A stretch of 64,000 nt of DNA, taken from contig JAGTQB010000002.1 in the NCBI GenBank assembly GCA_018396995.1, positions 1,503-65,502 of the forward strand, in the 5' to 3' direction. Position numbers and translations under genes: made by a program. Source of the stretch: Candidatus Bathyarchaeota archaeon (GTDB taxonomy: Archaea; Thermoproteota; Bathyarchaeia; Bathyarchaeales; DTEX01). Below the pieces are notes generated by a model that saw only the letters and a program-made list of their open reading frames with translations, was not told the origin of the DNA and did not search any database. This document shows positions 1-64,000 of the stretch, one piece after another (position 1 is the first letter of the stretch; each line of letters begins with the position of its first letter).

Positions 1-665
1 GGTGTAGTTGGGGGAACATATAGGTTCGGAGACGGAATGTTTATACGCGTTATCCTCATAAGAGCAACTTCATTAGGTATAGTGATATATACTGGGCCGG
101 GCGGCTCAGCTTTTGCTATCTGTAGGGCCCTTTGCACTATATAGGGTATCTGCTCCCCCAACTTGACCTCGCAATCCCATTTAATGTACTCCCTTAGTGG
201 AGCTGCCTGATCCCTCGACCCCTGTGCAGGTGGCCCCTTAATCTTCTCGGTGATCCACCCGCTTCCAGCGAGGAGGAGTAATGGTACGTGGGCTGTGAAG
301 GCGTTTGCTATGGCTCCTAAGGCGTTGTATGTGCCTACGGTTCCATGATAGCCTACTAGTGGGATGTCTCCGCTCACCATGGCGTATCCATGAGCCATAC
401 TTGTCGCCGTGAACTCGTGGGGACAGATTATTATCTTAGGCCACTCGGAGCCCTTAGCCCATATCTTGGAGACAGCCTCCATAAACGGCGGCCACTCAGT
501 CCCAGAATTAACAAACCAATATTTGATTCCACAGAGAGTTAGAGTTTCCACGAGAACCTGTGCAATACTCTCTTTCTGCTCTGCCTCTGTATTACATGTA
601 TGCTGCTCAAGTCTTCCCTCAAAAACGCCTTTATGGGGGGTCTTTAGTTGAGAGTCGTCTTGCAA
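1..665 (-). CDS. Thiamine pyrophosphate-binding enzyme (acetolactate synthase/decarboxylase family), 3' end runs off the window
   Basis: Not in the ORF track. Manual minus-strand translation from a TTG at 665 gives ...SIAQVLVETLTLCGIKYWFVNSGTEWPPF...CPHEFTATSMAHGYAMVSG...HGTVGTYNALGAIANAFTAHVPLLLLAG...DQAAPLREYIKW...AKAEPPGPVYITIP, a typical TPP-enzyme N-terminal domain. The start codon is uncertain. Confidence 0.85.
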   Translation of the reverse strand, partial: MQDDSQLKTPHKGVFEGRLEQHTCNTEAEQKESIAQVLVETLTLCGIKYWFVNSGTEWPPFMEAVSKIWAKGSEWPKIIICPHEFTATSMAHGYAMVSGDIPLVGYHGTVGTYNALGAIANAFTAHVPLLLLAGSGWITEKIKGPPAQGSRDQAAPLREYIKWDCEVKLGEQIPYIVQRALQIAKAEPPGPVYITIPNEVALMRITRINIPSPNLYVPPTT

Positions 666-702
666 ACTAATTCCTCTCTAATATCCAGATAAAATGATTT
701 GC

Positions 703-1758
703 TTAAATTATGGAGTATGGAATTGTTAATCCAGTCTTATGAAACTTCCCTTTTATAGCTATTTGCTTTCCACATTTTGGACAACGCATATCCTCAGTTA
801 AATTCCATTTAATGATCTCGAAGCCAAGTCTCTTTATCACGAGTTCATGGCAATTTGGACAATAAGTGTTCTCATACCTATGGCCTGGAACATTACCCAA
901 ATAAACGTAGTTTAATCCAGCCTCCTTAGCAGCCTCATAAGCCTTTTCCAAGGTCCTAATTTCTGTTGACGGTATATCAGTCATCTTATAATCTGGGTGG
1001 AATCTCAGTAAGTGGAGTGGCGTATCTTCACCAAGGTTATTTCTAATCCACGAAGCTAGATCCTTTATCCTCTCGATAGAGTCGCCAACCTTCGGTATAA
1101 CGAGGTTTGTTACCTCAACATGGATACTATGCTTCTTCATAGCCTTCAAAGCCTCAAATATGGGCTCAACCGACGGAACCATAGAATACTTCTTATAGAA
1201 TTCTGGATCACCACCACCTTTAAAATCGACCGTTGCGGCATCTAGGTATGGCGCTATTACCTCTATCGCTTCAGGTGTCATATAGCCATTTGTGACGAAT
1301 GTATTAAATAAGTTGTGTCTCTTTGCAAGGACAGCTGTGTCATAAGCATACTCAAAAAAGATTGTTGGTTCAGTATACGTGTAGCTTATGCCGTGGCAGC
1401 CATACTCTATTGAGGCATTAACAACCTCCTCTGGCGGAAAATCCCTCCCAACAATATCTTTCTCTTGGCTTATAGTCCAGTTGTCACAGAACTGGCACCT
1501 GAAATTGCATCCAACGGTCGCTATGGACATTACAAGCGCCCCGGGATGGAAGTGTGAGAGCGGTTTCTTGCCAATTGGGTCTACATTTGCGGCGCATGCC
1601 TTAGCGTAGTTGAGCGAGTAAAGTTTCCCTCCCTCATTCTTTCTAACGCTGCAGAAGCCGAAGCCTCCCTCGATTATCACGCATCTGCGGGCGCAGAGGT
1701 TACACCTAACTCTATTATCCCCAATTTGCTCGTAAAGCATTGCTTCACGCTTAACCAT
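703..1758 (-). CDS. amrS: AmmeMemoRadiSam-type radical SAM enzyme (PFL-activating enzyme family)
   Basis: N-terminal CNLCARRC..GFCSVR, VDPIGKKPLSHFHPG, CNFRCQFCDNW radical SAM motif, TYTEPT, LLRFHPDY, C-terminal NTYCPNC..CPKCG. Confidence 0.9.
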   Translation of the reverse strand: MVKREAMLYEQIGDNRVRCNLCARRCVIIEGGFGFCSVRKNEGGKLYSLNYAKACAANVDPIGKKPLSHFHPGALVMSIATVGCNFRCQFCDNWTISQEKDIVGRDFPPEEVVNASIEYGCHGISYTYTEPTIFFEYAYDTAVLAKRHNLFNTFVTNGYMTPEAIEVIAPYLDAATVDFKGGGDPEFYKKYSMVPSVEPIFEALKAMKKHSIHVEVTNLVIPKVGDSIERIKDLASWIRNNLGEDTPLHLLRFHPDYKMTDIPSTEIRTLEKAYEAAKEAGLNYVYLGNVPGHRYENTYCPNCHELVIKRLGFEIIKWNLTEDMRCPKCGKQIAIKGKFHKTGLTIPYSII

Positions 1759-1777
1759 GAGGAAACCGTCCCTAATG

Positions 1778-2056
1778 TTAGTCTTTTATCCCCTCGAGCA
1801 AGCTCATAACGTTCCAGAGTCTTACCCTTGTGTAGGGCGGCATATTTGGATCCTGCAGTATTTCATCTATAACTGATATTGCGTTTGAGGCCCTGACGGC
1901 GAGCGTGTACTGTGTTGACTGTAAGATATCCATGGCCTCTTTAGCAGTCCTCCTAATGTTTCTTGGAGTTGTCGTGTCCTCGGAGACTTGACCAAGTATT
2001 GCCAGAGCCTGCTTAATCCTCTCCTCATACTCCTGAAGCTTCTTCTTGCTGACCAT
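1778..2056 (-). CDS. UPF0147 family archaeal protein
   Basis: DTTTPRNIRR...RASNAISVIDEILQDPNMPPYTRVRLWN signature. Confidence 0.9.
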   Translation of the reverse strand: MVSKKKLQEYEERIKQALAILGQVSEDTTTPRNIRRTAKEAMDILQSTQYTLAVRASNAISVIDEILQDPNMPPYTRVRLWNVMSLLEGIKD

Positions 2057-2143
2057 AATGTTCCCCCCATAATTGGAGATTAGTTACAAGAAATTAATTT
2101 CTAAGATGTCTTATACACTTTTCTTTGATAAATCTTAAATAAG

Positions 2144-3112
2144 TCATGCTAGGAGTATTGCCCCACTTGGCTCATATCTCCCCTTAATATCGTATCCAAT
2201 TAACTCTGCCAGCTTACTCGCAAATCTCTCTATATCCTCCATATAGGGCATAGCTTCCTTTGGAAGCCTATGGCGGCTCTGGCCCACCCACTCATATGCT
2301 TTAACTTCGATGAAATCTGGCTTAGACACGTTAGCCATCTTGGCATAACCCTCAATATTCGCCGTGTTAAAGCCCTTAATTACGGTAAACCTCAAAACTT
2401 TACGTGTATTTAGGCTTGGGAGGACCCCTAATGTCTTGTTTAGGCGTTCCCATGCATCTTTAATGAGCGGTCTTGCAAGCCTTATATATGTATCCTTATC
2501 TGGCGCAATGATGCTGACATATAGTTGGTATGGCAGTTTTCTCATACTTTCCAGCGCTTCTGGTATGGTTCCATTTGTGACTAAAAATGTTATCATCCCC
2601 CTCTTTTCAGCCGCCTCAATTAGCTCTGATATCCATGGATATAACGTTGGCTCTCCGGTTAAGCTCATAGTCATCATAGTTGGCTTCAAAGCCTCCTCAA
2701 ACTTCTTCTTGTCAACCTTCTCATTCCCCTTCCAGCCCGATAGGAGCTCCTTCCTCTTCCTGAGGAGCTCATCTATGATCTCAGAGGGTTCATCAAACTC
2801 TTTGAGGTCTAAGGGGAACTCCCTCCAAGTGAGCCCCTCCCTATCCCCCGAGTGAACCCTCCAGCAGTGTAGGCAGTGGCAGTTACACCCAATGTATGGC
2901 GTCATTTGCATACACCTATGGCTCTGAACAGGGGGATACCAGAGCTCCTTATAGCAGGCTCTACCAGACCTTAGGCTCTCTTTAGTCCAATAGCATATTT
3001 TAACAGCACTATGAAGGTGCTTACCAACAAGCCTATAACCCTGCCTATAATACATCCTGATTATTTCCGGCTTAAGTGGTTGTAACAATTCCTTCTCCAT
3101 TTCCCACATCAC
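2144..3112 (-). CDS. taw1: tRNA 4-demethylwyosine synthase (Tyw1/Taw1 radical SAM)
   Basis: HSAVKICYWTK, CYK, SHRCMQMTP, CNCHCLHCWR, SLTGEPTLYP, FLVTNG, DFIEVKAY motifs. Confidence 0.9.
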   Translation of the reverse strand: MMWEMEKELLQPLKPEIIRMYYRQGYRLVGKHLHSAVKICYWTKESLRSGRACYKELWYPPVQSHRCMQMTPYIGCNCHCLHCWRVHSGDREGLTWREFPLDLKEFDEPSEIIDELLRKRKELLSGWKGNEKVDKKKFEEALKPTMMTMSLTGEPTLYPWISELIEAAEKRGMITFLVTNGTIPEALESMRKLPYQLYVSIIAPDKDTYIRLARPLIKDAWERLNKTLGVLPSLNTRKVLRFTVIKGFNTANIEGYAKMANVSKPDFIEVKAYEWVGQSRHRLPKEAMPYMEDIERFASKLAELIGYDIKGRYEPSGAILLA

Positions 3113-3149
3113 CGATTAATTGTACAGAGCAGAAAATATACGATTCCCT

Positions 3150-3737
3150 TTAACCTACATCAATAGATTTACCCGTCTCCCCTCTCTCCAGCTCTATCAG
3201 CCTCTTATCAATGTTTGTTATAAGGTTATTTATGACCTCATTAGCCCTCTTAAGAGTCTCCTTTAGATCCTTTAGGAAATTAATTTTATCCTCTTGGGAT
3301 GCTATGCCGCCGGACAACAGTATTTTCATCGCTAATGGAATAATTCCAGAGGAAACGTCCAGTCCCTCCATAGGATGTATTGGGGTGAGCTCTTTAAGTA
3401 ACCACCTCCTAATAGTTAAAACTAGGTTAAAGTGTCCCTCAACAACTTCCCTAAAAATCTTCTTACCCCTCTCAGTCACCCTGTAAATTTTCACCCTCCT
3501 TTTCCCCCCAGCCCACTCCCCAACAATAAATCCATTTCTCTCAAGGTCCCTTAAAGCCGGGTAGAGAGAGCCTGCCGTTGGGGAGATTAAACCCAGCGTA
3601 CTCTCTCTAATCCTCTTAAGCATTTTATAGCCATGCGTAGGTCCCTCTAGAAGTGTATATAAAATTGCTAGCTTAAGATAGCCCCTCTTAAGCTGCTCTT
3701 TCATCGACCTTGCAACTCTATCTTCGCTCATGCCCAA
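3150..3737 (-). CDS. PadR family transcriptional regulator
   Basis: LKRGYLKLAILYTL..GPTHGY...GSLYPALRDLE..G....W...RRVKIYRVTERG. Divergent from the ABC operon. Confidence 0.9.
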   Translation of the reverse strand: MGMSEDRVARSMKEQLKRGYLKLAILYTLLEGPTHGYKMLKRIRESTLGLISPTAGSLYPALRDLERNGFIVGEWAGGKRRVKIYRVTERGKKIFREVVEGHFNLVLTIRRWLLKELTPIHPMEGLDVSSGIIPLAMKILLSGGIASQEDKINFLKDLKETLKRANEVINNLITNIDKRLIELERGETGKSIDVG

Positions 3738-3782
3738 GTAAATTTTATATAAATCAATACCTTAAAATATTTTGGTTTCATA

Positions 3783-3801
3783 TATATCGGTTTCCAATAT
3801 A
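3783..3801. promoter_or_regulatory. Imperfect inverted repeat in the padR/ABC divergent promoter (possible PadR operator)
   Basis: TATATCGG-TTT-CCAATATA, 7 of 8 positions symmetric, in an 81-bp AT-rich intergenic region. Confidence 0.3.
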
Positions 3802-3818
3802 ATATAAGGCGATATCTT

Positions 3819-4556
3819 ATGACCAATTCACGAAGGGTACTGGTTGAATTAGCGGGCGTCACTAAAGAGTATAAGGTTGGTGAGATCAGCACGATCGCTC
3901 TCAAAAACATTTCATTTATGATTTATGAGAGGGACTTAGTTGCCATAATGGGGCCGTCGGGATCGGGAAAGACGACATTACTCAACATGCTAGGTCTCCT
4001 TGATAGGCCAACGCAAGGCAAAATATTCTTTGAGGGAAGAGATGTATCGAAGTTGAGTGATAAAGAGCTCGCGTATTTGAGGAATATGAAACTAGGCTTC
4101 GTCTTCCAGACATTTAACCTAGTTAATAGATTATCTGTACTTGAGAATATTGAGATGCCGCTGATACCTAGAGGGATACCGCGTAGTGTTAGGTTTGAGA
4201 TGGTTAAGGAGGCTATACTTAAAGTTGGCGGTGAGATTGAGTGGCTTAAGAAAAAGCCTAATCAGCTGTCTGGCGGGCAGCAGCAGAGGGTTGCAATCGC
4301 TAGAGCTATTGTTGGAAAACCATCAATAATTTTAGCTGACGAGCCCACGGGAAACCTTGATAGGGCTTCAGCTAGAATAGTCATAGAAACCTTTTTAAAC
4401 CTAAATAAAGAGGGGCACTCAATAATCGTTGTGACGCATGACCCAGAGGTTGCAAATTGTATGGAGAGAATATATGTTATTAGAGATGGGATGATAATAG
4501 GCCAATATAATGCTAATCCAGGGGATTCCCTCTTGAGTAAGGTGCCGAGGGCGTAA
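3819..4556 (+). CDS. ABC transporter ATP-binding protein (LolD/MacB type)
   Basis: GPSGSGKTT, GFVFQTFNL, LSGGQQQRVAIARA, ILADEPTGNLD, VTHD. Confidence 0.95.
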   Translation: MTNSRRVLVELAGVTKEYKVGEISTIALKNISFMIYERDLVAIMGPSGSGKTTLLNMLGLLDRPTQGKIFFEGRDVSKLSDKELAYLRNMKLGFVFQTFNLVNRLSVLENIEMPLIPRGIPRSVRFEMVKEAILKVGGEIEWLKKKPNQLSGGQQQRVAIARAIVGKPSIILADEPTGNLDRASARIVIETFLNLNKEGHSIIVVTHDPEVANCMERIYVIRDGMIIGQYNANPGDSLLSKVPRA

Positions 4557-4566
4557 GGGGATAAGG

Positions 4567-7500
4567 ATGAGTGTTAAAAGAATATTTAGCTTAATATTGG
4601 TTGCGCTACTCTTGGCAGATATCCTGTTGCTTTTAAACCCGGTGAGCCATATATGCGCCCAAGATAAAAGATTCGCAATTATTAGTGTTATTGCCAGATC
4701 TTCCATCGGCTCACCGAAAATATACCCTGGGAGTAGAAGAGTTAACCTACGTATCGAGGCAATGTATATCGCTAATAAAACGGCCTTCTCGGTTGTCGGC
4801 CACCTAAACACCACTAAAGGCATAGAGTTTAGTTATGGGAGCGGGCCATCCGCACTCGCCAAATCACTTGAAGGTTCAGTTCTTACGAGCGTTAAAGAGG
4901 GTGACCATGTCCTCTTCGAGTATTACTTGGATATAGATAAGACATTGAGCCCGGGCACATACCCCCTACAGCTCAACATAACCTATCTCTTAGAGGGCAG
5001 CAGTGAAATTCTGTTTGAGCTGCATAGTATAGAAATTGAGGTGTCTCATTACCCTGAAGTCCAACTAAGATTTATTGAAGCTTATCTTAACCCAGCCTCT
5101 TATCCAGGATCCGTTAACACGAACTTATACGTTGTCCTTGAGAACTCTGGAGAGTCTAGTATAGCATCTGCAACCTTCAGGATTAATCTCCCATACGGCT
5201 TCACTATAAATAATCCTAGGGCAAGCATTGGCGTGGTTAATGTTGGAGAAAGATTTACTCTGCGCTTCAGTGGAATATCCATTCCACAGAACGCCGCCGT
5301 TGGAGTTTACAGCGCCGTCATCTCTGCGGACCTTTCCATGAGAACCGAGGATAACGTGTACTATAATTCTACGGAGTCCATATCAATACAATTCAGCGTT
5401 ACTGAAGCTCCGAGGGAGGATCCGATAATAGTCTCGTCCATCTCTGTTCTATATCAAGGTTCGCCAGCTCCCCTACTACCATCAGCGAAAGGCGTAACAA
5501 TTAGAATTTCCTTTGTTAATAGGCTTCCAGAGGCCGTGGGCGGCATGGTTATTATTCCAGACCAGTTAGATGGCATTAATGTTAGGTCTCTTTCAGGGAC
5601 ATATGTTAACGGGATGCCGCCCGGCGGCTCCTGCTTCGTAGATATAACCGTTGATGTGAATGATGGTGTTAGGCCAGGTAAAATAAATATCCCCCTCAAA
5701 GTATTCTTTGTCAGGATTGTTTCAGATTCATCCTTCCTTGGGCGTCAGGATGTAAGTGTTGACGTGATTATTGAGAGTCCACACGGCTACCTGCCTGAGG
5801 TATCACTTGTCTCAGCCTACTGGGGCTACCCAACCCCATCACCAGTATACGCCAAGTCACGCTATGCCCCGCTCACCCTACGTCTCATAAATAATGGGCG
5901 ATATAGTATTGTTGGAGCCGTCATTGAGGCATCCTCAGATTACCTTAAGCCAATAAAGAGCTCTGAGACCTTGGCGGCCAGATTAGCTCCCGGATCATAT
6001 TCCGAAGTTACGCTCTACTTTGATGTGGGTGCGGATGCTGGCGAAATCCCCATTAATGTTCAAATAAATTATGTTTTTAGTGAGTTTGGGACGCACATAG
6101 AGGTCGCTAGGGAGTTTACCGCCCATCTAGTGGTTGAGGAGTATCCTGCTGCTGCAAGCTACCTTGAAATTGTTGGTTATGGCTGGCAGAACAATTATAA
6201 TGTCTTTCCAAGGACCGATAACGCAACCTTCCAGGTTACTATCGCGAATAGGGCGCCGTTCCCGATAAGCGGAATAATACTCCACCTCATCCTACCAGAG
6301 AATATGTCCTCGAGGGGGGAGAGGTCTGCAAGGGCATATGTAGATGGCCCAGTCAGGAGCCTAAGCACTTTCACGGCAACCTTCTTAATAACTGTTGGGG
6401 GAGTGAAGCCTGGCAGGCATGCAGCTAAGTTAATAGTAGACTTTATTCTGCAGTCCGGCGGTCCCGGAGAGAGGTGTAGTGAGAGTTTCAGTCTAGATAT
6501 AAGCATTAATGATGATAGTAATGCTGTAGAGTTTGTTAGTGCTAGCTGGTATGAGGGCTCTGTTGGCCCATATACCTATGGCGCTCGCCTTCTCATATCT
6601 GTAAGAAATAACCTTGTTGATAATATGAGGGGTGCTGTGCTGGAAATACGTCTTCCAAAGGGGTTTGTGAGTGCCGTAGATAATTCATCACTTGTGAGAG
6701 CTCCGCCATCAACCATAAGCCCCCTCCCAACCTTGCCACAGTTGCCATTTCAAGTTTCAGGCACCATATTAGAGGAATATTTAAGGGTCTATCAACCCCC
6801 TCAGGAGCAGGTCTCCAGCCGGGGCGATATATTAACTTTCATAGTTCCCCTCCATATATTAGACGTTGATCTTGGGCTCCATAATTTTATGGGGAACCTA
6901 TCTTACATCGATCAGTGGGGTACAAGGAGAACCGTTGGGCTGATTATTCCAGTAGCCGTGCTGGGTAGGACTGTGTATGTGGATGTTAGGATAGGCGGCA
7001 ATATAAATGTTAAGAGCCGCTTCACGAACACATCCCTAACAATAGAGAATCGTGGAACATCCCCACTACACGATGTATATCTAATAGTTTCGCCGTATCA
7101 GGGGATGCCCCTCTTAATAGCCTCACCTGCCGTCACATATATTGAGAGGATTGATGCTGGTAAGAAAGTTGACATTCCATTGACGCTAATTTACAATCCA
7201 TTTGGCTTTATAACACAGGTTGGCGGAACAACGGTTGTAACATATGGTCCAGTTCCATTAATTACGTCAATTATTTATAGGGATGCCAGCGGAGCTGTTA
7301 AAAGACTTAACAATACTGTAACAGTTGTTGTCGAACCATTCATCGATATTCTCGTAAGGGATATTAACGCTGTTGGTAAACGCTTCTCTTCAATGGTGAG
7401 CGGAGTTATCGCGAACCTAGGCTCAGCTACGGCATACAGGGTGAGAGTTGTCCTAAAGGCTGGAGGCACTAGCTCATGGACTCTAGTCGGAGATGTTGCG

Positions 7501-7767
7501 CCAGCAGATGAGTTGGCATTTAGAATAGAGGTGCCCGAGTATAGTGAGACGTGCTCCCTAATAATAGAATATTATGATGCATTCAACCAGCTCTTCTCAA
7601 AGGAGATAACCGTTAAGATTGAACCTCAGCCAGAGACTCCGACGATACAGCCTCAAGAGGGGGCTCTGGGCGTTGAGACGTGGATTGTTGTTGGGGCGGT
7701 TATAGTCTTTCTGGCAATAGCGTTAGTCCTGATTTACAGGGCTTTAAAGGCCCGTTCAATGAAGTGA
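4567..7767 (+). CDS. Large secreted, membrane-anchored S-layer-domain (COG1361-like) multi-Ig-fold protein
   Basis: N-terminal hydrophobic signal, repeated beta-rich modules (YPGS..NL.V.LEN.G; PG.Y...L.I.Y), C-terminal TM helix plus basic tail. Lies between the ABC ATPase and the permease. Confidence 0.75.
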   Translation: MSVKRIFSLILVALLLADILLLLNPVSHICAQDKRFAIISVIARSSIGSPKIYPGSRRVNLRIEAMYIANKTAFSVVGHLNTTKGIEFSYGSGPSALAKSLEGSVLTSVKEGDHVLFEYYLDIDKTLSPGTYPLQLNITYLLEGSSEILFELHSIEIEVSHYPEVQLRFIEAYLNPASYPGSVNTNLYVVLENSGESSIASATFRINLPYGFTINNPRASIGVVNVGERFTLRFSGISIPQNAAVGVYSAVISADLSMRTEDNVYYNSTESISIQFSVTEAPREDPIIVSSISVLYQGSPAPLLPSAKGVTIRISFVNRLPEAVGGMVIIPDQLDGINVRSLSGTYVNGMPPGGSCFVDITVDVNDGVRPGKINIPLKVFFVRIVSDSSFLGRQDVSVDVIIESPHGYLPEVSLVSAYWGYPTPSPVYAKSRYAPLTLRLINNGRYSIVGAVIEASSDYLKPIKSSETLAARLAPGSYSEVTLYFDVGADAGEIPINVQINYVFSEFGTHIEVAREFTAHLVVEEYPAAASYLEIVGYGWQNNYNVFPRTDNATFQVTIANRAPFPISGIILHLILPENMSSRGERSARAYVDGPVRSLSTFTATFLITVGGVKPGRHAAKLIVDFILQSGGPGERCSESFSLDISINDDSNAVEFVSASWYEGSVGPYTYGARLLISVRNNLVDNMRGAVLEIRLPKGFVSAVDNSSLVRAPPSTISPLPTLPQLPFQVSGTILEEYLRVYQPPQEQVSSRGDILTFIVPLHILDVDLGLHNFMGNLSYIDQWGTRRTVGLIIPVAVLGRTVYVDVRIGGNINVKSRFTNTSLTIENRGTSPLHDVYLIVSPYQGMPLLIASPAVTYIERIDAGKKVDIPLTLIYNPFGFITQVGGTTVVTYGPVPLITSIIYRDASGAVKRLNNTVTVVVEPFIDILVRDINAVGKRFSSMVSGVIANLGSATAYRVRVVLKAGGTSSWTLVGDVAPADELAFRIEVPEYSETCSLIIEYYDAFNQLFSKEITVKIEPQPETPTIQPQEGALGVETWIVVGAVIVFLAIALVLIYRALKARSMK

Positions 7768-7788
7768 GATGCGTTAGGGTGGAGTTCT

Positions 7789-9000
7789 ATGGCACTCCGC
7801 ATTTTTCTAGATTTCATAAGACTTGCGTTAAAAGCCCTAAGCGAGAGGAGGACGAGGGCTGTGCTCACGATAATTGGCATATCTATTGGCCCCTTGGTTC
7901 TAGTTATGATGAGTTCTGTTGTGAGGAGCTACTCAGATTATATTGTGGAGAGAATAACTTCGCTGGGTCAGAACGCAATTGCCATCTTTCCGCGGGAGAA
8001 CTATAGGTTGAGTGAGGACGACCTCAGTTTCATAAGGTCTATGCCAGAGATAATGAGGGCTGAGCCATTCTATTCTACACAGGCGTTGCTTAAAAGGGGC
8101 TCTGAGGAGATTAGAGTTTCAGTATTCGCCATAGACTATAACCTTCTATTCGAGGCTATTGGGAGCCTAAAAATAATGGATGGCGCCGTCCCCTCTGATC
8201 CCCTCGGCTCAATAGTTGGAAAGAAGGTCGCCTTCAGGGGCTCCGGGGAGCAGCACTTCGCACTTGGAGACGTCATATCGCTTATGGTTCCAAAAATTGA
8301 GGGTGATAAAGTAGTTGGGAGAAGGAACGTGAACGTTAGGGTTGGCGCTATACTTGAGGAGTATGGTGGTGCGCTGATAGTTGACCCGGATCTAACAGTC
8401 TTCCTCAACCCTGAAGCCGGTAAGAAACTGCTTGGGATGAAGAGCTGGTCCGGCATATTCGTGCTCACGCGTGATCCATCGCTAGTCAAGGGCGTGGTCT
8501 CAAGCTTAAGGGAGAAGTATGAGGATAGGCTCCAGGTAATAGCCTTCAGCGCTATAGCTGAGGCGATCTCAAGCGTCACCAGGGCAATAGACTTCATAAA
8601 CTTCTCAACGTCTCTCTCAGCGTTCGCTGTTGCTGTAGCTGGTGTCGCGGCAACAATGATAACCTCTGTTATGGAGAGGATACGTGAGATAGGCGTAATG
8701 AAGGCTATAGGCTACACAAGCAGCCAAATCCTGCTATTAATCCTTTTGGAATCAATAATAATGAGCTTGATAGGGGGGTCGATTGGAATATCACTTGGGA
8801 TAGTTGGGGCGCACTTCCTATCCCTTAGGGGATTAGTTATAGGTGGACTCGAACTAACCCTTATGCTCAGCCCAAAGATAACCATAGACTTAATAGCGCG
8901 AACCCTCCTACTAACTATGGCCGTTGGGTTAGCTGGCGGAATACTGCCAGCATATAGGGCCTCAAAGGTTCCGCCCGCAGTGGCCTTAAGATACGAGTAA
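7789..9000 (+). CDS. ABC transporter permease (MacB/FtsX family)
   Basis: RTRAVLTIIGISIG, extracellular domain, SVMERIREIGVMKAIG, PAYRASKVPPAVALRYE. Confidence 0.95.
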   Translation: MALRIFLDFIRLALKALSERRTRAVLTIIGISIGPLVLVMMSSVVRSYSDYIVERITSLGQNAIAIFPRENYRLSEDDLSFIRSMPEIMRAEPFYSTQALLKRGSEEIRVSVFAIDYNLLFEAIGSLKIMDGAVPSDPLGSIVGKKVAFRGSGEQHFALGDVISLMVPKIEGDKVVGRRNVNVRVGAILEEYGGALIVDPDLTVFLNPEAGKKLLGMKSWSGIFVLTRDPSLVKGVVSSLREKYEDRLQVIAFSAIAEAISSVTRAIDFINFSTSLSAFAVAVAGVAATMITSVMERIREIGVMKAIGYTSSQILLLILLESIIMSLIGGSIGISLGIVGAHFLSLRGLVIGGLELTLMLSPKITIDLIARTLLLTMAVGLAGGILPAYRASKVPPAVALRYE

Positions 9001-9043
9001 AATTTATTCCCTTCTTCTTCCAATACTTTGCTGGTGAGTTTAT

Positions 9044-9475
9044 TTGATAATTTCAATTGGGTCGGACGATCTATATCCTGTCGCCGTGACACTTTACGAG
9101 GAGCTGAAGAAGAGAGGTTTTGAGGTCAAGGCTTACGGCGCCCTGGTCACTGGGAGGGTTGAGCCATGGCCGGATGTAGCCTTCTCAGTGGCGAATGATG
9201 TTGCCTCAGGGAGGTCTAATTTTGGAATAGTGATATGTTATACGGGGACCGGCGTCACAATCGCAGCTAATAAAGTTAGGGGTGTCCGGGCGGCCCTATG
9301 CTTCGACGCGGAGTCTGCTAGGGGAGCTAGATTATGGAATGACGCTAACGTCCTAGCTATAAGCGGTAGACTAACAACCCCACAGGTTGGCAAGGAGATA
9401 CTTGAGGCATGGTTCTCTGTGAAGGGCCCTGACCAAAGCGAAATTGAGAATATAAAGAAGATTATGGATAAATAA
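9044..9475 (+). CDS. RpiB/LacAB family sugar-phosphate isomerase (divergent)
   Basis: GIVICYTGTGVTIAANKVRGVRAALC, ARLWNDANVL. Confidence 0.85.
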   Translation: MIISIGSDDLYPVAVTLYEELKKRGFEVKAYGALVTGRVEPWPDVAFSVANDVASGRSNFGIVICYTGTGVTIAANKVRGVRAALCFDAESARGARLWNDANVLAISGRLTTPQVGKEILEAWFSVKGPDQSEIENIKKIMDK

Positions 9476-9484
9476 AGAGGTGTT

Positions 9485-10249
9485 TTGCGGGGCTTCATTA
9501 TGGTAAGCCGCCTTGCTAAGCTAACCGAGTATGATTTAAGGAGGTATGATAGGCAAATACGCATAAATGGATTTGGTGTGGAGGGTCAGAGGAAGTTGAA
9601 GGGAGCCACCGTGCTAATTGCTGGAGCTGGTGGGCTAGGGTTCCCAATATCAGTTTACCTCGCAGCTGCTGGTGTTGGGACAATTAGAATAGTTGACCCA
9701 GACATCGTGGAGCTGGACAACCTAAACCGCCAGCTTCTCCACTGGGATAAGGATATCGGGAGGAAGAAGGTTGATTCAGCGCGTGAGAAACTCATCCAGA
9801 TAAATCCGACAATAAATGTTGAGGTGTATGATGAGAAGATAACTGAGGAGAACGCTCTATCATTGGTTAAAGATGTTGATGTAGTTGTTGATGCGCTTGA
9901 CAATTATGAGGCCAGGTTCGCCCTCAATAAGGCATGTGTAAGAGAGAAGATACCGTTCTTCCATGGAGCAGTTCATGGCTTGATGGGGCAGGCGACAACA
10001 ATAGTGCCTGGGGAGACTGCTTGCTTAAAATGTATAGTTCCAAGGCCGCCAAAACCAGAGGTCTTCCCGGTACTCGGCCCAGTAGCCGGAATCATAGGAG
10101 CGATACAGGCTACTGAGACAATAAAATACCTGGTTGGAATAGGGAACTTACTGAAAAATAAGCTCTTATTTTATGATGGCTTATATATGGAATTCACTAT
10201 GATAGAGGTTAAGAGGAATTCTGAGTGCCCTGTCTGCAGTAGGCTCTAA
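9485..10249 (+). CDS. ThiF/MoeB/UbaA family E1-like adenylyltransferase (likely start ATG at 9500)
   Basis: RYDRQI, GAGGLG, DPDIVELDNLNRQ, DALDN, two CxxC zinc pairs. Confidence 0.92.
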   Translation: MRGFIMVSRLAKLTEYDLRRYDRQIRINGFGVEGQRKLKGATVLIAGAGGLGFPISVYLAAAGVGTIRIVDPDIVELDNLNRQLLHWDKDIGRKKVDSAREKLIQINPTINVEVYDEKITEENALSLVKDVDVVVDALDNYEARFALNKACVREKIPFFHGAVHGLMGQATTIVPGETACLKCIVPRPPKPEVFPVLGPVAGIIGAIQATETIKYLVGIGNLLKNKLLFYDGLYMEFTMIEVKRNSECPVCSRL

Positions 10250-10307
10250 ACATGGTAGCTATTCAAGCACGTTAAATTTAGAGCGGGGTTTTGGCTGTAA
10301 TCTGAAA

Positions 10308-10718
10308 TTAAACTGTTTCTAACTCAACCTTCACTGGTATTGGCTCTTTAAAAATTAGGAGCACCGGGCAATTCGCCTCAGTCCTCCTCCAAGCAGCCTC
10401 AATTAACTCCTTCCTCGCATCGGCGGATACCCTAACCTTAACACTTGCCTCACTTGGCTTAGGTGAGTCTGTTGGTCTCTCAATCTCAGCTGTTACCTCT
10501 AGCCTATTAAGCTTAATATTACTCCTCTTACACACATCAGCAAATATCGTTAGGGCGCAATCAGCTAAGGCCATCGCAGCTAACTCAAGGGCCATGGGAC
10601 CAGTGTCACCCCCACCAGACGCCACTGGGAGATCACAAACCACGCTATGGGACCGTGAGTTGTCAACAACGGAACGGACATTCTCAATCCACTTAGCCGT
10701 AGCCTTATATTTGACCAT
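10308..10718 (-). CDS. OsmC family protein
   Basis: DLP...GG.DTGP..LEL...ALADC and the ANCPV cysteine pair. Confidence 0.88.
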   Translation of the reverse strand: MVKYKATAKWIENVRSVVDNSRSHSVVCDLPVASGGGDTGPMALELAAMALADCALTIFADVCKRSNIKLNRLEVTAEIERPTDSPKPSEASVKVRVSADARKELIEAAWRRTEANCPVLLIFKEPIPVKVELETV

Positions 10719-10828
10719 TCAACCACCAATATCTCTATAATATAACATTGTTTATTTAATTTTTAGGTTGCGCAAAGTGCGCCGTTTTTCTCTTAGAATT
10801 CTGGGTGAAAACTCGGTGTTCTTGAACT

Positions 10829-11008
10829 TTAGGGTCCAATAAAGCCGCATTTCGGGCATTTATATTGGCGTCTTAGCTGCCGGCACTTTGAGCACCGCCA
10901 TATAGTTATGTCTCCACAGTTTGGGCAGAAGAATGAGACCGCGTTTGTTCCAGGCGGTATTATTCTGTTGCATGAGGTGCATATTGGCATTGGAACTCTT
11001 CCGCTCAA
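10829..11008 (-). CDS. Small Zn-ribbon protein DUF1610/COG2888 (59 aa, below the ORF-track cutoff)
   Basis: Manual translation: MSGRVPMPICTSCNRIIPPGTNAVSFFCPNCGDITIWRCSKCRQLRRQYKCPKCGFIGP*. Four CxxC pairs and the family's terminal CPxCGFxGP. Confidence 0.92.
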   Translation of the reverse strand: MSGRVPMPICTSCNRIIPPGTNAVSFFCPNCGDITIWRCSKCRQLRRQYKCPKCGFIGP

Positions 11009-11047
11009 TCTATATTTACACCCCGGACTGTTGATTCGTAAATGATT

Positions 11048-12274
11048 CTATCTCCCCTTTATATACTTACTGCCTTCCCCAACTACGCTGCCAATTATAG
11101 TACTTAACGCCATTGGTATGAATTTTAAGATTCTCGCCCTCAAGGTTTTCATGAGGGTTATTGCCTGATAATCCATGTCAGCTCCTAAAACAATCTTCTC
11201 ATGAACTTTCTCCCTTAAAGCCATTAAGAATATCTTGTCTATGTCCCTGTCAGAGAACCTGTCAAGAATTCTTCTAATTAATAGGGCTATTTTGAGCTCT
11301 CCGCCTATCATTGACCTCCAGCTCTCTTCATAGGCCTTAAGAAACTCTCCACTAACATTGTCACTCAATATTGCCCTAGAGGCCACCCTTCCAGCTATCT
11401 TAGCACAGAGCCCGCCAAATATGACCCCGCCACCAGTTATCGGCTTAGTATGCCCAGCTGAGTCGCCGACTATTAACAAGCCATCACTATATGTTCGCTC
11501 AATTGGGCCGCAGGTAATAATTAGGCCAGTAAAATATTTGATGGGCTTAAGTTCCTTAAGGGTTCTTTTAAACCTCCTCTCCACAAACTTGGTGAACTTT
11601 TCCCTTATATCACGAGTTTTACATGCGAGCCCAACCCTCACAACCTCATCGTTCAGCGGTATAACCCACGCAAAGAGTCCTGGGGCAATATTCCTACCAA
11701 AATATACTTCGACATAATCTGTACTTAGACTAGATACTGAAAGGTCAGCTTGTATGCCTTTGAGGAGTCTCTCTGCGCCGTGAGTTTTTAATCCGACCAT
11801 TTGTGGTATCCTTGGCGTGGCTCCCTCGGCATCTATTAATACCTTCGCCTTAACGGCATCTCCGCCACTGGTTTCCAGGAGCCACCCATCCCCCTTCCTA
11901 TAGGCTCGTTTAACTCTTGCCCCCAACATTATAAGTGACCCCCTTCTCCTAGCCTCGCTGGCTAAAAATAGGTCAAAGAGGTGGCGGTTAACCACGCATG
12001 CTACCGGGCTCTCCCACTCAACGGTGATAGATATTTTTGATGGGGAGAATAGGTGTGCTCCTCTAATCATGTTAAGTGTGTATACTCCACTACTCGGCAC
12101 ACCTATCCTACAAAGCCCCCTGATACTTAAGAGCCCGGCGCAGTGGCAGGGCAGCCCTATCTCGCCATGCTCCTCTAAGACTACAACCCTCAACCCCATT
12201 CTAGAAGCTTCTTGGGCTGCAATTAGCCCTGATGGCCCAGCTCCAATAACGGCTACATCTGTCTCCTCCACCAT
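11048..12274 (-). CDS. Geranylgeranyl reductase family FAD-dependent oxidoreductase
   Basis: DVAVIGAGPSG, EEH..IGLPCHCAG, FAWVIP, LIVGDSAGHTKPITGGG. ATG at 12274 is preferred over the longer ORF-track start. Confidence 0.9.
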   Translation of the reverse strand: MVEETDVAVIGAGPSGLIAAQEASRMGLRVVVLEEHGEIGLPCHCAGLLSIRGLCRIGVPSSGVYTLNMIRGAHLFSPSKISITVEWESPVACVVNRHLFDLFLASEARRRGSLIMLGARVKRAYRKGDGWLLETSGGDAVKAKVLIDAEGATPRIPQMVGLKTHGAERLLKGIQADLSVSSLSTDYVEVYFGRNIAPGLFAWVIPLNDEVVRVGLACKTRDIREKFTKFVERRFKRTLKELKPIKYFTGLIITCGPIERTYSDGLLIVGDSAGHTKPITGGGVIFGGLCAKIAGRVASRAILSDNVSGEFLKAYEESWRSMIGGELKIALLIRRILDRFSDRDIDKIFLMALREKVHEKIVLGADMDYQAITLMKTLRARILKFIPMALSTIIGSVVGEGSKYIKGR

Positions 12275-12373
12275 ACTAAAGATTCCCTTCGATACCGCAT
12301 TATAATTTAATTGAAGCGTAACTTTAAAATATTTCAAATGAGCATTACTGTTCATTAACTTGGGGGCTTGTGA

Positions 12374-12643
12374 GTGGCTAGGGTTGTGATATCTCTAAAA
12401 ATATTTCCCGCGGACGTGGGTATCAATCTGGAGGACTTGAAAGAGAAGATTAAGAATGCTCTGCCGAACTATGCTTCAGTTTATGGTTTTGAGGAGGAGC
12501 CGATCGCCTTTGGCCTAGTAGCTCTAATAGCGCACATAATATTGCCAGAGGATCTAGCTGGTGGCTTAGATGAGATTGAAAGCAGGATTAAAGGTATAGC
12601 CGACGTGAGTGATATACAGACTATTATGGTGAGAAGAGCATAG
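12374..12643 (+). CDS. ef1b: Translation elongation factor 1-beta
   Basis: MARVVISLKIFP...EEEPIAFGLVAL signature. Confidence 0.95.
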   Translation: MARVVISLKIFPADVGINLEDLKEKIKNALPNYASVYGFEEEPIAFGLVALIAHIILPEDLAGGLDEIESRIKGIADVSDIQTIMVRRA

Positions 12644-12716
12644 AAAACTCTATCACCACATTTATATATCCAGCCTTCTTACAATTAATGAATGAATAAA
12701 ATAAATAATTATTCTA

Positions 12717-14909
12717 GTGAGGAAGACCCCAATGGTCAATGAGGTTCAGCTCAGGGTGGGCGATGCGAGGCAGAGGGATGTATATAGGGGTATCGCTAGA
12801 ATAGATCAGAAGACAATGGAGAAGATGGGGGTATCCGCAGGCGACGTAATTGAGATAATAGGTAAGAGGAGAACATCGGCCATAGCCTGGCCTGCATATG
12901 CTGAGGATCAAGGTAAGGGTATTATAAGGATTGATGGCATAACCCGTAAGAATGCAGGTGTATCAATAAATGAATATGTTATTGTCCGGAAGGCCGAGGT
13001 TACGGATGCTGTTAGCGTCACCCTCGCTCCAGTAGACATGAGACTGAATGTTGATGAAGACTTCATAAACTTTGTCAAAAATAGGCTCCTTGAAAGGACC
13101 TTTGTTGAGGGTGATACAACATTAGTGATGATGCTCGGACACCCAGTCCAATTCGTCGTCACGAAGACTAAGCCGCATGGAATCGTGAGACTAACTTATG
13201 ACACCCATCTACAGATTCTCCCAGAACCTGTTCCAGAGGTTAAGGGTGTACCAAGGGTCACCTATGAAGATATTGGCGGACTAAAGGAGCAGATTCAGAG
13301 GATTAGGGAGATGGTTGAGCTACCGCTAAGACACCCGGAGATATTCCAGAGACTCGGAATAGACCCGCCTAAAGGGGTATTATTGCATGGGCCTCCAGGC
13401 TGCGGTAAGACTCTCCTAGCGAAGGCTGTAGCAAATGAGTCGGACGCATACTTTATATCAATAAATGGTCCAGAGATAATGAGTAAGTTTTATGGAGAGT
13501 CTGAAGCCAGGCTCCGTGAGATATTCCAGCAGGCTCAGCAGAATGCTCCAAGCATAATTTTTATTGATGAGATTGATGCTATAGCGCCTAAGAGGGAGGA
13601 GGTTACCGGAGAGGTTGAGCGGAGGGTTGTGGCGCAGCTACTCGCACTAATGGATGGGCTCTCTGAGAGGGGTAACGTGATAGTCATAGGCGCTACGAAT
13701 AGGCCTAACGCCCTCGACCCAGCCCTTAGAAGGCCTGGCAGATTTGACCGAGAGATAGAAATAGGCATCCCGGATAAGCAGGGGAGATATGAAATACTTC
13801 TGATCCATACTAGAGGTATGCCGCTTGCCGAGGATGTTGATTTAAAGAAGCTGGCTGAGATGACCCACGGCTATACTGGAGCTGACCTGGCAGCCCTATG
13901 TAGGGAGGCGGCGATGAAGGCTCTAAGAAGATACCTCCCAGAGATAGATTTAGAGCAGGAGAGGATACCAACAGAGGTTCTCGAGAAGATGGAGGTTAAA
14001 ATGGAGGACTTCTTAAACGCCTTTAAGGAAATAACGCCAACGGCGCTTAGGGAGGTTGCAATAGAAGTTCCGACAGTCCATTGGGATGACATTGGCGGGC
14101 TTGAGGATGTTAAGCAGGAGCTGAGGGAGGCTGTTGAGTGGCCAATTAAGAACCCGGAAGTATTTAAGAGAATGGGTATTAAGCCGCCTAAAGGCATACT
14201 GCTCTATGGGCCTCCAGGCTGCGGTAAGACTTTATTGGCTAAGGCTGTTGCGACTGAGAGTGAAGCGAACTTCATAAGCATTAAGGGTCCCGAAATAATG
14301 TCTAAGTGGGTTGGCGAGTCGGAGAAGGCTATAAGAGAGGTCTTTAGGAAGGCTAGGATGTCGGCGCCCGCGGTCATATTCTTTGATGAGATAGACTCGA
14401 TTGTTCCAAGGAGGGGTCTGGGATACGGAGACAGCGGTGTAACTGAGAGGGTCATAAGTCAGCTACTCACGGAGATGGATGGAATACAGTCTCTAGAGGA
14501 CGTTGTCGTCCTCTCTGCAACCAACAGGCCGGACCTAATTGACCCAGCGATACTTAGGCCTGGTAGATTTGATAGACTGATATATGTGCCGCCGCCTGAT
14601 GAAGGAGCTAGACTATCAATTCTCAAGATTCACGTGAAAAATATGCCCCTCGCTGGCGATGTAGACCTGAAGATATTGGCCAGTATGACGAAAGGCTACT
14701 CTGGGGCGGATCTTGAAGCCCTATGCCGTGAGGCGGCCCTCATAGCTCTAAGGCGCGACATGAATGCGAAGGAGGTTACTATGAGAGACTTCCAAGAAGC
14801 CATGAAGAAAATTGGGCCGAGCATAACTCCTGACATGGAGAACTGGTATAAGAGCTGGGGCCAACAGTTTAAGAAAATGCAGAGGGCGGCGCCACCATTA
14901 ATAACTTAA
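12717..14909 (+). CDS. cdc48: CDC48/VCP (VAT) AAA+ ATPase (likely start ATG at 12732)
   Basis: Double-psi-barrel N domain, two AAA modules (GPPGCGKT twice, DEID, RPGRFDR twice), hydrophobic C-terminus. Confidence 0.97.
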
Positions 14910-14918
14910 GATTAATGT

Positions 14919-15167
14919 GTGGTTATTGTTATGGCGGTAAAAACTTGGAAGGCGCAGCCCCTCCACCTGGCCATACTTGATATCCTTGAGAGGAAAGGCT
15001 CGATAACAGATGTGGAGCTCCTTGAGGCTTTAAAGAGCTCCTCAGGCTATAAGGATGTAAGCTTGAATGAACTGAATAAGGCTCTAATGAGGATGGAGAT
15101 AACAGGTCTCATTTTAGTGTCATCTTTGGCTAGGGGTAGGCGTCTCATACAGTTAGCTAAGAAATGA
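14919..15167 (+). CDS. Small winged-helix protein co-oriented downstream of cdc48
   Basis: ILDILERKGSITDVELL...ELNKALMRMEITGLILV winged-helix-like pattern. 10 bp after cdc48. Confidence 0.7.
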   Translation: MVIVMAVKTWKAQPLHLAILDILERKGSITDVELLEALKSSSGYKDVSLNELNKALMRMEITGLILVSSLARGRRLIQLAKK

Positions 15168-15173
15168 TGCTTT

Positions 15174-15950
15174 TTATACCTTATCCCCAATAAATATTTC
15201 CACTTTAACTTTATCCCCATCTTTTAGCCCTAGCTTATTCCGGAGATAGACTGGCGCTATAACCTCCAGGACGTTTTCACTATAGTGGCTTCTCTCCGCA
15301 AGGACTACAGCGCCCCTCTCACAATCATTAATTGTTGCTAAAAAGCATTTAACGGGGCCGAATGCCCTATTCTTATTTCTAAAACCCTTAATTTCTATCC
15401 CTGGGTAGACATTTAATGCTGTCCTCATAATAATCCCCCTTTTATCAGTTATCCTTAGATTTAGTGTTCCGGGATATGGATCAAATCCCAACTTCTCTAT
15501 AAATTGTCTTCTATATCCCTCCTGGGATACATAATAGGCTCCCTCACCTAGCCCGCTGAAAACCTCCCCCTCAACCACTATTAAGCGTGGTCTCCCCTCG
15601 AAGATCGCATTTAACTCGAGGTATACATCCCTAAGGAGCTCTTCGCCAGCCTTAGAAATTTTAACTAAGCTCCCCTCCCTATCTATGCTCCGTTCCACAA
15701 GCCCCTTCTTCTCAAGATTAACTAGGTACCTTGATACGCTCTGCTGGGATGCCCCAATTTTCTCAGCAAATTTTGTAGTTGATATTCTTATTGGTTCGTT
15801 ATGCGCGCCCATCTTGGCGAGAGCATAGAGGAGCATGAAATCCCTAATCATCTCCTTACTAACTATTCTCTCTCCTCTCATGCCCAGCCCCGCAATTAAT
15901 CTTGTGCGCGGGTATTCGCCTTCCTCCACCCATAATACTATTCGCTTCAT
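15174..15950 (-). CDS. ribK: CTP-dependent riboflavin kinase with N-terminal HTH (true start probably downstream, near 15881)
   Basis: SQQSVSRYL HTH, G.VFSGLGEGAYY, LGFDPYPGTLN, LEVIAPVYLR..L.LKDGD. Confidence 0.92.
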   Translation of the reverse strand: MKRIVLWVEEGEYPRTRLIAGLGMRGERIVSKEMIRDFMLLYALAKMGAHNEPIRISTTKFAEKIGASQQSVSRYLVNLEKKGLVERSIDREGSLVKISKAGEELLRDVYLELNAIFEGRPRLIVVEGEVFSGLGEGAYYVSQEGYRRQFIEKLGFDPYPGTLNLRITDKRGIIMRTALNVYPGIEIKGFRNKNRAFGPVKCFLATINDCERGAVVLAERSHYSENVLEVIAPVYLRNKLGLKDGDKVKVEIFIGDKV

Positions 15951-16299
15951 TAAATTTTCTCTTTAACGCTTTTAATGTTCCAGAGATTAAGAGCGTGTGC
16001 ACCACGGTTTCCTCATCCCCAACTTTAGTTATTGCCGCCATTGCAGCCCTCATCATTGGAAGCGCCTTGTGGGAGCAGCGGATTATAGCGTAGCCTCCCT
16101 CTTGATTATACTCAATTACCGATAAATCTATTTGGCTGGCACCGTACTCGCCAAACAATCGTGTTATGCTACCCCAGAGAGCCCTCTCAAACTCTCTCTC
16201 CTCCGGGATTCTTCTAGCGTCAATTTTGGCCAAGATGTAGCGATGCCTAACCTTCCTCAACAGTCCTCTCCTCTCCTTACTATATAAACTCCTGGACAA
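15859..16299 (-). CDS. rnp2: RNase P protein component 2 (Pop5)
   Basis: RHRYI, LFGEYGAS, IIRCSH, ISGTLKALK. Confidence 0.9.
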   Translation of the reverse strand: MSRSLYSKERRGLLRKVRHRYILAKIDARRIPEEREFERALWGSITRLFGEYGASQIDLSVIEYNQEGGYAIIRCSHKALPMMRAAMAAITKVGDEETVVHTLLISGTLKALKRKFNEANSIMGGGRRIPAHKINCGAGHERRENS

Positions 16300-16985
16300 A
16301 CATAGTCTTCACTTAGCTTCCTTCTATTCCGCTCAACTATAGACTTTGGGGCTTCAGAAAGAGCCCTCCTAGCACCGTTGAGGTCTAGGTCTATAAGATA
16401 TGCTAAGAAAGCATAGTCTTCTGGTCTCCTAAGCATTAAGGGTTTATCAGCCCCACTTGAGATAACTATGGGCACGCCATATTTTATAGCTACTGCAGTC
16501 TCTTTACGTAAAACCCTAAGAAGATTTATTCTGGAGGGACCAGATAAGTAGAGTAGTGGGGAAATGTTAATTTCTAGGGCGGCGCTCTTCTCTGAGGCGA
16601 GCTTTGCTTCGGAATCGCTGAAAAAGTGTTTTTTCTGGTCTTCTAAAGCATGGAATAGAATGTCTGTCCTCCTATCTTTAGCTGCCTGTAAGGCAACCTC
16701 CCTCGTGGTGCACTCTACAGCAACCACCTCGAACCTCCACCTAACTTTACCCAAAAGCTTCAGCAACTCACCAGCGCTCCTCGGCGACAAATCAACTCTC
16801 GTGACAAGATCTACCCCCGGAAACTCCCTTTTTAAGGCTTTAACAACCTCGGGATCCACGTCTATTGGGAGTGATAGTCCAATTATTTTATAGCCGAGGT
16901 CAACAGCTCTCCCTATTAAGTTTCTCGTCTCATCCATATGACTTAACTGCGGGCGTAAGTGTAGATCTGCGAATACTCTCTTCAT
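16257..16985 (-). CDS. rnp3: RNase P protein component 3 (Rpp30)
   Basis: FADLHL, A.DRR.DIL, ALEIN, PIVISSGA...LRRP. Adjacent to pop5. Confidence 0.9.
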   Translation of the reverse strand: MKRVFADLHLRPQLSHMDETRNLIGRAVDLGYKIIGLSLPIDVDPEVVKALKREFPGVDLVTRVDLSPRSAGELLKLLGKVRWRFEVVAVECTTREVALQAAKDRRTDILFHALEDQKKHFFSDSEAKLASEKSAALEINISPLLYLSGPSRINLLRVLRKETAVAIKYGVPIVISSGADKPLMLRRPEDYAFLAYLIDLDLNGARRALSEAPKSIVERNRRKLSEDYVCPGVYIVRRGEDC

Positions 16986-17422
16986 GGTATGAGCCCTATT
17001 TCCTGACAGGTCTTTCTAATATCTTCAATATTTGACATCTTAAATCTCACACGTATCCTTATCGGATCAGCCCTACAGAGCCTGAATCTCCCCATATATG
17101 CCTCCTGCTTATCAAGCCTGATATAGAGGTTACCCCCCTCTAAATGTAGATCTAAGTGTCTGCCTAAATCCTCTTTATCAACAAGTGGGAGGTTTGTCGA
17201 TATGTTGAGTAACAATGACTCAGCTATCTCAGGCTCCCTTATCTGAGTTTTAAAGAAGATTATTGGGTTGCCATATTCTCCGGTGAGCCTACTTCTGCTA
17301 AAAGAGACCCTCTCCGCATGTTCTCCTGGAAAGAGTTTTTTGGCCGCGGTAAGGACTTTCTCTTGATCTTCTGTGGCATGTGCAAAAAAGCTTAAATCTA
17401 TATATGCGATTCTACCCTCCAT
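16982..17422 (-). CDS. RNA-binding protein COG1325 (exosome/RNase P gene neighbourhood)
   Basis: HATED.EKV, GEYGNPI, LYIRLDKQEA motifs. Confidence 0.85.
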   Translation of the reverse strand: MEGRIAYIDLSFFAHATEDQEKVLTAAKKLFPGEHAERVSFSRSRLTGEYGNPIIFFKTQIREPEIAESLLLNISTNLPLVDKEDLGRHLDLHLEGGNLYIRLDKQEAYMGRFRLCRADPIRIRVRFKMSNIEDIRKTCQEIGLIP

Positions 17423-17471
17423 TCCGCTGCCACTCTACCTAGCCATTTCTCACATCAATTATTTCCCATTT

Positions 17472-17681
17472 TTAAGCTTTCCTGCCTATTTGGGAGAGAT
17501 GCTTCCTTAAGGTCTCTATGTTCTCCTCATGCGCAGTTTTCCTTCTTTCATCAACTGGTATGTTTAGTTTTAATGCTTCCTCAATCGTTAGGCTGACTGC
17601 CTTAAGTTCCCCTCTGCTGAAGCCCTTGCCAACCCGCCTCTTACCCTTACTATAAACTATTGGCTTAATCTTCGAGTTCAT
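17472..17681 (-). CDS. rpl13e: 50S ribosomal protein L13e
   Basis: R.GKGFSRGELKAV...A.KL.IPVD.RRKTAHEEN. Confidence 0.92.
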   Translation of the reverse strand: MNSKIKPIVYSKGKRRVGKGFSRGELKAVSLTIEEALKLNIPVDERRKTAHEENIETLRKHLSQIGRKA

Positions 17682-17858
17682 CCGCTTTCCACATCCCCCA
17701 AAATTTATTGCATTAATTAGATCGAGATTTTAAACCTTTTTGTAAACTTATCTTCGCGAAAAAGGATTTTTTGCTTGCTTTTTTAAATTTATGGCATTTT
17801 TATTTAGCATTTTCTGTTAGAAAAAGTTTTAAGAGGGAGCTTTATTTTCAATTGTTTC

Positions 17859-18422
17859 ATGGACGTGGTGATGAGCATAATTCCAACGAAGATGTTTTTC
17901 ACGAAGGGTGTAGGAGTTCATAAAGATAGGCTAATCTCTTTTGAGCTAGCGTTAAGGGATGCTGGTATAGAAAAGTGCAACCTTGTTTGTGTCTCAAGCA
18001 TCTTCCCACCTGGCTGTAAAATAATTTCTAGGGAGGAGGGGCTTAAACTGCTAAAGCCGGGTCAAATAACTTATGTAGTTATGGCAAGAAATGAGACGAA
18101 TGAGCCGAACCGCTTAATTGCCGCGGCTGTTGGCCTAGCCCTACCGAAGGATAATAACAATGGATACGGCTACCTGTCAGAGTACCATTCATTTGGTGAA
18201 ACTGCGAAGAAGGCAGGGGAGTATGCTGAGGATCTTGCGGCAACAATGCTCGCAACAAGCCTTGGAATAGAATTTGATCCGGAGAAAGCTTGGGATGAGA
18301 GGAAGAAGGTGTATAAGGCTAGCGGCAAAATCTTTAGAACGATGCATATATGTCAATCAGCTGAGGGTCATAAGGATGGTCTCTGGACAACCGTTATAGC
18401 TGCAGCTGTCTTTCTCCCATAA
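17859..18422 (+). CDS. pdaD: Pyruvoyl-dependent arginine decarboxylase
   Basis: [25 protein letters not shown] (Ser-Ser self-cleavage site), [18 protein letters not shown]. Confidence 0.93.
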
Positions 18423-18451
18423 GCCCGCTAACCTCGTCTTCCAGCTCTTTT

Positions 18452-18967
18452 TCACTTGGCGAGTAAGCCACGCACTTTTCTTCCAGCGCTCGTTAAACCC
18501 CTAAAGACTTTACCCCTACCCTTCCCAAGATGGATTTCTGGATGAAGAGTTCTATCAACCATTATTACTTCAAACCACTTATAACGCCCATCCTCCCAAA
18601 CCCAGTAGGAATTTAGAACTTCTAGGTTTGGGAATCTTCTAGCAGCTCTTTCCTCGGCTATTAGCCTTAGGCTCTTAGCCAATTTATATTTTATTACACC
18701 CATCGCCTTAGGTCTCCTACCGGAGCTCGGTCTCTCCTTCCTGAAGCCGCTTTTCCTAACTCTGACACGCACTACTATAAAGCCGGGCTTATCCTTGTAG
18801 CCTAGTCTCCTAGCCTTATCAATCCTCGTCGGCTTATCAATCCTAACTATCGACGGCTCTCTACGCCACTCAATAACCCTCTGACGCATAATCTCCGCTA
18901 TATATGAATCATGCATCCTTCTCCAGGCTTTGCTCATATACTTGTAAGCCAAGTCAGCTCCCCGCAA
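18452..18967 (-). CDS. rpl15e: 50S ribosomal protein L15e
   Basis: [55 protein letters not shown]. Confidence 0.97.
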
Positions 18968-19077
18968 ACCTAATCCTACGCAATGCTAAATAAACACAGG
19001 GTTAATTTAATCTTTTTGTTCACAAAGTTTTTCTTATTAGTTGCTTAGATCTTGCTAGTTGGGGCGAAGTAGAGGGC

Positions 19078-19941
19078 ATGTGCGTTAGCTGGATCGATGG
19101 GCTTAAGGGATCCGTGAGAGTGGCGTTTCAGGGGGAGATAGGGGCCTATAGCGAAAGCGCTGTCTACGAGTTCTTTGGGCCGCATGTCTACTCAGTCCCT
19201 TGCAAGCGCTTCTCAGATGTATTTAGGTGCGTTGAGAGTGGAGAGACAGAGTTTGGGGTTGTCCCAGTTGAGAATTCACTTGAGGGTAGTGTAACACAAG
19301 TCTACGACTTATTCCTTGAGCATGACGTCAAGGTTTGTGGTGAAGTTATTTTAAAAATAGTTCACTGCTTAATCGCTAATCCCGGTGTAGACATAAATTC
19401 AATTAAGGTTGTTTACTCACACCCACAAGCGCTTGGGCAGTGTAGAAGCTTTCTTGAGAGGCTTGGCTGCGAGCTTATTTCCACATATGATACTGCTGGA
19501 AGCGTTAAGATGATTAAAGAACATAGGATGCTTAATGCTGCAGCAATAGCTAGTGAAAGGTGTGCGGAGATTTATGGTATGAGTGTTCTTGCTAAGGGTA
19601 TAGCGGATAGCCCAAATAACTACACTAGGTTCTTTATTCTAGCGAAGTTTGATGCCCCGCCAACTGGAAACGATAAGACATCAATTATTTTCTCAACTAA
19701 ACATGTTCCCGGAGCATTATGGAGGGCTTTGGGAGAATTTGCATCAAGAGAAATAAATTTGACTAAAATAGAGTCCAGACCGACTAGGCGGAGGCCATGG
19801 GAGTATAATTTCTATCTTGATTTTGAGGGGCATAGGACGGAACCTAGGTGCATGGAGGCCCTTGAAGGATTAAAGGCGAATGCCCTATTCGTTAAGATTT
19901 TAGGCTCCTATCCTAAGGCCCAAGAAAAATATGAAGAGTAA
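19078..19941 (+). CDS. pheA: Prephenate dehydratase
   Basis: VAFQGEIGAYSE, VPVENSLEGSV, YSHPQALGQC, NYTRF, NLTKIESRP (ACT domain). Confidence 0.95.
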   Translation: MCVSWIDGLKGSVRVAFQGEIGAYSESAVYEFFGPHVYSVPCKRFSDVFRCVESGETEFGVVPVENSLEGSVTQVYDLFLEHDVKVCGEVILKIVHCLIANPGVDINSIKVVYSHPQALGQCRSFLERLGCELISTYDTAGSVKMIKEHRMLNAAAIASERCAEIYGMSVLAKGIADSPNNYTRFFILAKFDAPPTGNDKTSIIFSTKHVPGALWRALGEFASREINLTKIESRPTRRRPWEYNFYLDFEGHRTEPRCMEALEGLKANALFVKILGSYPKAQEKYEE

Positions 19942-19953
19942 TTCAGGTTACTT

Positions 19954-20178
19954 TTACTCTTTCTTCGAGAGCCACCACTGTAGGTACTCCCTTCTAAGCT
20001 TCTTCCTCTCTTCCTCCTCACTAACCTCTTTGCTCCTCCTCAAACTCTCTCTAACTTCAATTAGCTCCTGTAGGGTTAACGTGAGCCCACAGTTCTTGCA
20101 CGAATACTGTTTAATCCGACTTATATAGAGCATCTCTCCTCCACATTCTGGACAGTAGGGCATAACCTTACCCTTCAA
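19954..20178 (-). CDS. Small Zn-ribbon protein
   Basis: CPECGG...YSCKNCG followed by a charged helix and EYLQWWLS. Confidence 0.75.
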   Translation of the reverse strand: MKGKVMPYCPECGGEMLYISRIKQYSCKNCGLTLTLQELIEVRESLRRSKEVSEEEERKKLRREYLQWWLSKKE

Positions 20179-20247
20179 CTACTTAAATAAAGATAATGAC
20201 AAATAGAAATGTCTTTTGCTTAAATGATTGCTTAGATTTCACACCTA

Positions 20248-21168
20248 TTAGCTAGAAATGGCAATGGAGACCTCCTCAAGCATCTCTAACCTCGGTCTAT
20301 GAGACCCATTTGGGATAATCTTCACTAAAGGTCTTGATAGGTAAAGATAAAATGATAGCTTCACGGAGACACCCTTCGCCTCAAAGCTCTTGTTGAGACA
20401 CCGGGCAACACATGCACCCGAATGAATATGCTCAACAACTCCGATTTCCCTACCACAGAGCTTAACTGAGCTACCCCGTGAAACTTTTTCTTCATTCTCT
20501 ATGTGGACCCCAAAGAAACCGTAATGTGGGATGCCCCCATCAATTAGACCAATCTCTCCACACACCTCGACGGGTACTCCATACATTAAATCTCCATCTA
20601 AAGCCATCAAAGCGTACTCTGGCTTCAATCCAACGATTACTCCGCGCATCTCTTCCACAGCTCCAATATTCCCTCCATTGAAAGTGAAATTCCTTTTTAG
20701 TCTAAGCCCACCCCTAGCGCGGATTGGGTCTGATGGTTCTCTTATTTCAACGTGCATATGTGGGTCAGTCCAGTAGTCAAAGAAACCGGATCTTAATAGC
20801 GCTCCTAGGTTATCTCCAACCTTAACGGCGTCACCAACATTTATGAGAGGTTCTAGATGTAGTATCTTAACCCATAATTTTGGGTTCTCTAGGCTTTGCA
20901 TGAGGATAACATAATCATAATTTGTGCTTTTGAAGGATTTTTTCTCCGGGCAGGCTACTCTCCGAATGAGCTTAACTTCTCCGGAGACCGGTGAGGGCGC
21001 TATTGAACCAAAGTCCTCATTTAAATATATGTCGATTGCCGTATAGGTTCTGTGCGCCGGGTATGGACTATTGAAGAAAGAGAACCTCCCATCCCTCGGA
21101 CAATATATTGATACGCCCCCCGAGGAGGCAATCTTCACCATAACACGCCCGCCATAACCTAAGCTCAT
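20248..21168 (-). CDS. Hypothetical protein with peptidase M23/LytM-like metal motifs
   Basis: YPAH...AIDIY, APSPVSGEV, KILHLEP...VGD.V..GD.LG, DPHMHVE (HxH). Confidence 0.6.
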   Translation of the reverse strand: MSLGYGGRVMVKIASSGGVSIYCPRDGRFSFFNSPYPAHRTYTAIDIYLNEDFGSIAPSPVSGEVKLIRRVACPEKKSFKSTNYDYVILMQSLENPKLWVKILHLEPLINVGDAVKVGDNLGALLRSGFFDYWTDPHMHVEIREPSDPIRARGGLRLKRNFTFNGGNIGAVEEMRGVIVGLKPEYALMALDGDLMYGVPVEVCGEIGLIDGGIPHYGFFGVHIENEEKVSRGSSVKLCGREIGVVEHIHSGACVARCLNKSFEAKGVSVKLSFYLYLSRPLVKIIPNGSHRPRLEMLEEVSIAISS

Positions 21169-21241
21169 AACGGCACTTTCACACTTCCCTTTAGCATAAT
21201 TTTCCGGGACAAAAATAGAATTAAAATTTATGGGGAGAAAA

Positions 21242-21505
21242 TTATAACCCCTTAATCTCTATTATATGTCTTCTTTCAAGCCTCTTTAGGGCGTCAAAGA
21301 GCTCACTTTTTTGCTTTCCATTGAAGCTAAAGTATTCGACCATTTCATTTATGGAGGAGTGGGCCGTTCCATATCTTCTTAACCTATTTTGAAGGTACTC
21401 AATTATGAGCCGCTCAATCTTACCGCACTTCCATGTCGTATTCCGCAGGAGGACTACGACGGCCTTGAACATCTTTTGGGTTTCCCTTCGAGATCTTCTA
21501 GCCAT
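21242..21505 (-). CDS. Small basic hypothetical protein (winged-helix-like C-terminus)
   Basis: Clean 87-aa ORF between genes; ends in DALKRLERRHIIEI. Confidence 0.6.
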   Translation of the reverse strand: MARRSRRETQKMFKAVVVLLRNTTWKCGKIERLIIEYLQNRLRRYGTAHSSINEMVEYFSFNGKQKSELFDALKRLERRHIIEIKGL

Positions 21506-21644
21506 CTCTCATCCTAACTAAGAAGATATTTGGTTAAAGTATTTATGCGTTTATGGCAAAGATTATTCCAGCTACACATATTTAATTTACATATGCGATA
21601 ATAATAACTTAATTTTTTAAGAGAGAAATTATCTTTGTGAGTGG

Positions 21645-22307
21645 TTGGTTGTTATGAGGATGCTAATATTTGGTCCGCCCGGCTCTGGGAAGGGAACATA
21701 TGCCTCTAGACTCATGAGTATACTTAGTGTGCCGCATATATCTACTGGGGATCTTGTGCGTGAGGAAATAAAGAGGGGATCAGAGGTTGGGATAGTCGCT
21801 AAGCAGTATGTTGAGAGGGGCGAGCTCGTTCCAGATAAAATAATTATTGATCTCTTGACTGAAAGGCTTCAGAAACCAGATGCTGAGAGAGGCTTTATAC
21901 TTGACGGTTTTCCGAGAACAATTAATCAAGCAATGTTCCTCGAAGAGAACTTTAAGATCGATTTGGTTATTAATCTTGTTGTTCCGGACGAGGTTATAAT
22001 TCAGCGCCTTTCTAATAGGCTGATATGTAAGCGGTGTGGAGCAATATATAATCGGCTCACGCTGCCGCCTAAAGTGGACGAAATATGCGACATATGTGGT
22101 GGAGAATTATATCAGAGGGAGGATGATAGGCCGGAGGTTATAAAGGCGCGCCTAAAAGTGTATAGGGAGAATACCGAGCCACTAATAAACTACTACAGGG
22201 AGAGGGGGCTTCTGCGAGATGTCTACTGCAACGACTTAATGACCCCACCAGATATCATCGTCAGAAAGATACTTGAGATTATTGAGGAAATAAAGAGTGA
22301 GAAATGA
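21645..22307 (+). CDS. adk: Adenylate kinase, bacterial type with Zn lid
   Basis: GPPGSGKGT, HISTGD, GELVPD, FILDGFPRT, CxxC..CxxC lid, QREDD. Confidence 0.95.
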   Translation: MVVMRMLIFGPPGSGKGTYASRLMSILSVPHISTGDLVREEIKRGSEVGIVAKQYVERGELVPDKIIIDLLTERLQKPDAERGFILDGFPRTINQAMFLEENFKIDLVINLVVPDEVIIQRLSNRLICKRCGAIYNRLTLPPKVDEICDICGGELYQREDDRPEVIKARLKVYRENTEPLINYYRERGLLRDVYCNDLMTPPDIIVRKILEIIEEIKSEK

Positions 22308-22335
22308 ACGTATGGTAAGTTAATTGGAGGGTAGG

Positions 22336-23115
22336 TTACCTCCTAAAGTTCCATTCCCTCGTCGAGTATTTTTCATCTCTGAGTTTTGTGGCTAGCTTTT
22401 CCTCAAACTCAGTCACTTCTCCAGGAACCAATTTTATATTAAAGGCTTCTTCAAAGCCCCTTATCAGAGCGCTCTTTAGCTCATCGAAGCTAATTTCCCG
22501 TCCAAGATACTTCTTTATCGAAGTCACCCTCTCCTCAACAGACTTTATCATCTTATCCCTAATTTTCTCACTCGGAACCTTTAATACCGTGAACATAAGC
22601 TTCAGGTTTACATCACGCAGTATTGTGCCGTGCTGGTGAACAACTCCCATACTCCTAGTCTGAGCGTTGCCAGAAATCTTCTTCCCCTCAACAACTATGT
22701 CGTTTATGGGCCTAAATTCCGCCGGGACTCCCAGCACCCTTAAACCCTTAACCAGTCCGGAGCATAGGACTTCATATGTCTTCTGTAGGTCTCTTGATAT
22801 CAGCTGGTGCCCCTCGTCTACAACAATGCTATATGTTAGCTCTCCATCCCTATCATGGTAGACGGCCCCTCCACCAGTCCTCCTCCTAACATATTGTATG
22901 CCTAGCTTGTTGCATGTCTCTATATCGACCTCCTCCTCCATGCTCTGGAAGTATCCTATGGAGACTGCTGACGGCTCCCATCGGAAGAAACGTATTGTGT
23001 TCGGCACGAGCTTTTTAGACCTAGCTATCGCTATAGCTTCATCAAGCGCCATGTTGTAATATGCGTCCCTAAGACCTGTATCTAAAAGTCTCCACTCCTC
23101 AACCACTGCCACCAC
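22336..23115 (-). CDS. lplA: Lipoate-protein ligase A, catalytic domain
   Basis: NMALDEA, SIGYFQ, VRRRTGGGAVYHD, KKISGNAQ, HGT. Confidence 0.93.
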   Translation of the reverse strand: MVAVVEEWRLLDTGLRDAYYNMALDEAIAIARSKKLVPNTIRFFRWEPSAVSIGYFQSMEEEVDIETCNKLGIQYVRRRTGGGAVYHDRDGELTYSIVVDEGHQLISRDLQKTYEVLCSGLVKGLRVLGVPAEFRPINDIVVEGKKISGNAQTRSMGVVHQHGTILRDVNLKLMFTVLKVPSEKIRDKMIKSVEERVTSIKKYLGREISFDELKSALIRGFEEAFNIKLVPGEVTEFEEKLATKLRDEKYSTREWNFRR

Positions 23116-23395
23116 CTGCCTTAACTATACACTTAGCGAAATCTTCTGGGGTTGCGCCCAGCAAGATTACCCCCCTATCCTCTACAAACCGTCTTATAGT
23201 TTCAGCAATAATGTTTTCATTTATCACACATCCCACCAGAGACTTTTCAAGATCCTCGATGAGCTCCTCAGGGTGCATGAAGAAGTCTCCGGTAATCTTT
23301 ATAAAACCTATCCTATTATCCTCCTTGCTGAGCTGGACTTTTATCAGCTTTCCCCCCTCAGCCTTGTACTCCGCCCTCAGCATACAGTCACCCAA
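23099..23395 (-). CDS. Lipoate-protein ligase C-terminal domain as a separate subunit (LplB-like)
   Basis: K..GGKLIKV...IKITGDFFMHPEE.IE.LE..L. Overlaps the lplA start. Confidence 0.88.
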   Translation of the reverse strand: MGDCMLRAEYKAEGGKLIKVQLSKEDNRIGFIKITGDFFMHPEELIEDLEKSLVGCVINENIIAETIRRFVEDRGVILLGATPEDFAKCIVKAGGGSG

Positions 23396-23501
23396 GTGAG
23401 AAGTTTCATAGTATGAATCATAAGTTTAACTTAAAAAAAGTTTATAAAAAAGACTTAAATAAAATCAAAGTTTTAGTATATCGTCAAATAGAGGGATTAT
23501 T

Positions 23502-24704
23502 ATGCCACAAGTCTCAGAGAGAACTAAGCTCCTTGGAACGGAGACAGCCTTTGATGTCCTAAAAGAGGTTGAGGAGTTAACCCGTAGGGGTAAGAGTGTA
23601 ATGAACTTCTGTATTGGGCAGCCGGACTTTGACACACCAGAATATATTAAGGAGGGTGCTATAAAGGCTATAAAGGCGGGGAAAACAGGGTATACGCCAT
23701 CCCCCGGGATACCGGAGCTCAGGGAGGCTGTTGCCCAATTCTTCTCTAAAACTAGAGACATAGACGTTAAGCCCGAGTGGGTTGTTGTCGCCTGTGGGGC
23801 TAAGCCATTCATTGGATATACAATATTGTCTGTGACGGATCCTGGAGTTGGGCATGAGGTGATATATCCTAATCCAGGCTTCCCAATATATGAGTCCCTT
23901 ATAAGGGCTTATGGAGCCGTACCCGTTCCTCTTCCAGTACTTGAGGCTAAGAACTTCAGTATCGACGTGGATTATCTTGAGAAGCTGATTAACGAGAGGA
24001 CTAGGCTCATCATACTTAATTCGCCGCATAATCCTACTGGCGGTGCTCTTGATAAAGATACACTCGAGCAGATAGCTGACATAGTTAAGAGGCACGAGAA
24101 CATATGGGTCTTCTCAGATGAAGTCTACTCTAGTATGGTTTACGAGGGGAAGTTTGTTAGCATAGCGTCAATAGACGGCATGCAGGAGAGAACTATAATT
24201 GTTGATGGTGTCTCAAAGACTTATGCTATGACTGGATGGAGGATAGGGTTTGCAACAAACCCGAAGCTCGCCCCATACTTGGCTAGATGGGTGACGAACA
24301 CAGACTCGTGTGCTCCGCACCCAAATCAATACGCCGCCCTAACAGCCTTAACTGGACCACAAGATGACTCAAAGAGAATGATTGAGCGCTTTAGGCTCCG
24401 GAGAGACCTGATAGTAGATGGCTTAAATAAAATTGAGGGCGTTAGGTGCATAAAGCCTAAGGGAGCCTTCTACGTTTGGCCTAACGTTACTGAAGCATGC
24501 AAAATTGTCGGCGCAAAGGATTCAGAAGAGTTTAGGAAGCGGCTGCTTTATGAAGCTGGCGTCGCAATTTTATCGGACATACATTTTGGACATAAGAATG
24601 AGGGTGAGGGGGAACACGTTAGATTTTCATATGCAGCCTCCGAGGAGAACATTAAAGAGGGCCTGAGGAGACTTAAGGCCTTCATAGAAGAGAACAGAGT
24701 CTAA
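23502..24704 (+). CDS. Class I/II PLP aminotransferase (aspartate aminotransferase-like)
   Basis: IGQPDFDTP, YTPSPGIPELR, NSPHNPTG, SDEVY, SKTYAMTGWRIG. Confidence 0.95.
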   Translation: MPQVSERTKLLGTETAFDVLKEVEELTRRGKSVMNFCIGQPDFDTPEYIKEGAIKAIKAGKTGYTPSPGIPELREAVAQFFSKTRDIDVKPEWVVVACGAKPFIGYTILSVTDPGVGHEVIYPNPGFPIYESLIRAYGAVPVPLPVLEAKNFSIDVDYLEKLINERTRLIILNSPHNPTGGALDKDTLEQIADIVKRHENIWVFSDEVYSSMVYEGKFVSIASIDGMQERTIIVDGVSKTYAMTGWRIGFATNPKLAPYLARWVTNTDSCAPHPNQYAALTALTGPQDDSKRMIERFRLRRDLIVDGLNKIEGVRCIKPKGAFYVWPNVTEACKIVGAKDSEEFRKRLLYEAGVAILSDIHFGHKNEGEGEHVRFSYAASEENIKEGLRRLKAFIEENRV

Positions 24705-24719
24705 CACCGCAGCCCCCAC

Positions 24720-25538
24720 TTATTTTCTTAGCCAATTTTTTAGGGTATATGGGCTTGCCCCCAGAAGCCAGCCGGATAAGACTAATATTGTCGCTGGAAA
24801 TGCTCTGAAATATTGTATAAAGTTATGTGCTATTATGTCGAATAATAAGAAGATTATGCTTATTGAGAGCGCCGTGATGAGGCCTGCCTTTGGGTTATAC
24901 TTTGATACCATACGTGTTGCTATAAGACCTGATAAAAATACGTCGCCTAAGCCGAGTGCAGTTAGTTCCTTTAGTGATGGGAGTCTTGGAAGTAGGATCA
25001 TTAAGGGTAAACCTAATTTCATAATTTTGCCGGCAGCCTCAACCATATGCCCCGTAACAAAGACGTGAAAAACATCCATAACAGTTAATAATCCAGCAAA
25101 AATAATCGTCACCCTCCATGAAAATAATGGGCTTAAGAGTGTAACCGCTATTATCGCAAAAATTGCTGAGAATATATCTGTTATCAAAATAACTGCCAGA
25201 ACATCCTCTATTAATAGGAGATTTAGGAGTAGTAAGGCTGCTATAAATATTATGGGCGGGATGACCGCTACTATAATTTTTTTCGTGAAGAGGTATGTGA
25301 AGATAAGTAGGGTGTAGGATATTGCTGCTCCAAACAGTATTTGGACGGCGTATCCCGGAATCAGACCCATTACCGTGACGAGGATTCCCATAAAAATGAC
25401 AATGACTATTACTTCACGTATACTGATTTCTTTACTCCCAAAGAACTCCTTAATCCTCCCCATAGCCCTCCCGTATACCAGGACTGATAACATGATTATT
25501 GTGAAGAGTGATATTGGAAGTAGAAAGTTAACTTCCAT
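24720..25538 (-). CDS. Presenilin/signal-peptide-peptidase-like GxGD intramembrane aspartyl protease
   Basis: Multi-TM protein with LTVMDV (first Asp), LGLGD and FPAT (PAL-like) motifs in the expected order. Confidence 0.75.
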   Translation of the reverse strand: MEVNFLLPISLFTIIMLSVLVYGRAMGRIKEFFGSKEISIREVIVIVIFMGILVTVMGLIPGYAVQILFGAAISYTLLIFTYLFTKKIIVAVIPPIIFIAALLLLNLLLIEDVLAVILITDIFSAIFAIIAVTLLSPLFSWRVTIIFAGLLTVMDVFHVFVTGHMVEAAGKIMKLGLPLMILLPRLPSLKELTALGLGDVFLSGLIATRMVSKYNPKAGLITALSISIIFLLFDIIAHNFIQYFRAFPATILVLSGWLLGASPYTLKNWLRK

Positions 25539-25560
25539 GAGACTCTCACCTAAAAAAGAC

Positions 25561-27099
25561 TCAGCGGCTCTGCCCCCTTAGCTTGGCGTGGCTCATCGGG
25601 TCATTCATCACCCTCGGGATCCAATTGATAAGATCTGAAGCAACCATATGATAACCCTTCTCCTCCCTCACAAAGTCTCCAGCAGCCCCATTAATGAATG
25701 CTCCAGCCACGGCTGCCTCAAATGGGCTAATACCCTGAGCTAAAAGTGCTCCCACTATTCCAGAGAGGACATCACCTGTGCCGCCGACCGTCATCCCGGG
25801 GTTCCCAGTAAAATTAAACTTTACCCTATCGCCATCAGAAATTATGTCCACGTGAGACTTTAATAGGATGACAGCGTTGAGCTGCTTGGCCTGTCTCTTT
25901 ATATACTCGGCTCTCTCCTCAGGCTTACTGGGCAGCTTCTCTCCGGTTAAGATTGCGTATTCGCCGGCATGTGGTGTAAGGACGGCTGGGGTTTTGAGAC
26001 TATGCTTAAAAGTTGCAAATGCCTTAAGACCATCAGCATCCAAGAGGATTGGGATACCCCTACCCTCAGCCTCCTCTATTATCTTCCCCACAGCCTCTTG
26101 GGTCTCCTTATGGAGGCCCAGGCCCGGACCTATAACGATGGCTGTAGCCCTCTCCATATAACCCCTTATCACCGAGAGGTTCCGCGTACTTAAGTAGTCA
26201 CCCTCAAGTTTAATTGTTATCAAGTCTGGTGAGATGGATGAGATTGCGTAAGCGGTCTCGCGTGGGGTAGCTATGTAAACTAGGTCCACACCAGCTCTCA
26301 GGGCTGCTAGGGCTGTTAGGGTTGGAGCACCGCTGAAGGTCTCGCTGCCGCCGATCACTAGGAGCCTTCCAAAGTCTCCTTTATGAGCCTCCGGTGGCCT
26401 AGGCTTTATAACCATTAGAACGTCCCCGGGTCCTGCAAACGTCTCTATTTCTTCAGGGATTCCAATAGATTTAACAACCAGCTCCCCTACATACTCCTTA
26501 GCTTTCAATAGTCCTGGCTTAGCCTTGTGGAAAGTAACTGTTAGATGGGCTTTGACAGCTTCCCCTAAAGCTTCACCAGTATCCGAATTTATTCCACTTG
26601 GGATGTCTACTGCAACCCGATAGGAGTCCATCTCATTAATCCTCCTTATAAGTATGGATATTGGTGGACGTGGCGGTCTCTCTAAGCCTATGCCTAGGAG
26701 AGCATCTATCACTATATCCGCCTTAACATCCGGGATGAGTGTTGAATCATAAACCTCAATAATATTGATTGACCTGCGGAGGCTTTTTAGGGCCTCCCAA
26801 TTTTTCCTCGCCTCATCATTAATTATATCTGAACCCCTCCCAGCTAGTATCACGTCAACCCTAAATCCCATACCTACTAAGTGTCTCGCTGCAACGAATC
26901 CATCTCCTCCATTCCCGCCAAGACCACAGAATACTGCAATCTTTTCGTCTCCCCGCTTAGCGCGTAATGCTACCTCCTCAGCAACACCCCTCCCAGCATT
27001 CTCCATAAGCTGGAGCCTAGAGATGCCGAAGTATTCGGCATTTATGTCCAATGCACGCATATCCCTAGTCGTTATTACCCTCTCATCCGGCATAGGCAT
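25561..27099 (-). CDS. nnr: Bifunctional NAD(P)H-hydrate epimerase/dehydratase
   Basis: LMENAG, G.GGNGGDG, AVDIPSG, HKGDFGR, IGPGLG, DADGL, LTPHAGE, GGTGDVLSG. Confidence 0.96.
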   Translation of the reverse strand: MPMPDERVITTRDMRALDINAEYFGISRLQLMENAGRGVAEEVALRAKRGDEKIAVFCGLGGNGGDGFVAARHLVGMGFRVDVILAGRGSDIINDEARKNWEALKSLRRSINIIEVYDSTLIPDVKADIVIDALLGIGLERPPRPPISILIRRINEMDSYRVAVDIPSGINSDTGEALGEAVKAHLTVTFHKAKPGLLKAKEYVGELVVKSIGIPEEIETFAGPGDVLMVIKPRPPEAHKGDFGRLLVIGGSETFSGAPTLTALAALRAGVDLVYIATPRETAYAISSISPDLITIKLEGDYLSTRNLSVIRGYMERATAIVIGPGLGLHKETQEAVGKIIEEAEGRGIPILLDADGLKAFATFKHSLKTPAVLTPHAGEYAILTGEKLPSKPEERAEYIKRQAKQLNAVILLKSHVDIISDGDRVKFNFTGNPGMTVGGTGDVLSGIVGALLAQGISPFEAAVAGAFINGAAGDFVREEKGYHMVASDLINWIPRVMNDPMSHAKLRGQSR

Positions 27100-27162
27100 A
27101 CTGTTACACCACGATAAAAATTAGAAAGATTTTAATATTATATAAACTAAAGTGTATCTTGG

Positions 27163-27417
27163 GTGCCGGAGATGCCGGTGGCATTTGTGTTAATAAATTC
27201 AGAGATTGGTTCAGAAGGGGAAGTTTTGAATGAGCTTAAAAAGGTTGATGGTGTTGAGGAAGCATACAGTGTCTATGGGGTCTATGATATAATTGCTAAG
27301 GTTAGGGCTGAATCAATGGAGAAGCTTAAAGATATAGTTACGTGGAAAATTCGCAGGATAAATAAGGTTAGATCAACATTGACGATGATAGTTATTGAGG
27401 AAATGAAGAGAGAATAA
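27163..27417 (+). CDS. Stand-alone Lrp/AsnC ligand-binding (RAM) domain protein
   Basis: AFVLIN...V.EAY.VYGVYDIIAKV...IR....VRSTLTMI, with no HTH. Confidence 0.9.
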   Translation: MPEMPVAFVLINSEIGSEGEVLNELKKVDGVEEAYSVYGVYDIIAKVRAESMEKLKDIVTWKIRRINKVRSTLTMIVIEEMKRE

Positions 27418-27610
27418 ACTGAGATTTTGTATGAAAATTTATTTGCCGTCAGTTTAACTCTGATCTATCATCTAATCAATTAAATGCCTTTTCTTCATCC
27501 GGCAAGAATAAATTCATATTGGAGAATATATTAGCGTTGCCCCCAAAGAAACATGAAATAACCTTTGCTTAGCAATAAGTATTTTTAGTAGTGGGGTTTA
27601 GTAATTAGGT

Positions 27611-28009
27611 ATGATTCCTTGGGAGCAGATTCTTCGCTTAATTCTAGCCGTGATCATGGGTCTCGCCATTGGTCTTGAGAGGGAGAAGTCTCATAAGCCA
27701 GCTGGATTAAGGACTCACATGCTTGTCTGTTTAGGTTCATGTCTCTTCACATTAGTCTCACTAGAGTTTGGCTTAGACCCGGCGAGAGTGGCTTCTGGCG
27801 TGGTTGCTGGCATCGGTTTTCTCGGAGCTGGGGCGATAATAGCTGAGCGGGAGAGGGTTGTTGGCTTAACTACGGCGGCCAGTCTATGGGTGACCGCGGC
27901 GATAGGCTTAACAGTTGGTGTTGGAAACTATATTTTAGCGATCGTATCGGCGATTCTCACGTTACTTATATTGTTCTCCCGTGCAATCTTCAAAAAGAAC
28001 TTATTTTAG
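27611..28009 (+). CDS. MgtC/SapB family membrane protein
   Basis: IGLERE...PAGLRTHMLVCLGS, GIGFLGAG, GLTTAASLW. Confidence 0.93.
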   Translation: MIPWEQILRLILAVIMGLAIGLEREKSHKPAGLRTHMLVCLGSCLFTLVSLEFGLDPARVASGVVAGIGFLGAGAIIAERERVVGLTTAASLWVTAAIGLTVGVGNYILAIVSAILTLLILFSRAIFKKNLF

Positions 28010-28023
28010 AGGTTTATCTATAG

Positions 28024-29382
28024 ATGCGTGCTGACATGCTGCATATAGGCTTTGATGACACCGACTCCCCTAGGATGGGTTGCACAACATATGTTGCAGC
28101 CCTCATAATAGAGAAGCTAACTGAGATGGGCATTAGGTTCATAGATTACCCAAACTTAATTAGATTGAACCCCAATGTCCCCTGGAAGACACGCGGGAAT
28201 GGCGCCCTATGCCTTAGGGTTCTATGTGAGGACAATCTCTATGATGATGTAAAGGAGACTGTGGCCGAGATCATTGAAGAGAACTCAGATCTCGAGTATG
28301 AGGGAACGGAGCCTGGGGTAGTGTTTTTAAGGGGTGATGTCCCCCAGAAGATCAGGGAATTCGCTAGAGAGGCTATCCAGGGGATCGTGAGCATAAAGAG
28401 CGCACTGAAACTAATAAGGGTGTCTGGAGCGGAGGCAATAGGCTATAAATCTGGGCGTGGCATAATTGGTGGGCTAGCCGCTGTAGGAGAGCTCCTCTTA
28501 GGAGACCATACCTTCGAGTTAATAGCTTACAGGAGGAGGGAGTTTTGGGGGACGCCTAGAAGAATCGATAAATCATCCGTTCTAGAAATGGATAAGAGAA
28601 TGAGAAACCAAACTTTCAACAATGTTGATCCAGAGACCGGCCGGATCTTGATAACACCCAGGGGGCCGGATCCAGTGCTTTATGGCATTAGGGGTGAGAG
28701 CCCAGAAGCCGTGAAGACAGCCCATGAAATGATCCGCTCCCATGAACCCATTGAGCGCTGGGTTATCTTTAGAACAAATCATGGCACAGACGCCCACTTG
28801 AAAACAGTTCCATGGATAAAGGATGTCAAACCATATCGCCCAGTAATTGTTCAGGGAACGGTTGAGCGTCCTCCTAAAATAATTCCTGGAGGCCACGTCA
28901 TATTTAGGATTAGGGATGAGAGCGGAGCTATAGACTGCGCGGTTTATGAGCAGGGAGGAGCGCTTAGGAGGGTGGCCAGCGGGTTAATTGAGGGTGATGT
29001 GGTGAGGGTTTATGGTGGTGTCCGCCCTCCTTCAAACGGGAACCCCATAACAATAAATATTGAGAAGATTGAGGTTATCAGCTTAGCCGAGAAAGTGGTT
29101 TTCCAGAACCCCCTCTGCCCTGTCTGCGGAAAGAGGTTGAAGTCTATGGGTAGAGGAAAGGGGTTTGAGTGCTATAAGTGCGGCTTCCATGGGCCGAATC
29201 TCACTAAGATGGCCATTAGGGTTGAAAGGGATATTAGGCCGGGCTTGTATATTGCGCCTCCCAGATCTGAGAGACACCTAACAAAACCATTATCGAGGTA
29301 TGGTCTTGAGAAGAGATGGACTGAGGGCTTTAGGATAATGCGTTCTGAGGAGTTTTGGGGTAAGCCGCACCAGTCTCCTTAG
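28024..29382 (+). CDS. tiaS: tRNA(Ile2) agmatinylcytidine synthetase
   Basis: IGFDDTDS..MGCTTY, LIRLNPNVPWKTRGNG, GPDPVLYGIRG, TNHGTDAH, Zn ribbon, RHLTKPL.R. Confidence 0.96.
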   Translation: MRADMLHIGFDDTDSPRMGCTTYVAALIIEKLTEMGIRFIDYPNLIRLNPNVPWKTRGNGALCLRVLCEDNLYDDVKETVAEIIEENSDLEYEGTEPGVVFLRGDVPQKIREFAREAIQGIVSIKSALKLIRVSGAEAIGYKSGRGIIGGLAAVGELLLGDHTFELIAYRRREFWGTPRRIDKSSVLEMDKRMRNQTFNNVDPETGRILITPRGPDPVLYGIRGESPEAVKTAHEMIRSHEPIERWVIFRTNHGTDAHLKTVPWIKDVKPYRPVIVQGTVERPPKIIPGGHVIFRIRDESGAIDCAVYEQGGALRRVASGLIEGDVVRVYGGVRPPSNGNPITINIEKIEVISLAEKVVFQNPLCPVCGKRLKSMGRGKGFECYKCGFHGPNLTKMAIRVERDIRPGLYIAPPRSERHLTKPLSRYGLEKRWTEGFRIMRSEEFWGKPHQSP

Positions 29383-29455
29383 AGCAGTATGTAGTATGTT
29401 TTGGAAACCTTTAATTGCATCAACCCTGATATAATTTGGTTGACTAATTAGTAAG

Positions 29456-29824
29456 GTGATGTGGGTAATGAGTGGGGAGGCTCAGCTACCACCAGCCGTT
29501 CAGGAGAGGCTCCTTAGGTTACAGCAACTACAGGAAACGCTCCAAACAATCTTAGCGCAGAAGCAGCAGCTCGACTTAGAGATTCTAGAGATTGATAGGG
29601 CTCTCAGTGAGCTTGAAAAGGCGCCTGACGACATTGTTATTTATAAGTCTATTGGCTCATTGCTAATTAAAACGGATAAGGCTAAGGTTACAAGCGAGCT
29701 TAATGAGAGGAAGGAGCTTGCTTCAATGAGGGTCTCCGTCTTAACTAAGCAGGAGGAGAGGTTGAGGAGTCAAATAAAAGAGCTTCAGGAGAAGCTTCAG
29801 AAAGACTTACGTCCAATGACCTGA
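29456..29824 (+). CDS. pfdB: Prefoldin subunit beta
   Basis: LPPAVQ...QQLQ..LQ....QKQQL, IYKSIGSLLIK beta hairpin, coiled coils. Confidence 0.95.
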   Translation: MMWVMSGEAQLPPAVQERLLRLQQLQETLQTILAQKQQLDLEILEIDRALSELEKAPDDIVIYKSIGSLLIKTDKAKVTSELNERKELASMRVSVLTKQEERLRSQIKELQEKLQKDLRPMT

Positions 29825-29844
29825 TAGCCATTGCTGTCAATGCG

Positions 29845-30174
29845 GTGCCATACTTGGATGAGAGACCGATCTCCTCGCTAACCTATGAAGAGTTAGAGAG
29901 AATTTGTGAGGTGGCTGAGGAAGCTGCTAGAAAATATATTTTCTCTAGGGTTAAGAAGGAGTATATCTCTGACCTATATATTTCCGTTGATTTAGAAGGT
30001 CTTGATGTATTAAATGTTAACGTTGAGGTTGAGATTGAGTTCTCGCCCTTATGTAGGAAGGTAAACGCCAAGGAGATAGCGGATGGCTCCGTTAAAGCCG
30101 CCTTTGAGGCGATCGAGAATCATCTTAAAAAGATTAGAGGCCAGAAAGTTTCTAAGTCCGAGGAGTCCACATGA
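29845..30174 (+). CDS. DUF3194 family protein
   Basis: L.YEELE.ICEVAEEAARKYIFS.V....I.DL.I.V pattern. Directly after pfdB. Confidence 0.75.
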   Translation: MPYLDERPISSLTYEELERICEVAEEAARKYIFSRVKKEYISDLYISVDLEGLDVLNVNVEVEIEFSPLCRKVNAKEIADGSVKAAFEAIENHLKKIRGQKVSKSEEST

Positions 30175-31181
30175 ATTCCTTTAAGGAGATAATAAATATC
30201 CTTGATGAGAGAAGTGTAAGACGAGTTCTCATTTTATGTCACAAGAATGCTGATCCAGACGCTATATGCTCATCCTATGCCCTCTTAAACCTCTTGAGGG
30301 CTCTTAAACCAGATCTAGAGGTAACCGTAGCCGTTCCAGAAAGCGTGAGTAAGGTTTCGAAGATGGTTTTAGAGAAGTTTCCAATGAGTGTTACTCATGA
30401 GGAGCCCGACTTTAAGGCATTTGATGTGGCGTTTATGGTGGACACTAATACACCGCGCCAGTTAGGTGAGTGGTGCGAGCGCTTATGTGCATCATCCTTG
30501 CCTATAATAGTCATCGATCACCACGCACCCCACCCAGAGACAGAGAAAATTGTATCCTTGTGTATCTGTAGAGAGGATGTCTCAGCGACATGCGAGGTAA
30601 TCTACGAGTTATTTAGGGAGGCCGGTGTAAAGCCATCGAGGGAAGTTGCTGAAGTTATGCTCCTGGGGATAGCTTTTGATACAAGGCACTTCGCGTTGGC
30701 TAAGCAATCAACATTCAAGGTTATCTCAGAGATAGCTGAGATGGGGGTGGACATCCAGGAGTCGCTAAAAATCCTGACCGTGCCAATGGATATCTCAGAG
30801 AAAATAGCTAGGCTTAAGGCATGTAAAAGAATGAAGACGATGAGGATACAGGGCTGGATTATTGCTTTTTCCCATGTTGGGTCATTTCAGGCGTCGGCGG
30901 CTAGGGCGATAATAGATGTTGGTGCAGACGTCGCCATTGTGGGCTCTGAGGATAAAGGAGAGCTTCTAATCAGCATGAGGTCGAGCAATGAATTCTACAA
31001 TAGAACTGGAATACACCTAGGCAGAGACATAGCGGCCCCGCTCGGACAGATCCTTAAGGGCATGGGTGGTGGGCACACAACATCTGCTGGAGTTAATGGT
31101 AAAGGTGATCTTGAAACAGCCTTTAAATTTGCTGCGAAAATATTGAAGGAGAAGATTAAGGGATGCCAACCTCAGCCGTAG
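30171..31181 (+). CDS. DHH family phosphoesterase (NrnA-like)
   Basis: HKNADPDA, VDT, IDHH, GIAFDT..F, GGGH...AG (DHHA1). Confidence 0.92.
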   Translation: MNSFKEIINILDERSVRRVLILCHKNADPDAICSSYALLNLLRALKPDLEVTVAVPESVSKVSKMVLEKFPMSVTHEEPDFKAFDVAFMVDTNTPRQLGEWCERLCASSLPIIVIDHHAPHPETEKIVSLCICREDVSATCEVIYELFREAGVKPSREVAEVMLLGIAFDTRHFALAKQSTFKVISEIAEMGVDIQESLKILTVPMDISEKIARLKACKRMKTMRIQGWIIAFSHVGSFQASAARAIIDVGADVAIVGSEDKGELLISMRSSNEFYNRTGIHLGRDIAAPLGQILKGMGGGHTTSAGVNGKGDLETAFKFAAKILKEKIKGCQPQP

Positions 31182-31340
31182 GCACAATTTAGCTTCGCAA
31201 ATGATTCAACACCAGTTGACAAGCTCTCAATAACCTTTAGTGGCCTACTTATACCGGAGTTCAATGGGATAGCACCATTAATCCTATTGATTTTAATAGC
31301 GTCCATTCTCTTAGTTGTTGGAAAGCGTTTTATGTCTTAA
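31182..31340 (+). pseudogene. Start-less 52-codon frame encoding a PEF-CTERM-like sorting signal, in frame after the DHH gene's TAG
   Basis: Manual translation: AQFSFANDSTPVDKLSITFSGLLIPEFNGIAPLILLILIASILLVVGKRFMS*, i.e. IPEF plus TM helix plus KR. Confidence 0.6.
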
Positions 31341-32328
31341 AGTTTGTCGGTATTAAGTTAATTGGGTAAGATCTTATCCCCATCTTTTTCTCAATATACT
31401 TTGCTAGTACTTCATTATATGCTCCGCCATGGTAAGTTAGAACAAGCTTTGGGTTGCATCTCTCAATAAAATCTATTAGGCTTGGAAAATCCGCGTGGTC
31501 GCTTAGGGGGAAGGATTTGCGTCTAAATTTTAAAGCCCAGCCCGTAACCATCGCCTGAGTAAACCTATGCTCTGGGGATAAATTCACCCCCTTTGGAACA
31601 ACAACCACAGCCCCCGCGGAGGAAAGGAGGGCGGACGCTTCCCTAGAATTAATGTCAATATAGTTTATATTGCGCATGTACTGTCCATAAATCTCATTTA
31701 TCCTCGAGACCCTCCAATGGGATACAACTGGTACATTTGTATTCTCATTAAAGATTCTTATGATCTCCTGAGCGTTCCCAATGGCATCCGTCTTGAAGAC
31801 CGGAATCTTATTCTCACGCAAAACGCCGCTCGCCCATCTTATCATTTCACTAGCAACTTCTTCGTCTGGTGGAAAGACGAATTCTGGGGTTCCATATGTT
31901 GCTTCAATGATGAGTACATCACATTTAATGGCTTCAGCTGGCTTCACAAGTCTCCCCTCCCTAGTGTTAAGGTCACCTGTAAAGAGCGCGACTCCATCCG
32001 GCGTGCGTACTTCAAACTCGTAGGAGCCGAGAATATGTCCCGAGAAATGTGGCATAACTTCTATATCATCTATCTTAATCCCCCTGTTCACGTTTAGGGG
32101 CTGCCAGTTGCCGATCCTTATCCCCTCAACTGAAGCCAACTTCATGGTCTCTTCGGATGAAAATGAAGGTATGCGTCTAATTCTTAGTGAATATGAGTGA
32201 TCTGTATGTGCATGGGTTACAAATGAAGCCCTACATCTCGGGATTCCTGAGTTGGGGTCGAAAGCTACTTTATTTTCCCCGTACTCCACTAAAGCCCCAT
32301 TCTCCCAAGTAATCCTCAAAGAGGACAA
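31330..32328 (-). CDS. MBL-fold (beta-CASP-like) metallo-hydrolase/exonuclease
   Basis: THAHTDH, SGHILGS, FTGD, IEATYG.P, GNAQE, LSDHADF, YHG. Confidence 0.9.
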   Translation of the reverse strand: MSSLRITWENGALVEYGENKVAFDPNSGIPRCRASFVTHAHTDHSYSLRIRRIPSFSSEETMKLASVEGIRIGNWQPLNVNRGIKIDDIEVMPHFSGHILGSYEFEVRTPDGVALFTGDLNTREGRLVKPAEAIKCDVLIIEATYGTPEFVFPPDEEVASEMIRWASGVLRENKIPVFKTDAIGNAQEIIRIFNENTNVPVVSHWRVSRINEIYGQYMRNINYIDINSREASALLSSAGAVVVVPKGVNLSPEHRFTQAMVTGWALKFRRKSFPLSDHADFPSLIDFIERCNPKLVLTYHGGAYNEVLAKYIEKKMGIRSYPINLIPTNFKT

Positions 32329-32471
32329 CCACCAACTATATACAACTAAGAAAATCTAAATTTTTCTCGGGTATATGAATAGTTCATAGTTTTTATATAA
32401 GCGCTTAAATTATTGCATCCTCTTCAAATATATGAATTAAACTAGTGATGTAGTTAAGGTGTAACTATACT

Positions 32472-33326
32472 TTGGCAGTCATTGAAGCAAGAAACCTAAC
32501 ATACTCATATCCGTTTGCAGATAAACCAGCTATCGAGGACATAAACTTGGCAATCGAGAGGGGAGAATTTGTCCTCCTCACTGGACCCAGCGGCTGCGGA
32601 AAAACCACGCTCTGCAGATGCTTTAATGGGCTTATACCACACTTCTATGGCGGTAAGCTTGAGGGCGAAGTTTGGGTTGCTGGATTAAAAACGGATGAAC
32701 ACCCAATCCATGAGCTGGCGAAACACGTCGGCTTAGTCTTCCAGAACCCTGAGAACCAACTGTTCGCCCTCACTGTGGAAAAAGATGTAGCCTTTGGGCT
32801 AGAGAACCTCGGGCTCCCAAGAGACGAAATTCGTAGGAGGGTTGATTGGGCCTTAAAGGTTACAGGGATATATGATTTAAAGGATAGGGCTCCCTTCGAG
32901 CTCTCTGGAGGACAGCAGCAACGCGTCGCAATAGCATCAATCCTCGCAATGCAGCCGGAGATTATGGTTCTAGATGAGCCAACGTCATTCCTTGACCCCC
33001 TCAGCGCCAGAAGCATTTTAGAAACAATTTATCAGCTGAACAGGGAGCTAGGGATAACAATTATATTGATTGAGCATAGATTGGACCTGGCCGCAAGGTA
33101 TGCTGACCGCATTATTGTTATGGATCGCGGCCACATTATTTTAGATGGGGAGCCAAGGAAAATCTTTTTGGACGACAGAATTAAATTGGTTGGTGTTGGA
33201 TTGCCGAAGGTTGTTAGGCTTTATCTTGCTCTAAGGGATGATAACGTGAACCTTAAAAGGGTTCCACTGAGCCCGGAGGAAGCCTCTAGATTAATTGCGG
33301 AGGTGCTCAACTCTGATAGAAGCTGA
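32472..33326 (+). CDS. ecfA1: ECF transporter ATPase EcfA1
   Basis: GPSGCGKTT, VFQNPENQL, LSGGQQQRVAIA, LDEPTSFLD, IEH. Confidence 0.92.
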   Translation: MAVIEARNLTYSYPFADKPAIEDINLAIERGEFVLLTGPSGCGKTTLCRCFNGLIPHFYGGKLEGEVWVAGLKTDEHPIHELAKHVGLVFQNPENQLFALTVEKDVAFGLENLGLPRDEIRRRVDWALKVTGIYDLKDRAPFELSGGQQQRVAIASILAMQPEIMVLDEPTSFLDPLSARSILETIYQLNRELGITIILIEHRLDLAARYADRIIVMDRGHIILDGEPRKIFLDDRIKLVGVGLPKVVRLYLALRDDNVNLKRVPLSPEEASRLIAEVLNSDRS

Positions 33327-34137
33327 AAACGTCTACTTCATATACCCAAATGGGGTTGAGGCCCTTAAAGGCGTTTCTCTTAGGATAAATGATGGAGAGT
33401 TTGTTGCAATAATGGGTCAGAACGGTGCGGGAAAGACTACATTAGTAAAGCATTTTGTAGGTTTATTGAAGCCGACTAAAGGTAGGGTCTTGGTAGATGG
33501 TGTTGACACGAGAACCGTTAGCGTAGCTCAGCTCGCCAGGAAAGTTGGCTTCGTCTTTCAGAATCCAGACCACCAATTGTTCAGCGAAACAGTTGAAGAT
33601 GAAATAGCCTTCGCCTTAAGAAACTTTGGTTTCGATGAGAAGACCGTTAGGGAGAGGGTTGACTGGGCGCTAAACCTCCTAGACTTAACTCAGTACCGAA
33701 AGACATCGCCATTTATGCTAAGCGGCGGGGAGAGGAAGAGGGTTGCCTTAGCCTCAGTCTTGGCATGGGATCCAAAGATACTGATACTTGATGAGCCGAC
33801 CATAGGGCAAGATGCATACCAGAAGGAGAGACTGAGACACTTTATAATCCAGATGAATCAGCAGGGTAAGACCGTAATAATCGTTACGCATGATATAGAG
33901 TTTGTTGCTGAATGCGAGCCTAGGGTGATTTTAATGGTTAATGGTAGGATAATCGCCGACGGGGATGCTAGGGAGGTTCTCACCGACACAGTAGCTATAA
34001 AAGAGGCATCTTTAGTGCTGCCTGAGATAACACAGGTGTTTATGGGACTCAATGACCTGGGCTTTTCGTGGAAGGTTTTAGGGGTTTATGAGGCTAAATG
34101 CTTAATACTTGAGAGGCTCCGTGGGGTTAGGATATGA
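33295..34137 (+). CDS. ecfA2: ECF transporter ATPase EcfA2
   Basis: GQNGAGKTT, FQNPDHQLF, LSGGERKRVALA, LDEPTIGQD. Confidence 0.92.
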   Translation: MRRCSTLIEAENVYFIYPNGVEALKGVSLRINDGEFVAIMGQNGAGKTTLVKHFVGLLKPTKGRVLVDGVDTRTVSVAQLARKVGFVFQNPDHQLFSETVEDEIAFALRNFGFDEKTVRERVDWALNLLDLTQYRKTSPFMLSGGERKRVALASVLAWDPKILILDEPTIGQDAYQKERLRHFIIQMNQQGKTVIIVTHDIEFVAECEPRVILMVNGRIIADGDAREVLTDTVAIKEASLVLPEITQVFMGLNDLGFSWKVLGVYEAKCLILERLRGVRI

Positions 34138-34925
34138 GCATATTTGAGGGCTTAAGGTTTAAAACTATTTCGTCACCAATACATAGAATTGATCCCAGAG
34201 CCAAGTTCATCTATGTGTGCGTTTTATTCGCCATTGCAGTATTATTCAGCCAGCTGATTCCGCTCCTAATATTATTCTTCTCCCAGATGCCACTAATCAT
34301 AATAGCTAAGCTAAAGAGGGAGTGGCTGCGCTTAATGAGGGGGTCAATGTTCTTTGCCGCGATAATCTTTATTGCCAACATGGTTTCACTATACTTTTAC
34401 GGTGGCACCCAATCCTTAGCAGCAGTTGTAGAGCATTCCCTAGCAATGACCACGAGATTTCTAATTCTAGTAGAATCCTTCTCAATATTCTTCGCAACCA
34501 CATCCCCAGATATGCTCAGCCTATCTCTTGAGCAAATAGGCGTACCCTACGAATTCTGCTTCGCATTCACAACAGCTATCAGGTTTGTCCCAGTTCTGGC
34601 GGAGGAGGCGCAGACAATAATGGACGCACAGAAGGCCCGCGGGTTGGAGCTTGAGCGTGGGAACTTTATAAAGAGGGTAAAAAACTATATACCAATTCTG
34701 ATACCGCTGATTGTTAGCGCCATAAGAAGAAGTATGGAACTTGCGGAGGCCATGGAGTCAAGAGCATGGGGCGCATCAAAGAAGCGGACAAGCTTGTACT
34801 CATTAAAGATGAAGACTAAGGACTATATTTTCATCGTAGCTTCAATTATAGTTCTCCTAGTCTCCATATATGTGCGTTTCTTTATTAGCATACCGAGTGT
34901 AACAGAGCTAATGCATCTCGGCTAA
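34134..34925 (+). CDS. ecfT: ECF transporter transmembrane component T
   Basis: IHRIDPRAK, AIRFVPVL...I.DAQKARG, LAEAMESRA. Confidence 0.93.
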   Translation: MSIFEGLRFKTISSPIHRIDPRAKFIYVCVLFAIAVLFSQLIPLLILFFSQMPLIIIAKLKREWLRLMRGSMFFAAIIFIANMVSLYFYGGTQSLAAVVEHSLAMTTRFLILVESFSIFFATTSPDMLSLSLEQIGVPYEFCFAFTTAIRFVPVLAEEAQTIMDAQKARGLELERGNFIKRVKNYIPILIPLIVSAIRRSMELAEAMESRAWGASKKRTSLYSLKMKTKDYIFIVASIIVLLVSIYVRFFISIPSVTELMHLG

Positions 34926-35416
34926 GCTCTTTTCACATAACACTTGCCTATCGCATTTACGAGTGCTCCAGCATACCTCTTAACAGCATCCCTAACCTCC
35001 GGGCTCATCTTCTCCCCTAAGCCGAGGTTTCTCGGCTCTACGCCTAACAAAATAACCTTTGCATTAGTCTCCTTCTGTATTAATGATGTTAGCAAACTAA
35101 GCGGCATCGCATGCGTAGATATAGTTTCGTCTGGTATCTGCTCCGGGGGTATGAGCCTAGCTTCACCCGGCTCCTTGCCGAAGAGCGCTGCATCGATTAT
35201 AAGGACATGAGATGGCTTAAACCTCTTTATTTTGCCAATGAAATTCTCGGGAGCCGACCCGCCATATACCACCCTAACGTTTCTTGGAACCTTACCCTTT
35301 ATCTCCTTCACGATCTCCAGCCCTAGGGAATCATCTCCTCTAAGGGGGTTGCCAACACCAATTATGACAAGTCTTCTGTAACCGCTTAGCCAAGTCTTAA
35401 GCTCGTCTTCAACCAT
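34922..35416 (-). CDS. hycI: Hydrogenase maturation endopeptidase, HycI type
   Basis: IGVGNPLRGDD, G.APEN, IIDAA, STH..PL. Divergent from the hydrogenase genes. Confidence 0.92.
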   Translation of the reverse strand: MVEDELKTWLSGYRRLVIIGVGNPLRGDDSLGLEIVKEIKGKVPRNVRVVYGGSAPENFIGKIKRFKPSHVLIIDAALFGKEPGEARLIPPEQIPDETISTHAMPLSLLTSLIQKETNAKVILLGVEPRNLGLGEKMSPEVRDAVKRYAGALVNAIGKCYVKRA

Positions 35417-35537
35417 TTTTGTGTCATAACATTTCCTATAAAGAATAGGAGATTTAAAGGTTACCTTCCTGCAACTTAAAGAAAGTCCTATATACTCTAA
35501 GTTTAAAATATATGTAATTTAAAATTGAGGGAAATGT

Positions 35538-36008
35538 ATGAAGAGTAATACAGCTGAGCAAAAGGTTCTCCTATACGACCCTACAAGGTGCACTGGATGT
35601 CTCTTCTGCCAAATTGCTTGTTCCTACCAGCACTTCAAAGAAATCGGTTTAGAGAAAACCAACCTTCGAATAATATTTGATGAGAAGACAGGCGAGTTTG
35701 AGGCAATTTACTGCCAGCATTGTGATGAACCTCTTTGCGTCGCTGCATGCCCAAATGAGGCTGCCGTAAAAGATGAAGTGACAGGCTTAGTGAGGATAAA
35801 TCCAATTAGGTGTATTGGCTGCAAAACATGTACTGTTGCCTGTCCCCTCTCAGCTCCATGGTTTAATGCTGAGCGGCGCATCTCCATGAAATGCGACTTC
35901 TGTGATGGAGATCCTAAATGCGCAAAATTCTGTTCACCCCAAGCTATCAGGGTTGCGTTGAGAAAGGAGGCGTGGGAGTTTAATAAAAACCGTTATTCAG
36001 GGGTGTAA
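35538..36008 (+). CDS. 4x[4Fe-4S] ferredoxin-like electron transfer subunit (HycB/CooF/DmsB-like)
   Basis: CTGCLFCQIAC, CQHCDEPLCVAACP, CIGCKTCTVACP, KCDFC.GDP.CAKFC. Confidence 0.9.
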   Translation: MKSNTAEQKVLLYDPTRCTGCLFCQIACSYQHFKEIGLEKTNLRIIFDEKTGEFEAIYCQHCDEPLCVAACPNEAAVKDEVTGLVRINPIRCIGCKTCTVACPLSAPWFNAERRISMKCDFCDGDPKCAKFCSPQAIRVALRKEAWEFNKNRYSGV

Positions 36009-36011
36009 TAT

Positions 36012-36695
36012 ATGGTTGTGCAACTCGAATCCGAGATAATAAATTACTTGAGGGAGATTTTAGGAGACGACCTAATAAAGGTTTATAGGCAGCGGGAGAG
36101 GAGAATATTCGCTATCATTAAGCCAGCAGTCCTTAGGAGAACAATTGAAGCCTTAAAGAGCAAGTATAGCGACATGCGCTTCATGACTCTCTCCGCGGTT
36201 GATAATGGCTTAGATATGGAATACCTATACCACTTCAACATCAACGGCATAGTCCTAACAATAAGAGTTTTAAGGCCGAAGGAGGAGCCTATACTTGAAT
36301 CCATAGCCGATATCATCCCAGCAGCAAACTTCATTGAGAGGGAAATATCAGACTTATTTGGAGTGAAATTAGTGAATCATCCGGAGCTCGATCCATCTGG
36401 CTTAATATTGACTAAGGACTGGCCCGAAGATCAGAGACCTTTAAGGAGACCCTTTGAGGGAGTCCTGCCATTAAAGGCTAGGCCTGTTGCCGAAGCATTA
36501 ATAGCGAGCGGTTGCGTGGCTCCTATATCAACCTTTGTCCAAAAGAAGCGTGAAGAAAGTGGCCTACAAAAATCTCCCCCCTTCCCCTTCACCAATGAAA
36601 AGATTTTGGGCGAGTATCATGGTATCATTAAGGCCTCCGGTATTGGTGATAGGGTTGGTTTTGACTGGGAGAAGAGGAGACTCCGGTATAAGTAG
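36012..36695 (+). CDS. NuoC/EchD-like hydrogenase subunit with a C-terminal HdrC-tail-like extension
   Basis: LSAVD...YLYHF, SIADIIPAANFIEREISDLFGV....HP, DWP....PLR (NuoC core), then about 75 extra residues. Confidence 0.85.
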   Translation: MVVQLESEIINYLREILGDDLIKVYRQRERRIFAIIKPAVLRRTIEALKSKYSDMRFMTLSAVDNGLDMEYLYHFNINGIVLTIRVLRPKEEPILESIADIIPAANFIEREISDLFGVKLVNHPELDPSGLILTKDWPEDQRPLRRPFEGVLPLKARPVAEALIASGCVAPISTFVQKKREESGLQKSPPFPFTNEKILGEYHGIIKASGIGDRVGFDWEKRRLRYK

Positions 36696-37583
36696 TTGAG
36701 GGTGATGGATATGGTTAAGTATGCCTTCTTCCTAGGTTGCCAGATCCCGATGCGGCTGCCAAATATTGAGGTGGCTACGAGAAAGGTTTTTGAGAAACTT
36801 AATGTAGAGGCTGTTGACCTACTTGGTTATTCATGTTGCCCCGAGCCAGTTGTATCCCGCCTAGTGGATGAGGAGACTGCATTGGTTATATCCGCAAGGA
36901 ATTTAACCTTAGCTGAAGAAATGGGGTTAGACATGATAACTCTATGTAATGGATGCTATGAAACTCTAGCCGAGGCAAACGAGGTTCTGAAACATGATGC
37001 CGAGAAAAGGAGCAAAGTTAATGAAATCTTGAGGAAATATGACAGGGAATATGAGGGTAAAATTGATGTTAAACATGTTATCGAGGTTCTTTACGAGGAC
37101 ATAGGTTTAAAGAAGATTAAGAGCCTAGTTGTTAAGCCCCAGAAAATGCGCGTTGCATTGCATTACGGTTGCCACCTATACCGCGAATATAAGAGTGCTG
37201 ACATAATGCGTAAGCCGAGGATGATGCGGGAGATGGTTGAGCAGACAGGTGTTCAGGTAGTGGATTATGGTCTTGAGAGGATGTGTTGTGGTTACCCAAG
37301 TATGCAGGCGAGCGAAGAATTCTCGCTTAAGGAGAGACTAGCTCGTAAACTAAGCAAGGTTGTTAGTGCTGGAGCGGATGCCGTGGTCACCGCTTGCCCA
37401 GCCTGCATGATACAGTTTGAGCTTGGCCAAGTAATGTTGAGGGCGCACGGGGTCCAATTTAATGTGCCATGCATAAACCTAATGGAGCTATTAGCCTTGT
37501 CATTTGGTGTTCCATCCAAAGAGTTACTCCTAGAGTTTCATAGGAGCCCTGTTTTACAGTTAATTAGAAGGTTGGAGGGATAA
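36696..37583 (+). CDS. hdrB: Heterodisulfide reductase subunit B (copy 1)
   Basis: Two complete CCG domains: LGC..SCCPEP..LCNGC and HYGCH..MCCG..ACPAC. Confidence 0.92.
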   Translation: MRVMDMVKYAFFLGCQIPMRLPNIEVATRKVFEKLNVEAVDLLGYSCCPEPVVSRLVDEETALVISARNLTLAEEMGLDMITLCNGCYETLAEANEVLKHDAEKRSKVNEILRKYDREYEGKIDVKHVIEVLYEDIGLKKIKSLVVKPQKMRVALHYGCHLYREYKSADIMRKPRMMREMVEQTGVQVVDYGLERMCCGYPSMQASEEFSLKERLARKLSKVVSAGADAVVTACPACMIQFELGQVMLRAHGVQFNVPCINLMELLALSFGVPSKELLLEFHRSPVLQLIRRLEG

Positions 37584-37588
37584 GTAAA

Positions 37589-38716
37589 ATGCCGGAGAAA
37601 GTTTATATTGGGCCTTACAGACCACAGCTGGTTGAGCCTGAACGTTTTGAGCTCCTTGTTGAGGGAGACAGGATAATTGATGCTAAGATGGAGCTCGGTT
37701 ACATGCATAGGGGCATAGAGAAATTATTTACCACGAGAACATATATGCAGAACTTAGCTTTGGCTGAAAGGATATGCGGGATATGCAGCGGAGTACATAC
37801 CCTATGTTATGCGCAGACGGTTGAAAGATTGATGGGCGTAGATGTCCCAGAGAGGGCGAGGTACCTAAGATGCATATATATGGAGCTTGAGCGCCTACAC
37901 AGCCATTATCTATGGTTCGGAATACTGGCCCATAGCCTACATGAGCATGAAATCTTCGCAAAAATAATGGGTGAGAGGGAGATAATTCAAGACTTATTCG
38001 AATACTTAACAGGAAACAGGATTAACTATGCGATAAACACCATTGGCGGTGTGCGTAGGGATATAACGCCGGAGAAGGCTGAGAAGATACGTAAAGTCTT
38101 AAAGACGCTTAGGTCCCTCTCAGACTACATAATGTCGCTACTAGACGATAATGGGGTCCTCACGAAGAAGACTAAAGGTGTAGGCGTGCTACCAAGGGAT
38201 AAAGCCATAGAGGTCGGTGCGGTAGGCCCAGTTTTAAGAGCCTCCGGAGTTACTAGCGACGTAAGAAAAGATGATCCATATGCAGCATATGATAAACTTA
38301 ACTTCGAAGTCATTGTTGAGAAGGATGGAGACCTCCGCGCCAAATCTCTTGTTAGGGCTAGAGAGACGTATGAGAGCATGAAAATTATTGAGCAAGCCTT
38401 AGATAATCTCCCATCGGGTGATATAGCCGCAAAGCCTGGAGAGCCTAAGGTTGGCGAGGAGATAGGCAGGACAGAAGCTCCGAGGGGCGAGCTAATATAT
38501 TACATTAAGTCTAATGGCACAAATATTCCAGAGAGAGTTAAGGTTCGCACCCCCTCATACGCCAATAACTTCGCCATCCTTGCAATGCTCCGCGGCGAGT
38601 ACCTTAAAAACGCTAGGGCAGTGATAGAGAGCATTGATCCATGCTTCGCATGCACGGACCGTGTGGTGGTTGTTGATGCTAGGACTGGTGTAAGGAGGAT
38701 TATGAATTTAAAGTAG
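37589..38716 (+). CDS. [NiFe]-hydrogenase large subunit, group 4 type
   Basis: GYMHRGIEK, L1 ERICGICS..H, ELERLHSH, EAPRGE, L2 SIDPCFACTDR followed by a 17-residue cleavable tail. Confidence 0.95.
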   Translation: MPEKVYIGPYRPQLVEPERFELLVEGDRIIDAKMELGYMHRGIEKLFTTRTYMQNLALAERICGICSGVHTLCYAQTVERLMGVDVPERARYLRCIYMELERLHSHYLWFGILAHSLHEHEIFAKIMGEREIIQDLFEYLTGNRINYAINTIGGVRRDITPEKAEKIRKVLKTLRSLSDYIMSLLDDNGVLTKKTKGVGVLPRDKAIEVGAVGPVLRASGVTSDVRKDDPYAAYDKLNFEVIVEKDGDLRAKSLVRARETYESMKIIEQALDNLPSGDIAAKPGEPKVGEEIGRTEAPRGELIYYIKSNGTNIPERVKVRTPSYANNFAILAMLRGEYLKNARAVIESIDPCFACTDRVVVVDARTGVRRIMNLK

Positions 38717-38732
38717 TTGGGGGTGAAGTTTA

Positions 38733-39641
38733 ATGGATAAGATTTCTGTTTATCGTTTCTTATCTGCTGGCTGTAATGCGTGCGATGTGGAGGTTCTTGA
38801 GTGCCTTGCCCCGCGTTATGGTCTTGCTAGCCTTGGCGTTGAGGTTGTTGAGGAGCCTGAGAAAGCAAATGTTCTAATTTTGACTGGTGCTGGAACAGTT
38901 AAGGGTAGGGAGGCGCTTCTAGAGGTATACGAAAAGATAAATCCACCGAAGATAGTTATTGCTGTTGGAAACTGCTCGATAACAAAGAACATCTTCGATA
39001 AGGGTTATCCAATAATTGGCCCCCTAAATAAGCTTATTCCAGTCAACTATTATATTCCCGGGTGCCCGCCTAGACCGCAGGCGATAATTAAGGCTGTAGC
39101 CGATATACTTGGCGTGAAGATTGAGGAGAGGGAGGAGTGGTGGCAAACTCCAGAGGGCTTTCGTGGTAGGCACGAAATAGATAGAGAGAAATGTATTGGA
39201 TGTGGGGCATGCGCCCAAATATGTACTGCCGACGCAATAGAAGTTATTGACGGCCCAGAGAAGAGGATAATCAAGGTCAATTATGTGCATTGTACTTTCT
39301 GCGCCTTCTGCCAAGATGAGTGCCCCACAAAGGCGCTGAAACTCACAGGAGCATATCATTTATTGACAAATGATCTCCAAAAGGCTAGGGTTGAGAACGA
39401 GGTTAACCTACTTACCTGCGCTATATGCGGGGGGACATTCTTCCCGGAGAAGCAGATAGATTGGGCGCTAAAGCGTATTGTCGAGGAGAAGGCTCCAATA
39501 TACAGAGACTTCAGCAGCGAAATTTTAGATGCCGTTAAAATATGCACTAATTGTAGAAGAAGTGTGGAGAGTATTAAGAAGGCGAAAAGACTTCTAACTA
39601 AGCTCTCGGAAAAAGCTAGGGCTACAGTGCTCCGGAAATAG
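38733..39641 (+). CDS. Fused hydrogenase small subunit (NuoB/HycG-like) and 2x[4Fe-4S] NuoI/HycF-like subunit
   Basis: GCNACDVE, AVGNC, IPGCPPRP, then PEGFRG, CIGCGACAQIC, CTFCAFCQDECP, plus extra CAIC and CTNC pairs. Confidence 0.9.
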   Translation: MDKISVYRFLSAGCNACDVEVLECLAPRYGLASLGVEVVEEPEKANVLILTGAGTVKGREALLEVYEKINPPKIVIAVGNCSITKNIFDKGYPIIGPLNKLIPVNYYIPGCPPRPQAIIKAVADILGVKIEEREEWWQTPEGFRGRHEIDREKCIGCGACAQICTADAIEVIDGPEKRIIKVNYVHCTFCAFCQDECPTKALKLTGAYHLLTNDLQKARVENEVNLLTCAICGGTFFPEKQIDWALKRIVEEKAPIYRDFSSEILDAVKICTNCRRSVESIKKAKRLLTKLSEKARATVLRK

Positions 39642-39715
39642 ACATATTTTTATCTTACCCCTTCCTTTCTATCTCTTTAAAAGAGGATGAGGTCTCCTGT
39701 TAAGGAGGATTAAGG

Positions 39716-40261
39716 TTGGCTGAGGAGAGCATATCCATCTCTTCCAAAATAGATCCGAAGTTTAGGTATGAAGTTATTAGGATGCCTGGTGGAGAAAAGC
39801 TTCTGCAATGCTTTCAGTGTGGGACATGTACATCTGATTGCCCAGTTGCAAGGTTTAGTGATAAATATAGGCCGAGAAAGATTATTAGGATGGCTCAGCT
39901 CGGCCTGAGGGAGAAGGTTTTAAGCAGTGACTTCCTATGGCTATGTGCCTCATGCTTCACGTGTACTGATAGATGCCCACAAGGGGTTGAGGTTGCAAGT
40001 GTAATAAGGGTTCTAAAGAACATGGCTGCTGCCGAGGGGCGGATACCAGAAGTATTTAAGGTTCTTCTAAGCAATCTAATTAAAACTGGCTACATATATG
40101 AGATTCCAGAGTCGAGGATTAAGAAGCGCGAGTCTCTAGGTCTACCACCCCTACCAAAGGTTAACATTGAAGGCTTAAATAAATCGCTGCAGGGCATGAG
40201 TATTGAGAGTTTCCTTAAAGGGGTTTCTGAGAAAGGTAGGGAGGCTAAGTTGTGGGTATGA
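39716..40261 (+). CDS. hdrC: Heterodisulfide reductase subunit C
   Basis: CFQCGTCTSDCP, PRKIIRM..LG, WLCASCFTCTDRCPQGV. Confidence 0.95.
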   Translation: MAEESISISSKIDPKFRYEVIRMPGGEKLLQCFQCGTCTSDCPVARFSDKYRPRKIIRMAQLGLREKVLSSDFLWLCASCFTCTDRCPQGVEVASVIRVLKNMAAAEGRIPEVFKVLLSNLIKTGYIYEIPESRIKKRESLGLPPLPKVNIEGLNKSLQGMSIESFLKGVSEKGREAKLWV

Positions 40262-41130
40262 GCCAGAAATACCTGTTTTATTTGGGGTGCGCCATACCTT
40301 ACAGGGTCTCGTCATATGAGGTTTCTGCTAGAAAAGTTTTGGAGAAGTTAGGTGTGGAGTTAGTCGAGATGCCGGAGTTTAATTGCTGTGGTCTCCCACT
40401 TGAACCATTAAGCCATGAGCTAATGTTAATCTTATCTGCGAGGAACCTTGCTGTAGCGGAGCAAACGGGATTAAACATTTTAACTCTCTGTCCAGGATGC
40501 TTCAGTACGCTAAGGAAGACTGGTAAGACGCTTAAGGAGAATAAAGCTCTTAAAGAAGAGATTAATAGGCATCTAAAGGAATCCGGCTTAGAATTTAAGG
40601 GAGGCATTGAGGTTAAGCATATCTCCCAAGTCTTAGTTGAAGACATTGGTCTCGATAAAATTAAAAAGGCAATTGTTAAGCCATTGAGAAATCTTAAGCT
40701 CGCAGGACATAGCGGATGCCACCTCTCAAGACCGAAGAAGTATATTGGGTTTGAGGATCCCGAGAACCCAAGAGTTCTGAAGATGCTTATTAGCGTAACT
40801 GGAGCGAAGCCAGTAGAGTATTTAGGCGAGACGGAGTGTTGCGGCTCAACGATAGCCGCCCTAGATGACAAGGTTTCGCTGTCATTAGTTAGAGAGAAGC
40901 TCCTCCATGTCAAGGAAGCTGGCGCCGATGCGCTGATAACAATTTGCCCAGCTTGTCACATGATGTATGAGGCTAATCAGATACGAGCTGAGAAAATGTT
41001 TGGTGAGAAATACGGTATTCCGGTGCTGCATTATACGCAGCTCCTCGGCCTGGCAATGGGTATGCAACCGGGGGAGCTAGGATTCGATGAGCTACGGGTT
41101 AAGCCCACAAAAATCCTAGAGAAGATTTAA
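40252..41130 (+). CDS. hdrB: Heterodisulfide reductase subunit B (copy 2)
   Basis: LGC..NCCG..LCPGC and HSGCHLSRP..ECCG..ICPAC, PVLHYTQLLGLAMG. Confidence 0.93.
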   Translation: MGMSQKYLFYLGCAIPYRVSSYEVSARKVLEKLGVELVEMPEFNCCGLPLEPLSHELMLILSARNLAVAEQTGLNILTLCPGCFSTLRKTGKTLKENKALKEEINRHLKESGLEFKGGIEVKHISQVLVEDIGLDKIKKAIVKPLRNLKLAGHSGCHLSRPKKYIGFEDPENPRVLKMLISVTGAKPVEYLGETECCGSTIAALDDKVSLSLVREKLLHVKEAGADALITICPACHMMYEANQIRAEKMFGEKYGIPVLHYTQLLGLAMGMQPGELGFDELRVKPTKILEKI

Positions 41131-41195
41131 GCGTCTAAAAAATAACATCTTCACTAACATTATTTTTATGAAGCATAATTATAGAGAATTGTGTT

Positions 41196-43478
41196 ATGCG
41201 TTTAAAGATAATTGTTTCTGGCATTGTTCAGGGGGTTGGTTTCCGCCCCTTCATATATAGAACTGCTGTTAAGAACCGCTTGAAGGGTTATGTTAGGAAT
41301 AGAGGGGACTCGTGTGTAGAAATAGTTGTTGATGGCGGGGACGAAGATATAAAAAGATTTCTAAGAGATCTTATTGAGAAGAAACCTCCGTTAGCCAGGA
41401 TTTATGAGGTTATAACTACGCCCATTGAATCCACTGGGGAAAATTACGAGGACTTTAAAATATATAGGAGTTCTGATGAAGCGGAGTTATCTGGCTCGGT
41501 TATACCCCCAGACATAGCTATATGCGACGAGTGTCTTATGGAGATGCGTGATCCATCAAACCCAAGATACGATTACTTCTTCATAACATGCGTAAACTGT
41601 GGGCCTAGATATACGATCATAGAAGATGTCCCATATGATAGGGAGAACACCACGATGCGGGACTTCCAAATGTGCGGCTTCTGTAAGTCGGAGTACATGG
41701 ATCCCATAAACAGGAGGTTCCACGCGCAAACCGTCGCATGTCCGAGGTGTGGCCCAAGGGCATATTTACTGGATGCTAATGGTGGCATTGTTGAGTGTAG
41801 GGATCCAATTAGGGAAGCTGGTAGGCTCATTTCTGAGGGGTGTATTATTGCGGTTAAAGGTTATGGAGGCTTCCATATAGCTGCCTCAACCCTTCTCGAT
41901 GAGCCGCTTAAGAGATTAAGGGCTGCAAAGCATAGGAGGCAGAAACCATTCGCTATAATGGCTAGGAGCTTAGAGGCTGTGAAGAGCTTTGCTAAGGTAA
42001 GCTCCTGGGAGGAGAAGGTATTAACATCCTATGAGCGCCCAATAGTTTTGTTAGAGAAAGGCGAAAACTACTATTTATCTGAGCTTATTTCTCCGGGCCT
42101 ACATAATGTTGGTGTAATGTTACCCTATACTGGATTACATTACATGCTGTTTGACTGGGTTAAAGATCCGGCTTTTGTCATGACCAGCGCCAACCCGCCA
42201 AACCAGCCGATAATTAAAGATGATGATGAAGCCCTAAGGAAGTTACGCGGCCTAGTAGACTATTTTCTAATGCATAATAGGCGTATAGCCCATAGGTGTG
42301 ACGACTCGGTTTTACGCTTGCATGGATATAAGCCAGTCTTTATAAGGAGGTCGAGGGGTTATGCACCGGAGCCGATTAGGCTGAGACTTAAGGCTAGGAG
42401 CTCCGCACTCGGGCTTGGGGGCGAAAAGAATAATACTGCGTGTCTCGTGGTTGGCGATAAAGCCTTCCTCTCGCAGCATATAGGTGACGTTGAGAACCTT
42501 GAGACTCTAGTGTTCCTTGAGTCCGCATCCAAGAGACTTATGCGCTTAACGAATAGTAATGTTGATGTGGTTGCATGCGACCTACACCCAAAGTTCGCCA
42601 CCACAATGCTGGCTAGTAGACTCTCTGAGGAGTATGGCTGCAGGGTTCTTCAGGTTCAGCATCACTACGCCCATACAGCCGCCTTGTTAGCTGAACATGG
42701 GCTAAATGAGATTATAGCCATATGCTGTGATGGCTATGGATACGGTTTGGATGGAGGTGCGTGGGGCGGAGAAATAATATTCGGCTCGCTCAATCCGCTG
42801 GAGTTTAAGCGACTGGGCCATCTAGAGGAGCAGCCACTGCTTGGAGGGGATATGGCAACAAGATACCCTATTAGGGTTGCAGCTGGCATACTATATAAGC
42901 GCGTGGATATAGAAGAATGGCTTATGGAGAACAGTATTAATTTGCCCCATGGGCTTAGAGAGGCGCAGCTCATACTCTCAAAGCTTAAGAGGGGTGACGT
43001 TAGAATTAAGACAACCAGCTGTGGTAGAGTTCTGGATGCAGCCTCGGCAATTCTGGGAGTATGTTATGAAAGAACATATGAGGGTGAGCCTGCAATGAAG
43101 CTCGAGTCGGCGGCAATAAACGGTAGAAATGTTATTGAGCTTGAACCGCAAATCAGGGGGACAACATTAGAGACAACTAACATAATAGTCTCGCTATTCG
43201 AGGGAAGAAAGGTTTACTCTAGGAGGGATTTAGCCTACTCTATTCACTATTATTTGGCTAGGGGATTGGCTAAGCTGGCCGTTGATCTAGCGATAGAGTA
43301 TGGTGTTAAGAGCATCGGCTTTACTGGGGGCGTCGCATGCAATCAAATAATTACTGACATTATGCGCAGTTTCATTGAGGAGAGCGGACTAAATTTTTTC
43401 GTTCACGAAGCCGTGCCACCCGGCGATGGTGGTTTATCATTTGGCCAAGCAATCGCGGCTGCTTTCTCTCAAGATTAA
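41196..43478 (+). CDS. hypF: Hydrogenase maturation carbamoyltransferase
   Basis: GIVQGVGFRPF acylphosphatase domain, Zn fingers, RRFHAQ..ACP.CGP, DLHP, QHHYAH, PPGDGGLSFGQ. Confidence 0.97.
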   Translation: MRLKIIVSGIVQGVGFRPFIYRTAVKNRLKGYVRNRGDSCVEIVVDGGDEDIKRFLRDLIEKKPPLARIYEVITTPIESTGENYEDFKIYRSSDEAELSGSVIPPDIAICDECLMEMRDPSNPRYDYFFITCVNCGPRYTIIEDVPYDRENTTMRDFQMCGFCKSEYMDPINRRFHAQTVACPRCGPRAYLLDANGGIVECRDPIREAGRLISEGCIIAVKGYGGFHIAASTLLDEPLKRLRAAKHRRQKPFAIMARSLEAVKSFAKVSSWEEKVLTSYERPIVLLEKGENYYLSELISPGLHNVGVMLPYTGLHYMLFDWVKDPAFVMTSANPPNQPIIKDDDEALRKLRGLVDYFLMHNRRIAHRCDDSVLRLHGYKPVFIRRSRGYAPEPIRLRLKARSSALGLGGEKNNTACLVVGDKAFLSQHIGDVENLETLVFLESASKRLMRLTNSNVDVVACDLHPKFATTMLASRLSEEYGCRVLQVQHHYAHTAALLAEHGLNEIIAICCDGYGYGLDGGAWGGEIIFGSLNPLEFKRLGHLEEQPLLGGDMATRYPIRVAAGILYKRVDIEEWLMENSINLPHGLREAQLILSKLKRGDVRIKTTSCGRVLDAASAILGVCYERTYEGEPAMKLESAAINGRNVIELEPQIRGTTLETTNIIVSLFEGRKVYSRRDLAYSIHYYLARGLAKLAVDLAIEYGVKSIGFTGGVACNQIITDIMRSFIEESGLNFFVHEAVPPGDGGLSFGQAIAAAFSQD

Positions 43479-43489
43479 ATTACTTTTCC

Positions 43490-44452
43490 CTATAAGCCTA
43501 GAATTTCCTCCTTAATGGCCCTATGGGTCTCCGAGATGGGTGCAACTGTATTCACGACATATATGTCCAGGAGATTGAAGAGGTTCATGAAGAACCTCCT
43601 TCTCAAATTCGTTTTCCGTTCATCTCTAACTAATAGATGTGGATTGCAAAAGTCGGAGTTCTCAACACATTTAAGGGCTTCGCTTGGTGATAGCCTGCTA
43701 AAGATTGTCTTATCCTCAGGATCACGCTTCAAAATTATGGCCTTTTTAAGGGTCGTCATCGGAATAATCTTTCCCCTCCCAACGATCCACCTAACATTTA
43801 CTATGGCTCTACCCATAGAATCAAACTCGGCTTTATCAACCAGCCTCTTATACTCTCCCCAAATCTCTGCTACATCTGCCTGGATATAAAAGTTCTTTTC
43901 TGACGCAAATGCAAGAGCTTCTCCCCCCATTAAGCGCACAAAGAACCAGTCGTCTGAGACAGCGCGCACCCCTTTAAGTCTTAAAAGCCCATAGGTATGC
44001 GTTGTTTTCCCCGTACCTGGTGGCGCCATTAGGCAGACCCCCTGCCCATCTATATCTATACATGCACCATGAACGGAGTTTATTCCATGCTCATCCTCCA
44101 GTATATCGCTCGCAACGCTAAGGGCTATCGATTTGACCCAACCATAGTAGTCCACGTTTATTAAGAAGGCTGTTTTAGAAAGCGGATCGTATAGAACCTG
44201 CATCCTCCCATCCGTCTCACTTGTAACTACTAGTCTACCATGGGAGCGAATGCTCGCTGACATGGGATAAAAGCTTTCCTCCCATCTCTCCTTCACATGC
44301 CTTTCATCAGTGAGGAGCTTAATACAGCAACCATAAATGTCAGCCTTAACTTCATAGAGAAACCGGCCACTATACTTCTCCATTAATTTATCCTTCTCCT
44401 CAATCGAAATTAATTTAACCTCATACTTCACAAGAATCCCCAAAATACACAT
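43490..44452 (-). CDS. HPr kinase/PEP carboxykinase-like P-loop protein of unknown function
   Basis: VHGACIDI.G.G..L.APPGTGKTT followed by VSDDW. Confidence 0.7.
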   Translation of the reverse strand: MCILGILVKYEVKLISIEEKDKLMEKYSGRFLYEVKADIYGCCIKLLTDERHVKERWEESFYPMSASIRSHGRLVVTSETDGRMQVLYDPLSKTAFLINVDYYGWVKSIALSVASDILEDEHGINSVHGACIDIDGQGVCLMAPPGTGKTTHTYGLLRLKGVRAVSDDWFFVRLMGGEALAFASEKNFYIQADVAEIWGEYKRLVDKAEFDSMGRAIVNVRWIVGRGKIIPMTTLKKAIILKRDPEDKTIFSRLSPSEALKCVENSDFCNPHLLVRDERKTNLRRRFFMNLFNLLDIYVVNTVAPISETHRAIKEEILGL

Positions 44453-44563
44453 AAAATGCGGAAAATTAAAATGCTATGGCTGCGTGCACATAGGTTTATG
44501 ATAAAGAAGATGTGCTGGAAAGGTATTTATTCTCCGCGTCCCATATTCTGAAGAGATTGGAAG

Positions 44564-44797
44564 ATGTGCTTGGCTGTTCCAGCCAAGGTTATCGAGATAA
44601 ATGGTGATTTGGCTAAAGTTGATTTTGGCGGCGGGGTAATTAGGGAGGCAAACATATCGCTTGTAGATGCCAAAGTTGGCGATTATGTCCTCATCCACGC
44701 AGGCTATGCAATACAAGTCTTAGACGAGGAAGAGGCTAAAGAGACCCTGAGACTATGGATGGAGATTCTAAAAGCTGAGGAAGGGATGAGAGAATAA
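44564..44797 (+). CDS. hypC: Hydrogenase assembly chaperone
   Basis: MCLAVPAKV, GDYVLIHAGYAI. Confidence 0.97.
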   Translation: MCLAVPAKVIEINGDLAKVDFGGGVIREANISLVDAKVGDYVLIHAGYAIQVLDEEEAKETLRLWMEILKAEEGMRE

Positions 44798-45894
44798 TGC
44801 TCCTTAAAGATTTTAGGGATCCATGGCTCGCTAAAAGGATAGTTGAAAAGATACATGAGATTTCTCCTAAAAAAGACGTGGTAAAAATTTGTCATGTATG
44901 TGGGACTCATGAATGGACGATATCACATTACGGCATAAGAAGTCTATTGCCAAGTAACGTTGATGTTATTGCTGGCCCAGGCTGCCCGGTATGCATTGTC
45001 CCAGCTTCAGAAGTGGATGAGGCCATTGAGCTAGCGTTAAAGGGGGCAACTCTCATATGTTTTGGTGATGCAGCTAGGGTTCCGGGCTCACAGCTGTCTC
45101 TTATAGAGGCTAAAGCCAAGGGTGCTGATATCCAAATAGTTTATAGTGTTATGGATGCCGTGAAGGTGGCTGAGAAGGAGCCGAATAGAGAATTCGTCTT
45201 CTTTGCAATAGGCTTTGAGACGACGGCCCCCTTAACCGCTTATGAAGTGCTCAAAAAGCCTCCTAGAAACCTTAGTTTCCTAATATCTCATAGGCTTATT
45301 CCACCAGCCATGGAGCTCATGCTAGGTATAGGTGACTTGCAAATAGATGCCTTTATAGCCCCGGGTCACGTCAGCACAATTATAGGGTTAGAGCCATACG
45401 AGGTATTCCCGAAGGTTTATCGGATGCCGACAATCGTAGCTGGTTTCGAGCCGATAGATGTCCTCCTTGCAATATACATGGCCTTAAAACAGATTAAGAA
45501 CCGCATAGCAATTCTAGAAAACGAGTATAAGCGGGCGGTAAAATGGGATGGCAATGTTAAGGCAAAGGAGCTTATAAAAAAGGCCTTTAAAGTCGTTAGC
45601 GGAAATTGGCGTGGTCTAGGCAGAATACCAGACTCAACATTGGCACTTAGGGAGGAATATTTGGAGTATGACGCCCATGAAAAGCATGGTGTTAGAATTG
45701 AGAGGGGGATGGATATCCCCCCGGGGTGCCAATGCCACCTGGTTATAATAGGGAAGATAAAGCCAATAGAGTGCCCACTATTTATGAAGGCATGTACCCC
45801 CCAGAAACCAGTAGGGTCGTGCATGGTTGGAATAGAGGGAACATGTAGAATATGGGCTTCAGCCCGGCAAGAATTGAAGCCAAAGTTTATCTAA
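44797..45894 (+). CDS. hypD: Hydrogenase formation protein
   Basis: HVCGTHE, GPGCPVC, GFETTAP, PGHVSTIIG, C-terminal Cys cluster with CMV..EGTC. Confidence 0.97.
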   Translation: MLLKDFRDPWLAKRIVEKIHEISPKKDVVKICHVCGTHEWTISHYGIRSLLPSNVDVIAGPGCPVCIVPASEVDEAIELALKGATLICFGDAARVPGSQLSLIEAKAKGADIQIVYSVMDAVKVAEKEPNREFVFFAIGFETTAPLTAYEVLKKPPRNLSFLISHRLIPPAMELMLGIGDLQIDAFIAPGHVSTIIGLEPYEVFPKVYRMPTIVAGFEPIDVLLAIYMALKQIKNRIAILENEYKRAVKWDGNVKAKELIKKAFKVVSGNWRGLGRIPDSTLALREEYLEYDAHEKHGVRIERGMDIPPGCQCHLVIIGKIKPIECPLFMKACTPQKPVGSCMVGIEGTCRIWASARQELKPKFI

Positions 45895-45947
45895 AGGTAT
45901 ATTATTAAGGTTTAAATAAACCCCTTACAGTTGCATCAAAATTTCTG

Positions 45948-46472
45948 GTGATCCCTTTGGAGCTTGAGATTATTAATGCCAAGATGAACCCCCTAAGTGA
46001 TGAAGATATTAGAGATATTGTTGAGATAGAGTGCCATCCATTGGTTAGGAAATGGCTTGTAGAGTACACGATTAAGGGATTTGAGGAGGAGCTTAGGGAG
46101 TACAAGGATTTCTTTAGTAAGCTACGCGGCAATGATAGGGTTGAGGTTTTGGTTGCAAAGATGAATAACCGGGTCGTTGGTTTCTTAGCCCTCTGGTGTG
46201 TTGATAATTGCGATGAGCAGGCAATGAGTATAGGGATAAGCGTTCACCCGGATTACTGGGGTAAAAATATAGCATCGACCCTCGTTAGGGAATCGATAAA
46301 GCTGGCTAAAAATAGGGGTGTGAAAAAGCTTATTATAGAGACTTTGGAGGAAAATGGTGCCATGAGACGAGTAGCGGAAAAACTTGGTTTCAAGCTTGAA
46401 ACAGTTAGGAGGGGGATAATTTTTAAAGATGGTGTATGCCATAATGAGGTTGCTTATACGCTGAGGATATGA
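45948..46472 (+). CDS. GNAT family N-acetyltransferase
   Basis: VVGF, IGISVHPDYWGKNIASTL (motif A), N.AM..V.EKLGF (motif B). Confidence 0.9.
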   Translation: MIPLELEIINAKMNPLSDEDIRDIVEIECHPLVRKWLVEYTIKGFEEELREYKDFFSKLRGNDRVEVLVAKMNNRVVGFLALWCVDNCDEQAMSIGISVHPDYWGKNIASTLVRESIKLAKNRGVKKLIIETLEENGAMRRVAEKLGFKLETVRRGIIFKDGVCHNEVAYTLRI

Positions 46473-46537
46473 ACCACGGTAACTCTAAAAATGTTAATAG
46501 AAAACTTTAATAGTTAGTGTATTTGGCATACATACTT

Positions 46538-46563
46538 ACTGTAGCACCATTTGGTGCTACAGT
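46538..46563. promoter_or_regulatory. Perfect 12-bp inverted repeat upstream of the kamA-like gene
   Basis: ACTGTAGCACCA-TT-TGGTGCTACAGT, downstream of a BRE/TATA-like AAAACTTTAATA (46501-46512) and 18 bp before the ATG. Confidence 0.6.
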
Positions 46564-46581
46564 GGGCGCGCGAAATAAAAT

Positions 46582-47697
46582 ATGGGGGAAGATTGGAAAA
46601 GTATTCTCCGGAAAAGCATTACTAGACCGGAGCAGATTCTTGAAAGGTTTAAGGTTGACATTAAGCCCATAAAAGCTGTTGCCGAAGTTTACCCAATGTT
46701 TGTATCAAAGTACTATTTCGATCTTATAGAAGAGGTTGATGACCCGATATGGAAGCAATGCATACCAAACCCACTTGAACTCCAGGATCCATATGGATAC
46801 GAGGATCCGCTTAATGAGGAAGGGGATAGCCCGGTGCCCGGTTTAGTGCATAGGTATCCTGATAGAGTTTTGATGTGTGTTTCAAATAGCTGCGCAACAT
46901 ATTGTAGATTCTGCACTAGGAAGAGGAAGGTTGGTAAGCCCTCCATTAAATTCTCGGACGACATTTATCTAGCGCAAATCAAATATATTCGTGAGAATCC
47001 AGGAATCAGAGACGTTCTTCTCTCAGGCGGAGACCCCTTTATGCTGCCGGATGAGAAAATAGAGTTCCTTTTAAAGAAACTTAGGGCTATTCCACACGTT
47101 GAGATACTGAGGATAGGGACTAGAGTTCCATGCACGCTGCCCCAGAGAATAACTCCAAAACTATGTAGAATCCTTAAAAAGTATCACCCATTGTACGTGA
47201 ATGTCCACTTTGAGCACCCACGTGAGATAACTGAAGAGAGCGAGCGCGCATGTGGATTATTAGCCGACGCTGGGATACCACTTGGAAACCAGTCCGTCCT
47301 ATTAAGGGGCGTTAACGATGACCCAGAGATCATGAAGAACCTAGTCCATAAGCTCCTTAAGATACGCGTTAGGCCATATTATTTATTCCAAATGGATCTC
47401 GTGAAGGGAACGTATCATTTTAGGACTAGGGTTGAGGTTGGACTTAAAATAATTGAAAGTCTCATTGGATGGACTTCTGGGCTAGCCGTGCCGAGGTTCG
47501 TTATAGATGCGCCGGGCGGTGGGGGAAAGATTCCAATCCAGCCAAACTATATTGTCTCAATAGATGATGAAAAAATTGTTCTAAGAAACTATGAGGGGAA
47601 GTTATTCGTTTATCCGCAGATACCTCCAGAGGGGCGAGACTACAAAGTTTATATGCAATACTTAACTCCTTTGAATTCCCCAGGTAAAGTGGCTTAG
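46582..47697 (+). CDS. KamA family radical SAM/PLP aminomutase (lysine 2,3-aminomutase-like)
   Basis: DPL.E, LVHRYPDRVL, CATYCRFCTRKR, LSGGDP, RIGTR.P..LPQRIT, NQSVLL.GVND, PYYLFQMD, VIDAPGGGGKIP (PLP lysine). Confidence 0.93.
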   Translation: MGEDWKSILRKSITRPEQILERFKVDIKPIKAVAEVYPMFVSKYYFDLIEEVDDPIWKQCIPNPLELQDPYGYEDPLNEEGDSPVPGLVHRYPDRVLMCVSNSCATYCRFCTRKRKVGKPSIKFSDDIYLAQIKYIRENPGIRDVLLSGGDPFMLPDEKIEFLLKKLRAIPHVEILRIGTRVPCTLPQRITPKLCRILKKYHPLYVNVHFEHPREITEESERACGLLADAGIPLGNQSVLLRGVNDDPEIMKNLVHKLLKIRVRPYYLFQMDLVKGTYHFRTRVEVGLKIIESLIGWTSGLAVPRFVIDAPGGGGKIPIQPNYIVSIDDEKIVLRNYEGKLFVYPQIPPEGRDYKVYMQYLTPLNSPGKVA

Positions 47698-47720
47698 GAG
47701 CACTGGGGTGCTTTTTTCTA

Positions 47721-48776
47721 ATGCCCCTCAGAGTTGGCTTAACATATAACCTTAGGAGAAAAGTTAAGCCTGGTGATAATTTACCAGAAGACTTCTATGT
47801 AGAGTTTGATGAGGAGAGCACTGTTAACGCTATTGCTTCGGCTTTGAGGAAGGGTGGATGTAGAGTAATAAAGATTGAGGCTGACGAAAACGCCTACATG
47901 AGATTACGTAGATGCAAGCCAGACATAGTGTTTAATATTGCTGAGGGGCTTCTTGGCGAAAGTAGGGAGTCGCATATACCAGTTATACTTGAGATGCTTG
48001 GCATACCATATACTGGCTCAGGCCCGGCAACCTTAGCTATATGCCTAAATAAAGCTATGACGCATAAGGTTTTAAGCGCATATGATATCCCATCACCGAA
48101 CTTTCAGGTTTTTAGACGAGCCGACGAGAACCTTGATAGTAGTCTCAATTTCCCGCTAGTTGTTAAACCATTACTTGAAGGTTCAAGTAAAGGGATTAGA
48201 AGCAGTTCTCTTGTGAGAGATGAGGAAAGTCTTAGGAGGCAGGTCTCATGGATTATAGAAAACTATCATCAGCCAGCCATAGTTGAAGAATTTATGCCGG
48301 GTAGAGAATTCACCGTTGGATTAATAGGTAATGATGAGCCATATGTCCTACCAATAGTTGAGATACAGCTTGACAAGCTACCAAAAGGTGTAAGCCCAAT
48401 ATACTCCTATGAGGCTAAGTGGGTTTGGGACACTCTTGAGAAACCCCTGGATATATTTAGGTGCCCAGCAGACATTCCACCTGAGCTTAATGAAGAGATA
48501 AGGGAAATAGCCATTAAAACCTTCGAGATTTTGGAGTGCAGAGATATATGCCGCATAGACATAAGGTTAGATGGGGATGGGGTTCCGAGGGTCTTAGAAG
48601 TCAATCCATTACCGGGACTAATACCAGACCCCGATGCCCACTCATGCCTACCAGAAGCAGCTAGGGCCGCTGGCTTCACATATGAAGAGCTTATCTGCAC
48701 AATCCTTTGGCAGGCCTTAAAGAGGTATGGGATCCATCACCTCTTCGTGAAGAGACATTTGGTGAAGCTTCCATAA
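47721..48776 (+). CDS. D-Ala-D-Ala ligase-like ATP-grasp enzyme (copy 1)
   Basis: VFNIAEG, LEMLGIPYTGS, VVKP..EGSSKGI, EEFMPGREFTV, RIDIR, LEVNPLPG. Confidence 0.9.
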   Translation: MPLRVGLTYNLRRKVKPGDNLPEDFYVEFDEESTVNAIASALRKGGCRVIKIEADENAYMRLRRCKPDIVFNIAEGLLGESRESHIPVILEMLGIPYTGSGPATLAICLNKAMTHKVLSAYDIPSPNFQVFRRADENLDSSLNFPLVVKPLLEGSSKGIRSSSLVRDEESLRRQVSWIIENYHQPAIVEEFMPGREFTVGLIGNDEPYVLPIVEIQLDKLPKGVSPIYSYEAKWVWDTLEKPLDIFRCPADIPPELNEEIREIAIKTFEILECRDICRIDIRLDGDGVPRVLEVNPLPGLIPDPDAHSCLPEAARAAGFTYEELICTILWQALKRYGIHHLFVKRHLVKLP

Positions 48777-48795
48777 GAGATCATCTTCCATGCAG

Positions 48796-49806
48796 CTAAG
48801 AACCTCTATCAGCCCTCTCCAGAGCAAACTCTAATATCTTTTTAATAAAGTCTTCAAAGGAGATTCCCGCAACCTTTAGAGATCTAGTGAATCCAGCCTC
48901 CGGGGATACGTCGGGGTTTGGGTTAACTTCGAGGACATACGGCTTTCCAGTCTTATCCTCAAACCGTATATCAACCCTTGCGTAATCCCGGCATCCCAGC
49001 ACTCTATAAGCCCTTAACGCCGCGTCCTCCACCTTACTTCTAACATCTTCATCCAGCTCCGCGGGGCAAACTGGTCTGGTCTTAATATATTCCTCGCTTT
49101 CCTTAAACCACTTAGCCTTATAGTCAACTATTTTCGGCTCATCTTCAAAATCAAAAATTATTTCAGATATTGGGAGAACGATTGGGCTCTCATTGCCAAG
49201 TATTGACACGTTAAATTCTCTTCCACTTATATATTCCTCTACGAGGGCTGGCTGCCTATAGGTATCATTTATATACTCAACTTGGCTCTTGAGCTCCATT
49301 AGGTTCTTAACGAAGCTGCGCCGAGTAATGCCTATGCTCGCATCTTCTCTCAATGGCTTAACAATTAACGGAAAACTTAGAGATACATGAGGCTTATCAT
49401 GTTTCATCATGATGCAGTAATCTGGCGTTGGCACACCATAAGCCTTCAAAACAGCCTTCGCTAGACCCTTATCTTGGCAGAGTCCCAGCGTTAACGGTGT
49501 AGATCCAGTGTATGGTATCCTCAGAAGCTCAAGGATAGATGGTATACACATCTCAAGGCTACTATCCCCCATAAAGCCCTCACAAAGATTTATGACGGCG
49601 TCCAGCTCACTGGTTTTTAGGGCCCTGATAACTTCCTCAATGTCATCCCCTACTGGAAGAAGGCAGTAATGGATGCCAAGTCTTTCAAGGGCCTCTTGTA
49701 CAGCATTTACCTGGTCTAAGATTTCTTCCTCAGCTAAGTAGTCTATTTCTTCGCCCTTCAGCGGCTTCATAGGCAAATTAAAGAGTATACCAACTCTAAG
49801 GGCCAT
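48796..49806 (-). CDS. D-Ala-D-Ala ligase-like ATP-grasp enzyme (copy 2)
   Basis: INLCEG, LELLRIPYTGS, IVKP.REDASIGI, EEYISGREFNV, YARVDIR, LEVNPNP. Confidence 0.9.
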   Translation of the reverse strand: MALRVGILFNLPMKPLKGEEIDYLAEEEILDQVNAVQEALERLGIHYCLLPVGDDIEEVIRALKTSELDAVINLCEGFMGDSSLEMCIPSILELLRIPYTGSTPLTLGLCQDKGLAKAVLKAYGVPTPDYCIMMKHDKPHVSLSFPLIVKPLREDASIGITRRSFVKNLMELKSQVEYINDTYRQPALVEEYISGREFNVSILGNESPIVLPISEIIFDFEDEPKIVDYKAKWFKESEEYIKTRPVCPAELDEDVRSKVEDAALRAYRVLGCRDYARVDIRFEDKTGKPYVLEVNPNPDVSPEAGFTRSLKVAGISFEDFIKKILEFALERADRGS

Positions 49807-49948
49807 ATCCCCATCACTTCTAAAATACTTTTAAATTTTATAGAGATCGCTGGGCAGCCCATCATCTTTAATCAAACCTTATATTTAACCAGCCCTTAAG
49901 GCTATCTGAATATAGTTAACAGATTAACCTGGTGTTCTGTGGCTTGAA

Positions 49949-50200
49949 TTATACCCTATAACTTGCTATTTCATCATCACTCAATGGCACTACAGTTATC
50001 TTCCTCTTCCCTATCTTTGTGTCTACATAATACTTTTACCTTGTAGTTATCGCCGCAATCTATGCAGGGGTTCATTTGGCTTCCATAATCATATTTCGGC
50101 TTGACGAGCATGTCTAAGTAGTCCTGACTCAGAAAGATGAAGTGCACTTTTATGTTGAAGTCCTTAGTAATCTTATCTGATAAAAAATTGTAGCCATATT
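49949..50200 (-). pseudogene. Remnant of a ThiI-like/PP-loop tRNA sulfur-modification protein gene with a large internal deletion
   Basis: Manual translation YGYNFLSDKITKDFNIKVHFIFLSQDYLDMLVKPKYDYGSQMNPCIDC (resembling the family's PKYGYG.NMNPCIDC motif). It joins abruptly to a frameshifted C-terminus-like KRKITVVPLSDDEIASYRV*. The upstream part lacks a plausible start. Confidence 0.6.
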
Positions 50201-50236
50201 TAGAGGTCTTAGACCCAAAATTAATTGTTTTTTCTT

Positions 50237-52177
50237 CTACCTGAATATTTCCAGCGCCATGAGGGCTCTATAAAATAGACCGCCTAAAAGGATTGCAAAA
50301 AATACTTCAATAACTGCTATTAACATAGCTTTCTTCCAACCAAATTCCTTGATACATGTCGCTATTGTTGCAACGCAGGGCACATAAAGCATTACTATAA
50401 GCGAGAATGTGAGCATCTGGAGTGGTGTCAGGTGCTCGTGAAGATTTTGTGAGCCCAGTAGAGTGGCAAGCAATATTAGGGTGAGCTCCTTCCTCAGCAC
50501 GCCAAGTATCAATAATACTCCAAGTATCTCTGGCAACCCAAGCCAAACCACTGTTACCGGACTCATTATCTTTGAAACAATATACAGAACGTTTAAAAGA
50601 TCCATGGCTTTAATTATTAATCCACTAATAACTATCACCGGAAAAGCTATTTTTAGGAACTCTTCAAGCCTGAACAACGTCTGTTTAATAACGGTCTTTA
50701 AATGTGGTGTCTTATAATCAGGCATCTCCATTATGAGCGCCATTGCCTCCCCGGGAAGAACCTTAAATGCGATTCTGCCAAAGATGAACACTATTGCTAA
50801 GTCCACCACATAGAGGTAGAGGGCCCATTCTACTCCAAGATACTTTCCCACAAGCCCAAGTATTACAACGGAGCGGGCTGCGCATGGAATAAGTGTTGAC
50901 AAAAAACCAGCTATAAGTCTCTCCCTCTCAGTCTCCATTATTCTGCAACCTAGGCAGGCTGGAACATTACATCCATAACCAAGTATTAGGGGTATGAAGG
51001 CCTTACCGTGTAACCCAATCTTATGCATAAATGCATCCATTAAAAATGCTATTCGAGCCAGATAACCAGAATCCTCTAAGGCATAAAGTATTAAGTAAAA
51101 TGGGACTATGTAGGGTAATGCTATAGTTATTGTCGCTATCACCCCCTCTATAACTCCGCCCCAAATAAGGTCTCTGAGCAGACCTGAGCCTAAGATCCCA
51201 ACAAAAATCGTCTCATAACCGTAAAGTACATTAGTTAGAACTTCTGAAAGGAAATTTCCCAAGCCGAAGACCGCATAAAAGGTTACCAAAATGGTTATGG
51301 CCATTATGATGTAGCCATAAACTTTATGCGTCGTTAAATAATCTATCTTATCACTTAGTGGAAGCTTTATTGTTGGGAGGATCCGTTGAACCTCCCTAGC
51401 GATCTTGCCAGCAACCTCGTATCTCTCTGAAGTTATTACTGTTGGACATGGGTGGCCATGTATTTCTTCGATCTCTTTAGCCATCTTTTCTGCTAGAGTT
51501 AGGGCCTCCGGTCTAACTCTCCTAACCTCCTTTATAACCTCCTCATCTCCCTCAAGGATCTTTATGGCAGCCCATCTAAGCGGATACCTTAAACCCGCGC
51601 CCCTTAAAGCCTCCTCCAACATCTTTATTCTAGTCTCAATCTCGCTGCCATACTTTATGGGGGCTGGCTTTCGAAACCCTTTCTCAAAGCCTTCAATAAC
51701 TTTAAACAGCAGTTCATGTATGCCCTTACCCCTAATGGCAATTGTTGGGACGGTTGGTACGCCTAATATCTCCTCAAGTCTTCTATAATCTATTTTTATC
51801 CCTTTTCTTTCAGCAACATCCACCTGGTTAAGGGCTATGATTAGCGGGATCTCAAGCTCCATCAGCTGGAGCGTAAAGAAGAGGTTTCTCTCTAAGACAG
51901 ATGCATCAACAACGTTAATAACAACGTCTGGCCTTTCATTAATTATATATTCTCTTGAAATGAGCTCCTCGAGTGAGAAAGTTGATAGCGAGTATATGCC
52001 TGGTAGATCAATAATTTCTATTGTGTATCCTTTAAAGTGAAGTTCACCCTCAGCCTTCTCAACAGTCTTACCGGGCCAATTACCGATATGCTGGTGAAGG
52101 CCTGTTAACTGATTAAATATTACGGATTTCCCAACGTTCGCATTTCCAGCTAGTGCAACCCGTATCCTCTTCTCCAT
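50237..52177 (-). CDS. feoB: Ferrous iron transporter B
   Basis: GNANVGKS, GNWPGKTVEK, DLPGIYSL, NQVD, LEDSGYLAR.AF.MD, GYGCNVPA, LYVPCVAT. Confidence 0.97.
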   Translation of the reverse strand: MEKRIRVALAGNANVGKSVIFNQLTGLHQHIGNWPGKTVEKAEGELHFKGYTIEIIDLPGIYSLSTFSLEELISREYIINERPDVVINVVDASVLERNLFFTLQLMELEIPLIIALNQVDVAERKGIKIDYRRLEEILGVPTVPTIAIRGKGIHELLFKVIEGFEKGFRKPAPIKYGSEIETRIKMLEEALRGAGLRYPLRWAAIKILEGDEEVIKEVRRVRPEALTLAEKMAKEIEEIHGHPCPTVITSERYEVAGKIAREVQRILPTIKLPLSDKIDYLTTHKVYGYIIMAITILVTFYAVFGLGNFLSEVLTNVLYGYETIFVGILGSGLLRDLIWGGVIEGVIATITIALPYIVPFYLILYALEDSGYLARIAFLMDAFMHKIGLHGKAFIPLILGYGCNVPACLGCRIMETERERLIAGFLSTLIPCAARSVVILGLVGKYLGVEWALYLYVVDLAIVFIFGRIAFKVLPGEAMALIMEMPDYKTPHLKTVIKQTLFRLEEFLKIAFPVIVISGLIIKAMDLLNVLYIVSKIMSPVTVVWLGLPEILGVLLILGVLRKELTLILLATLLGSQNLHEHLTPLQMLTFSLIVMLYVPCVATIATCIKEFGWKKAMLIAVIEVFFAILLGGLFYRALMALEIFR

Positions 52178-52444
52178 TTATCTCTGAACCTCCACAAAGA
52201 TTCTTTCAGCAATATCTCTGCCGATAGCGAGCTTATAGCCCCTAACATGAGCCTCAATCGGCCCGTTAAGTGGCGCGGACCTAATGATAGTGACCTTTGT
52301 CCCCGGCGTTAAGCCCATATCGGCGAGCCTCTTCCTAATCCCGCGGCCCCAACGCCATCCCCTACCAAAACCAATCTCTATCCTAGTGATCACGCCGGTC
52401 TCTCCTTCCTTCAGCTCCGTCAGCGGAATCTCCATGTAAATCAC
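52178..52444 (-). CDS. feoA: Ferrous iron transport protein A
   Basis: RLADMGLTPGT.V.IIRSAPL.GPI...VRG..LAIGR. Confidence 0.95.
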   Translation of the reverse strand: MIYMEIPLTELKEGETGVITRIEIGFGRGWRWGRGIRKRLADMGLTPGTKVTIIRSAPLNGPIEAHVRGYKLAIGRDIAERIFVEVQR

Positions 52445-52459
52445 CTCAATTAAAACCTT

Positions 52460-53098
52460 CTAAGTTTTTCTAACCATTATGAGTGAGGCAACTTCACGGC
52501 TTAATGTGCGGGCCCCTCCATTTACCTTAATTATTATTAAGTCATTTAGCGGACTTTTCTCCATGACCTCTATGATCTTTTCAGGCTCCACTCCAATTCC
52601 TTCAAGGTAACTTAAGGTGGCGCCCTCCTCCTTAAGTATCCTTGAGATCTTGGCTCTTTCACCAACATTAACTTCGAAGAGCGGATGCTCCACCTCCTCA
52701 AATATTTTACCATCCTCTGTTGGGATCGGGTTCCCATGAGGGCACTTCTTTGGGAAGCCTAAGATATGCTCGATCTTTTTGGCAACGTAGTCATTTATCC
52801 AGTGCTCAAGGTTACAAGCTAATTCATGAACCTTACACCACTCAACCCCCAAAATGTCAAATAAAAGTCTCTCTAAAAGCCTATGTCTCCTAATAATGTT
52901 AAGGGCTATTTTCTTACCTTTTTCAGTCAATTGCACACCTTTATAGGGCTCACGAATAACTAGAAGCATCTTCTCAAGTCTTTCAATAGTATTTGTTACT
53001 GTCCCAGGGGAGACCCCTAACATATCTACTAGATCACCTGTCTTAGCGACACCATAGCGCTCCTGAAGCCTATAAATCACCTCAAGATACTCCTCCAC
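52460..53098 (-). CDS. DtxR/IdeR family metal-dependent repressor with FeoA-like C-terminal domain
   Basis: EEYLEVIY, HTH, RRHRLLE, ACNLEH, CPHGNPIP. Confidence 0.95.
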   Translation of the reverse strand: MEEYLEVIYRLQERYGVAKTGDLVDMLGVSPGTVTNTIERLEKMLLVIREPYKGVQLTEKGKKIALNIIRRHRLLERLLFDILGVEWCKVHELACNLEHWINDYVAKKIEHILGFPKKCPHGNPIPTEDGKIFEEVEHPLFEVNVGERAKISRILKEEGATLSYLEGIGVEPEKIIEVMEKSPLNDLIIIKVNGGARTLSREVASLIMVRKT

Positions 53099-53134
53099 AA
53101 CACTAGATACTTCAGTAATAATGTGCCCCCCAGT

Positions 53135-53170
53135 TACGATTAGTCGTAAAAATTTTTACGACTAATCGTA
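53135..53170. promoter_or_regulatory. Perfect 36-bp palindrome, candidate operator of the dtxR-feoAB operon
   Basis: TACGATTAGTCGTAAAAA|TTTTTACGACTAATCGTA, immediately on the gene side of a TTTAAA TATA-like box (53171-53176). Confidence 0.8.
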
Positions 53171-53234
53171 TTTAAAATTTGCGGTTAATAGCTGACAATA
53201 AGGATTATTTTAGAGGAAGTAAGATAACCGTATG

Positions 53235-53663
53235 TTAGGGAGACACTACAGCAACTTTAACTTGTTTAACACCTTTTTTCGTCATTATTTCCTCAGCTAG
53301 TCTCTTTATTTCGCCCACTTTCCCATTAACCGCAATTATTTCTAGGCATGTCTCTTCCTTTAAATGTATATGTGTTGTTGAAGTTATGATGTCCATAAAC
53401 TTATGTTGTAAACCTATGATCTCCTCCACAAGATTTGGCTTATCCAACTGATATAAGATTAAGATAGCGCCAGCTACATGCTCAGTCTCAGAAGATGTCC
53501 ACTTAAACTCGCTTATAAAAGCTTGAATAGCATCGTGAACCGCCTTAGAGCGGTTTCCATAACCCATGCTTTTCCAAACATTATCAAATTTTTCAACGAC
53601 TGATGGAGGAAGCGAAACACTAAAACGTATAACACCAGCTTTATCCTGCATCCACGCACCCAA
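53235..53663 (-). CDS. nikR: Nickel-responsive regulator NikR family
   Basis: RFSVSLP..V..FD......GY.NRSKAV ribbon-helix-helix; LQH, HIHL...CLEII Ni-site motif. Confidence 0.9.
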   Translation of the reverse strand: MGAWMQDKAGVIRFSVSLPPSVVEKFDNVWKSMGYGNRSKAVHDAIQAFISEFKWTSSETEHVAGAILILYQLDKPNLVEEIIGLQHKFMDIITSTTHIHLKEETCLEIIAVNGKVGEIKRLAEEIMTKKGVKQVKVAVVSP

Positions 53664-53743
53664 AAAATTATTGTGTTTGCCCTAATAAATTGTTAGTTAG
53701 TTTTCCCTACGCTAATGATCTGTTCTATTTTTCAGGGGGCTCC

Positions 53744-53818
53744 GAGGATCTAATTGAAGAAGTCGAAGCACGCGGGGTTGAATCCCTTGAAGAGAAGGAG
53801 AGGGAGAGGCTTCGATGA
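53744..53818 (+). pseudogene. Probable 3' remnant of a VapB-type antitoxin
   Basis: EDLIEEVEARGVESLEEKERERLR* ends in an ATGA overlap with the PIN gene start. No recognisable N-terminal DNA-binding domain. Confidence 0.45.
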
Positions 53819-54143
53819 CCATTCTCGATACAAGCGTTACCGTGGATAGGGCGAAATCTAGGAAGCCCATCAACGAAGATATAACAGCTGTAACATTGGT
53901 TGAATTCCCTAGAATAGTCTACTATAAATTTTTTAGTAGTAGAGTTATATTCCCTATCCGACATGACTTCATAATGGCCCATAGGCTCCTTGAATTAGGT
54001 AAGCCCCAAGCTCTCTCAGATCTACTAGTGGTCTCAATAGCCATAAACAGGGTGAAGAGCTAATTACATGGGACAGGGATCTTGAAGTCATTAGTAATGC
54101 GGCTAAAAGATCAGGGTAAGAAATAAAATTAACAGTCATCTAA
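53815..54143 (+). pseudogene. vapC: Frameshifted VapC/PIN toxin
   Basis: MTILDTSV...TLVEFP...GKPQALSDLLVVSIAINR. The conserved tail GEELITWDRDLEVI continues in another frame after about 54050 and contains a further TAA at 54117. Confidence 0.75.
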
Positions 54144-54300
54144 TAGGCAAGAAAAGAAAACAACTTAGCTTTCTTATCAGTCGAAAGGAAAATTCGTCTA
54201 AGCTCTTGCTCTGTTGGGGCGCGCTCATCTCGGAGCGATGGCGTGTTGCGGGCACCCTTAATCTTCCCATTAACCTCGATGCCTAACATCAACATCTCAT
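54140..54300 (-). mobile_element. Short relic of a tyrosine recombinase/integrase-like gene next to the tRNA 3' end
   Basis: RDERAPTEQELRRIFLSTDKKAK.FSFLAY resembles the segment just before the first catalytic Arg of archaeal integrases. It is truncated there and lies about 100 bp from the tRNA 3' end. Confidence 0.5.
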
Positions 54301-54393
54301 TAAGTAAATAACTATACTTGGCCCGACTGGCCAACCAACAACCACCAAAATAAAACAATAGAGATTATATTTAAGGGACTTGAACCCAAAAGG

Positions 54394-54508
54394 TGGTGGG
54401 CCGGGCCGGACTTGAACCGGCGACCTTACAGAACCCTCTTAGAGGGTTTCTGCGCCTCCCGGTTCTCGCTGTCAGGCAGACGTCCTAACCATGCTAGACG
54501 ACCGGCCC
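54394..54508 (-). tRNA. tRNA-Val(GAC) with two introns (54456-54470 at position 36/37; 54426-54447 at position 44/45) and encoded CCA
   Basis: Acceptor stem GGGCCGG/CCGGCCC plus ACCA, D arm GTCT..GGAC, anticodon stem TCTGC/GCAGA with CT-GAC, T arm GCCGG-TTCAAGT-CCGGC. Removing the 15-nt and 22-nt inserts gives a 78-nt cloverleaf, and both inserts are flanked by BHB-like motifs. Confidence 0.92.
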
Positions 54509-54602
54509 GCTTCCTAATTTTATACCTTCACAATATTCTTATAATTCTTGCTATAAAGTTTTTGTGTTCTCTGATAAGATTTAAAAAAGAGAGGGAGAGT
54601 AG

Positions 54603-54836
54603 TCAGGTTAAGCCTAGGATTCTTTGGGCGATGATTATAAAGCCTGCTGGTGGAAATGTCCGTGTTAAGGGGCCTATTAGTAGGCCTATAATTGCCGCGA
54701 TTACCGCCACGGCAATCAGCATAGCTATTATCTGAACCAATAAATAGGCGAGCCAAAACTTAAATGAAGAACCAAAGTCTATTGTCACTTTAAGTTTCTT
54801 TTCCTCTTCCGTCAATTCATGCACCCACTTTATCAA
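54603..54836 (-). CDS. Small membrane protein of unknown function
   Basis: Charged N-terminus followed by a long hydrophobic segment; fills the intergenic gap. Confidence 0.55.
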   Translation of the reverse strand: MIKWVHELTEEEKKLKVTIDFGSSFKFWLAYLLVQIIAMLIAVAVIAAIIGLLIGPLTRTFPPAGFIIIAQRILGLT

Positions 54837-54955
54837 AATTATTTTGAGGGTATAAAAGACTTCTGATAAATGGTTTCTTGAGAGAGTTCAGCAGAATTCT
54901 AGAGGATTTTTGCTCTCTTTTCAGCTGGATGTATGTCAAGCATGGAGAAATGGGT

Positions 54956-55474
54956 CTAAAAGTTGTCTTTTAATTTAATTGGGAAGAAGACTGGCCTAAT
55001 AATCATCGTTGAGTATAATTGGTTTTGTCTGAGGCCTAAAGCTATTTCTATAAATTCTGGTATCACTTTATGGATAAGCTCCGCTGACGGTTCGCCCCAG
55101 CGTATTCCAGTGCAGAATGGATCTATGTAAACGTAGAACTTTTGATCTAGATACTCAAAGAGCGCCTCAGAAGCGTGGCCGTATTTCGGTTTGCTGAGGA
55201 TTTTAAATGGCCAGAGCTTGCACGCCAATGGTTTAATATGCTGTAAGCCGCATAACCACCTCCCATTTGGGCCCGGATATAGGAAGACGCATGAGCCATC
55301 AGCTCTTTTACCTATATAAAGCTTATTTAACCCAGCTTTTGTGACCCCCACCCCATAAATCTTTGTTATATTCAGCCACTCTTTAAATGTCAAGACTACT
55401 TCAAACTCCCTGCAACATAGTCCACACCCGTTACAGCGCCATAAATTCACGTATCTCCATGGGACAAAGACCAT
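54956..55474 (-). CDS. YkgJ/CxxCxxCC family Zn/Fe cysteine-cluster protein
   Basis: CNGCGLCC, GSCVFL, CGLQ..KPLACKLWPF. Confidence 0.88.
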   Translation of the reverse strand: MVFVPWRYVNLWRCNGCGLCCREFEVVLTFKEWLNITKIYGVGVTKAGLNKLYIGKRADGSCVFLYPGPNGRWLCGLQHIKPLACKLWPFKILSKPKYGHASEALFEYLDQKFYVYIDPFCTGIRWGEPSAELIHKVIPEFIEIALGLRQNQLYSTMIIRPVFFPIKLKDNF

Positions 55475-55613
55475 ATATGACTCCCTGTTCTAGAAATACC
55501 TAGAAAGAATGCTTCCTAATAAACATTAATTTGTGAATATGAAGTAAAGAAGTGTCTAGGACCTAAGATTTGCTTCAGAAATATTTTGTGAAATGGGTCT
55601 TAAAGGAGTAATT

Positions 55614-56096
55614 TCATCTTATTTCTTTCTTATAGAGATATAATGTATGTGTTGGAAAGCCAAAACGGTTATCCTCACAGAAGCGTTCAACTCTAACTGG
55701 CTTCCAACCTATTATTTCATAGTCATGTGAGACAACTCTCGCGCCCTCCTTAAGCTCGTTCTCAAGTTTAGGCCTGATCTTTTCATTCGCACTGGTGGTT
55801 AGATATAAGTAGACGACATCCGCCATACTTATGTCAACATCGAATAAGTTGCCATGAATAATTTTAACTCTATCCTGTAAGCCCAGCTCAATCACTTTCT
55901 TCATAGCCTGTTTAACTAGGTCTTCTCTGAGCTCTACGCCAATTGCATATGCCCCAAACTCTTTAGCAGCAATTATTACTGGTCTACCATCACCCGCGCC
56001 CAGATCAAAAAATATTTCACCGGGTTTCAGCTCAGCCATTTGTAAAAGTCTGCGTATAACTGATTCAGGAGAAGCTACAAATGGAGCTATAGCCAA
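55614..56096 (-). CDS. Class I SAM-dependent methyltransferase (archaeal protein-lysine methyltransferase aKMT-like)
   Basis: APFVASP, FDLGAGDGR, GVEL, ADVVYLYL, ARVVSHDY. Minimal 160-aa fold. Confidence 0.85.
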   Translation of the reverse strand: MAIAPFVASPESVIRRLLQMAELKPGEIFFDLGAGDGRPVIIAAKEFGAYAIGVELREDLVKQAMKKVIELGLQDRVKIIHGNLFDVDISMADVVYLYLTTSANEKIRPKLENELKEGARVVSHDYEIIGWKPVRVERFCEDNRFGFPTHTLYLYKKEIR

Positions 56097-56346
56097 CTAG
56101 TTCACCTCCACCCTCCTAATTTTCACCTAAATGTTTAAAGCAATATTTTTGCCTTACGCTTTTGCCGTGTTCTACTAGGCTCTTTTCTTAATCACCCACT
56201 TCAATAATTTCAACTTCTCGGGACTCAAGATTGAGAAGAAAACTATGGTGATACTGAAAATTTATTTATCTCAAAAATGGATGAAACGACAATTTCAGAA
56301 AAATAAAAAAGTCTTAAATAATGGTTGTTCTCTTCACTGAAGTGAG

Positions 56347-58296
56347 GTGTTTAAATTGAATTCAAAGGCTGCGGCCAGTTTGTTCCTGACAGCTCTTCTA
56401 ATACTCATTATACTTGCAACGCCAATAACGCCTACCGCGAGAGCTGAAGAGTATATATTGCGTATTCCCACGGACTGTCCGCCAAGAACGTTTAACCCAT
56501 TACAGGCGGCTACCGATATTTGTCAAACAGTGTGGTTTTCAGGTTTACTTTATGAAACCTTGATCTTAAAAACATTTAATGATAGCTTAGTTCCTTGGTT
56601 AGCTAAAAGTTGGGAGATACTTGATAATGGCACTAGATATGTTTTCCACCTTGACGAGAGGGCTAAGTGGAGCGATGGAAAACCAGTCACTGCGAAAGAC
56701 GTAGAATTCACGTGGAAGTTAATAATGCAGTATGCATTTCCATCAATATTGCAGGGTATTCTTCAAGAGGTTAGAGCCGTTGACAATTATACCGTGGAAT
56801 TTATAACGACTAAGCCTTGGTTCAGATGGGATGTGGATTTTGGAATCAGTATCGTGCTGCCATCACATATATGGAGTGAGCTAGCCGACCCGCTGGGCTA
56901 CGACTTTATTGATGACCCCAGCAAGCATATAACCTCCGGCCCATTCATTTACGATTCATATAAGCCTGGTGAATGGTGGCTCTTTAAGAAGAGACCGAAC
57001 TATTGGAAGACTGAATCGATACCAAAAATAGACGGCGTCTTACTCAGGTTCGTTGCCGACTTCTCATTGTATCCATTCCTTCTCCTGAAGGATGAGGTTG
57101 ACATAGCTGAGCTACCCTTTTACCTACTACCCCAAGTTGTTGGTAAACCTAATATAGAGATCTGGATTAACCCAGTTCACAGAAATCAAGAGATCCTCTT
57201 CATAAATACGAGAATATATCCGCTTAACATTAAAGAGGTTAGGCTGGCAATTGAGTTAGCCATAGATAAGGTTGAGATAGCAAACTTCTACTTTATGGGT
57301 TACGGTGTACCCGCTAATTGTACGCTCTGGGACTTCACCACGTGGCGTGAAGTTTATGTTCCAGAGGCTGTATGGCCAGGGTGGGGTAAAACTAAGGAGG
57401 AGCGTATAGCTGAGGCTAATAGGATCCTTGATGAGTTAGGCTTTCATAGGGGGCCGGATGGTGTAAGAGTAACGCCAAATGGGACAAGACTGAGCTTTAA
57501 GTTTCTTGTGGAGATGGTTCCATTAACGGCAGTAAGACTGAGGGTGGCGGAGGCAATTTCCAGTTATTTGAGGGAGATAGGTATAGAGATAAGCAGTTTC
57601 CAGCCGCTAATGATACCGGACTTCTTTGCGGCAGTATTCTTTGCTGAAGAGGGCAAGCGAGATTACGGTTTTGCCGCCTTCACAGACGGAGAAATCTCGA
57701 ATATATGGTCTGACCTAGGATGGTTCCTGATGCCAATAAGGGGAATCAACTACTTGGCGGCTACAGGCTGGCATATAACCGCACCCGAAGCAGCTGAGAG
57801 GGTCAATGAGTTAGTCAGAAGAGCTTTTGAAAGCTTAAGCTATGAAGAAATGGTAGAATGCATCAAAGAGATTGTCAAAATACAGGCGGAGCATCTGCCA
57901 TTAATAACTATAGTACATTACCCGCTCTGGATATGGGCCTATAGAACAAATAGATTTACCAATTGGAACTTTGACGTCGTGACAAGGTGGACTGGTGGCG
58001 GAGGATTCCGTATACCTTGGAGACCCTTAGCAGTACAGGAGCTTACTCCAGTTGGTTGGAAGCCGCCTACTGCGCCGCCCACCACTCCACCAACAGCTCC
58101 GCCCACAACACCACCTACAGCCCCACCAACTACTCCTCCAACTGCCCCGCCCACCACTCCACCCACGGCTCCACCAGAAGCACCAGCAGCCCCAACAATA
58201 CCAATAGAACAAATAATTACCATAGTAGTAATAGTAGTAATCATAGCTGTTGCAGCAGGCTACTTTGCAGTTAGGGCCAAACGAAAAGCTAAATAG
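56347..58296 (+). CDS. Family 5 (oligopeptide/nickel-type) ABC substrate-binding protein with Pro/Thr linker and C-terminal TM anchor
   Basis: Signal peptide, LYETL, PWLAKSW, KWSDGKPVTAKDVEFT, GPF, Pro/Thr repeat, TM helix plus KRKAK. Confidence 0.92.
   Translation: MFKLNSKAAASLFLTALLILIILATPITPTARAEEYILRIPTDCPPRTFNPLQAATDICQTVWFSGLLYETLILKTFNDSLVPWLAKSWEILDNGTRYVFHLDERAKWSDGKPVTAKDVEFTWKLIMQYAFPSILQGILQEVRAVDNYTVEFITTKPWFRWDVDFGISIVLPSHIWSELADPLGYDFIDDPSKHITSGPFIYDSYKPGEWWLFKKRPNYWKTESIPKIDGVLLRFVADFSLYPFLLLKDEVDIAELPFYLLPQVVGKPNIEIWINPVHRNQEILFINTRIYPLNIKEVRLAIELAIDKVEIANFYFMGYGVPANCTLWDFTTWREVYVPEAVWPGWGKTKEERIAEANRILDELGFHRGPDGVRVTPNGTRLSFKFLVEMVPLTAVRLRVAEAISSYLREIGIEISSFQPLMIPDFFAAVFFAEEGKRDYGFAAFTDGEISNIWSDLGWFLMPIRGINYLAATGWHITAPEAAERVNELVRRAFESLSYEEMVECIKEIVKIQAEHLPLITIVHYPLWIWAYRTNRFTNWNFDVVTRWTGGGGFRIPWRPLAVQELTPVGWKPPTAPPTTPPTAPPTTPPTAPPTTPPTAPPTTPPTAPPEAPAAPTIPIEQIITIVVIVVIIAVAAGYFAVRAKRKAK
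58063..58176 (+). repeat. Coding tandem repeat (PPTAPPTT)x4.75, 24-nt unit
   Basis: The amino-acid repeat is perfect while third codon positions vary between units. Confidence 0.95.
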
Positions 58297-58478
58297 GAAG
58301 GGGCTCAAAAACTACAGCTACATTAAATATTTTTCAATACCCCACAAAATTTTTAATCTATGCCACTTCTATAATAATAGCCTTATTAAATCCACTTTTA
58401 ACACTAAACTTTTTCTGATGTAGGAGACTAGGCGCTATAGAGGGGGCTGAACACCCTCTCTCCAACTCTTCTCTATTT

Positions 58479-61385
58479 TTACCAGAACCTTCTTTTAAGA
58501 GCTTCCCGCTCAGCCTCTATTATTAATTCAAAAAATCTATCTGTCAGGGTTCTCTCCTTAGAGAGTATTTCTTTCACATCGCTTATTCGGAGCCTTTTAC
58601 CGGAGAGGGCTATGGCTGCAGCCTTACCATACTCTGCGACGAGACTCGCCGTTTTAAGAGCCTCCTCCCTGAGATACTCCTCACATTTATTTAGTTTTTC
58701 CTCTTTCTTCTCTATAAGTGGATACGCTTCCTCCTCTTCAACTTCAAGTATACCGAGTCTGGGAGAACCACATTTCGGGCACAATGGCTTATCGGGTAGA
58801 TCCTTCAAGGTTATCATCTCTATGTAATCCCAGCACTCGGTGCAGATGAAGGTTCTCGTCTCTCCTAGAAGCCTAGCTTTAGCGGACTCTATCAGAATCC
58901 TCCGCATCTTATCTGGCGGTATTAAATCGGTTTTCATACTCACACGCTCCATTCCGACACGGGCTATGGGCGTGAGCTCACCGCCAGTCTCCATATATAC
59001 TATCTCTATCTCACCTCGCCTTATCATGCCGAAAACCTTTATCAAATTTTTAAGATCTAGGTCTTTCGTGAAGACCTCCTTTAAAGCTTCTTCATAAATT
59101 ACAGTATCCTCAAAACTCTTAACCAGGTTTCTTAAGCTTATGCTCTCAAAGTCAACATCTTTCTGTATCGCACCGAACCTTCTAGCAACATGTATTAGGC
59201 GTCTCTTAAATATGCCAGTTTTAATAACAGCTCTGGTGATGAGATCCCTTATTTGCTCCTCATTATAATCCTTTAGGTCATAAATGATTTTGATAACGGT
59301 TTTTGGCTCGGCTCTCTCTACGGCTTGGATGAATATTCTGTAGGGGTCATGTTGGGTTATTATCGAGTAGCCAGTCACCTCTGAGAGAACGTGGCCTAAA
59401 ATTTGTGCGAGAGCCCTATTTGTTAAGGAGCCAAAGTTACAGTGTAATACTATGAAGTCCTCCCACTCCTCCACTACTATACGCCTATCTGTTGGAGCGG
59501 GATAGCCGAGCTTCACGTGCTCAACAGTTTCAGCTATTGCATCGAGTATCGTCTTCTCGTCCGCTGGATATTTCTTAGAGAGTTCCCTCGCCAACTCGTT
59601 TGGAGTGAAGCCAGCTTTAATCTTCTCCTCCACAAACGCTCTTATTGAACCCACTTCCTGTGCGACCTCAAATGGGACGGGTATCTCCTCCCCAACCCAG
59701 CTCGGAATGGCCCCGGTTGGATCCTCAACTGATTTCACATAAATCCTGTCGCCCTCTATGCTCACTATCTTCCACGGACTACCACGGATGATGAACTTAA
59801 CCCCCGGTTTACCATACTCGGCGACGAAAGCCTCGTCAAGTAAGCCCACGGCTGTATCAGTCTCCTTATCTATCACCAAGTAGTGTTTCTCGTCTGGTAT
59901 CATTGAGAGGTTCTCGAAGAAGTACTCAAAGAGAGCTTTCGAATTGCGTGGTTTAAGGAGTACACCCTCGTCGAATGATACCCAGGCCAGTCTCGGAAAC
60001 CTATTATGCATGTAATCTAAGACCCTATTTATTTCGTCGATAGATAGGTCTCTATATGGGTATGCTCTTCTATAGAGATCATATATTTCTTCGACCTTTA
60101 CGCGTTTTTTCTTAAGTAAGAGGGCAGCTATTTGGTGGGCGAGGGCATCCAGCGGCTTCTCCGGTATATCTACTGGCTCAAGCTCTTCAGCATAAGCCTT
60201 TCTGCCTATGACCATCGCTTCTAATGTGTCATCCGAGTCCATGGTAATTATCACGCCATTAGCCATGTGACCAATCCTATGACCACTCCTACCAACCCGC
60301 TGTATTAATCTTGTTACCTGTCGTGGGCTCATATACTGGATAACTAAATCTATTCTACCAACGTCTATGCCGAGCTCCAGGCTACTTGTGCAGACAAGAC
60401 CTCGTAGCTCCCCCTCCTTCAACCCCTTCTCGGCAGCTATCCTAGATGGCTTAGCTAAGGAGCCGTGGTGGATCGAGACTGGAAAGTTCACATCCCATAT
60501 CTTAAATCTACTTGCTAGGATTTCGGAGATCGTTCTAGTGTTCGTAAAGAGGAGGGTTGAATTATGCTTCTCTATCAGCTGACGCATGACCCTGAGTCTC
60601 GCAGCGACTTCCGGGTGAGTGTATAGCTTTGAAGCCAATTCATAATCTTGTGGTTCTGGTTTAGGATAAAGTATCTGTATCTTCATTAGTCTGGCAACTG
60701 GAACCTTAATAACTTCTATTGGTCTGTTATTACCGACCAGGAATTGGGCAACTTTCTCCGGAGTACCTATCGTTGCGGAGAGACCTATTATCTGAAAATC
60801 CCTGTTAGATATGGCTCTAAGCCTCTCAAGAGCTAATGCTAGCTGGCTTCCGCGTTTGCTATCGGCTAGCTCGTGAACTTCGTCAACTATTACCCAGCGT
60901 ATTGACTGGAGGTGGCGGCGCATGACCCTGCCAGCTAATATTGATTGGAGGGTTTCAGGCGTAGTTATTAGTACGTCAGGGGGGCTTCTTGCCTGTCTTG
61001 CCCGCTCATTTATATCTGTATCACCATGTCTAACGGCCAGCTTGATATCTAAGTTATTACACCACCATTCCAACCGCTCAAGCATGTCACGGTTTAGGGC
61101 CCTTAGAGGCGTAATATACAGGACTTTTATTCCATGCTCTTTCCTGGGCGCTTGAATGAGCATGTGTAGAACTGGGAGGAAGGCTGCTTCTGTTTTTCCG
61201 CTGGCTGTTGGCGATATTAAAAGCACATTCTTTCCTTCGAGTATCTTTGGTATAACCTTCTCCTGTGGCTCAGTAGGAGCCTTAAATCCTTTCTCTTCAA
61301 TGAGCTTACGTAGAGGACGGGCTAGCAAATCGAATGCATTCTTCATCCTCTTCTCCTGAATCTGCTGCTGATCTGCTGCGCTCAA
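58479..61385 (-). CDS. lhr: Lhr family ATP-dependent helicase
   Basis: PTASGKT, YITPLRALNRD, RHGDT, TTPETL, DEVH, SAT, HHGSL, SLELGIDVG, QRVGRSGH, C-terminal Zn finger. Confidence 0.95.
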   Translation of the reverse strand: MSAADQQQIQEKRMKNAFDLLARPLRKLIEEKGFKAPTEPQEKVIPKILEGKNVLLISPTASGKTEAAFLPVLHMLIQAPRKEHGIKVLYITPLRALNRDMLERLEWWCNNLDIKLAVRHGDTDINERARQARSPPDVLITTPETLQSILAGRVMRRHLQSIRWVIVDEVHELADSKRGSQLALALERLRAISNRDFQIIGLSATIGTPEKVAQFLVGNNRPIEVIKVPVARLMKIQILYPKPEPQDYELASKLYTHPEVAARLRVMRQLIEKHNSTLLFTNTRTISEILASRFKIWDVNFPVSIHHGSLAKPSRIAAEKGLKEGELRGLVCTSSLELGIDVGRIDLVIQYMSPRQVTRLIQRVGRSGHRIGHMANGVIITMDSDDTLEAMVIGRKAYAEELEPVDIPEKPLDALAHQIAALLLKKKRVKVEEIYDLYRRAYPYRDLSIDEINRVLDYMHNRFPRLAWVSFDEGVLLKPRNSKALFEYFFENLSMIPDEKHYLVIDKETDTAVGLLDEAFVAEYGKPGVKFIIRGSPWKIVSIEGDRIYVKSVEDPTGAIPSWVGEEIPVPFEVAQEVGSIRAFVEEKIKAGFTPNELARELSKKYPADEKTILDAIAETVEHVKLGYPAPTDRRIVVEEWEDFIVLHCNFGSLTNRALAQILGHVLSEVTGYSIITQHDPYRIFIQAVERAEPKTVIKIIYDLKDYNEEQIRDLITRAVIKTGIFKRRLIHVARRFGAIQKDVDFESISLRNLVKSFEDTVIYEEALKEVFTKDLDLKNLIKVFGMIRRGEIEIVYMETGGELTPIARVGMERVSMKTDLIPPDKMRRILIESAKARLLGETRTFICTECWDYIEMITLKDLPDKPLCPKCGSPRLGILEVEEEEAYPLIEKKEEKLNKCEEYLREEALKTASLVAEYGKAAAIALSGKRLRISDVKEILSKERTLTDRFFELIIEAEREALKRRFW

Positions 61386-61500
61386 AGTAATCAGCCAATC
61401 TCTCTAAAATAGATTACTGGCAACACTAAGAATAAAGTATTAATGAGGAATAAAAGTAAAAGTGTTTTGCTAGTCTTTTACACTCATATAGACCCGAATA

Positions 61501-62157
61501 TTAACGTGACATTGCTGTCGAGAGAATTATGTGGGCCGCGAAAGTGACGAGAAAGGCTGAACTAACTAAGAGTATTATTTTAAGGGCCTTCTCGTTTAGA
61601 ACTCTTCTACTTTCATGCGCAGAGTAGCTTACAAAGCTAAACCAGAGAAGGTCTGCGGAGGAGTGCCCAACCAGGAAGAGAATGAAGCCAAGAGCCCCGG
61701 CTATAGATATAGAGTTAATCATTATTGGGAAACCCGTTGTTAGCCACCACAAAAAGAAATATGGATTTGAGCAACTAGTTAAGAAGCCTAGAGAAATCAG
61801 CTTATACATAGGTGTCTTTTTATGCTCAACTAAATCTTTTTTACTCAATGTATTGTCAATTCGCATTCTAAATGCATCAAAAATAGATTTTAAGCCCATA
61901 AGAACTAGTATGATGCCGCCAATATAGCCAACTGCCATCTTAACCCCCTCAAACTGCAGAACATGTTGCAAACCCGTAAAGGCCATTAACATCATTACAC
62001 CCTCGATTGAGAAGTGTCCTAAAATAATTAGGGGGCCAGCAGCCTTACCATTTTTAATTGATTCTGAGAAAACTACTGCGAAAACTGGTCCTGGAACTGT
62101 GGCTCCTGAGAGGGCTGCTAGAAAAGATGAGGAGGTTATCCAGAATAGATTAATCAT
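61501..62157 (-). CDS. LysE family translocator
   Basis: ALSGA.VPGP, GPLIILGH...E, SNPYFFLWW, H...DLLW. Confidence 0.9.
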   Translation of the reverse strand: MINLFWITSSSFLAALSGATVPGPVFAVVFSESIKNGKAAGPLIILGHFSIEGVMMLMAFTGLQHVLQFEGVKMAVGYIGGIILVLMGLKSIFDAFRMRIDNTLSKKDLVEHKKTPMYKLISLGFLTSCSNPYFFLWWLTTGFPIMINSISIAGALGFILFLVGHSSADLLWFSFVSYSAHESRRVLNEKALKIILLVSSAFLVTFAAHIILSTAMSR

Positions 62158-62166
62158 AGTCTAACC

Positions 62167-62670
62167 CTAGTAGACCGAGACTTTCTCCACACCCTTTATT
62201 TTAAGGAACTCTGGTATCAGATCGCCAGGTATTTTTGTCTCAGTTATCAAAATCAGTTTCGGTTCTGGCGTGAGCTCCGGATCGTCGACCACTGCCTGTC
62301 GTATGCTTATATTTTTGCTGGCTATTAGGGAGGCGGCTGCAGCCAATATCCCTGGCATCCTAGCGTCCACGGGTGTTATCTCAAGAACCCCGAAGTTTAG
62401 GTATTTTGCCACCTCACGGAGAGAGGGGCCTGCAGGGCTTAGATTTTCAAAAATAACCTTTAGTTCTGGATTACTTTCTATCATCTTTATCGTTTGGACA
62501 ACAGTTCTTCTATCAACATTAGCAGCACGGCTTATTCTAACCACTGGCACAAGTATGTTTCCACAATAAATTTTTCCGCCTCTAACACTCAAACCATACT
62601 TAATCAATATTTTTGCAACAATAAGTCTTTCAGGATAATTGCCTATGTAACTCACTATTTTATTCCACAT
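62167..62670 (-). CDS. ACT-domain regulator of amino acid metabolism (COG2150-like)
   Basis: MW......YP....VA..L..YGLSV, VDRRTV, PGILA......NISIRQ...DDPE. Confidence 0.88.
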   Translation of the reverse strand: MWNKIVSYIGNYPERLIVAKILIKYGLSVRGGKIYCGNILVPVVRISRAANVDRRTVVQTIKMIESNPELKVIFENLSPAGPSLREVAKYLNFGVLEITPVDARMPGILAAAASLIASKNISIRQAVVDDPELTPEPKLILITETKIPGDLIPEFLKIKGVEKVSVY

Positions 62671-62810
62671 CGTTACCAGCTCTTAAAGAACTAATCTAAA
62701 GAAAACTATGTAGCTTAAATTTTTAAAGATATCTTTATTTATTGGCAGTGACGTATAAAAGTAAAAATTAATAGTGCCTTTAAACCTAGAAGTTTGCTGG
62801 AGGACTAATC

Positions 62811-63251
62811 TTGCCTAAGAAGGAGAAGGGTCGCTCCCACTCCACTAGACCTGTTGGGAAGAGGCCGCCTAGTTGGTGTAAATACACTCCTGAAGAGGTT
62901 ATAGCGTTAGTTATTAAGCTTGCTAGGGAGGGAAATCCGCCGAGCAAGATAGGTATAATACTCCGTGATCAATATGGTATACCGCTTGTTAAATCCATAG
63001 TTGGTAAGGGGATACTTGAAATTCTGAGAGAGAATGGTCTGGCACCTAAAATACCGGAGGACCTGGAGAACCTCATTAGGAAGGCTATGCGTATAATAGC
63101 GCACTTGGAGAAGCATAAGAAGGATACGCATAACAAGAGGGCCCTTCAGTTGGTTGAGTCGAGGATACACCGTCTAGCAGAATATTATAAGGAGAGGGGT
63201 ATACTGCCTCCCAACTGGGAGTATAAAACGGTGGTCGCCTCCATAAGTTAA
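62811..63251 (+). CDS. rps15: 30S ribosomal protein S15 (S13e)
   Basis: GRSHSTRP, PSKIGIILRDQYGIP, IPEDL.NL, LVESRIHRL..YYK. Confidence 0.97.
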   Translation: MPKKEKGRSHSTRPVGKRPPSWCKYTPEEVIALVIKLAREGNPPSKIGIILRDQYGIPLVKSIVGKGILEILRENGLAPKIPEDLENLIRKAMRIIAHLEKHKKDTHNKRALQLVESRIHRLAEYYKERGILPPNWEYKTVVASIS

Positions 63252-63261
63252 TGGGGTTCAT

Positions 63262-64000
63262 ATGGCGGGTAAGGATCGCGTAAATGAGTTCATTCAGGAA
63301 ACCAAGAGGGTTTCAGAGGAGATTCTCAAGAGTATTGATAGGGGGATGCGAATTCTTTTAATCTCGCATTTGGATGCAGATGGCATATCGGCTGCAGGGA
63401 TACTGGGCAAAGCTCTCATAAGGGCTGGGGCAACTTTATCGATTAGGATAGAGAGATGGATGGAGTGGAGGATTGCCGAGGAAGTCTCTTTATATGCTGG
63501 GGAGGATTTGCTGCCAATATTCACCGATATGGGAAGCGGTTATCTCGACATTTTAGGTGCTAAACTCGAGAAAAAGCGCATAATTATACTCGACCACCAC
63601 CAGCCCATCGGGAACCCCAGGGAGAATTTCCTGCACGTTAATCCACACCTCTTTGGGATAGATGGATCAAGAGATATAAGCTCGGCTGGAATATCATATT
63701 TCATCGCCAAGCTTATGGACGAAAGGAACTCTGATTTAGCTCATTTGGCTGTTGTAGGAGCACTTGGTGATCTGCAAGATAAGTATGAGGGAAGGAGGCT
63801 GGGTGGACTTAATGATATCATTGTTAAAGATTCTATTGAAACTGGCTTCCTTAATGTTGAGACGGATTTGCTCCTCTTCGGCAGGGAGACGCGGCCAGTG
63901 TATAAGGCGCTTGCCTACCTCACAAATCCATACATCCCGGGGATAAGTGGTGAAGAGGATAAGTGTCTGGCCTTCCTGAGTAGTCTCAATATCAGTCTCA
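63262..64000 (+). CDS. RecJ-like DHH phosphoesterase, 3' end runs off the window
   Basis: Not in the ORF track. Translation from ATG 63262 gives ...LISHLDADGISAAGI...FTDMGSG...ILDHHQP...VNPHLFGIDG..DISSAG...AVVGALGDLQD. This is the usual position after rps15. Confidence 0.92.
   Translation, partial: MAGKDRVNEFIQETKRVSEEILKSIDRGMRILLISHLDADGISAAGILGKALIRAGATLSIRIERWMEWRIAEEVSLYAGEDLLPIFTDMGSGYLDILGAKLEKKRIIILDHHQPIGNPRENFLHVNPHLFGIDGSRDISSAGISYFIAKLMDERNSDLAHLAVVGALGDLQDKYEGRRLGGLNDIIVKDSIETGFLNVETDLLLFGRETRPVYKALAYLTNPYIPGISGEEDKCLAFLSSLNISL

Follow-up and report, generated by a model that had tools for sequence, protein, structure and literature searches.

The window analyzed here, a 64,000-nucleotide stretch from the 1.46-Mb, 98.5% complete genome of a hot-spring Bathyarchaeia archaeon, carries a tightly packed five-gene core at 35538 to 39641, which encodes a polyferredoxin, a NuoC-like protein, an HdrB (HdrB1), a hydrogenase large subunit, and a fused small subunit (Table 1). 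Genes for HdrC, a second HdrB (HdrB2), and HypF follow, with hycI divergent and hypCD farther downstream. Checked against Pfam and NCBIfam, the gene identities and order are those given by an earlier sequence-only reading of the same DNA, and its spacing of 0 to 16 bp for the first five genes agrees with the measured 3, 0, 5, and 16 bp; the next gaps, through hypF, are 74, −10, and 65 bp. The layout is not due to chance: 41 related loci have the same five-gene core. A 3847-nt contig from a metatranscriptome library covers 36063 to 39906 of the core region; it is an assembly from one run, and neither transcription nor an operon is provable from such contigs.

Table 1. Genes of the hydrogenase locus (coordinates in the window)
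Feature	Coordinates	Strand	Family matches
HycI-type maturation endopeptidase, divergent from the operon	34922..35416	-	TIGR00142 (hycI) 139.1 bits (cut-off 119.1), PF01750
HycB/CooF-like polyferredoxin, 16 Cys	35538..36008	+	Fer4_11 and related Pfam families
NuoC-like domain (residues 1-147) with HdrC-type C-terminal arm (146-222)	36012..36695	+	PF00329
HdrB1, CCG-domain subunit specific to this hydrogenase	36696..37583	+	PF02754 x2; TIGR03288 289 bits, under the 345 cut-off
Group 4 [NiFe]-hydrogenase large subunit, 375 aa	37589..38716	+	PF00346, PF00374
Small subunit, NuoB + NuoI/HycF fusion	38733..39641	+	PF01058, Fer4 families; NF009053 (HycF-type) at residues 140-292
HdrC, 2x[4Fe-4S], accessory in some relatives only	39716..40261	+	TIGR03290 121.8 bits (cut-off 160), Fer4_8
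HdrB2, close paralogue of the Mvh-linked HdrB	40252..41130	+	PF02754 x2, TIGR03288 289.6 bits
HypF carbamoyltransferase, maturation	41196..43478	+	TIGR00143 834.5 bits
HypC maturation chaperone	44564..44797	+	PF01455, E 5.8e-29
HypD, maturation	44797..45894	+	PF01924, E 1.1e-137

Hydrogenase subunits

The best PDB matches of the large subunit are MbhL (6cfw_L, 1.6e-75) and HycE (7z0s_E, 6e-71). Its L1 (RICGICSGVH) and L2 (DPCFACTDR) motifs are complete and are followed by a HycI-type tail of 17 residues, which bears out the four Ni ligands and the cleavable tail after TDR noted earlier. At two motifs that are otherwise conserved it departs from its membrane-bound relatives, with GPYRPQLVEP for GPQHPALHEP and K/E-N-A-R for A-D-I/V-P. 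The small subunit joins a NuoB/MbhJ/HycG-like domain (residues 6 to 131) to a HycF/NuoI-like domain with two [4Fe-4S] clusters (residues 135 to 292). Residues 6 to 123 align with residues 27 to 144 of MbhJ and 39 to 162 of HycG, and residues 141 to 276 align with residues 27 to 160 of HycF; the N-terminal 26 to 38 residues that MbhJ and HycG have are missing. The fusion is found in 39 of the 41 related loci, the polyferredoxin in 37, and a HycI homologue in 15. The polyferredoxin matches 8c0z_C (1e-28), 9mqx_E (1.2e-21), and HycB (7z0s_B, 1e-17), and its 16 cysteines would be enough for four [4Fe-4S] clusters, so that it is presumed to serve as an electron wire.

HdrB1, its HdrC-type arm, and conservation of the core

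The NuoC-like protein has an unusual composition. In profile searches against the PDB, residues 6 to 147 match NuoC, MbhK, and the HycE N terminus, and the remaining approximately 80 residues, which have no Fe-S domain, match the end of HdrC: residues 146 to 222 align with residues 107 to 183 of the 184 in 5odc_C (E value of 7.4e-7), colinear to both C termini. Three more HdrC entries (8rvu_c, 8rvv_C, and 9sfi_E) and the window's own HdrC (hhalign E value of 6e-4) also match this arm. The homologous region of HdrC wraps HdrB in solved Hdr structures. The arm is present in the HdrB-containing clusters of Nezhaarchaeales and Culexmicrobium (loci L066 and L090) and is absent from 31 NuoC-like open reading frames of 30 HdrB-less clusters.

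We propose that the arm is a clamp for HdrB1. A complex model of the two proteins reached 0.81 in the median run (best control, 0.00), passing a mark that 58 of 80 solved complexes also reached, as did 2 of 110 mismatched pairs, although such a pass may merely reflect memory of solved HdrB-HdrC complexes. At least 96% of the contacts agreed between runs, partner pLDDT was at least 87, and the modeled interface on the NuoC-like protein comprises residues 152 to 215. The arm fusion and the model thus support the idea that HdrB is physically attached to the hydrogenase. HdrB1 itself has two complete CCG motifs, and 10 of its cysteines (C15, C47, C48, C84, C87, C159, C197, C198, C234, and C237) are invariant in 37 orthologues.

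The core is conserved across the 41 Bathyarchaeia loci, and the expected synteny was found, with HdrB1 beside the hydrogenase in 39 of them and both exceptions cut at contig ends. In the large-subunit tree, the sequences with this gene context fall into a single clade (39 of 77 rows; SH-aLRT of 100), and a joint clade of all HdrB-linked large subunits was not rejected (p-AU of 0.405). The two-HdrB layout, which the sequence-only reading had singled out, did not hold up: HdrC occurs in 12 and HdrB2 in 9 of the 41 loci. HdrB2 shares 56.7% identity with the Mvh-linked HdrB encoded on contig C42 of the genome, while HdrB1 shares 38.6%. At one related locus (L056), genes for MvhD, MvhG, and MvhA flank the HdrC-HdrB pair, with MvhD preceding HdrC, and the pair therefore belongs there to an adjacent canonical group 3c Mvh/Hdr set. 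The downstream HdrC-HdrB2 probably represents a canonical Hdr module placed alongside and not a fixed part of the complex.

No membrane subunit was recognized at these loci. A Kyte-Doolittle scan with 19-residue windows gave no window of ≥1.6 in the seven structural proteins, HycI, or HypF, in agreement with the earlier impression, while the neighboring CbiQ, used as the positive control, gave 44. Some NuoC orthologues reach the threshold once, within the arm, and the hydrophobic stretch concerned sits inside the modeled HdrB1 interface. No NuoH- or Mrp-type antiporter gene was found within 10 kb at any of the 41 loci (591,933 bases), and no conserved transmembrane protein lies beside the core. 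The missing module noted for the window is therefore missing beyond it as well: NuoH was not found genome-wide in 7 of 10 other carriers (89 to 97% complete; hand-picked and nonrandom), in which this enzyme is the sole group 4 hydrogenase, and searches of five carriers for the antiporter family found no member. Each of the three NuoH-bearing carriers has a second group 4 large subunit. A search of the present genome found its sole NuoH and sole antiporter-like genes on contig C23, where they belong to another hydrogenase cluster that encodes a separate NuoB, large subunit, and NuoI.

Proposed reaction and its alternatives

Sequence comparison and modeling together make it somewhat probable that the locus encodes a cytoplasmic [NiFe]-hydrogenase of five subunits, which arose from a group 4 (complex I-type) hydrophilic arm by loss of the NuoH- and antiporter-like subunits and would pass electrons from H2 to a disulfide via HdrB1. 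The HdrC-type arm would tie HdrB1 to the hydrogenase where formate hydrogenlyase has its FdhF. The proposed electron path starts at the [NiFe] site, passes the proximal cluster, then the pair of HycF-type clusters and the HycB-like polyferredoxin, and ends at the noncubane clusters of HdrB1, which would reduce a putative disulfide with neither flavin-based bifurcation nor ion translocation. This would be a soluble version of an enzyme class usually defined as membrane-bound.

McrA is absent from this genome and from five of five relatives, which makes CoM-S-S-CoB an unlikely substrate. By tblastn, the window's contig has no HdrA homologue, and it has no MvhD match. The reported lack of both thus stands for the contig but not for the genome, which has a full Mvh/HdrABC cluster on C42, HdrA and MvhD elsewhere, and several HdrA::MvhD proteins; HdrA/MvhD systems are kept in five of five carriers tested. 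The enzyme would therefore be a second disulfide route rather than a replacement for bifurcation, and, in a genome with these systems but no Mcr, it would re-reduce the thiol/disulfide pool shared with Mvh/HdrABC. Such direct H2-driven re-reduction may help at low H2. Direct wiring to HdrB without bifurcation or pumping, as first suggested, is consistent with the HdrB link and the missing membrane module, but the genome keeps a separate bifurcating Mvh/HdrABC. Against this reading, an H2:disulfide reaction without energy conservation wastes much free energy, and Mvh/HdrABC is already there.

It is rather unlikely that the complex is a three-way redox hub that mostly evolves H2, with reduced ferredoxin from fermentation entering via the HycB-like subunit and electrons leaving as H2 or onto a disulfide at HdrB1, as a soluble, nonpumping overflow valve next to a membrane-bound Ech-like enzyme. 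Group 4 enzymes typically evolve H2, and MBH and FHL are the closest relatives with solved structures; HycB/CooF-like subunits usually bring electrons into FHL- and Coo-type enzymes; and a separate pumping group 4 enzyme is encoded on C23. As the only group 4 hydrogenase in 7 of the 10 other carriers, the enzyme may be needed by some of them to make H2. The sequence is silent on the direction of the reaction, but the strict pairing of HdrB1 with the arm argues for disulfide chemistry as central, not optional, and no HycB-like protein is known to dock free ferredoxin.

We consider it improbable that the complex is membrane associated, either through the NuoH/antiporter module of the C23 hydrogenase or through a nonhomologous anchor. 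The genome does have one gene of each kind, some NuoC orthologues touch the hydropathy threshold, and the available text on the published Ehd, Ehe, Drh, and Ehg presents every one of them as membrane-bound or -associated (PMC9723716, PMC6046458). However, the C23 membrane genes adjoin their own hydrogenase subunits, most other carriers have no NuoH and those tested no antiporter, and no conserved transmembrane protein accompanies the core. The truncated N terminus of the NuoB domain and the deviating large-subunit motifs also argue against docking, and the hydrophobic stretch of the arm would be covered by HdrB1. It is also doubtful that HdrB1 acts on another substrate or as a mere electron relay, like the CCG proteins SdhE/TfrB, LutA/LldE, GlpC, and GlcF. 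It falls below the TIGR03288 cut-off and also matches the SdhE (133 bits), LdhH, and TfrB models, and without Mcr there is no obvious heterodisulfide. Against this, TIGR03288 is by far its best model (289 versus 133 bits), all ten CCG cysteines are invariant, the modeled arm embraces it as with true HdrB, and the HdrA/MvhD systems of the carriers imply a thiol/disulfide pool. The shortfall of the HdrB1 score, 289 bits against a curated HdrB cut-off of 345 bits, also counts against the preferred reading.

Relation to known systems

Subunit by subunit, the hydrophilic arm corresponds to that of FHL-1 (group 4a; PDB 7z0s). In addition to the HycB and HycE matches given above, the NuoC domain matches the HycE N terminus (1.7e-9), and the two halves of the small subunit match HycG (1.4e-23) and HycF (5.2e-16). 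Here, however, HdrB1 takes the place of FdhF as the substrate module, the membrane subunits HycC and HycD are missing, the HycG and HycF counterparts form one polypeptide, and NuoC and the large subunit are two proteins. MvhAGD-HdrABC (group 3c; PDB 5odc, among others) is likewise a soluble H2-dependent disulfide-reducing complex with HdrB held by an HdrC-type C-terminal arm. Its hydrogenase belongs to group 3 rather than group 4, whereas the present module lacks HdrA, FAD, and MvhD, and hence a bifurcation site, and has just the arm of HdrC, grafted onto NuoC, with the real Mvh/HdrABC on a separate contig.

L066 and L090 share with the Bathyarchaeia core the HdrC-type arm and the order ferredoxin, NuoC (with arm), HdrB, large subunit. 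L066 has antiporter and NuoH genes and L090 has NuoH, whereas the Bathyarchaeia clade has neither; its NuoB is fused to HycF, and its large subunits form a separate clade (support of 100) in a tree without a named Ehd reference sequence. Borrel et al. 2019 is reportedly a further source for Ehd and Ehe, as is Lyu and Lu 2015 for Drh. Ehd (Methanomethylicia) and Ehe (Culexarchaeia) are proposed HdrB-linked group 4 [NiFe]-hydrogenases with an HdrB gene inside the cluster and a proposed H2-linked disulfide reduction, and the available text describes them with an ion antiporter and transmembrane subunits (PMC9723716). Drh, the "disulfide-reducing hydrogenase" of Methanocellales, comes close by description: it is group 4 type with HdrB and no antiporter subunit, and direct H2-dependent heterodisulfide reduction without an ion gradient is proposed, but the portions available call it "putative membrane-associated" and group it with membrane-bound complexes (PMC6046458, PMC9723716). 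Its host is also a methanogen that has CoM-S-S-CoB. As group 4 enzymes for an H2:disulfide reaction have thus been proposed in print (Ehd, Ehe, Drh, and Ehg), in the text available as membrane-bound or -associated complexes (PMC9723716, PMC6046458), the possible novelty first suggested narrows to the fully soluble architecture, which appears to be the sole new aspect, and does not extend to the nonconserved two HdrB copies. In line with the preferred reading of a soluble H2:disulfide oxidoreductase, the Methanocella Drh is described as upregulated in syntrophic (low-H2) coculture (available text of PMC6046458).

Subunits and gene order of the cluster

An ORF listing of the window and Pfam/NCBIfam scans identified the genes of the cluster, and they bear out the order proposed in the sequence-only reading. 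From the polyferredoxin gene to hypF, successive genes are separated by 3, 0, 5, 16, 74, -10, and 65 bp. The HdrB1 gene directly follows the gene for the NuoC-like protein (0 bp) and stands 5 bp ahead of the large subunit gene.

Genes of the hydrogenase cluster and its neighbors in the window, with their occurrence in 41 related loci
Feature	Position	Strand	Size, domains, and context	Related loci (of 41)
ECF-type cobalt/nickel transporter set	32472-34925		genes for two ABC ATPases and a transmembrane component of the CbiQ type; directly upstream of hycI, which its end overlaps by 4 bp	
HycI	34922-35416	-	NCBIfam equivalog, 139 bits (cutoff, 119)	15
Polyferredoxin (Fdx)		+	156 aa, 16 cysteines; HybA/DmsB/HycB type	37
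NuoC-like protein		+	227 aa	38
HdrB1		+	295 aa; PF02754 twice	39
Large subunit (LSU)		+	375 aa; PF00346, PF00374	41
Fused small subunit (SSU/I)		+	302 aa; NuoB domain and HycF/NuoI-type 2x[4Fe-4S] domain	39
HdrC		+	181 aa	12
HdrB2		+	292 aa	9
HypF		+	after HdrB2	13
320-aa ORF	43490-44452	-	between hypF and hypC	
HypC, HypD			after the opposite-strand 320-aa ORF that comes 3' of HypF	
GNAT acetyltransferase, lysine-2,3-aminomutase-like radical SAM protein, ATP-grasp ligase	45948-48776		after hypD	

The large subunit carries the motifs RICGICSGVH (L1) and DPCFACTDR (L2), which supply the four Ni-binding cysteines, and a 17-residue tail after L2 that is the predicted cleavage target of the HycI-type endopeptidase encoded next to the cluster. 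In a PDB profile comparison, its closest solved relatives are MbhL (1.6e-75) and HycE (6e-71). The small subunit, a single protein, has PF01058 at residues 14 to 124 and Fer4 families plus NF009053 at residues 140 to 292, and the closest solved relatives of its two halves are MbhJ/HycG and HycF; those of the polyferredoxin are AOR/WOR-type Fe-S subunits and HycB. Because MbhL/HycE, MbhJ/HycG, HycF, and HycB are the nearest solved relatives, we assign the module to group 4, as an FHL/MBH-like hydrophilic arm. It combines the group 4 features of a NuoD/HycE/MbhL-like large subunit, a NuoB-type small subunit with one proximal cluster, and a NuoI/HycF-type 2x[4Fe-4S] part. Residues ~236 to 302 of the small subunit (window positions 39440 to 39641), which has 17 cysteines overall, hold an extra CxxC...CxxC pair; this region aligns within the HycF-type model, and the pair might hold zinc or an additional cluster.

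The transporter set upstream of hycI may supply Ni to the hydrogenase, and the CbiQ-like neighbor of 263 aa is kept only in the closest relatives (loci L026 to L028 and L063). The 320-aa ORF has a weak match to the HPr-kinase C-terminal/HprK-related kinase A family (E ~3e-6, below the cutoff), and an ORF of ~313 aa occupies the equivalent place in L028 and L063. Farther downstream, we take the GNAT and radical SAM genes to resemble the ablB/ablA pair of the N-epsilon-acetyl-beta-lysine pathway.

The HdrC-type arm of the NuoC-like subunit

Compared with an ordinary NuoC, the NuoC-like protein has ~80 additional residues. In a profile of 34 NuoC orthologs, positions 6 to 147 match NuoC/MbhK/HycE-N, while positions 146 to 222 match the last 77 residues of HdrC; the best match for this arm is 5odc_C (residues 107 to 183 of 184, E = 7.4e-7), and three further Hdr entries also matched. 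The HdrC of the window itself aligns colinearly with the arm (E = 6e-4). The fusion does not include the ferredoxin domain of HdrC. In the HdrABC-MvhAGD structure that Wagner et al. reportedly described in 2017, this C-terminal part of HdrC is said to wrap around HdrB.

The arm is also fused to NuoC in a Nezhaarchaeales locus (L066), with the order Fdx-antiporter-NuoC::arm-HdrB-LSU-NuoH-HycF-NuoB-HycI. It can exist unfused as well, because in locus L090 of Candidatus Culexmicrobium profundum it is a free-standing 101-aa protein encoded at 7582 to 7887, between polyferredoxin and HdrB; the large subunit of L090 has 553 aa. The arm is absent from 31 NuoC-like ORFs in 30 clusters without HdrB, and BLAST found none in L062, a member of the soluble Bathyarchaeia clade. 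Judged from these alignments, the arm tracks HdrB across loci, and at the sequence level it readily marks HdrB-linked group 4 enzymes, membrane-bound or soluble.

We predicted the complex of NuoC and HdrB1 with our own alignments supplied. It scored 0.81, against 0.00 for the best control. Among solved complexes, 58 of 80 attain this mark; among mismatched pairs, 2 of 110 do. The runs share at least 96% of contacts, the partner pLDDT is at least 87, and the modeled interface joins NuoC residues 152 to 215 to the CCG half at the N terminus of HdrB1. Because HdrB-HdrC complexes have already been solved, we read the pass only as a predicted likeness to them and not as independent proof of binding. 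The link between HdrB and the hydrogenase gains a concrete structural basis through the profile match of the arm and this model.

Distribution, phylogeny, and membrane subunits

Among the matches listed, at least 120 large subunit homologs share 74 to 100% identity, and those carrying a name are labeled Bathyarchaeia or Bathyarchaeota. With one genome scanned per species, 79 loci were obtained. The five-gene core Fdx-NuoC-HdrB1-LSU-SSU/I recurs in 41 of them, nearly all labeled Bathyarchaeia, at large subunit identities of 60 to 91%; missing core genes, where checked, fall at contig ends. The association of HdrB with the hydrogenase genes is thus kept in relatives (HdrB1 in 39/41 loci). When 401 Bathyarchaeia genomes were sampled, at least 33 had a soluble-clade match, 31 full-length (56 to 100% identity) and 2 partial, and many more had only distant, membrane-type large subunits. 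One locus, L052, is labeled Candidatus Krumholzibacteriaceae bacterium and has a Bathyarchaeia-type core (74% large subunit identity) that falls within the Bathyarchaeia clade; its contig is probably archaeal DNA mis-binned into a bacterial MAG. Sediments and hot springs harbor Bathyarchaeia in very high abundance, and the DNA runs containing the stretch are hot-spring metagenomes.

A metatranscriptome-library run contains 66% of the sampled words. Among its contigs are two from a strain ~1% different from the window, one of 3847 nt over 36063 to 39906 (from NuoC into the beginning of HdrC) and one of 1301 nt over 39877 to 41141. As assemblies, they place the sequence in an RNA library but do not prove a transcript or operon. 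The contig depth in run X12 was 26 to 33 over the core and 0 to 10 in the flanks, which is suggestive only, as contig depth cannot rank genes. Runs X16 and X17 held next to nothing for the cluster, which is no evidence of absence. The soluble lineage is conserved and probably expressed.

No protein of the hydrogenase set reached the TM-helix threshold in a Kyte-Doolittle scan; the neighboring CbiQ passed it many times. NuoH-like or antiporter-like (NuoL/MrpD) anchor subunits were found neither in the window nor elsewhere on its contig. In the genome to which the window belongs (1.46 Mb, 42 contigs, 98.5% complete), NuoH and an antiporter-like gene each occur exactly once, at the beginning of contig C23, and because of these genes we first suspected a cognate membrane module elsewhere in the genome. 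We rejected it as the main reading because the C23 cluster, the sole NuoH/antiporter set in this genome, comes with a NuoB (140 aa), a large subunit with Ni motifs (414 aa), and a NuoI of its own, and because most other genomes with a soluble-clade large subunit (carriers) lack NuoH. Among ten other carriers, picked from the carriers rather than at random and subject to MAG incompleteness, NuoH was absent from seven (G181, G106, G290, G082, G247, G190, and G304; 89 to 97% complete). The three that have it (G044, G238, and G366) are exactly those with a second group 4 large subunit. No member of the antiporter family turned up in any of the five carriers tested, and the 41 related loci (591,933 bases) contain no ORF resembling the NuoH or antiporter copies of C23. 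These absences are the outcome predicted by the membrane-free reading and the opposite of a cognate module elsewhere, which the sequence-only reading had named as the finding that would speak against it. The C23 locus (L014, positions 1 to 4874) also holds an unassigned 173-aa ORF, and its antiporter-like gene is convergent and runs off the contig start.

Of 77 large subunits in a maximum-likelihood tree, the 39 with HdrB adjacent and no NuoH form a single clade (SH-aLRT 100). Its placement among group 4 lineages is a polytomy with long branches, and no sister group was resolved in this tree. With L066 and L090 as stand-ins for Ehd/Drh, one clade of all HdrB-linked large subunits was not recovered, but neither was it rejected (p-AU 0.405), a value compatible with the HdrB association having arisen only once for soluble and membrane-bound forms alike. 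By parsimony, NuoH and antiporter would have been lost secondarily in the Bathyarchaeia form. The origin of complex I has been postulated to include a pre-membrane stage, in which a soluble hydrogenase preceded the union with an Mrp-type antiporter. The Bathyarchaeia enzymes could be read as the first naturally soluble group 4 [NiFe] lineage, a free-standing complex I-type hydrophilic part with HdrB recruited via an HdrC-derived NuoC arm, and, because the base of the large subunit tree is unresolved, possibly as a survivor of that stage instead of a product of secondary loss; we regard this reading as improbable.

Relation to known enzymes and proposed reaction

Classifications treat group 4 hydrogenases as membrane-bound, ion-translocating, and evolutionary kin of complex I. 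A lineage without NuoH and antiporter would show that the hydrophilic arm is able to work as an autonomous soluble enzyme; in the soluble lineage, NuoB is also fused with HycF and the HdrC-type arm has been gained. Genome studies have proposed several HdrB-linked group 4 hydrogenases, namely, Ehd (Methanomethylicia), Ehe (Culexarchaeia), Ehg (Nezhaarchaeia), and Drh (Methanocellales); the texts place the "Ehd-like" enzymes of Culexarchaeia with Bathyarchaeia sequences, describe Drh as lacking an antiporter and thought to reduce heterodisulfide directly, and term all four membrane-bound or membrane-associated (PMC9723716, PMC12700198, PMC6046458, bioRxiv 10.1101/2022.08.18.504445). According to PMC9723716, Ehd, Ehe, and Ehg carry an ion antiporter subunit, and all four are drawn with TM subunits. 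The window enzyme shares with them an HdrB gene inside the hydrogenase cluster (HdrB1, 39/41 loci) but, by these text descriptions, differs in having no membrane subunits. The concept of an HdrB-linked group 4 enzyme is therefore already published. The observed layout is real and conserved. The tree in Fig. 4I of PMC9723716 may contain sequences of the soluble clade under the label "Ehd-like."

The texts searched on Bathyarchaeia hydrogenases describe Hfo, Fpo-like, Mvh, and Ech enzymes and give no description of the window enzyme (PMC7886697, PMC8407382, PMC10477458, PMC9534799). The cluster differs from Hfo (Loh et al. 2021, PMC7886697), presented in that text as an 11-subunit Nuo-like membrane complex with no mention of HdrB. 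Nor does it fit the "fpo-like operon with hdrB2" (Qi et al. 2021, PMC8407382), where the text has fpoBDHL always present; on this description, the cluster may or may not correspond to type #8 of that paper. None of the literature text searched reports a fully membrane-free group 4 enzyme, a NuoC::HdrC-arm fusion, or a NuoB-HycF fusion. Unlike MvhAGD-HdrABC (group 3c), the cluster has a group 4-type large subunit and no HdrA flavoprotein or MvhD, an absence reported for the window that we can extend to its whole contig.

HdrA and MvhD do occur elsewhere in the same genome. Contig C42 (26000 to 38000; L108) encodes a complete and true group 3c set of HdrA (1001 aa), MvhD, HdrC, HdrB, MvhG, MvhA, and protease, and three ~800-aa HdrA::MvhD fusion proteins are encoded on C5, C6, and C14 (L105 to L107). 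McrA (PF02249) was not found in this 98.5% complete genome or in 5/5 relatives. Mvh/HdrABC and three fusions without McrA imply an extensive thiol/disulfide redox system.

We lean toward a soluble H2:disulfide oxidoreductase. The NuoC arm would tether HdrB1 to the hydrogenase, electrons would reach HdrB1 through the HycF-type and HycB-type clusters, and neither bifurcation nor ion pumping would take part. We specify the substrate of HdrB1 only as some disulfide because Mcr is absent, although HdrA/MvhD systems are kept in 5/5 carriers tested. The same subunits might instead form a ferredoxin/H2/disulfide hub running mainly toward H2, to which we give a distinctly smaller share of probability.

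Two other readings concern HdrB1 and the membrane, and we find both unlikely. The CCG motif of HdrB is CX31-39CCX35-36CXXC, and two motifs provide ten cysteines for two noncubane [4Fe-4S] clusters. In HdrB1, none of the ten (C15, C47, C48, C84, C87, C159, C197, C198, C234, and C237) varies among 37 sequences; against the TIGR03288 equivalog, HdrB1 (289.0 bits) and HdrB2 (289.6 bits) both stay below the cutoff of 345.15. With this conservation, a CCG subunit with a non-disulfide role is a doubtful alternative. A hidden membrane association seems equally so. The NuoB domain of the small subunit begins opposite residue 27 of MbhJ and residue 39 of HycG in the alignments, and large subunit motifs are changed relative to membrane-bound relatives (GPQHPALHEP to GPYRPQLVEP, GFDTLF to HEHExF, and ADIP to K/E-NAR). 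The shortened start and the changed motifs agree with the membrane-free reading, and by analogy with complex I and MBH structures, the changed positions would face NuoH in the membrane-bound relatives.

A soluble H2:disulfide oxidoreductase would be a compact five-subunit, membrane-free target for structural and biochemical studies of how HdrB is wired to the [NiFe] site without flavin bifurcation, and a handle on the thiol/disulfide couple cycled by non-methanogenic Bathyarchaeia with many Hdr proteins.

The two-HdrB layout, regarded earlier as a feature of the enzyme, loses weight, with HdrB2 in 9/41 loci and HdrC in 12/41, compared with 39/41 for HdrB1. Besides the closest relatives, only a few loci have the HdrC-HdrB2 pair after the core. 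In L056, such a pair has MvhD before it and MvhG and MvhA after it, and HdrB2 is closer than HdrB1 to the Mvh-linked HdrB on C42 (57% versus 39% identity). Because of this context and closeness, we regard HdrC-HdrB2 as a probable canonical Hdr module that tends to adjoin the soluble hydrogenase and not as a constant subunit; its position may reflect a shared substrate. In G304, judging from coordinates, an MvhD gene appears to directly follow the small subunit gene.

Follow-up and report, generated by a model that had tools for sequence, protein, structure and literature searches.

The protein encoded at 36012..36695 (+) of the window, the whole 64,000-nucleotide stretch of DNA that was analysed, joins the core of a NuoC subunit to a C-terminal arm of the HdrC type. 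This chimera probably clamps the adjacently encoded HdrB, HdrB1, to a group-4 [NiFe] hydrogenase whose cluster contains no membrane genes. The docking interpretation is supported by the computational tests described below, which comprise profile searches of the arm, a survey of gene order, an HdrB tree and a model of the complex between the arm and HdrB1.

Gene cluster and genome setting

The source organism is a hot-spring archaeon (Bathyarchaeota). Its genome is 1.46 Mb in size and 98.5% complete, and encodes one NuoC (the sole match to PF00329), nine CCG-domain proteins and seven matches to FlpD/MvhD. The genes of the cluster at 35538..41130 are compactly arranged and all lie on the (+) strand. 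The features of the cluster and its surroundings are as follows.

34922..35416, − strand: HycI-type hydrogenase maturation protease (PF01750, E 1.4e-22), upstream and on the opposite strand
35538..36008, + strand: four-cluster Fer4_11 ferredoxin of the HycB/HydN/DmsB type (PF13247, E 3.7e-14; NCBIfam matches of DmsB/HybA/HydN type)
36012..36437, + strand: NuoC (30-kDa subunit) core, residues 1–142 (PF00329; PDB matches to Nqo5, MbhK and HycE)
36438..36458, + strand: PLRR(PFE), the NuoC end motif and junction of core and arm (aligns with PLRKDY of T. thermophilus Nqo5)
36459..36695, + strand: HdrC-type C-terminal arm, residues 150–227 and the stop codon (matches to PDB HdrCs); proposed HdrB1 clamp
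36696..37583, + strand: HdrB copy 1 (HdrB1), with two CCG domains and 10 invariant cysteines (PF02754, two stretches)
37589..38716, + strand: group-4 [NiFe] hydrogenase large subunit, NuoD-like (PF00346, E 3.2e-69; PF00374, E 4.4e-16)
38733..39641, + strand: NuoB-like small subunit fused to a NuoI/HycF-like 2x[4Fe-4S] domain (PF01058 and Fer4_21; NCBIfam matches of NuoB and HycF type)
39716..40261, + strand: canonical HdrC, a ferredoxin domain with its own arm (TIGR03290, E 2.2e-35; PDB HdrC, E 6e-33)
40252..41130, + strand: HdrB copy 2 (HdrB2; PF02754, two stretches), overlapping hdrC by 10 nt
41196..43478, + strand: candidate HypF-like maturation protein, named from the first reading of the sequence and from its position
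44797..45894: HypD (PF01924, E 1.1e-137), further downstream

The enzyme was assigned to the group-4 [NiFe] hydrogenases on the basis of a NuoD-like large subunit carrying both nickel-iron ligand motifs (RICGICSGVH and DPCFACTDR, the N- and C-terminal CxxC), a NuoB-like subunit and the maturation protease. Reading of the Fer4_11 sequence gave 16 cysteines arranged in four CxxC..C...C groups. The ten invariant cysteines of HdrB, for two noncubane [4Fe-4S] clusters, were identified in an alignment of 25 HdrB sequences. Both HdrB copies scored 289 bits against TIGR03288, under the cut-off of 345, and are therefore not equivalogs of the methanogen enzyme.

The preliminary description had placed the arm-bearing gene and hdrB1 next to one another with no gap. 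This holds for a TTG start at 36696. The likely start of HdrB1 is the ATG at 36711 (or 36705), in agreement with the HdrB alignment consensus, which opens MxKYA, and the ATG starts leave a spacer of 9–15 nt that holds the Shine-Dalgarno-like word GAGGGTGA.

No homologues of NuoH or of the antiporter subunits were found in the 64-kb window, nor in the loci of the six relatives obtained by a close-relative search of genome contigs (L001-L006) or in L043 and L045. None of the cluster proteins contains a transmembrane segment, the maximum 19-residue Kyte-Doolittle value being at most 1.50 compared with 2.68 for the control, the ECF T component. With neither membrane subunits nor transmembrane segments, the cluster seems to encode a soluble complex. 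The only NuoH and antiporter of the genome adjoin a second NuoB/NuoD set, belonging to a second hydrogenase, on contig C23. The genome contains no match to McrA, and the disulfide substrate of the cluster would not be the CoM-S-S-CoB of methanogenesis.

The C-terminal arm of the NuoC-like protein

The open reading frame at 36012..36695 encodes 227 amino acids, of which PF00329 (Complex1_30kDa) matches residues 36–149 only, with an E-value of 1.1e-18 and a score of 68.4 bits where the cut-off is 22.5. The normal NuoC end, DWPEDQRPLR, is followed by a tail of about 78 residues (36459-36692), where the preliminary description had counted about 75. The 11 identities that it had counted over 27 ungapped residues between the tail and the local HdrC were also correct. 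Smith-Waterman alignment of the two gave a score of 53, a value that one in 2000 shuffled tails reached and that compares with 27.3 ± 4.7 for the shuffled set. BLASTP with composition adjustment returned no alignment between the complete NuoC-arm protein and the local HdrC.

When the tail alone (82 aa) was searched against the PDB, it matched residues 120–183 of the HdrC of M. thermolithotrophicus (5odc_C, E 4e-5) and the Methanothermobacter HdrCs 8rvu_c (E 4.8e-4) and 8rvv_C (E 6.4e-4). All three alignments are free of gaps up to the end of the chain, GFDWEK included, bearing out the resemblance of the distal tail to methanogen HdrC C-termini that the preliminary description had noted. A full-length profile of 33 sequences retrieved 5odc_C at 1.9e-6. 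The strongest result was obtained with a profile of the module, made from an alignment of 26 sequences (A2; 13 fused and 13 free arms), which retrieved all five distinct HdrCs of the PDB at E-values of 3.6e-16, 4.6e-16, 1.1e-13, 1.1e-10 and 2.1e-7, the next match being at 0.97. The same five structures were found by the HdrC of the window itself, and in each of them residues ~107–184 align without gaps to arm residues ~150–227. The profile search proposed in the preliminary description thus returned HdrCs, and the tail of the NuoC-like protein is homologous to the C-terminal arm of HdrC down to the last residue.

The NCBIfam HdrC model TIGR03290 gave no match to the window protein at E ≤ 0.001, and one of the stand-alone forms of the arm described below matches positions 81–142 of the same model (E 4.1e-7). 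The arm is not represented by a Pfam family, and seven of the eight arm sequences scanned gave no match. A match of one arm sequence to DUF5132 (E 0.2) was attributed to chance.

Neither a ferredoxin cysteine motif nor a Fer4 Pfam match is present in the open reading frame. The 227-residue protein is therefore not an HdrC, and only the non-Fe-S arm was grafted, in line with the fusion originally proposed. In an AlphaFold2 model of the single chain the arm has pLDDT values of 43–63, compared with 83–96 for the core (residues 1–120), as is expected of a segment that folds on a partner.

Conservation of the arm

Among the matches listed, 120 homologues carry the arm, all with lengths of 181–255 aa and most with 221–228 aa, and the source names given for the listed homologues are all Bathyarchaeia/Bathyarchaeota or Thermoproteota. 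In an alignment of 33 sequences with identities down to 48%, ten of the 34 invariant columns are located in the arm (C168, S173, R180, E181, G184, L185, E201, G216, L224 and R225), and P143 and L144 of the NuoC end motif are likewise invariant. The majority fraction averages 0.78 over the arm and 0.72 over the core, and in 26 of 32 homologues the arm is the more similar of the two parts. Conservation of the arm thus equals or exceeds that of the NuoC core.

A contig of a variant strain, assembled from an RNA library (run X12) and as such no proof of transcription or of a single transcript, spans 36063-39906 with no gap and 51 differences. With 40 of 67 differences listed, 10 of the 11 listed within the open reading frame at 36012..36695 are synonymous. 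Another RNA-library run (X16) yielded no contigs here, and a DNA run (X13) yielded small pieces only.

Fused and free forms

When the arm alone was used as the query against 401 Thermoproteota genomes, 41 of them contained matches, in 43 rows. Fourteen of these lie in frames of 218–265 aa and 25 in frames of 91–176 aa; a further three are partial matches in HdrC-sized frames and one contains stop codons. Inspection of 30 Thermoproteota loci, which were themselves found through the arm search, revealed 12 NuoC-arm fusions and 18 small free proteins (ORFs of 83–160 aa). The free arm protein has about 92–127 residues and keeps the PLRK end motif of NuoC, its conserved part opening with [YHF]-P-[LW]-[RK]-[KR], the equivalent of that motif, in all 13 of the free proteins in A2.

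In the lineages with the free form NuoC is fused to NuoD and lacks the PLRK motif in all seven frames read, six of which are complete and encode 545–587 aa, while the seventh (L038, 350 aa) is cut by the contig end. A NuoH-like gene is present in seven of the eight extended free-form loci, accompanied in four by an antiporter-like gene; L038 stops at the contig edge. These free-form clusters with a NuoH-like gene are of the published Ehd/Ehe type. Membrane subunits are also carried by one fusion lineage, L044.

The A2 profile was further used to scan 1.84 billion representative sequences, giving 169 matches at E ≤ 1e-3. The best 150 of these 169 comprise 18 NuoC-arm clusters and 25 free-form clusters (at 50% identity), 40 true HdrCs, 54 short pieces that resemble C-terminal fragments of HdrC, and one fragment containing an arm and HdrB. 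The remaining 12 are long repetitive proteins matched over many short stretches, which were taken as spurious. The arm module is family-wide and not a local graft, and occurs as a stand-alone protein in other lineages.

Association of the arm with HdrB1

Immediately downstream of the arm, 29 of the 30 inspected loci carry an HdrB gene, the exception stopping at the contig end, and 26 of the 30 have a homologue of the Fer4_11 protein immediately upstream. In the window the arm-bearing nuoC directly precedes hdrB1 and hdrC overlaps hdrB2. This arrangement fits the earlier explanation of why two hdrB genes accompany a single hdrC.

A maximum-likelihood tree was calculated for 34 HdrBs, rooted at the midpoint only and with groups defined by the feature counted. 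All 25 arm-adjacent HdrBs fell on one side of a branch with support of 100/99; the other side contained seven HdrC-adjacent HdrBs, including HdrB2, and two other HdrBs of the genome. The arm is adjacent to one distinct clade of HdrB. The HdrBs of the free-form clusters make up one branch (98/94) that is nested among those of the fusion form, so that the fusion, which looks ancestral to the stand-alone form on this tree, may have come first.

A model of the complex was obtained from alignments of HdrB1 (25 rows) and the arm (26 rows), with HdrB1 as the sole HdrB modelled. The score was 0.73 (0.75, 0.71 and 0.73 in separate runs) compared with 0.01 for the best of three controls, so that the multimer test put forward in the preliminary description came out in favour of docking. 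Of 80 solved complexes 58 reach the mark applied, as do two of 110 mismatched pairs; these counts are approximate, since the alignments used were our own. At least 86% of the contacts are common to the runs, which gave 103–123 contacts and a partner pLDDT of at least 71. Four invariant residues meet at the modelled interface, R180 and L185 of the arm touching P22 and E25 of HdrB1, and the expected error of these contacts is 1.3–1.5 Å. The confident contacts do not include GFDWEKxRLRY (216–226), the part of the arm that is most strongly conserved. As HdrB-HdrC complexes have already been solved, the pass may reflect the predictor's memory of them and shows likeness to them, not binding by this particular copy. 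The HdrC arm is reportedly seen to embrace HdrB in the crystal structure; a search of the open literature found no text on this contact.

From the model together with the synteny we infer that the arm binds HdrB1. The docking of HdrB1 through the NuoC tail, as first suggested, is supported in this form, and the tail on which it relies is amended from a local graft to a module of the whole family. The specificity for HdrB1 rests on gene order and the tree. It is unlikely that the arm instead binds HdrB2, or either HdrB, with the local HdrC serving HdrB1 or both. The glutamate that the model pairs with the arm arginine is kept in both copies (E25 in HdrB1; within SYEVSARK in HdrB2), the complex model covered HdrB1 only, and the local HdrC aligns to the PDB HdrCs over residues 3–149 only, the last ~32 residues of its own arm having diverged from methanogen HdrC. 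Against such an exchange of partners stand the 10-nt overlap of hdrC with hdrB2, the position of the arm-bearing gene directly before hdrB1, and the separate clade formed by arm-adjacent HdrBs. In addition, five of the eight extended free-form loci (L040, L041, L042, L046 and L047) have the arm and an HdrB1-type gene with no HdrC-HdrB2 pair in the stretch examined.

The tail could also serve to brace the hydrogenase structurally, as do C-terminal extensions on the 30-kDa subunit of complex I, with HdrB a mere neighbour or a loose redox partner, which we consider quite improbable. Part of the arm may touch another subunit, since the GFDWEKxRLRY end is placed outside the modelled HdrB1 interface, and retention of the PLRK motif in the stand-alone form suggests that one end sits on the hydrogenase. 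However, the homology of the arm is to a region of HdrC, with E-values down to 3.6e-16; the arm was never seen without an adjoining HdrB in the inspected loci, apart from the one of 30 cut by a contig end; and the model places over a hundred contacts on HdrB1 with control scores of 0.00–0.01. Chance resemblance, or a decaying and functionless remnant of an old gene fusion, would agree with the failed BLASTP comparison of the two window proteins and the missing Pfam family, but is scarcely credible given the full-length and module profile E-values, an arm conserved no less than the core across 33 sequences, the 18 fused and 25 free clusters among the best 150 of 169 matches, and the mostly synonymous differences of the variant strain.

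Comparison with known systems

The proposed clamp on HdrB1 has its closest known counterpart in the HdrC of the methanogen HdrABC-MvhAGD and Hdr-Vhu-Fwd complexes (5ODC, 8RVU, 8RVV, 9SFI and 7BKB), with which the arm shares the motifs G-H/C..P, R..GL, PPT and GFDWE. A further likeness to these HdrCs is that the contact modelled here pairs an invariant arginine of the arm with an invariant glutamate of HdrB. In contrast to methanogen HdrC, the NuoC-arm protein has no ferredoxin domain and no [4Fe-4S] cysteines, its arm hanging on the NuoC core, and unlike the methanogen complexes the window cluster encodes no HdrA. A figure legend of a 2026 cryo-EM study assigns a proton path and the CoM site at the HdrB-HdrC interface to HdrC residues 79–98 (PMC13518236). 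These residues precede the region matched by the arm, which begins at ~107, and by comparison with that legend they have no counterpart in the NuoC-arm protein; the active site of HdrB1 may therefore be incomplete or differently completed.

Group-4 hydrogenases that interact with HdrB form a known class. Kohtz et al. 2022 describe Ehd (Methanomethylicia), Ehe (Culexarchaeia), Drh and Ehg, and already name an ‘Ehd-like’ group that includes Bathyarchaeia (PMC9723716). In genome papers the partnership of Ehd, Ehe, Drh and Ehg with HdrB is proposed from gene neighbourhood alone. The window cluster resembles Ehd, Ehe, the Ehd-like group and Ehg in the co-location of HdrB with a group-4 large subunit. 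It differs from these four in having neither NuoH nor an antiporter; they are described as membrane-bound with an antiporter subunit (PMC9723716). When compared by gene content, clusters of the Ehd/Ehe kind, one of them labelled Methanomethylicota, contain the stand-alone arm protein. The main text of the 2022 article contains no occurrence of HdrC or NuoC, and its passages on these hydrogenases do not say how HdrB is attached (PMC9723716).

According to passages in PMC6046458 and PMC9723716, which cite Lyu and Lu 2015, the ‘disulfide-reducing hydrogenase’ Drh of Methanocellales resembles the window cluster: it is of group-4 type, is associated with HdrB, has no antiporter subunit and has been suggested to use H2 for the direct reduction of a disulfide. 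It differs in coming from a methanogen and in being called ‘putative membrane-associated’ in the passage concerned (PMC6046458). Expression of Ehg in a culture is reported in a 2025 article (PMC12700198), and a survey of Bathyarchaeia mentions hdrB2 within an fpo operon (PMC8407382). In the parts covered, these two articles and PMC9723716 make no mention of NuoC, of a truncated HdrC or of the mode of HdrB attachment. A literature search of article main texts found no description of an HdrC-arm/NuoC fusion or of an HdrC-like adaptor and returned only the Ehd, Ehe and Drh papers. The class of HdrB-associated hydrogenases is known, and the adaptor that would hold HdrB appears to be undescribed.

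The arrangement of the remaining subunits can be compared with formate hydrogenlyase FHL-1 (7Z0S; HycB-HycF-HycG-HycE), which has in common with the window cluster a HycB-type ferredoxin, a NuoI-like domain and NuoB-like and NuoC/D-like subunits. The distal enzyme is HdrB here and not FdhF, and membrane subunits are absent. By analogy the Fer4_11 protein would take the place of HycB in the window complex, and it probably replaces the Fe-S domain of HdrC.

Proposed mechanism and implications

In the proposed assembly the NuoC core would continue, just past the PLRK end motif, into the HdrC arm with no HdrC ferredoxin domain in between. The arm would wrap around the adjacently encoded HdrB1 and so fix a noncubane-cluster disulfide reductase onto the hydrogenase module. 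Electrons from H2 at the NuoD-like [NiFe] site would pass to the NuoB cluster and the fused NuoI-like clusters, from there to the four-cluster Fer4_11 protein, and finally through HdrB1 to a disulfide. The canonical HdrC-HdrB2 pair would provide a second site. The passage of electrons through Fer4_11 and its direction, like the nature of the substrate, are inferred.

A broader reading is offered tentatively, and we judge it somewhat less than evenly probable. According to this, the HdrC arm is a portable HdrB-docking adaptor that together with the PLRK motif forms a two-ended tether between hydrogenase and HdrB, and this tether would be a subunit, so far overlooked, that defines every HdrB-associated group-4 hydrogenase. 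Its fusion to NuoC would be ancestral, and the ~92–127-aa protein of the Ehd clusters a fission product left by the NuoC-NuoD fusion. In the Bathyarchaeia the module would have given a non-methanogen an H2:disulfide oxidoreductase that is membrane-free and non-bifurcating and carries two HdrB sites.

To our knowledge no earlier account explains how an HdrB could be seated on a complex-I-like module in the absence of HdrC or HdrA. A conserved docking arm, present either as part of NuoC or as a small protein without annotation, offers a concrete and falsifiable physical link between HdrB and the hydrogenase, and probably shows how the HdrB-associated hydrogenases hold HdrB. The arm is, moreover, a clear example of a subunit-binding peptide that was detached from the cofactor domain and put to use on a different scaffold. 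The cluster points to H2-linked disulfide metabolism in non-methanogenic Bathyarchaeia. The A2 profile can serve as a sequence marker for hydrogenases of this kind in metagenomes, among them a MAG labelled as bacterial: one protein of a divergent family of fusions is labelled as coming from an NC10 bacterium MAG, and the arm is visible in its sequence. One of the free forms is annotated as a ‘hypothetical protein’ in a Methanomethylicota MAG.

Conservation at the distal end of the NuoC arm

Within the HdrC-type C-terminal extension of NuoC (the NuoC arm), conservation is highest at the distal end, in a segment that is common to methanogen HdrC.

Window 36657-36692 (+): residues 216-227 of the protein, in the arm, GFDWEKRRLRYK

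In the predicted structure of the arm with HdrB1 this segment does not appear among the confident HdrB1 contacts. The alignment of the cluster's own HdrC to solved HdrC structures stops at residue 149, and its last ~32 residues (150-181, window 40165-40261) are without the GFDWE-type end, whereas the NuoC arm retains it.

Distribution and fusions of the arm

The arm is also encoded as a separate small protein, which combines the PLRK motif of NuoC with the HdrC-type arm.

Loci L018-L024 and L026-L036 (e.g. L018:1429-1716, L031:1498-1857): free arm proteins, 83-160 aa

The genes for these proteins lie in membrane-bound hydrogenase clusters, with the gene for the four-cluster ferredoxin Fer4_11 on one side and an HdrB gene on the other, and the proteins of these loci matched no Pfam family. 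One of these free proteins, P0121 from a Methanomethylicota MAG, is annotated as 'hypothetical protein'. P0316 is a NuoC with the arm attached and has the source label NC10 bacterium MAG. Two other proteins join neighboring components in a single frame: P0291 (297 aa) contains the end of a Fer4_11 protein, NuoC and the arm, and P0261 (a 142-aa fragment) contains the distal half of the arm and the N-terminus of an HdrB. Both could reflect either genuine gene fusion or an error in the reading frame.

In the window the mechanical TTG start of hdrB1 adjoins the nuoC stop (36696-36713). The alignment consensus places the probable start at ATG 36711 (or 36705), which is preceded by a Shine-Dalgarno-like word, GAGGGTGA.

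Hydrogenase small subunit and other genes

The hydrogenase small subunit (window 38733-39641) consists of NuoB and NuoI as one chain. The NuoB and NuoI matches abut in loci L043 and L045, where the two may also be fused; in several loci with the free arm protein they are separate genes in another order. The genome to which the window belongs encodes a second group-4 hydrogenase on another contig, at C23:1-4874 (locus L037), with the following genes:

NuoB, 140 aa
NuoD-like large subunit, 414 aa
NuoH, 316 aa
2x[4Fe-4S] protein, 115 aa
173-aa protein, no Pfam match
Antiporter-like gene, convergent, at the contig edge

One further ORF lies between the HypF-like ORF and hypD.

Window 43490-44452 (-): 320-aa protein

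This protein gave a weak match, below the cut-off, to the HPr-kinase C-terminal (P-loop) domain (E 3.4e-6).

Follow-up and report, generated by a model that had tools for sequence, protein, structure and literature searches.

A lysine 2,3-aminomutase gene beside two Ddl-like ATP-grasp ligase genes in Bathyarchaeia: a candidate route to an acetylated beta-lysine amide

Introduction

One family of ATP-grasp enzymes is annotated everywhere as "D-alanine--D-alanine ligase", yet its genes lie beside that of a lysine 2,3-aminomutase in peptidoglycan-free archaea and in many bacterial phyla. What do these ligases make? The question is raised here by a locus of a Candidatus Bathyarchaeota archaeon, within a stretch of 64,000 nucleotides (contig JAGTQB010000002.1, positions 1,503 to 65,502), hereafter called the window. 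According to the original prediction, its aminomutase, ligases and acetyltransferase form one beta-lysine pathway, serving neither cell-wall synthesis nor an AblAB route. The literature searched for this cassette contained no description of it.

Several known systems resemble parts of the cassette. EpmB, a KamA paralogue, supplies beta-lysine to the ATP-dependent ligase EpmA for EF-P, and beta-lysine is a known protein modifier; RimK and similar ATP-grasp enzymes also modify proteins. The Bacillus counterpart of the AblA/AblB genes is yodP-kamA, and Ngg is a fusion of a GNAT and an ATP-grasp enzyme. PylC is an ATP-grasp enzyme, while PylB, to our knowledge, is not of the KamA family. AblA and AblB are the methanogen route to N-epsilon-acetyl-beta-lysine (PMC9128505). 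NAGGN (N-acetylglutaminylglutamine amide) is an acetylated dipeptide solute that acetyltransferase and peptide-bond-forming activities produce independently of ribosome and NRPS (PMC8070244). Pyrrolysine synthesis begins with the isomerisation of lysine by a radical SAM enzyme, after which the isomer is coupled with another lysine by an ATP-dependent one (PMC8225853).

Gene layout and host

The GNAT gene, the kamA-like gene and the two ATP-grasp genes are all present as open reading frames where they had been predicted (Table 1).

Table 1. Features of the cassette, in positions of the window
Feature	Position	Strand	Remarks
GNAT acetyltransferase type A (Acetyltransf_3-like)	45948..46472	+	174 aa; Pfam PF13302, PF00583
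kamA promoter and leader	46495..46581	+	BRE/TATA-like box, palindrome, GC-rich block, then ATG
KamA-family radical SAM/PLP lysine 2,3-aminomutase	46582..47697	+	371 aa; short form without C-terminal Zn-site region
AG1, Ddl-like ATP-grasp ligase	47721..48776	+	351 aa; 23 bp 3' of kamA
AG2, AG1-paralogous Ddl-like ATP-grasp ligase	48796..49806	-	336 aa; convergent with AG1

The GNAT frame opens with GTG, with an in-frame ATG 12 codons further in. It is separated from kamA by 109 bp, and AG1 and AG2 converge with 19 bp between their stop codons. The host is archaeal, as had been assumed: the nearest loci belong without exception to Bathyarchaeia MAGs, and an intron-bearing tRNA lies inside the window. 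DNA of the window is found in hot-spring metagenomes. In a metatranscriptomic library of a close relative, contigs cover kamA and AG1, a weak sign that the two belong together.

The aminomutase

KamA matches the structure of the Clostridium lysine 2,3-aminomutase (2A5H) with an E-value of 2e-120. In the alignment, CATYCRFC, which holds the CxxxCxxC radical SAM cluster motif, corresponds to CSMYCRHC, FQMD to YQCD (Asp293) and VIDAPGGGGK to VVDAPGGGGK (Asp330, Lys337); in 2A5H, Asp293 and Asp330 bind the lysine epsilon-ammonium group. The Cys triad, Asp272, Asp309 and the PLP-binding Lys316 (Lys337 in 2A5H) are invariant in 65/65 cassette-linked homologues. Pfam assigns the protein to PF12544 (87.3 bits) and PF04055 (63.0 bits). 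It exceeds the cut-off of TIGR00238 for the KamA subfamily (302.7 bits against 199.2) and stays below that of the AblA equivalog TIGR03820 (484.7 bits against 525.4), which is nevertheless its nearest model. About 45 C-terminal residues are absent, and the Zn ligand Cys268 is retained in 0/65 linked homologues. No other KamA-family gene of the genome scores above the cut-off.

Either beta-lysine or beta-arginine had been proposed. The evidence speaks for lysine as the substrate rather than arginine or glutamate, because both aspartates are kept in 65/65 homologues and the score is nearest to the AblA model. By homology and retained substrate-binding residues, KamA is assigned the conversion of L-lysine to beta-lysine by radical SAM/PLP chemistry.

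Where might this beta-lysine go? The prediction had noted that no EF-P ligase or lysine-fermentation gene lies nearby, and this extends to the whole 98.5%-complete genome, in which AblB, EpmA, beta-lysine 5,6-aminomutase, BKACE and lysine-fermentation markers were all sought and not found, which leaves beta-lysine no other consumer there. The best genome-wide score on the AblB model TIGR03827 is 25 bits (cut-off 205.1), at another locus, and that for EpmA/GenX is 88.7 bits (cut-off 286.9). The cassette also differs from EpmB/EpmA in that its KamA reaches 246.4 bits on the EpmB model, against a cut-off of 369.3, and in that its ligases are ATP-grasp rather than aaRS-like enzymes.

The two ligases

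AG1 and AG2 had been described as paralogous and Ddl-like. Indeed, they share 39% identity over 342 residues and an ATP-grasp fold with the Ddl C-terminal domain (PF07478, 129.8 bits for AG1 and 130.2 for AG2). AG1 matches E. coli DdlB (1IOV) with an E-value of 9.7e-28, and PDB Ddl matches of both lie near 1e-28. In the tree they fall into separate clades (97) of parallel internal topology, the AG2 clade spanning bacteria and archaea, and on this phylogeny they evidently represent two ancient paralogue clades. With E below 1e-100, the AG2 profile recovers at least 150 clusters (50% identity). Basal relatives in the AG1 clade, from Bacillota, Myxococcota and one Bathyarchaeia family (f18), show no linkage to KamA.

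Since Ddl gives the best matches among both families and structures, the ligases could be ordinary D-Ala-D-Ala ligases of a cell-wall polymer. However, AG1 and AG2 miss every NCBIfam Ddl cut-off (201.4 and 182.5 bits against 243 for NF002378; 164.1 and 165.1 bits against 245.65 for TIGR01205). Residues were counted, in DdlB numbering, over 36 AG1 and 34 AG2 orthologues. Lys97, Lys144, Glu180, Glu187, Lys215, Arg255, Asp257, Glu270 and Asn272 are kept in 36/36 and 34/34, the Glu270 position being Asp in 5 of the AG1 orthologues and Glu in the other 31. This retention of ATP, Mg and catalytic residues suggests that both enzymes are probably active. At substrate positions, both paralogues have Glu for His63 and Trp for Tyr216, and AG2 in addition has Asp for Gly149 (34/34), Ala or Gly for Ser150 (34/34) and Asp for Gly276 (33/34); His63, Ser150, Tyr216 and Gly276 are substrate-site residues of Ddl. 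An acidic segment stands in place of the Ddl N-terminal Gly-rich loop. The substrate positions of AG1 and AG2 are thus altered and more acidic than in Ddl. These family-wide replacements, the archaeal host and the linkage and fusion of the genes to KamA and GNAT leave D-Ala-D-Ala synthesis a negligible probability. What is shared with Ddl and VanA, namely the fold family and all ATP, Mg and catalytic residues, points to acyl-phosphate amide ligation of small substrates as the probable chemistry, whereas the scores, the substrate residues and the lack of peptidoglycan context set the cassette ligases apart.

Synteny and gene fusions

Neighbourhood analysis had been proposed, with lack of co-occurrence in other genomes as the outcome that would speak against a pathway; the genes do co-occur. 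KamA lies directly beside AG1 in 21/21 distinct Bathyarchaeia loci. Of 151 sampled genomes of the class, 17 have an AG1 match at 53% identity or more, and each of these carries an adjacent KamA (at least 50% identity) on the same contig. The cassette is patchy, being found in 17 to 18 of these 151 genomes, and AG2 is non-adjacent in 6/21 loci. Among 96 loci from many phyla, KamA occurs within the flank in 73 and a second ATP-grasp gene in 79. Bacteria of many phyla carry the order AG1-AG2-GNAT-KamA, the frame between AG2 and KamA encoding a GNAT in 29/29 cases tested. Nothing but ATP-grasp, KamA and GNAT genes recurs in the cross-phylum survey of neighbourhoods.

Gene fusions point to functional links between particular enzyme pairs. 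A Ddl-like domain is found in 83 of the best 120 long KamA homologues; in the one of these that was checked, the ligase half is of AG1 type (46% identity and 317 bits to AG1, vs 40% and 224 bits to AG2). KamA-AG1 fusions occur in other archaea. Four Methanosarcinales loci encode an AG2 fused to a GNAT (505-528 aa, all four aligned, two confirmed with Pfam), the GNAT domain being an Acetyltransf_3 related to that of the window. Fourteen of the best 150 AG2-profile matches are 496-545 aa long with the AG2 part N-terminal, and in the two of them that were examined the GNAT differs in type. Together, cross-phylum synteny and fusions strongly support the predicted single beta-lysine pathway. We also observed one metagenomic protein in which a Peptidase_S51 domain, an ATP-grasp domain and KamA are fused; Peptidase_S51 is the family of cyanophycinase and dipeptidase E.

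The acetyltransferase

The window GNAT contains a GNAT domain (PF13302, 70.3 bits; PF00583, 65.7 bits) with a weak resemblance to RimI-, RimJ- and RimL-type N-acetyltransferases (44 bits on TIGR01575). It reaches no NCBIfam model, and the AblB model TIGR03827 is absent from its matches. A GNAT gene adjoins the cassette, on either side, in 11/21 Bathyarchaeia loci and is non-adjacent in 10/21. Archaeal and bacterial cassette GNATs share 19% identity (hhalign probability 98%), a generic GNAT similarity between non-orthologous proteins; therefore, acetylation as a step may differ between lineages.

These data also bear on whether KamA and GNAT alone might make N-epsilon-acetyl-beta-lysine, the ligases being unrelated neighbours. 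The nearest model of KamA is that of AblA, KamA-GNAT fusions make up 26 of the best 120 long KamA homologues (in Chloroflexota), and a Methanothrix genome analysis calls such genes ablA and divergent ablB (PMC9128505). As in AblA/AblB, an aminomutase with both aspartates and the PLP lysine has a GNAT gene as neighbour, and beta-lysine is predicted to enter a small acetylated compound. However, the cassette GNAT lies outside the AblB family, and no AblB match was obtained in 5/5 other cassette genomes. KamA is short and under the AblA cut-off, and its constant neighbour in Bathyarchaeia is AG1 rather than GNAT. Finally, the two ATP-grasp ligases are integral, fusions in other lineages tying KamA to AG1 and GNAT to AG2. 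We consider this explanation very improbable.

Proposed pathway and alternatives

Our preferred reading, to which we give somewhat better than even chances, is that the four genes are one module making a small N-acetylated beta-lysine amide via two ATP-dependent amide bonds. All chemistry downstream of KamA is put forward by inference. AG1 would probably take beta-lysine directly, because it is encoded in close translational proximity to KamA here and other archaea have the two fused, and would form a first amide bond via an acyl-phosphate intermediate by ATP-grasp chemistry. AG2, with two family-specific Asp in the substrate pocket, would probably form a second, different amide bond. The GNAT, given its fusion to AG2 in other lineages, would probably acetylate a remaining free amino group. 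The product would be a di- or tripeptide-like amide that contains beta-lysine and is N-acetylated, and would most plausibly serve in the cytoplasm as a solute or protectant. Cassette carriers are hot-spring, groundwater and digester organisms, and their habitats therefore give no pointer to salt stress.

This scheme has partial precedents. The AG2-GNAT fusions mirror the Ngg architecture, a likeness at superfamily level, whereas Ngg/AsnO uses glutamine substrates and a single ligase and has no aminomutase. Like the scheme proposed here, PylB and PylC combine a radical-SAM lysine isomer with ATP-dependent joining, but PylC is absent from the 60 top PDB matches to the AG2 profile, and the cassette is devoid of pylD, pylS and pylT context. 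If the product were identified, microbial physiology would gain a new beta-amino-acid metabolite or class. Its identification would also correct the annotation of the ligases as Ddl and, in published Methanothrix analyses, of mutase and GNAT as an N-acetyl-beta-lysine osmolyte pathway. ATP-grasp ligases accepting beta-amino acids would interest biocatalysis.

Alternatively, the ligases may act iteratively, perhaps as a heterodimer, and build a beta-lysine oligomer or polymer, such as a cyanophycin-like or poly-amide reserve material or envelope component, with the GNAT capping or regulating it. The two paralogues are always inherited together, cyanophycin synthetase turns up as a remote ATP-grasp match, and the Peptidase_S51 fusion is consistent with such a product, as are related double ATP-grasp proteins of Myxococcota that adjoin a Peptidase_S58 gene in both genomes examined. 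Yet the closest solved relatives are by far the Ddl enzymes, which join two small molecules, and Lys215 and the omega-loop region are retained. The surroundings of the cassette have no conserved gene for a primer, for export or for a depolymerase, the genome has no S58 peptidase, and the S51 fusion is a single protein. A polymer is unlikely.

Some genomes separate the ligases from KamA. A 0.7-Mb Aenigmarchaeota genome has an AG1-AG2 pair without any KamA-family match; therefore, the ligases presumably can function where the cell makes no beta-lysine itself. Tiny DPANN genomes retain the pair beside translation genes. One bacterial lineage has the ligase genes after polyamine genes in a KamA-less operon (DHS-like/agmatinase/arginine decarboxylase-AG1-AG2-GNAT), with KamA elsewhere in the genome. 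One may thus envisage, as a less probable though tenable idea, that AG1-AG2-GNAT is a general capping machine for di- and polyamines, with beta-lysine merely its commonest feed. On this view, the polyamine operon and the DPANN pairs would represent versions for other amines. Products would be a widespread class, not seen before, of acylated or acetylated beta-lysine or polyamine amides, e.g., a beta-lysyl-polyamine or a fully capped beta-lysine tripeptide, acting as charge-tuned cytoplasmic protectants of phylogenetically scattered anaerobes and thermophiles.

The same arrangements might instead indicate that a protein or some other macromolecule receives beta-lysine from the ligases, or that they add residues to beta-lysine already bound there, an ATP-grasp equivalent of EF-P beta-lysylation or RimK-/LysX-type ligation. 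EpmA/EpmB and RimK are precedents, the window GNAT is weakly RimI/RimJ/RimL-like, and the pair neighbours translation genes in DPANN and a deoxyhypusine-synthase-like gene in the bacterial lineage. In contrast, the ligases resemble Ddl, not RimK or LysX (22.6 bits only for AG1 on the RimK Pfam model), no candidate target gene is conserved nearby across phyla, and the patchy distribution speaks against a core role in translation. We rate this, too, as improbable, and retain the small acetylated amide as the preferred product.

The kamA leader

Upstream of kamA, positions 46541-46560 form a perfect palindrome, GTAGCACC-N4-GGTGCTAC, observed once in the window against 0 expected. An Rfam search of the kamA leader and palindrome matched no family. 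The layout of promoter and leader is conserved in 8/8 aligned close Bathyarchaeia loci, in which the palindrome arms change in pairs, and the element may be a repressor operator or an RNA hairpin.

Organization of the locus

All four genes that the original prediction had placed in one cluster are present. They encode a GNAT, a KamA-family aminomutase and two paralogous Ddl-like ATP-grasp ligases, AG1 and the convergent AG2, with successive spacings of 109, 23 and 19 bp. We slightly favor the view that they form a single biosynthetic module, which would yield an acetylated beta-lysine amide. The host is a Bathyarchaeia archaeon (assembly of 1.46 Mb, 98.5% complete); the closest loci all come from Bathyarchaeia MAGs, and DNA near-identical to the window is present in hot-spring metagenomes from several studies. 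The cluster is bordered on its 5' side by hdrCB-like genes, hypF, an HprK-like ORF and hypD, and on its 3' side by feoB, feoA, a DtxR-like gene and nikR. Clustering of neighboring ORFs revealed no conservation of these flanking genes with the cluster in other genomes.

Positions of the features discussed in the text. L-numbers designate fetched loci of relatives, in their own coordinates; other positions refer to the window.
Feature	Position	Strand	Description
HprK-like ORF	43490-44452	-	320 aa, hypF/hypD interval
GNAT	45948-46472	+	174 aa
kamA upstream region	46495-46581		BRE/TATA-like box, palindrome, invariant GCGCGCGAAATAAAAT, then ATG
Perfect palindrome	46541-46560		GTAGCACC-N4-GGTGCTAC, about at the expected transcription start
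KamA-family enzyme	46582-47697	+	371 aa
AG1	47721-48776	+	351 aa, Ddl-like ATP-grasp protein
AG2	48796-49806	-	336 aa, paralogue of AG1, convergent on it
Small ORF	49977-50147	-	56 aa, CxxC motif, within the 430-bp feoB-AG2 gap
tRNA gene	54397-54508	-	112 nt
Polyamine-gene and ligase string	L061:4401-10917; L088:3962-10876		same strand, tightly spaced; also L034, L044, L056, L064, L066
Myxococcota double ATP-grasp genes	L114:8001-11653; L178:8001-14233

Distribution of the cassette

The co-occurrence of KamA with a Ddl-like pair, expected if the genes work together, is found in Bathyarchaeia and in many bacterial phyla. Indeed, KamA directly adjoins AG1 in 21 of 21 distinct Bathyarchaeia loci, with AG2 adjacent in 15 and a GNAT, on either side of the core, in 11. 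An even sample of 151 Bathyarchaeia genomes gave an AG1-like match in 36 and a KamA-like match in 25. All 17 genomes with an AG1 match of at least 53% identity have a neighboring KamA (at least 50% identity) on the same contig; AG1 is only partial in one additional genome, and KamA paralogues (41-59% identity) occur without AG1 in eight. Thus, the orthologous KamA-AG1 pair is strictly coupled yet patchily distributed, being found in roughly 12% of the sampled genomes. In one Bathyarchaeia family, f18, 17 of 27 genomes carry just one AG1-like gene, of greater divergence (41-48% identity, some ORFs of 543-560 aa), and none of the 27 has a KamA match. This type of ligase is put to a separate use there.

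Beyond Bathyarchaeia, an alignment-based scan yielded 572 relatives, the best 80 of which were retained. Within the flanks of 96 fetched loci (one a duplicate contig, three distant only), KamA is found in 73 and a second ATP-grasp gene in 79. The usual bacterial order is AG1-AG2-small ORF-KamA, as observed in Ignavibacteriota, Bacteroidota, Chlorobiota, Acidobacteriota, Aminicenantes, Planctomycetota, Verrucomicrobiota, Desulfuromonadales and others, and all 29 small ORFs tested encode a GNAT. Nitrososphaerales have KamA-AG1 with a divergent AG2, and Methanosarcinales have KamA-AG1-AG2. When 1003 neighboring ORFs were clustered without bias, the only families recurring across phyla were the ATP-grasp proteins (89 loci), KamA (66) and two GNAT clusters (43 and 15). 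A search of the main text of open-access literature found no paper describing the cassette.

The aminomutase

The window KamA aligns with 2A5H, the solved Clostridium lysine 2,3-aminomutase (E 2e-120), and the predicted radical SAM Cys triad, PLP lysine (Lys337) and two aspartates (Asp293, Asp330) are all in register, with residue roles as reported in the structure paper. Both aspartates and the lysine are kept in 65 of 65 cassette-linked homologues, and the Zn ligand Cys268 in none of the 65. The protein passes the KamA subfamily cut-off and does not pass those of the AblA, glutamate, arginine and EpmB equivalogs; it is the sole KamA-family gene above cut-off in the host genome.

The two ligases

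AG1 and AG2 share 39% identity. In a FastTree phylogeny of 90 sequences, the AG2 clade (97*) stands apart from the AG1 clade. Each holds bacteria and archaea and shows the same groupings, with Bathyarchaeia joined to Nitrososphaerales, and Aenigmarchaeota to Methanosarcinales. A basal AG1-like subclade gathers forms unlinked to KamA, namely single genes of Bacillota, both halves of the double proteins of Myxococcota, and a gene of Borrarchaeum.

Residues of 36 AG1 and 34 AG2 proteins were mapped onto the numbering of DdlB, the E. coli D-Ala-D-Ala ligase, using the roles assigned to the DdlB residues. All 36 AG1 and all 34 AG2 proteins retain the ATP, Mg and catalytic residues. His63 is replaced by Glu (36/36 AG1, 33/34 AG2) and Tyr216 by Trp in all proteins of both groups. 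Gly149, Ser150 and Gly276 are kept in AG1; they become Asp (34/34), Ala or Gly (34/34) and Asp (33/34), respectively, in AG2. Moreover, AG1 has invariant Asp24, Glu28 and Asp30 where Ddl has a Gly-rich loop. Because catalytic residues are retained and substrate positions changed, both ligases look active and non-redundant, and their sequences would suit cationic substrates. The very unlikely alternative that they are true Ddl enzymes draws on the solved structures, among which Ddl is by far the nearest ATP-grasp family (3.4e-45 vs. 3.7e-18 for an L-amino-acid ligase). Neither AG1 nor AG2 reaches any NCBIfam Ddl cut-off. An ESM Atlas look-up of AG1 yielded no clusters other than those called "Ddl family protein". 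They are the only Ddl-like genes of the host genome, the remaining PF07478 matches lying within one 1100-aa ORF taken to be carbamoyl-phosphate synthase.

Some ligase pairs are found away from KamA. Seven loci of one "Deltaproteobacteria" lineage have the arrangement DHS-like/agmatinase/pyruvoyl arginine decarboxylase-AG1-AG2-GNAT(B)-methyltransferase-GNAT(A), where DHS-like means deoxyhypusine-synthase-like, and A and B denote the GNAT types of the window and of the bacterial cassettes. None has KamA near the ligases, and in three of the genomes tested a KamA that reaches about 390 bits with that of the window is encoded elsewhere. A link of the ligase pair to polyamines is possible in this lineage. 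Similarly, a 0.7-Mb Aenigmarchaeota genome keeps AG1-AG2 and gave no KamA-family match. Given these cases, the ligases may act on other amines as well.

The acetyltransferases

The best Pfam match of the window GNAT (type A) is Acetyltransf_3. The resemblance of types A and B does not go beyond that of GNATs in general (hhalign probability 98%, 19% identity). The GNAT domain of the Methanosarcinales AG2 fusions is closer to type A (probability 96.4%) than to type B (33.6%). Thus, judged by sequence, two different GNATs were recruited to the cassette. This points to acetylation being important for the pathway; the modified position may differ from one lineage to another.

N-acetyl-beta-lysine could alternatively be made by AblAB alone. 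Family searches found no AblB in the host genome or in any of five other cassette genomes tested. For the genomes with Methanosarcinales AG2-GNAT cassettes (L093, Methanothrix sp. isolate MAG 280; L086; L076; L067), the count was 0 of 4. A published analysis of Methanothrix MAGs describes ablA with an unusually divergent ablB, and N-acetyl-beta-lysine synthesis was inferred there (PMC9128505). This published proposal may rest on the present cassette.

Gene fusions

A Ddl-like domain is present in 83 of the best 120 KamA homologues above 650 aa; these 83 derive from Woesearchaeota, Nanoarchaeota, Thermoplasmatota, Methanocellales and a Desulfoferrobacter. The ligase half of P0272, the sole such fusion compared, is of AG1 type (46% identity and 317 bits vs. 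40% and 224 bits for AG2). A C-terminal GNAT is carried by AG2 in the four Methanosarcinales loci (505-528 aa, all four aligned; Pfam-confirmed in two). In a library of 1.84 billion proteins, AG2 is N-terminal in 14 of the best 150 AG2-profile matches (496-545 aa), and the two tested both end in a GNAT, one Acetyltransf_1/7 and one Acetyltransf_3. Hence, in these proteins KamA is joined to AG1 and an acetyltransferase to AG2. Another 26 of the best 120 long KamA homologues (P0340 and 25 others, about 700-745 aa), from Dehalococcoides mccartyi and other Chloroflexota, are KamA-GNAT fusions. They represent a different route, with the mutase joined directly to an acetyltransferase.

One metagenomic protein, P0390 (944 aa), is predicted to combine Peptidase_S51, the family of cyanophycinase and dipeptidase E, with KamA and a Ddl-like ATP-grasp domain. 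Such a fusion may reflect an erroneous gene call, or it may hint that the product is a cleavable peptide.

Double ATP-grasp proteins of Myxococcota (Myxococcus, Corallococcus, Archangium, Anaeromyxobacter) are the top matches among longer homologues, with about 700 aa and two AG1-like halves. They were rejected as cassette AG1-AG2 fusions, since no KamA lies within 8 kb in any of 80 loci and both halves fall in the basal AG1-like subclade. About 27 two-domain proteins among the AG2-profile matches appear to be of this type, P0125 being the one checked. These hosts are cultured, so that a related ligase could be studied there. A Peptidase_S58 (DmpA family) gene adjoins the double gene in M. xanthus and lies two genes off in an Anaeromyxobacter.

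Proposed pathway

From these gene-level links we infer all chemical steps of the proposed pathway. KamA would make beta-lysine, which AG1 would then incorporate by forming a first amide bond at the expense of ATP; AG2 would form a second bond and the GNAT would cap a free amine. With one carboxylate and two amines, beta-lysine fits three modifying enzymes. Comparable logic exists elsewhere: NAGGN synthesis by Ngg combines acetylation and peptide-bond formation (PMC8070244), and PylB/PylC couple a radical-SAM lysine isomerase to ATP-dependent ligation (PMC8225853).

Instead of an acetylated amide, the ligases might build a polymer, or beta-lysine might serve to modify a macromolecule. The lack of an EF-P ligase, first noticed near the cluster, extends to the whole host genome, where EpmA/GenX was not found (best 88.7 bits vs. 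a 286.9 cut-off). Family searches of this genome found neither BKACE nor Peptidase_S58; PF09043 (lysine 5,6-aminomutase) gave no match, and its control matched no genome either.

Upstream region of kamA and neighboring features

The box, the palindrome and GCGCGCGAAATAAAAT upstream of kamA are kept in 8 close Bathyarchaeia loci, the palindrome arms showing paired changes. The palindrome may act as a repressor operator or form a hairpin in the leader, which points to separate regulation of kamA-AG1 as a unit. The leader matched no Rfam family, and a sigma-70 promoter and terminator scan, which is not applicable to archaea, gave no more matches than in shuffled sequence. Metatranscriptome contigs from a relative about 97-98% identical span kamA and AG1; such contigs neither prove transcription nor rank genes, and regions that they leave uncovered are uninformative.

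Elsewhere in the window, the HprK-like ORF matches the C-terminal domain of HPr kinase only weakly (27 bits, below cut-off), and a close homologue lies in the cassette flank at L004, one other locus of Bathyarchaeia. The gap between feoB and AG2 contains an ORF of 56 aa that has a CxxC motif. Finally, a tRNA gene matched by Rfam (46.3 bits) and not reported by ARAGORN encodes its CCA end and carries an insertion past the anticodon region, which is probably an archaeal intron.
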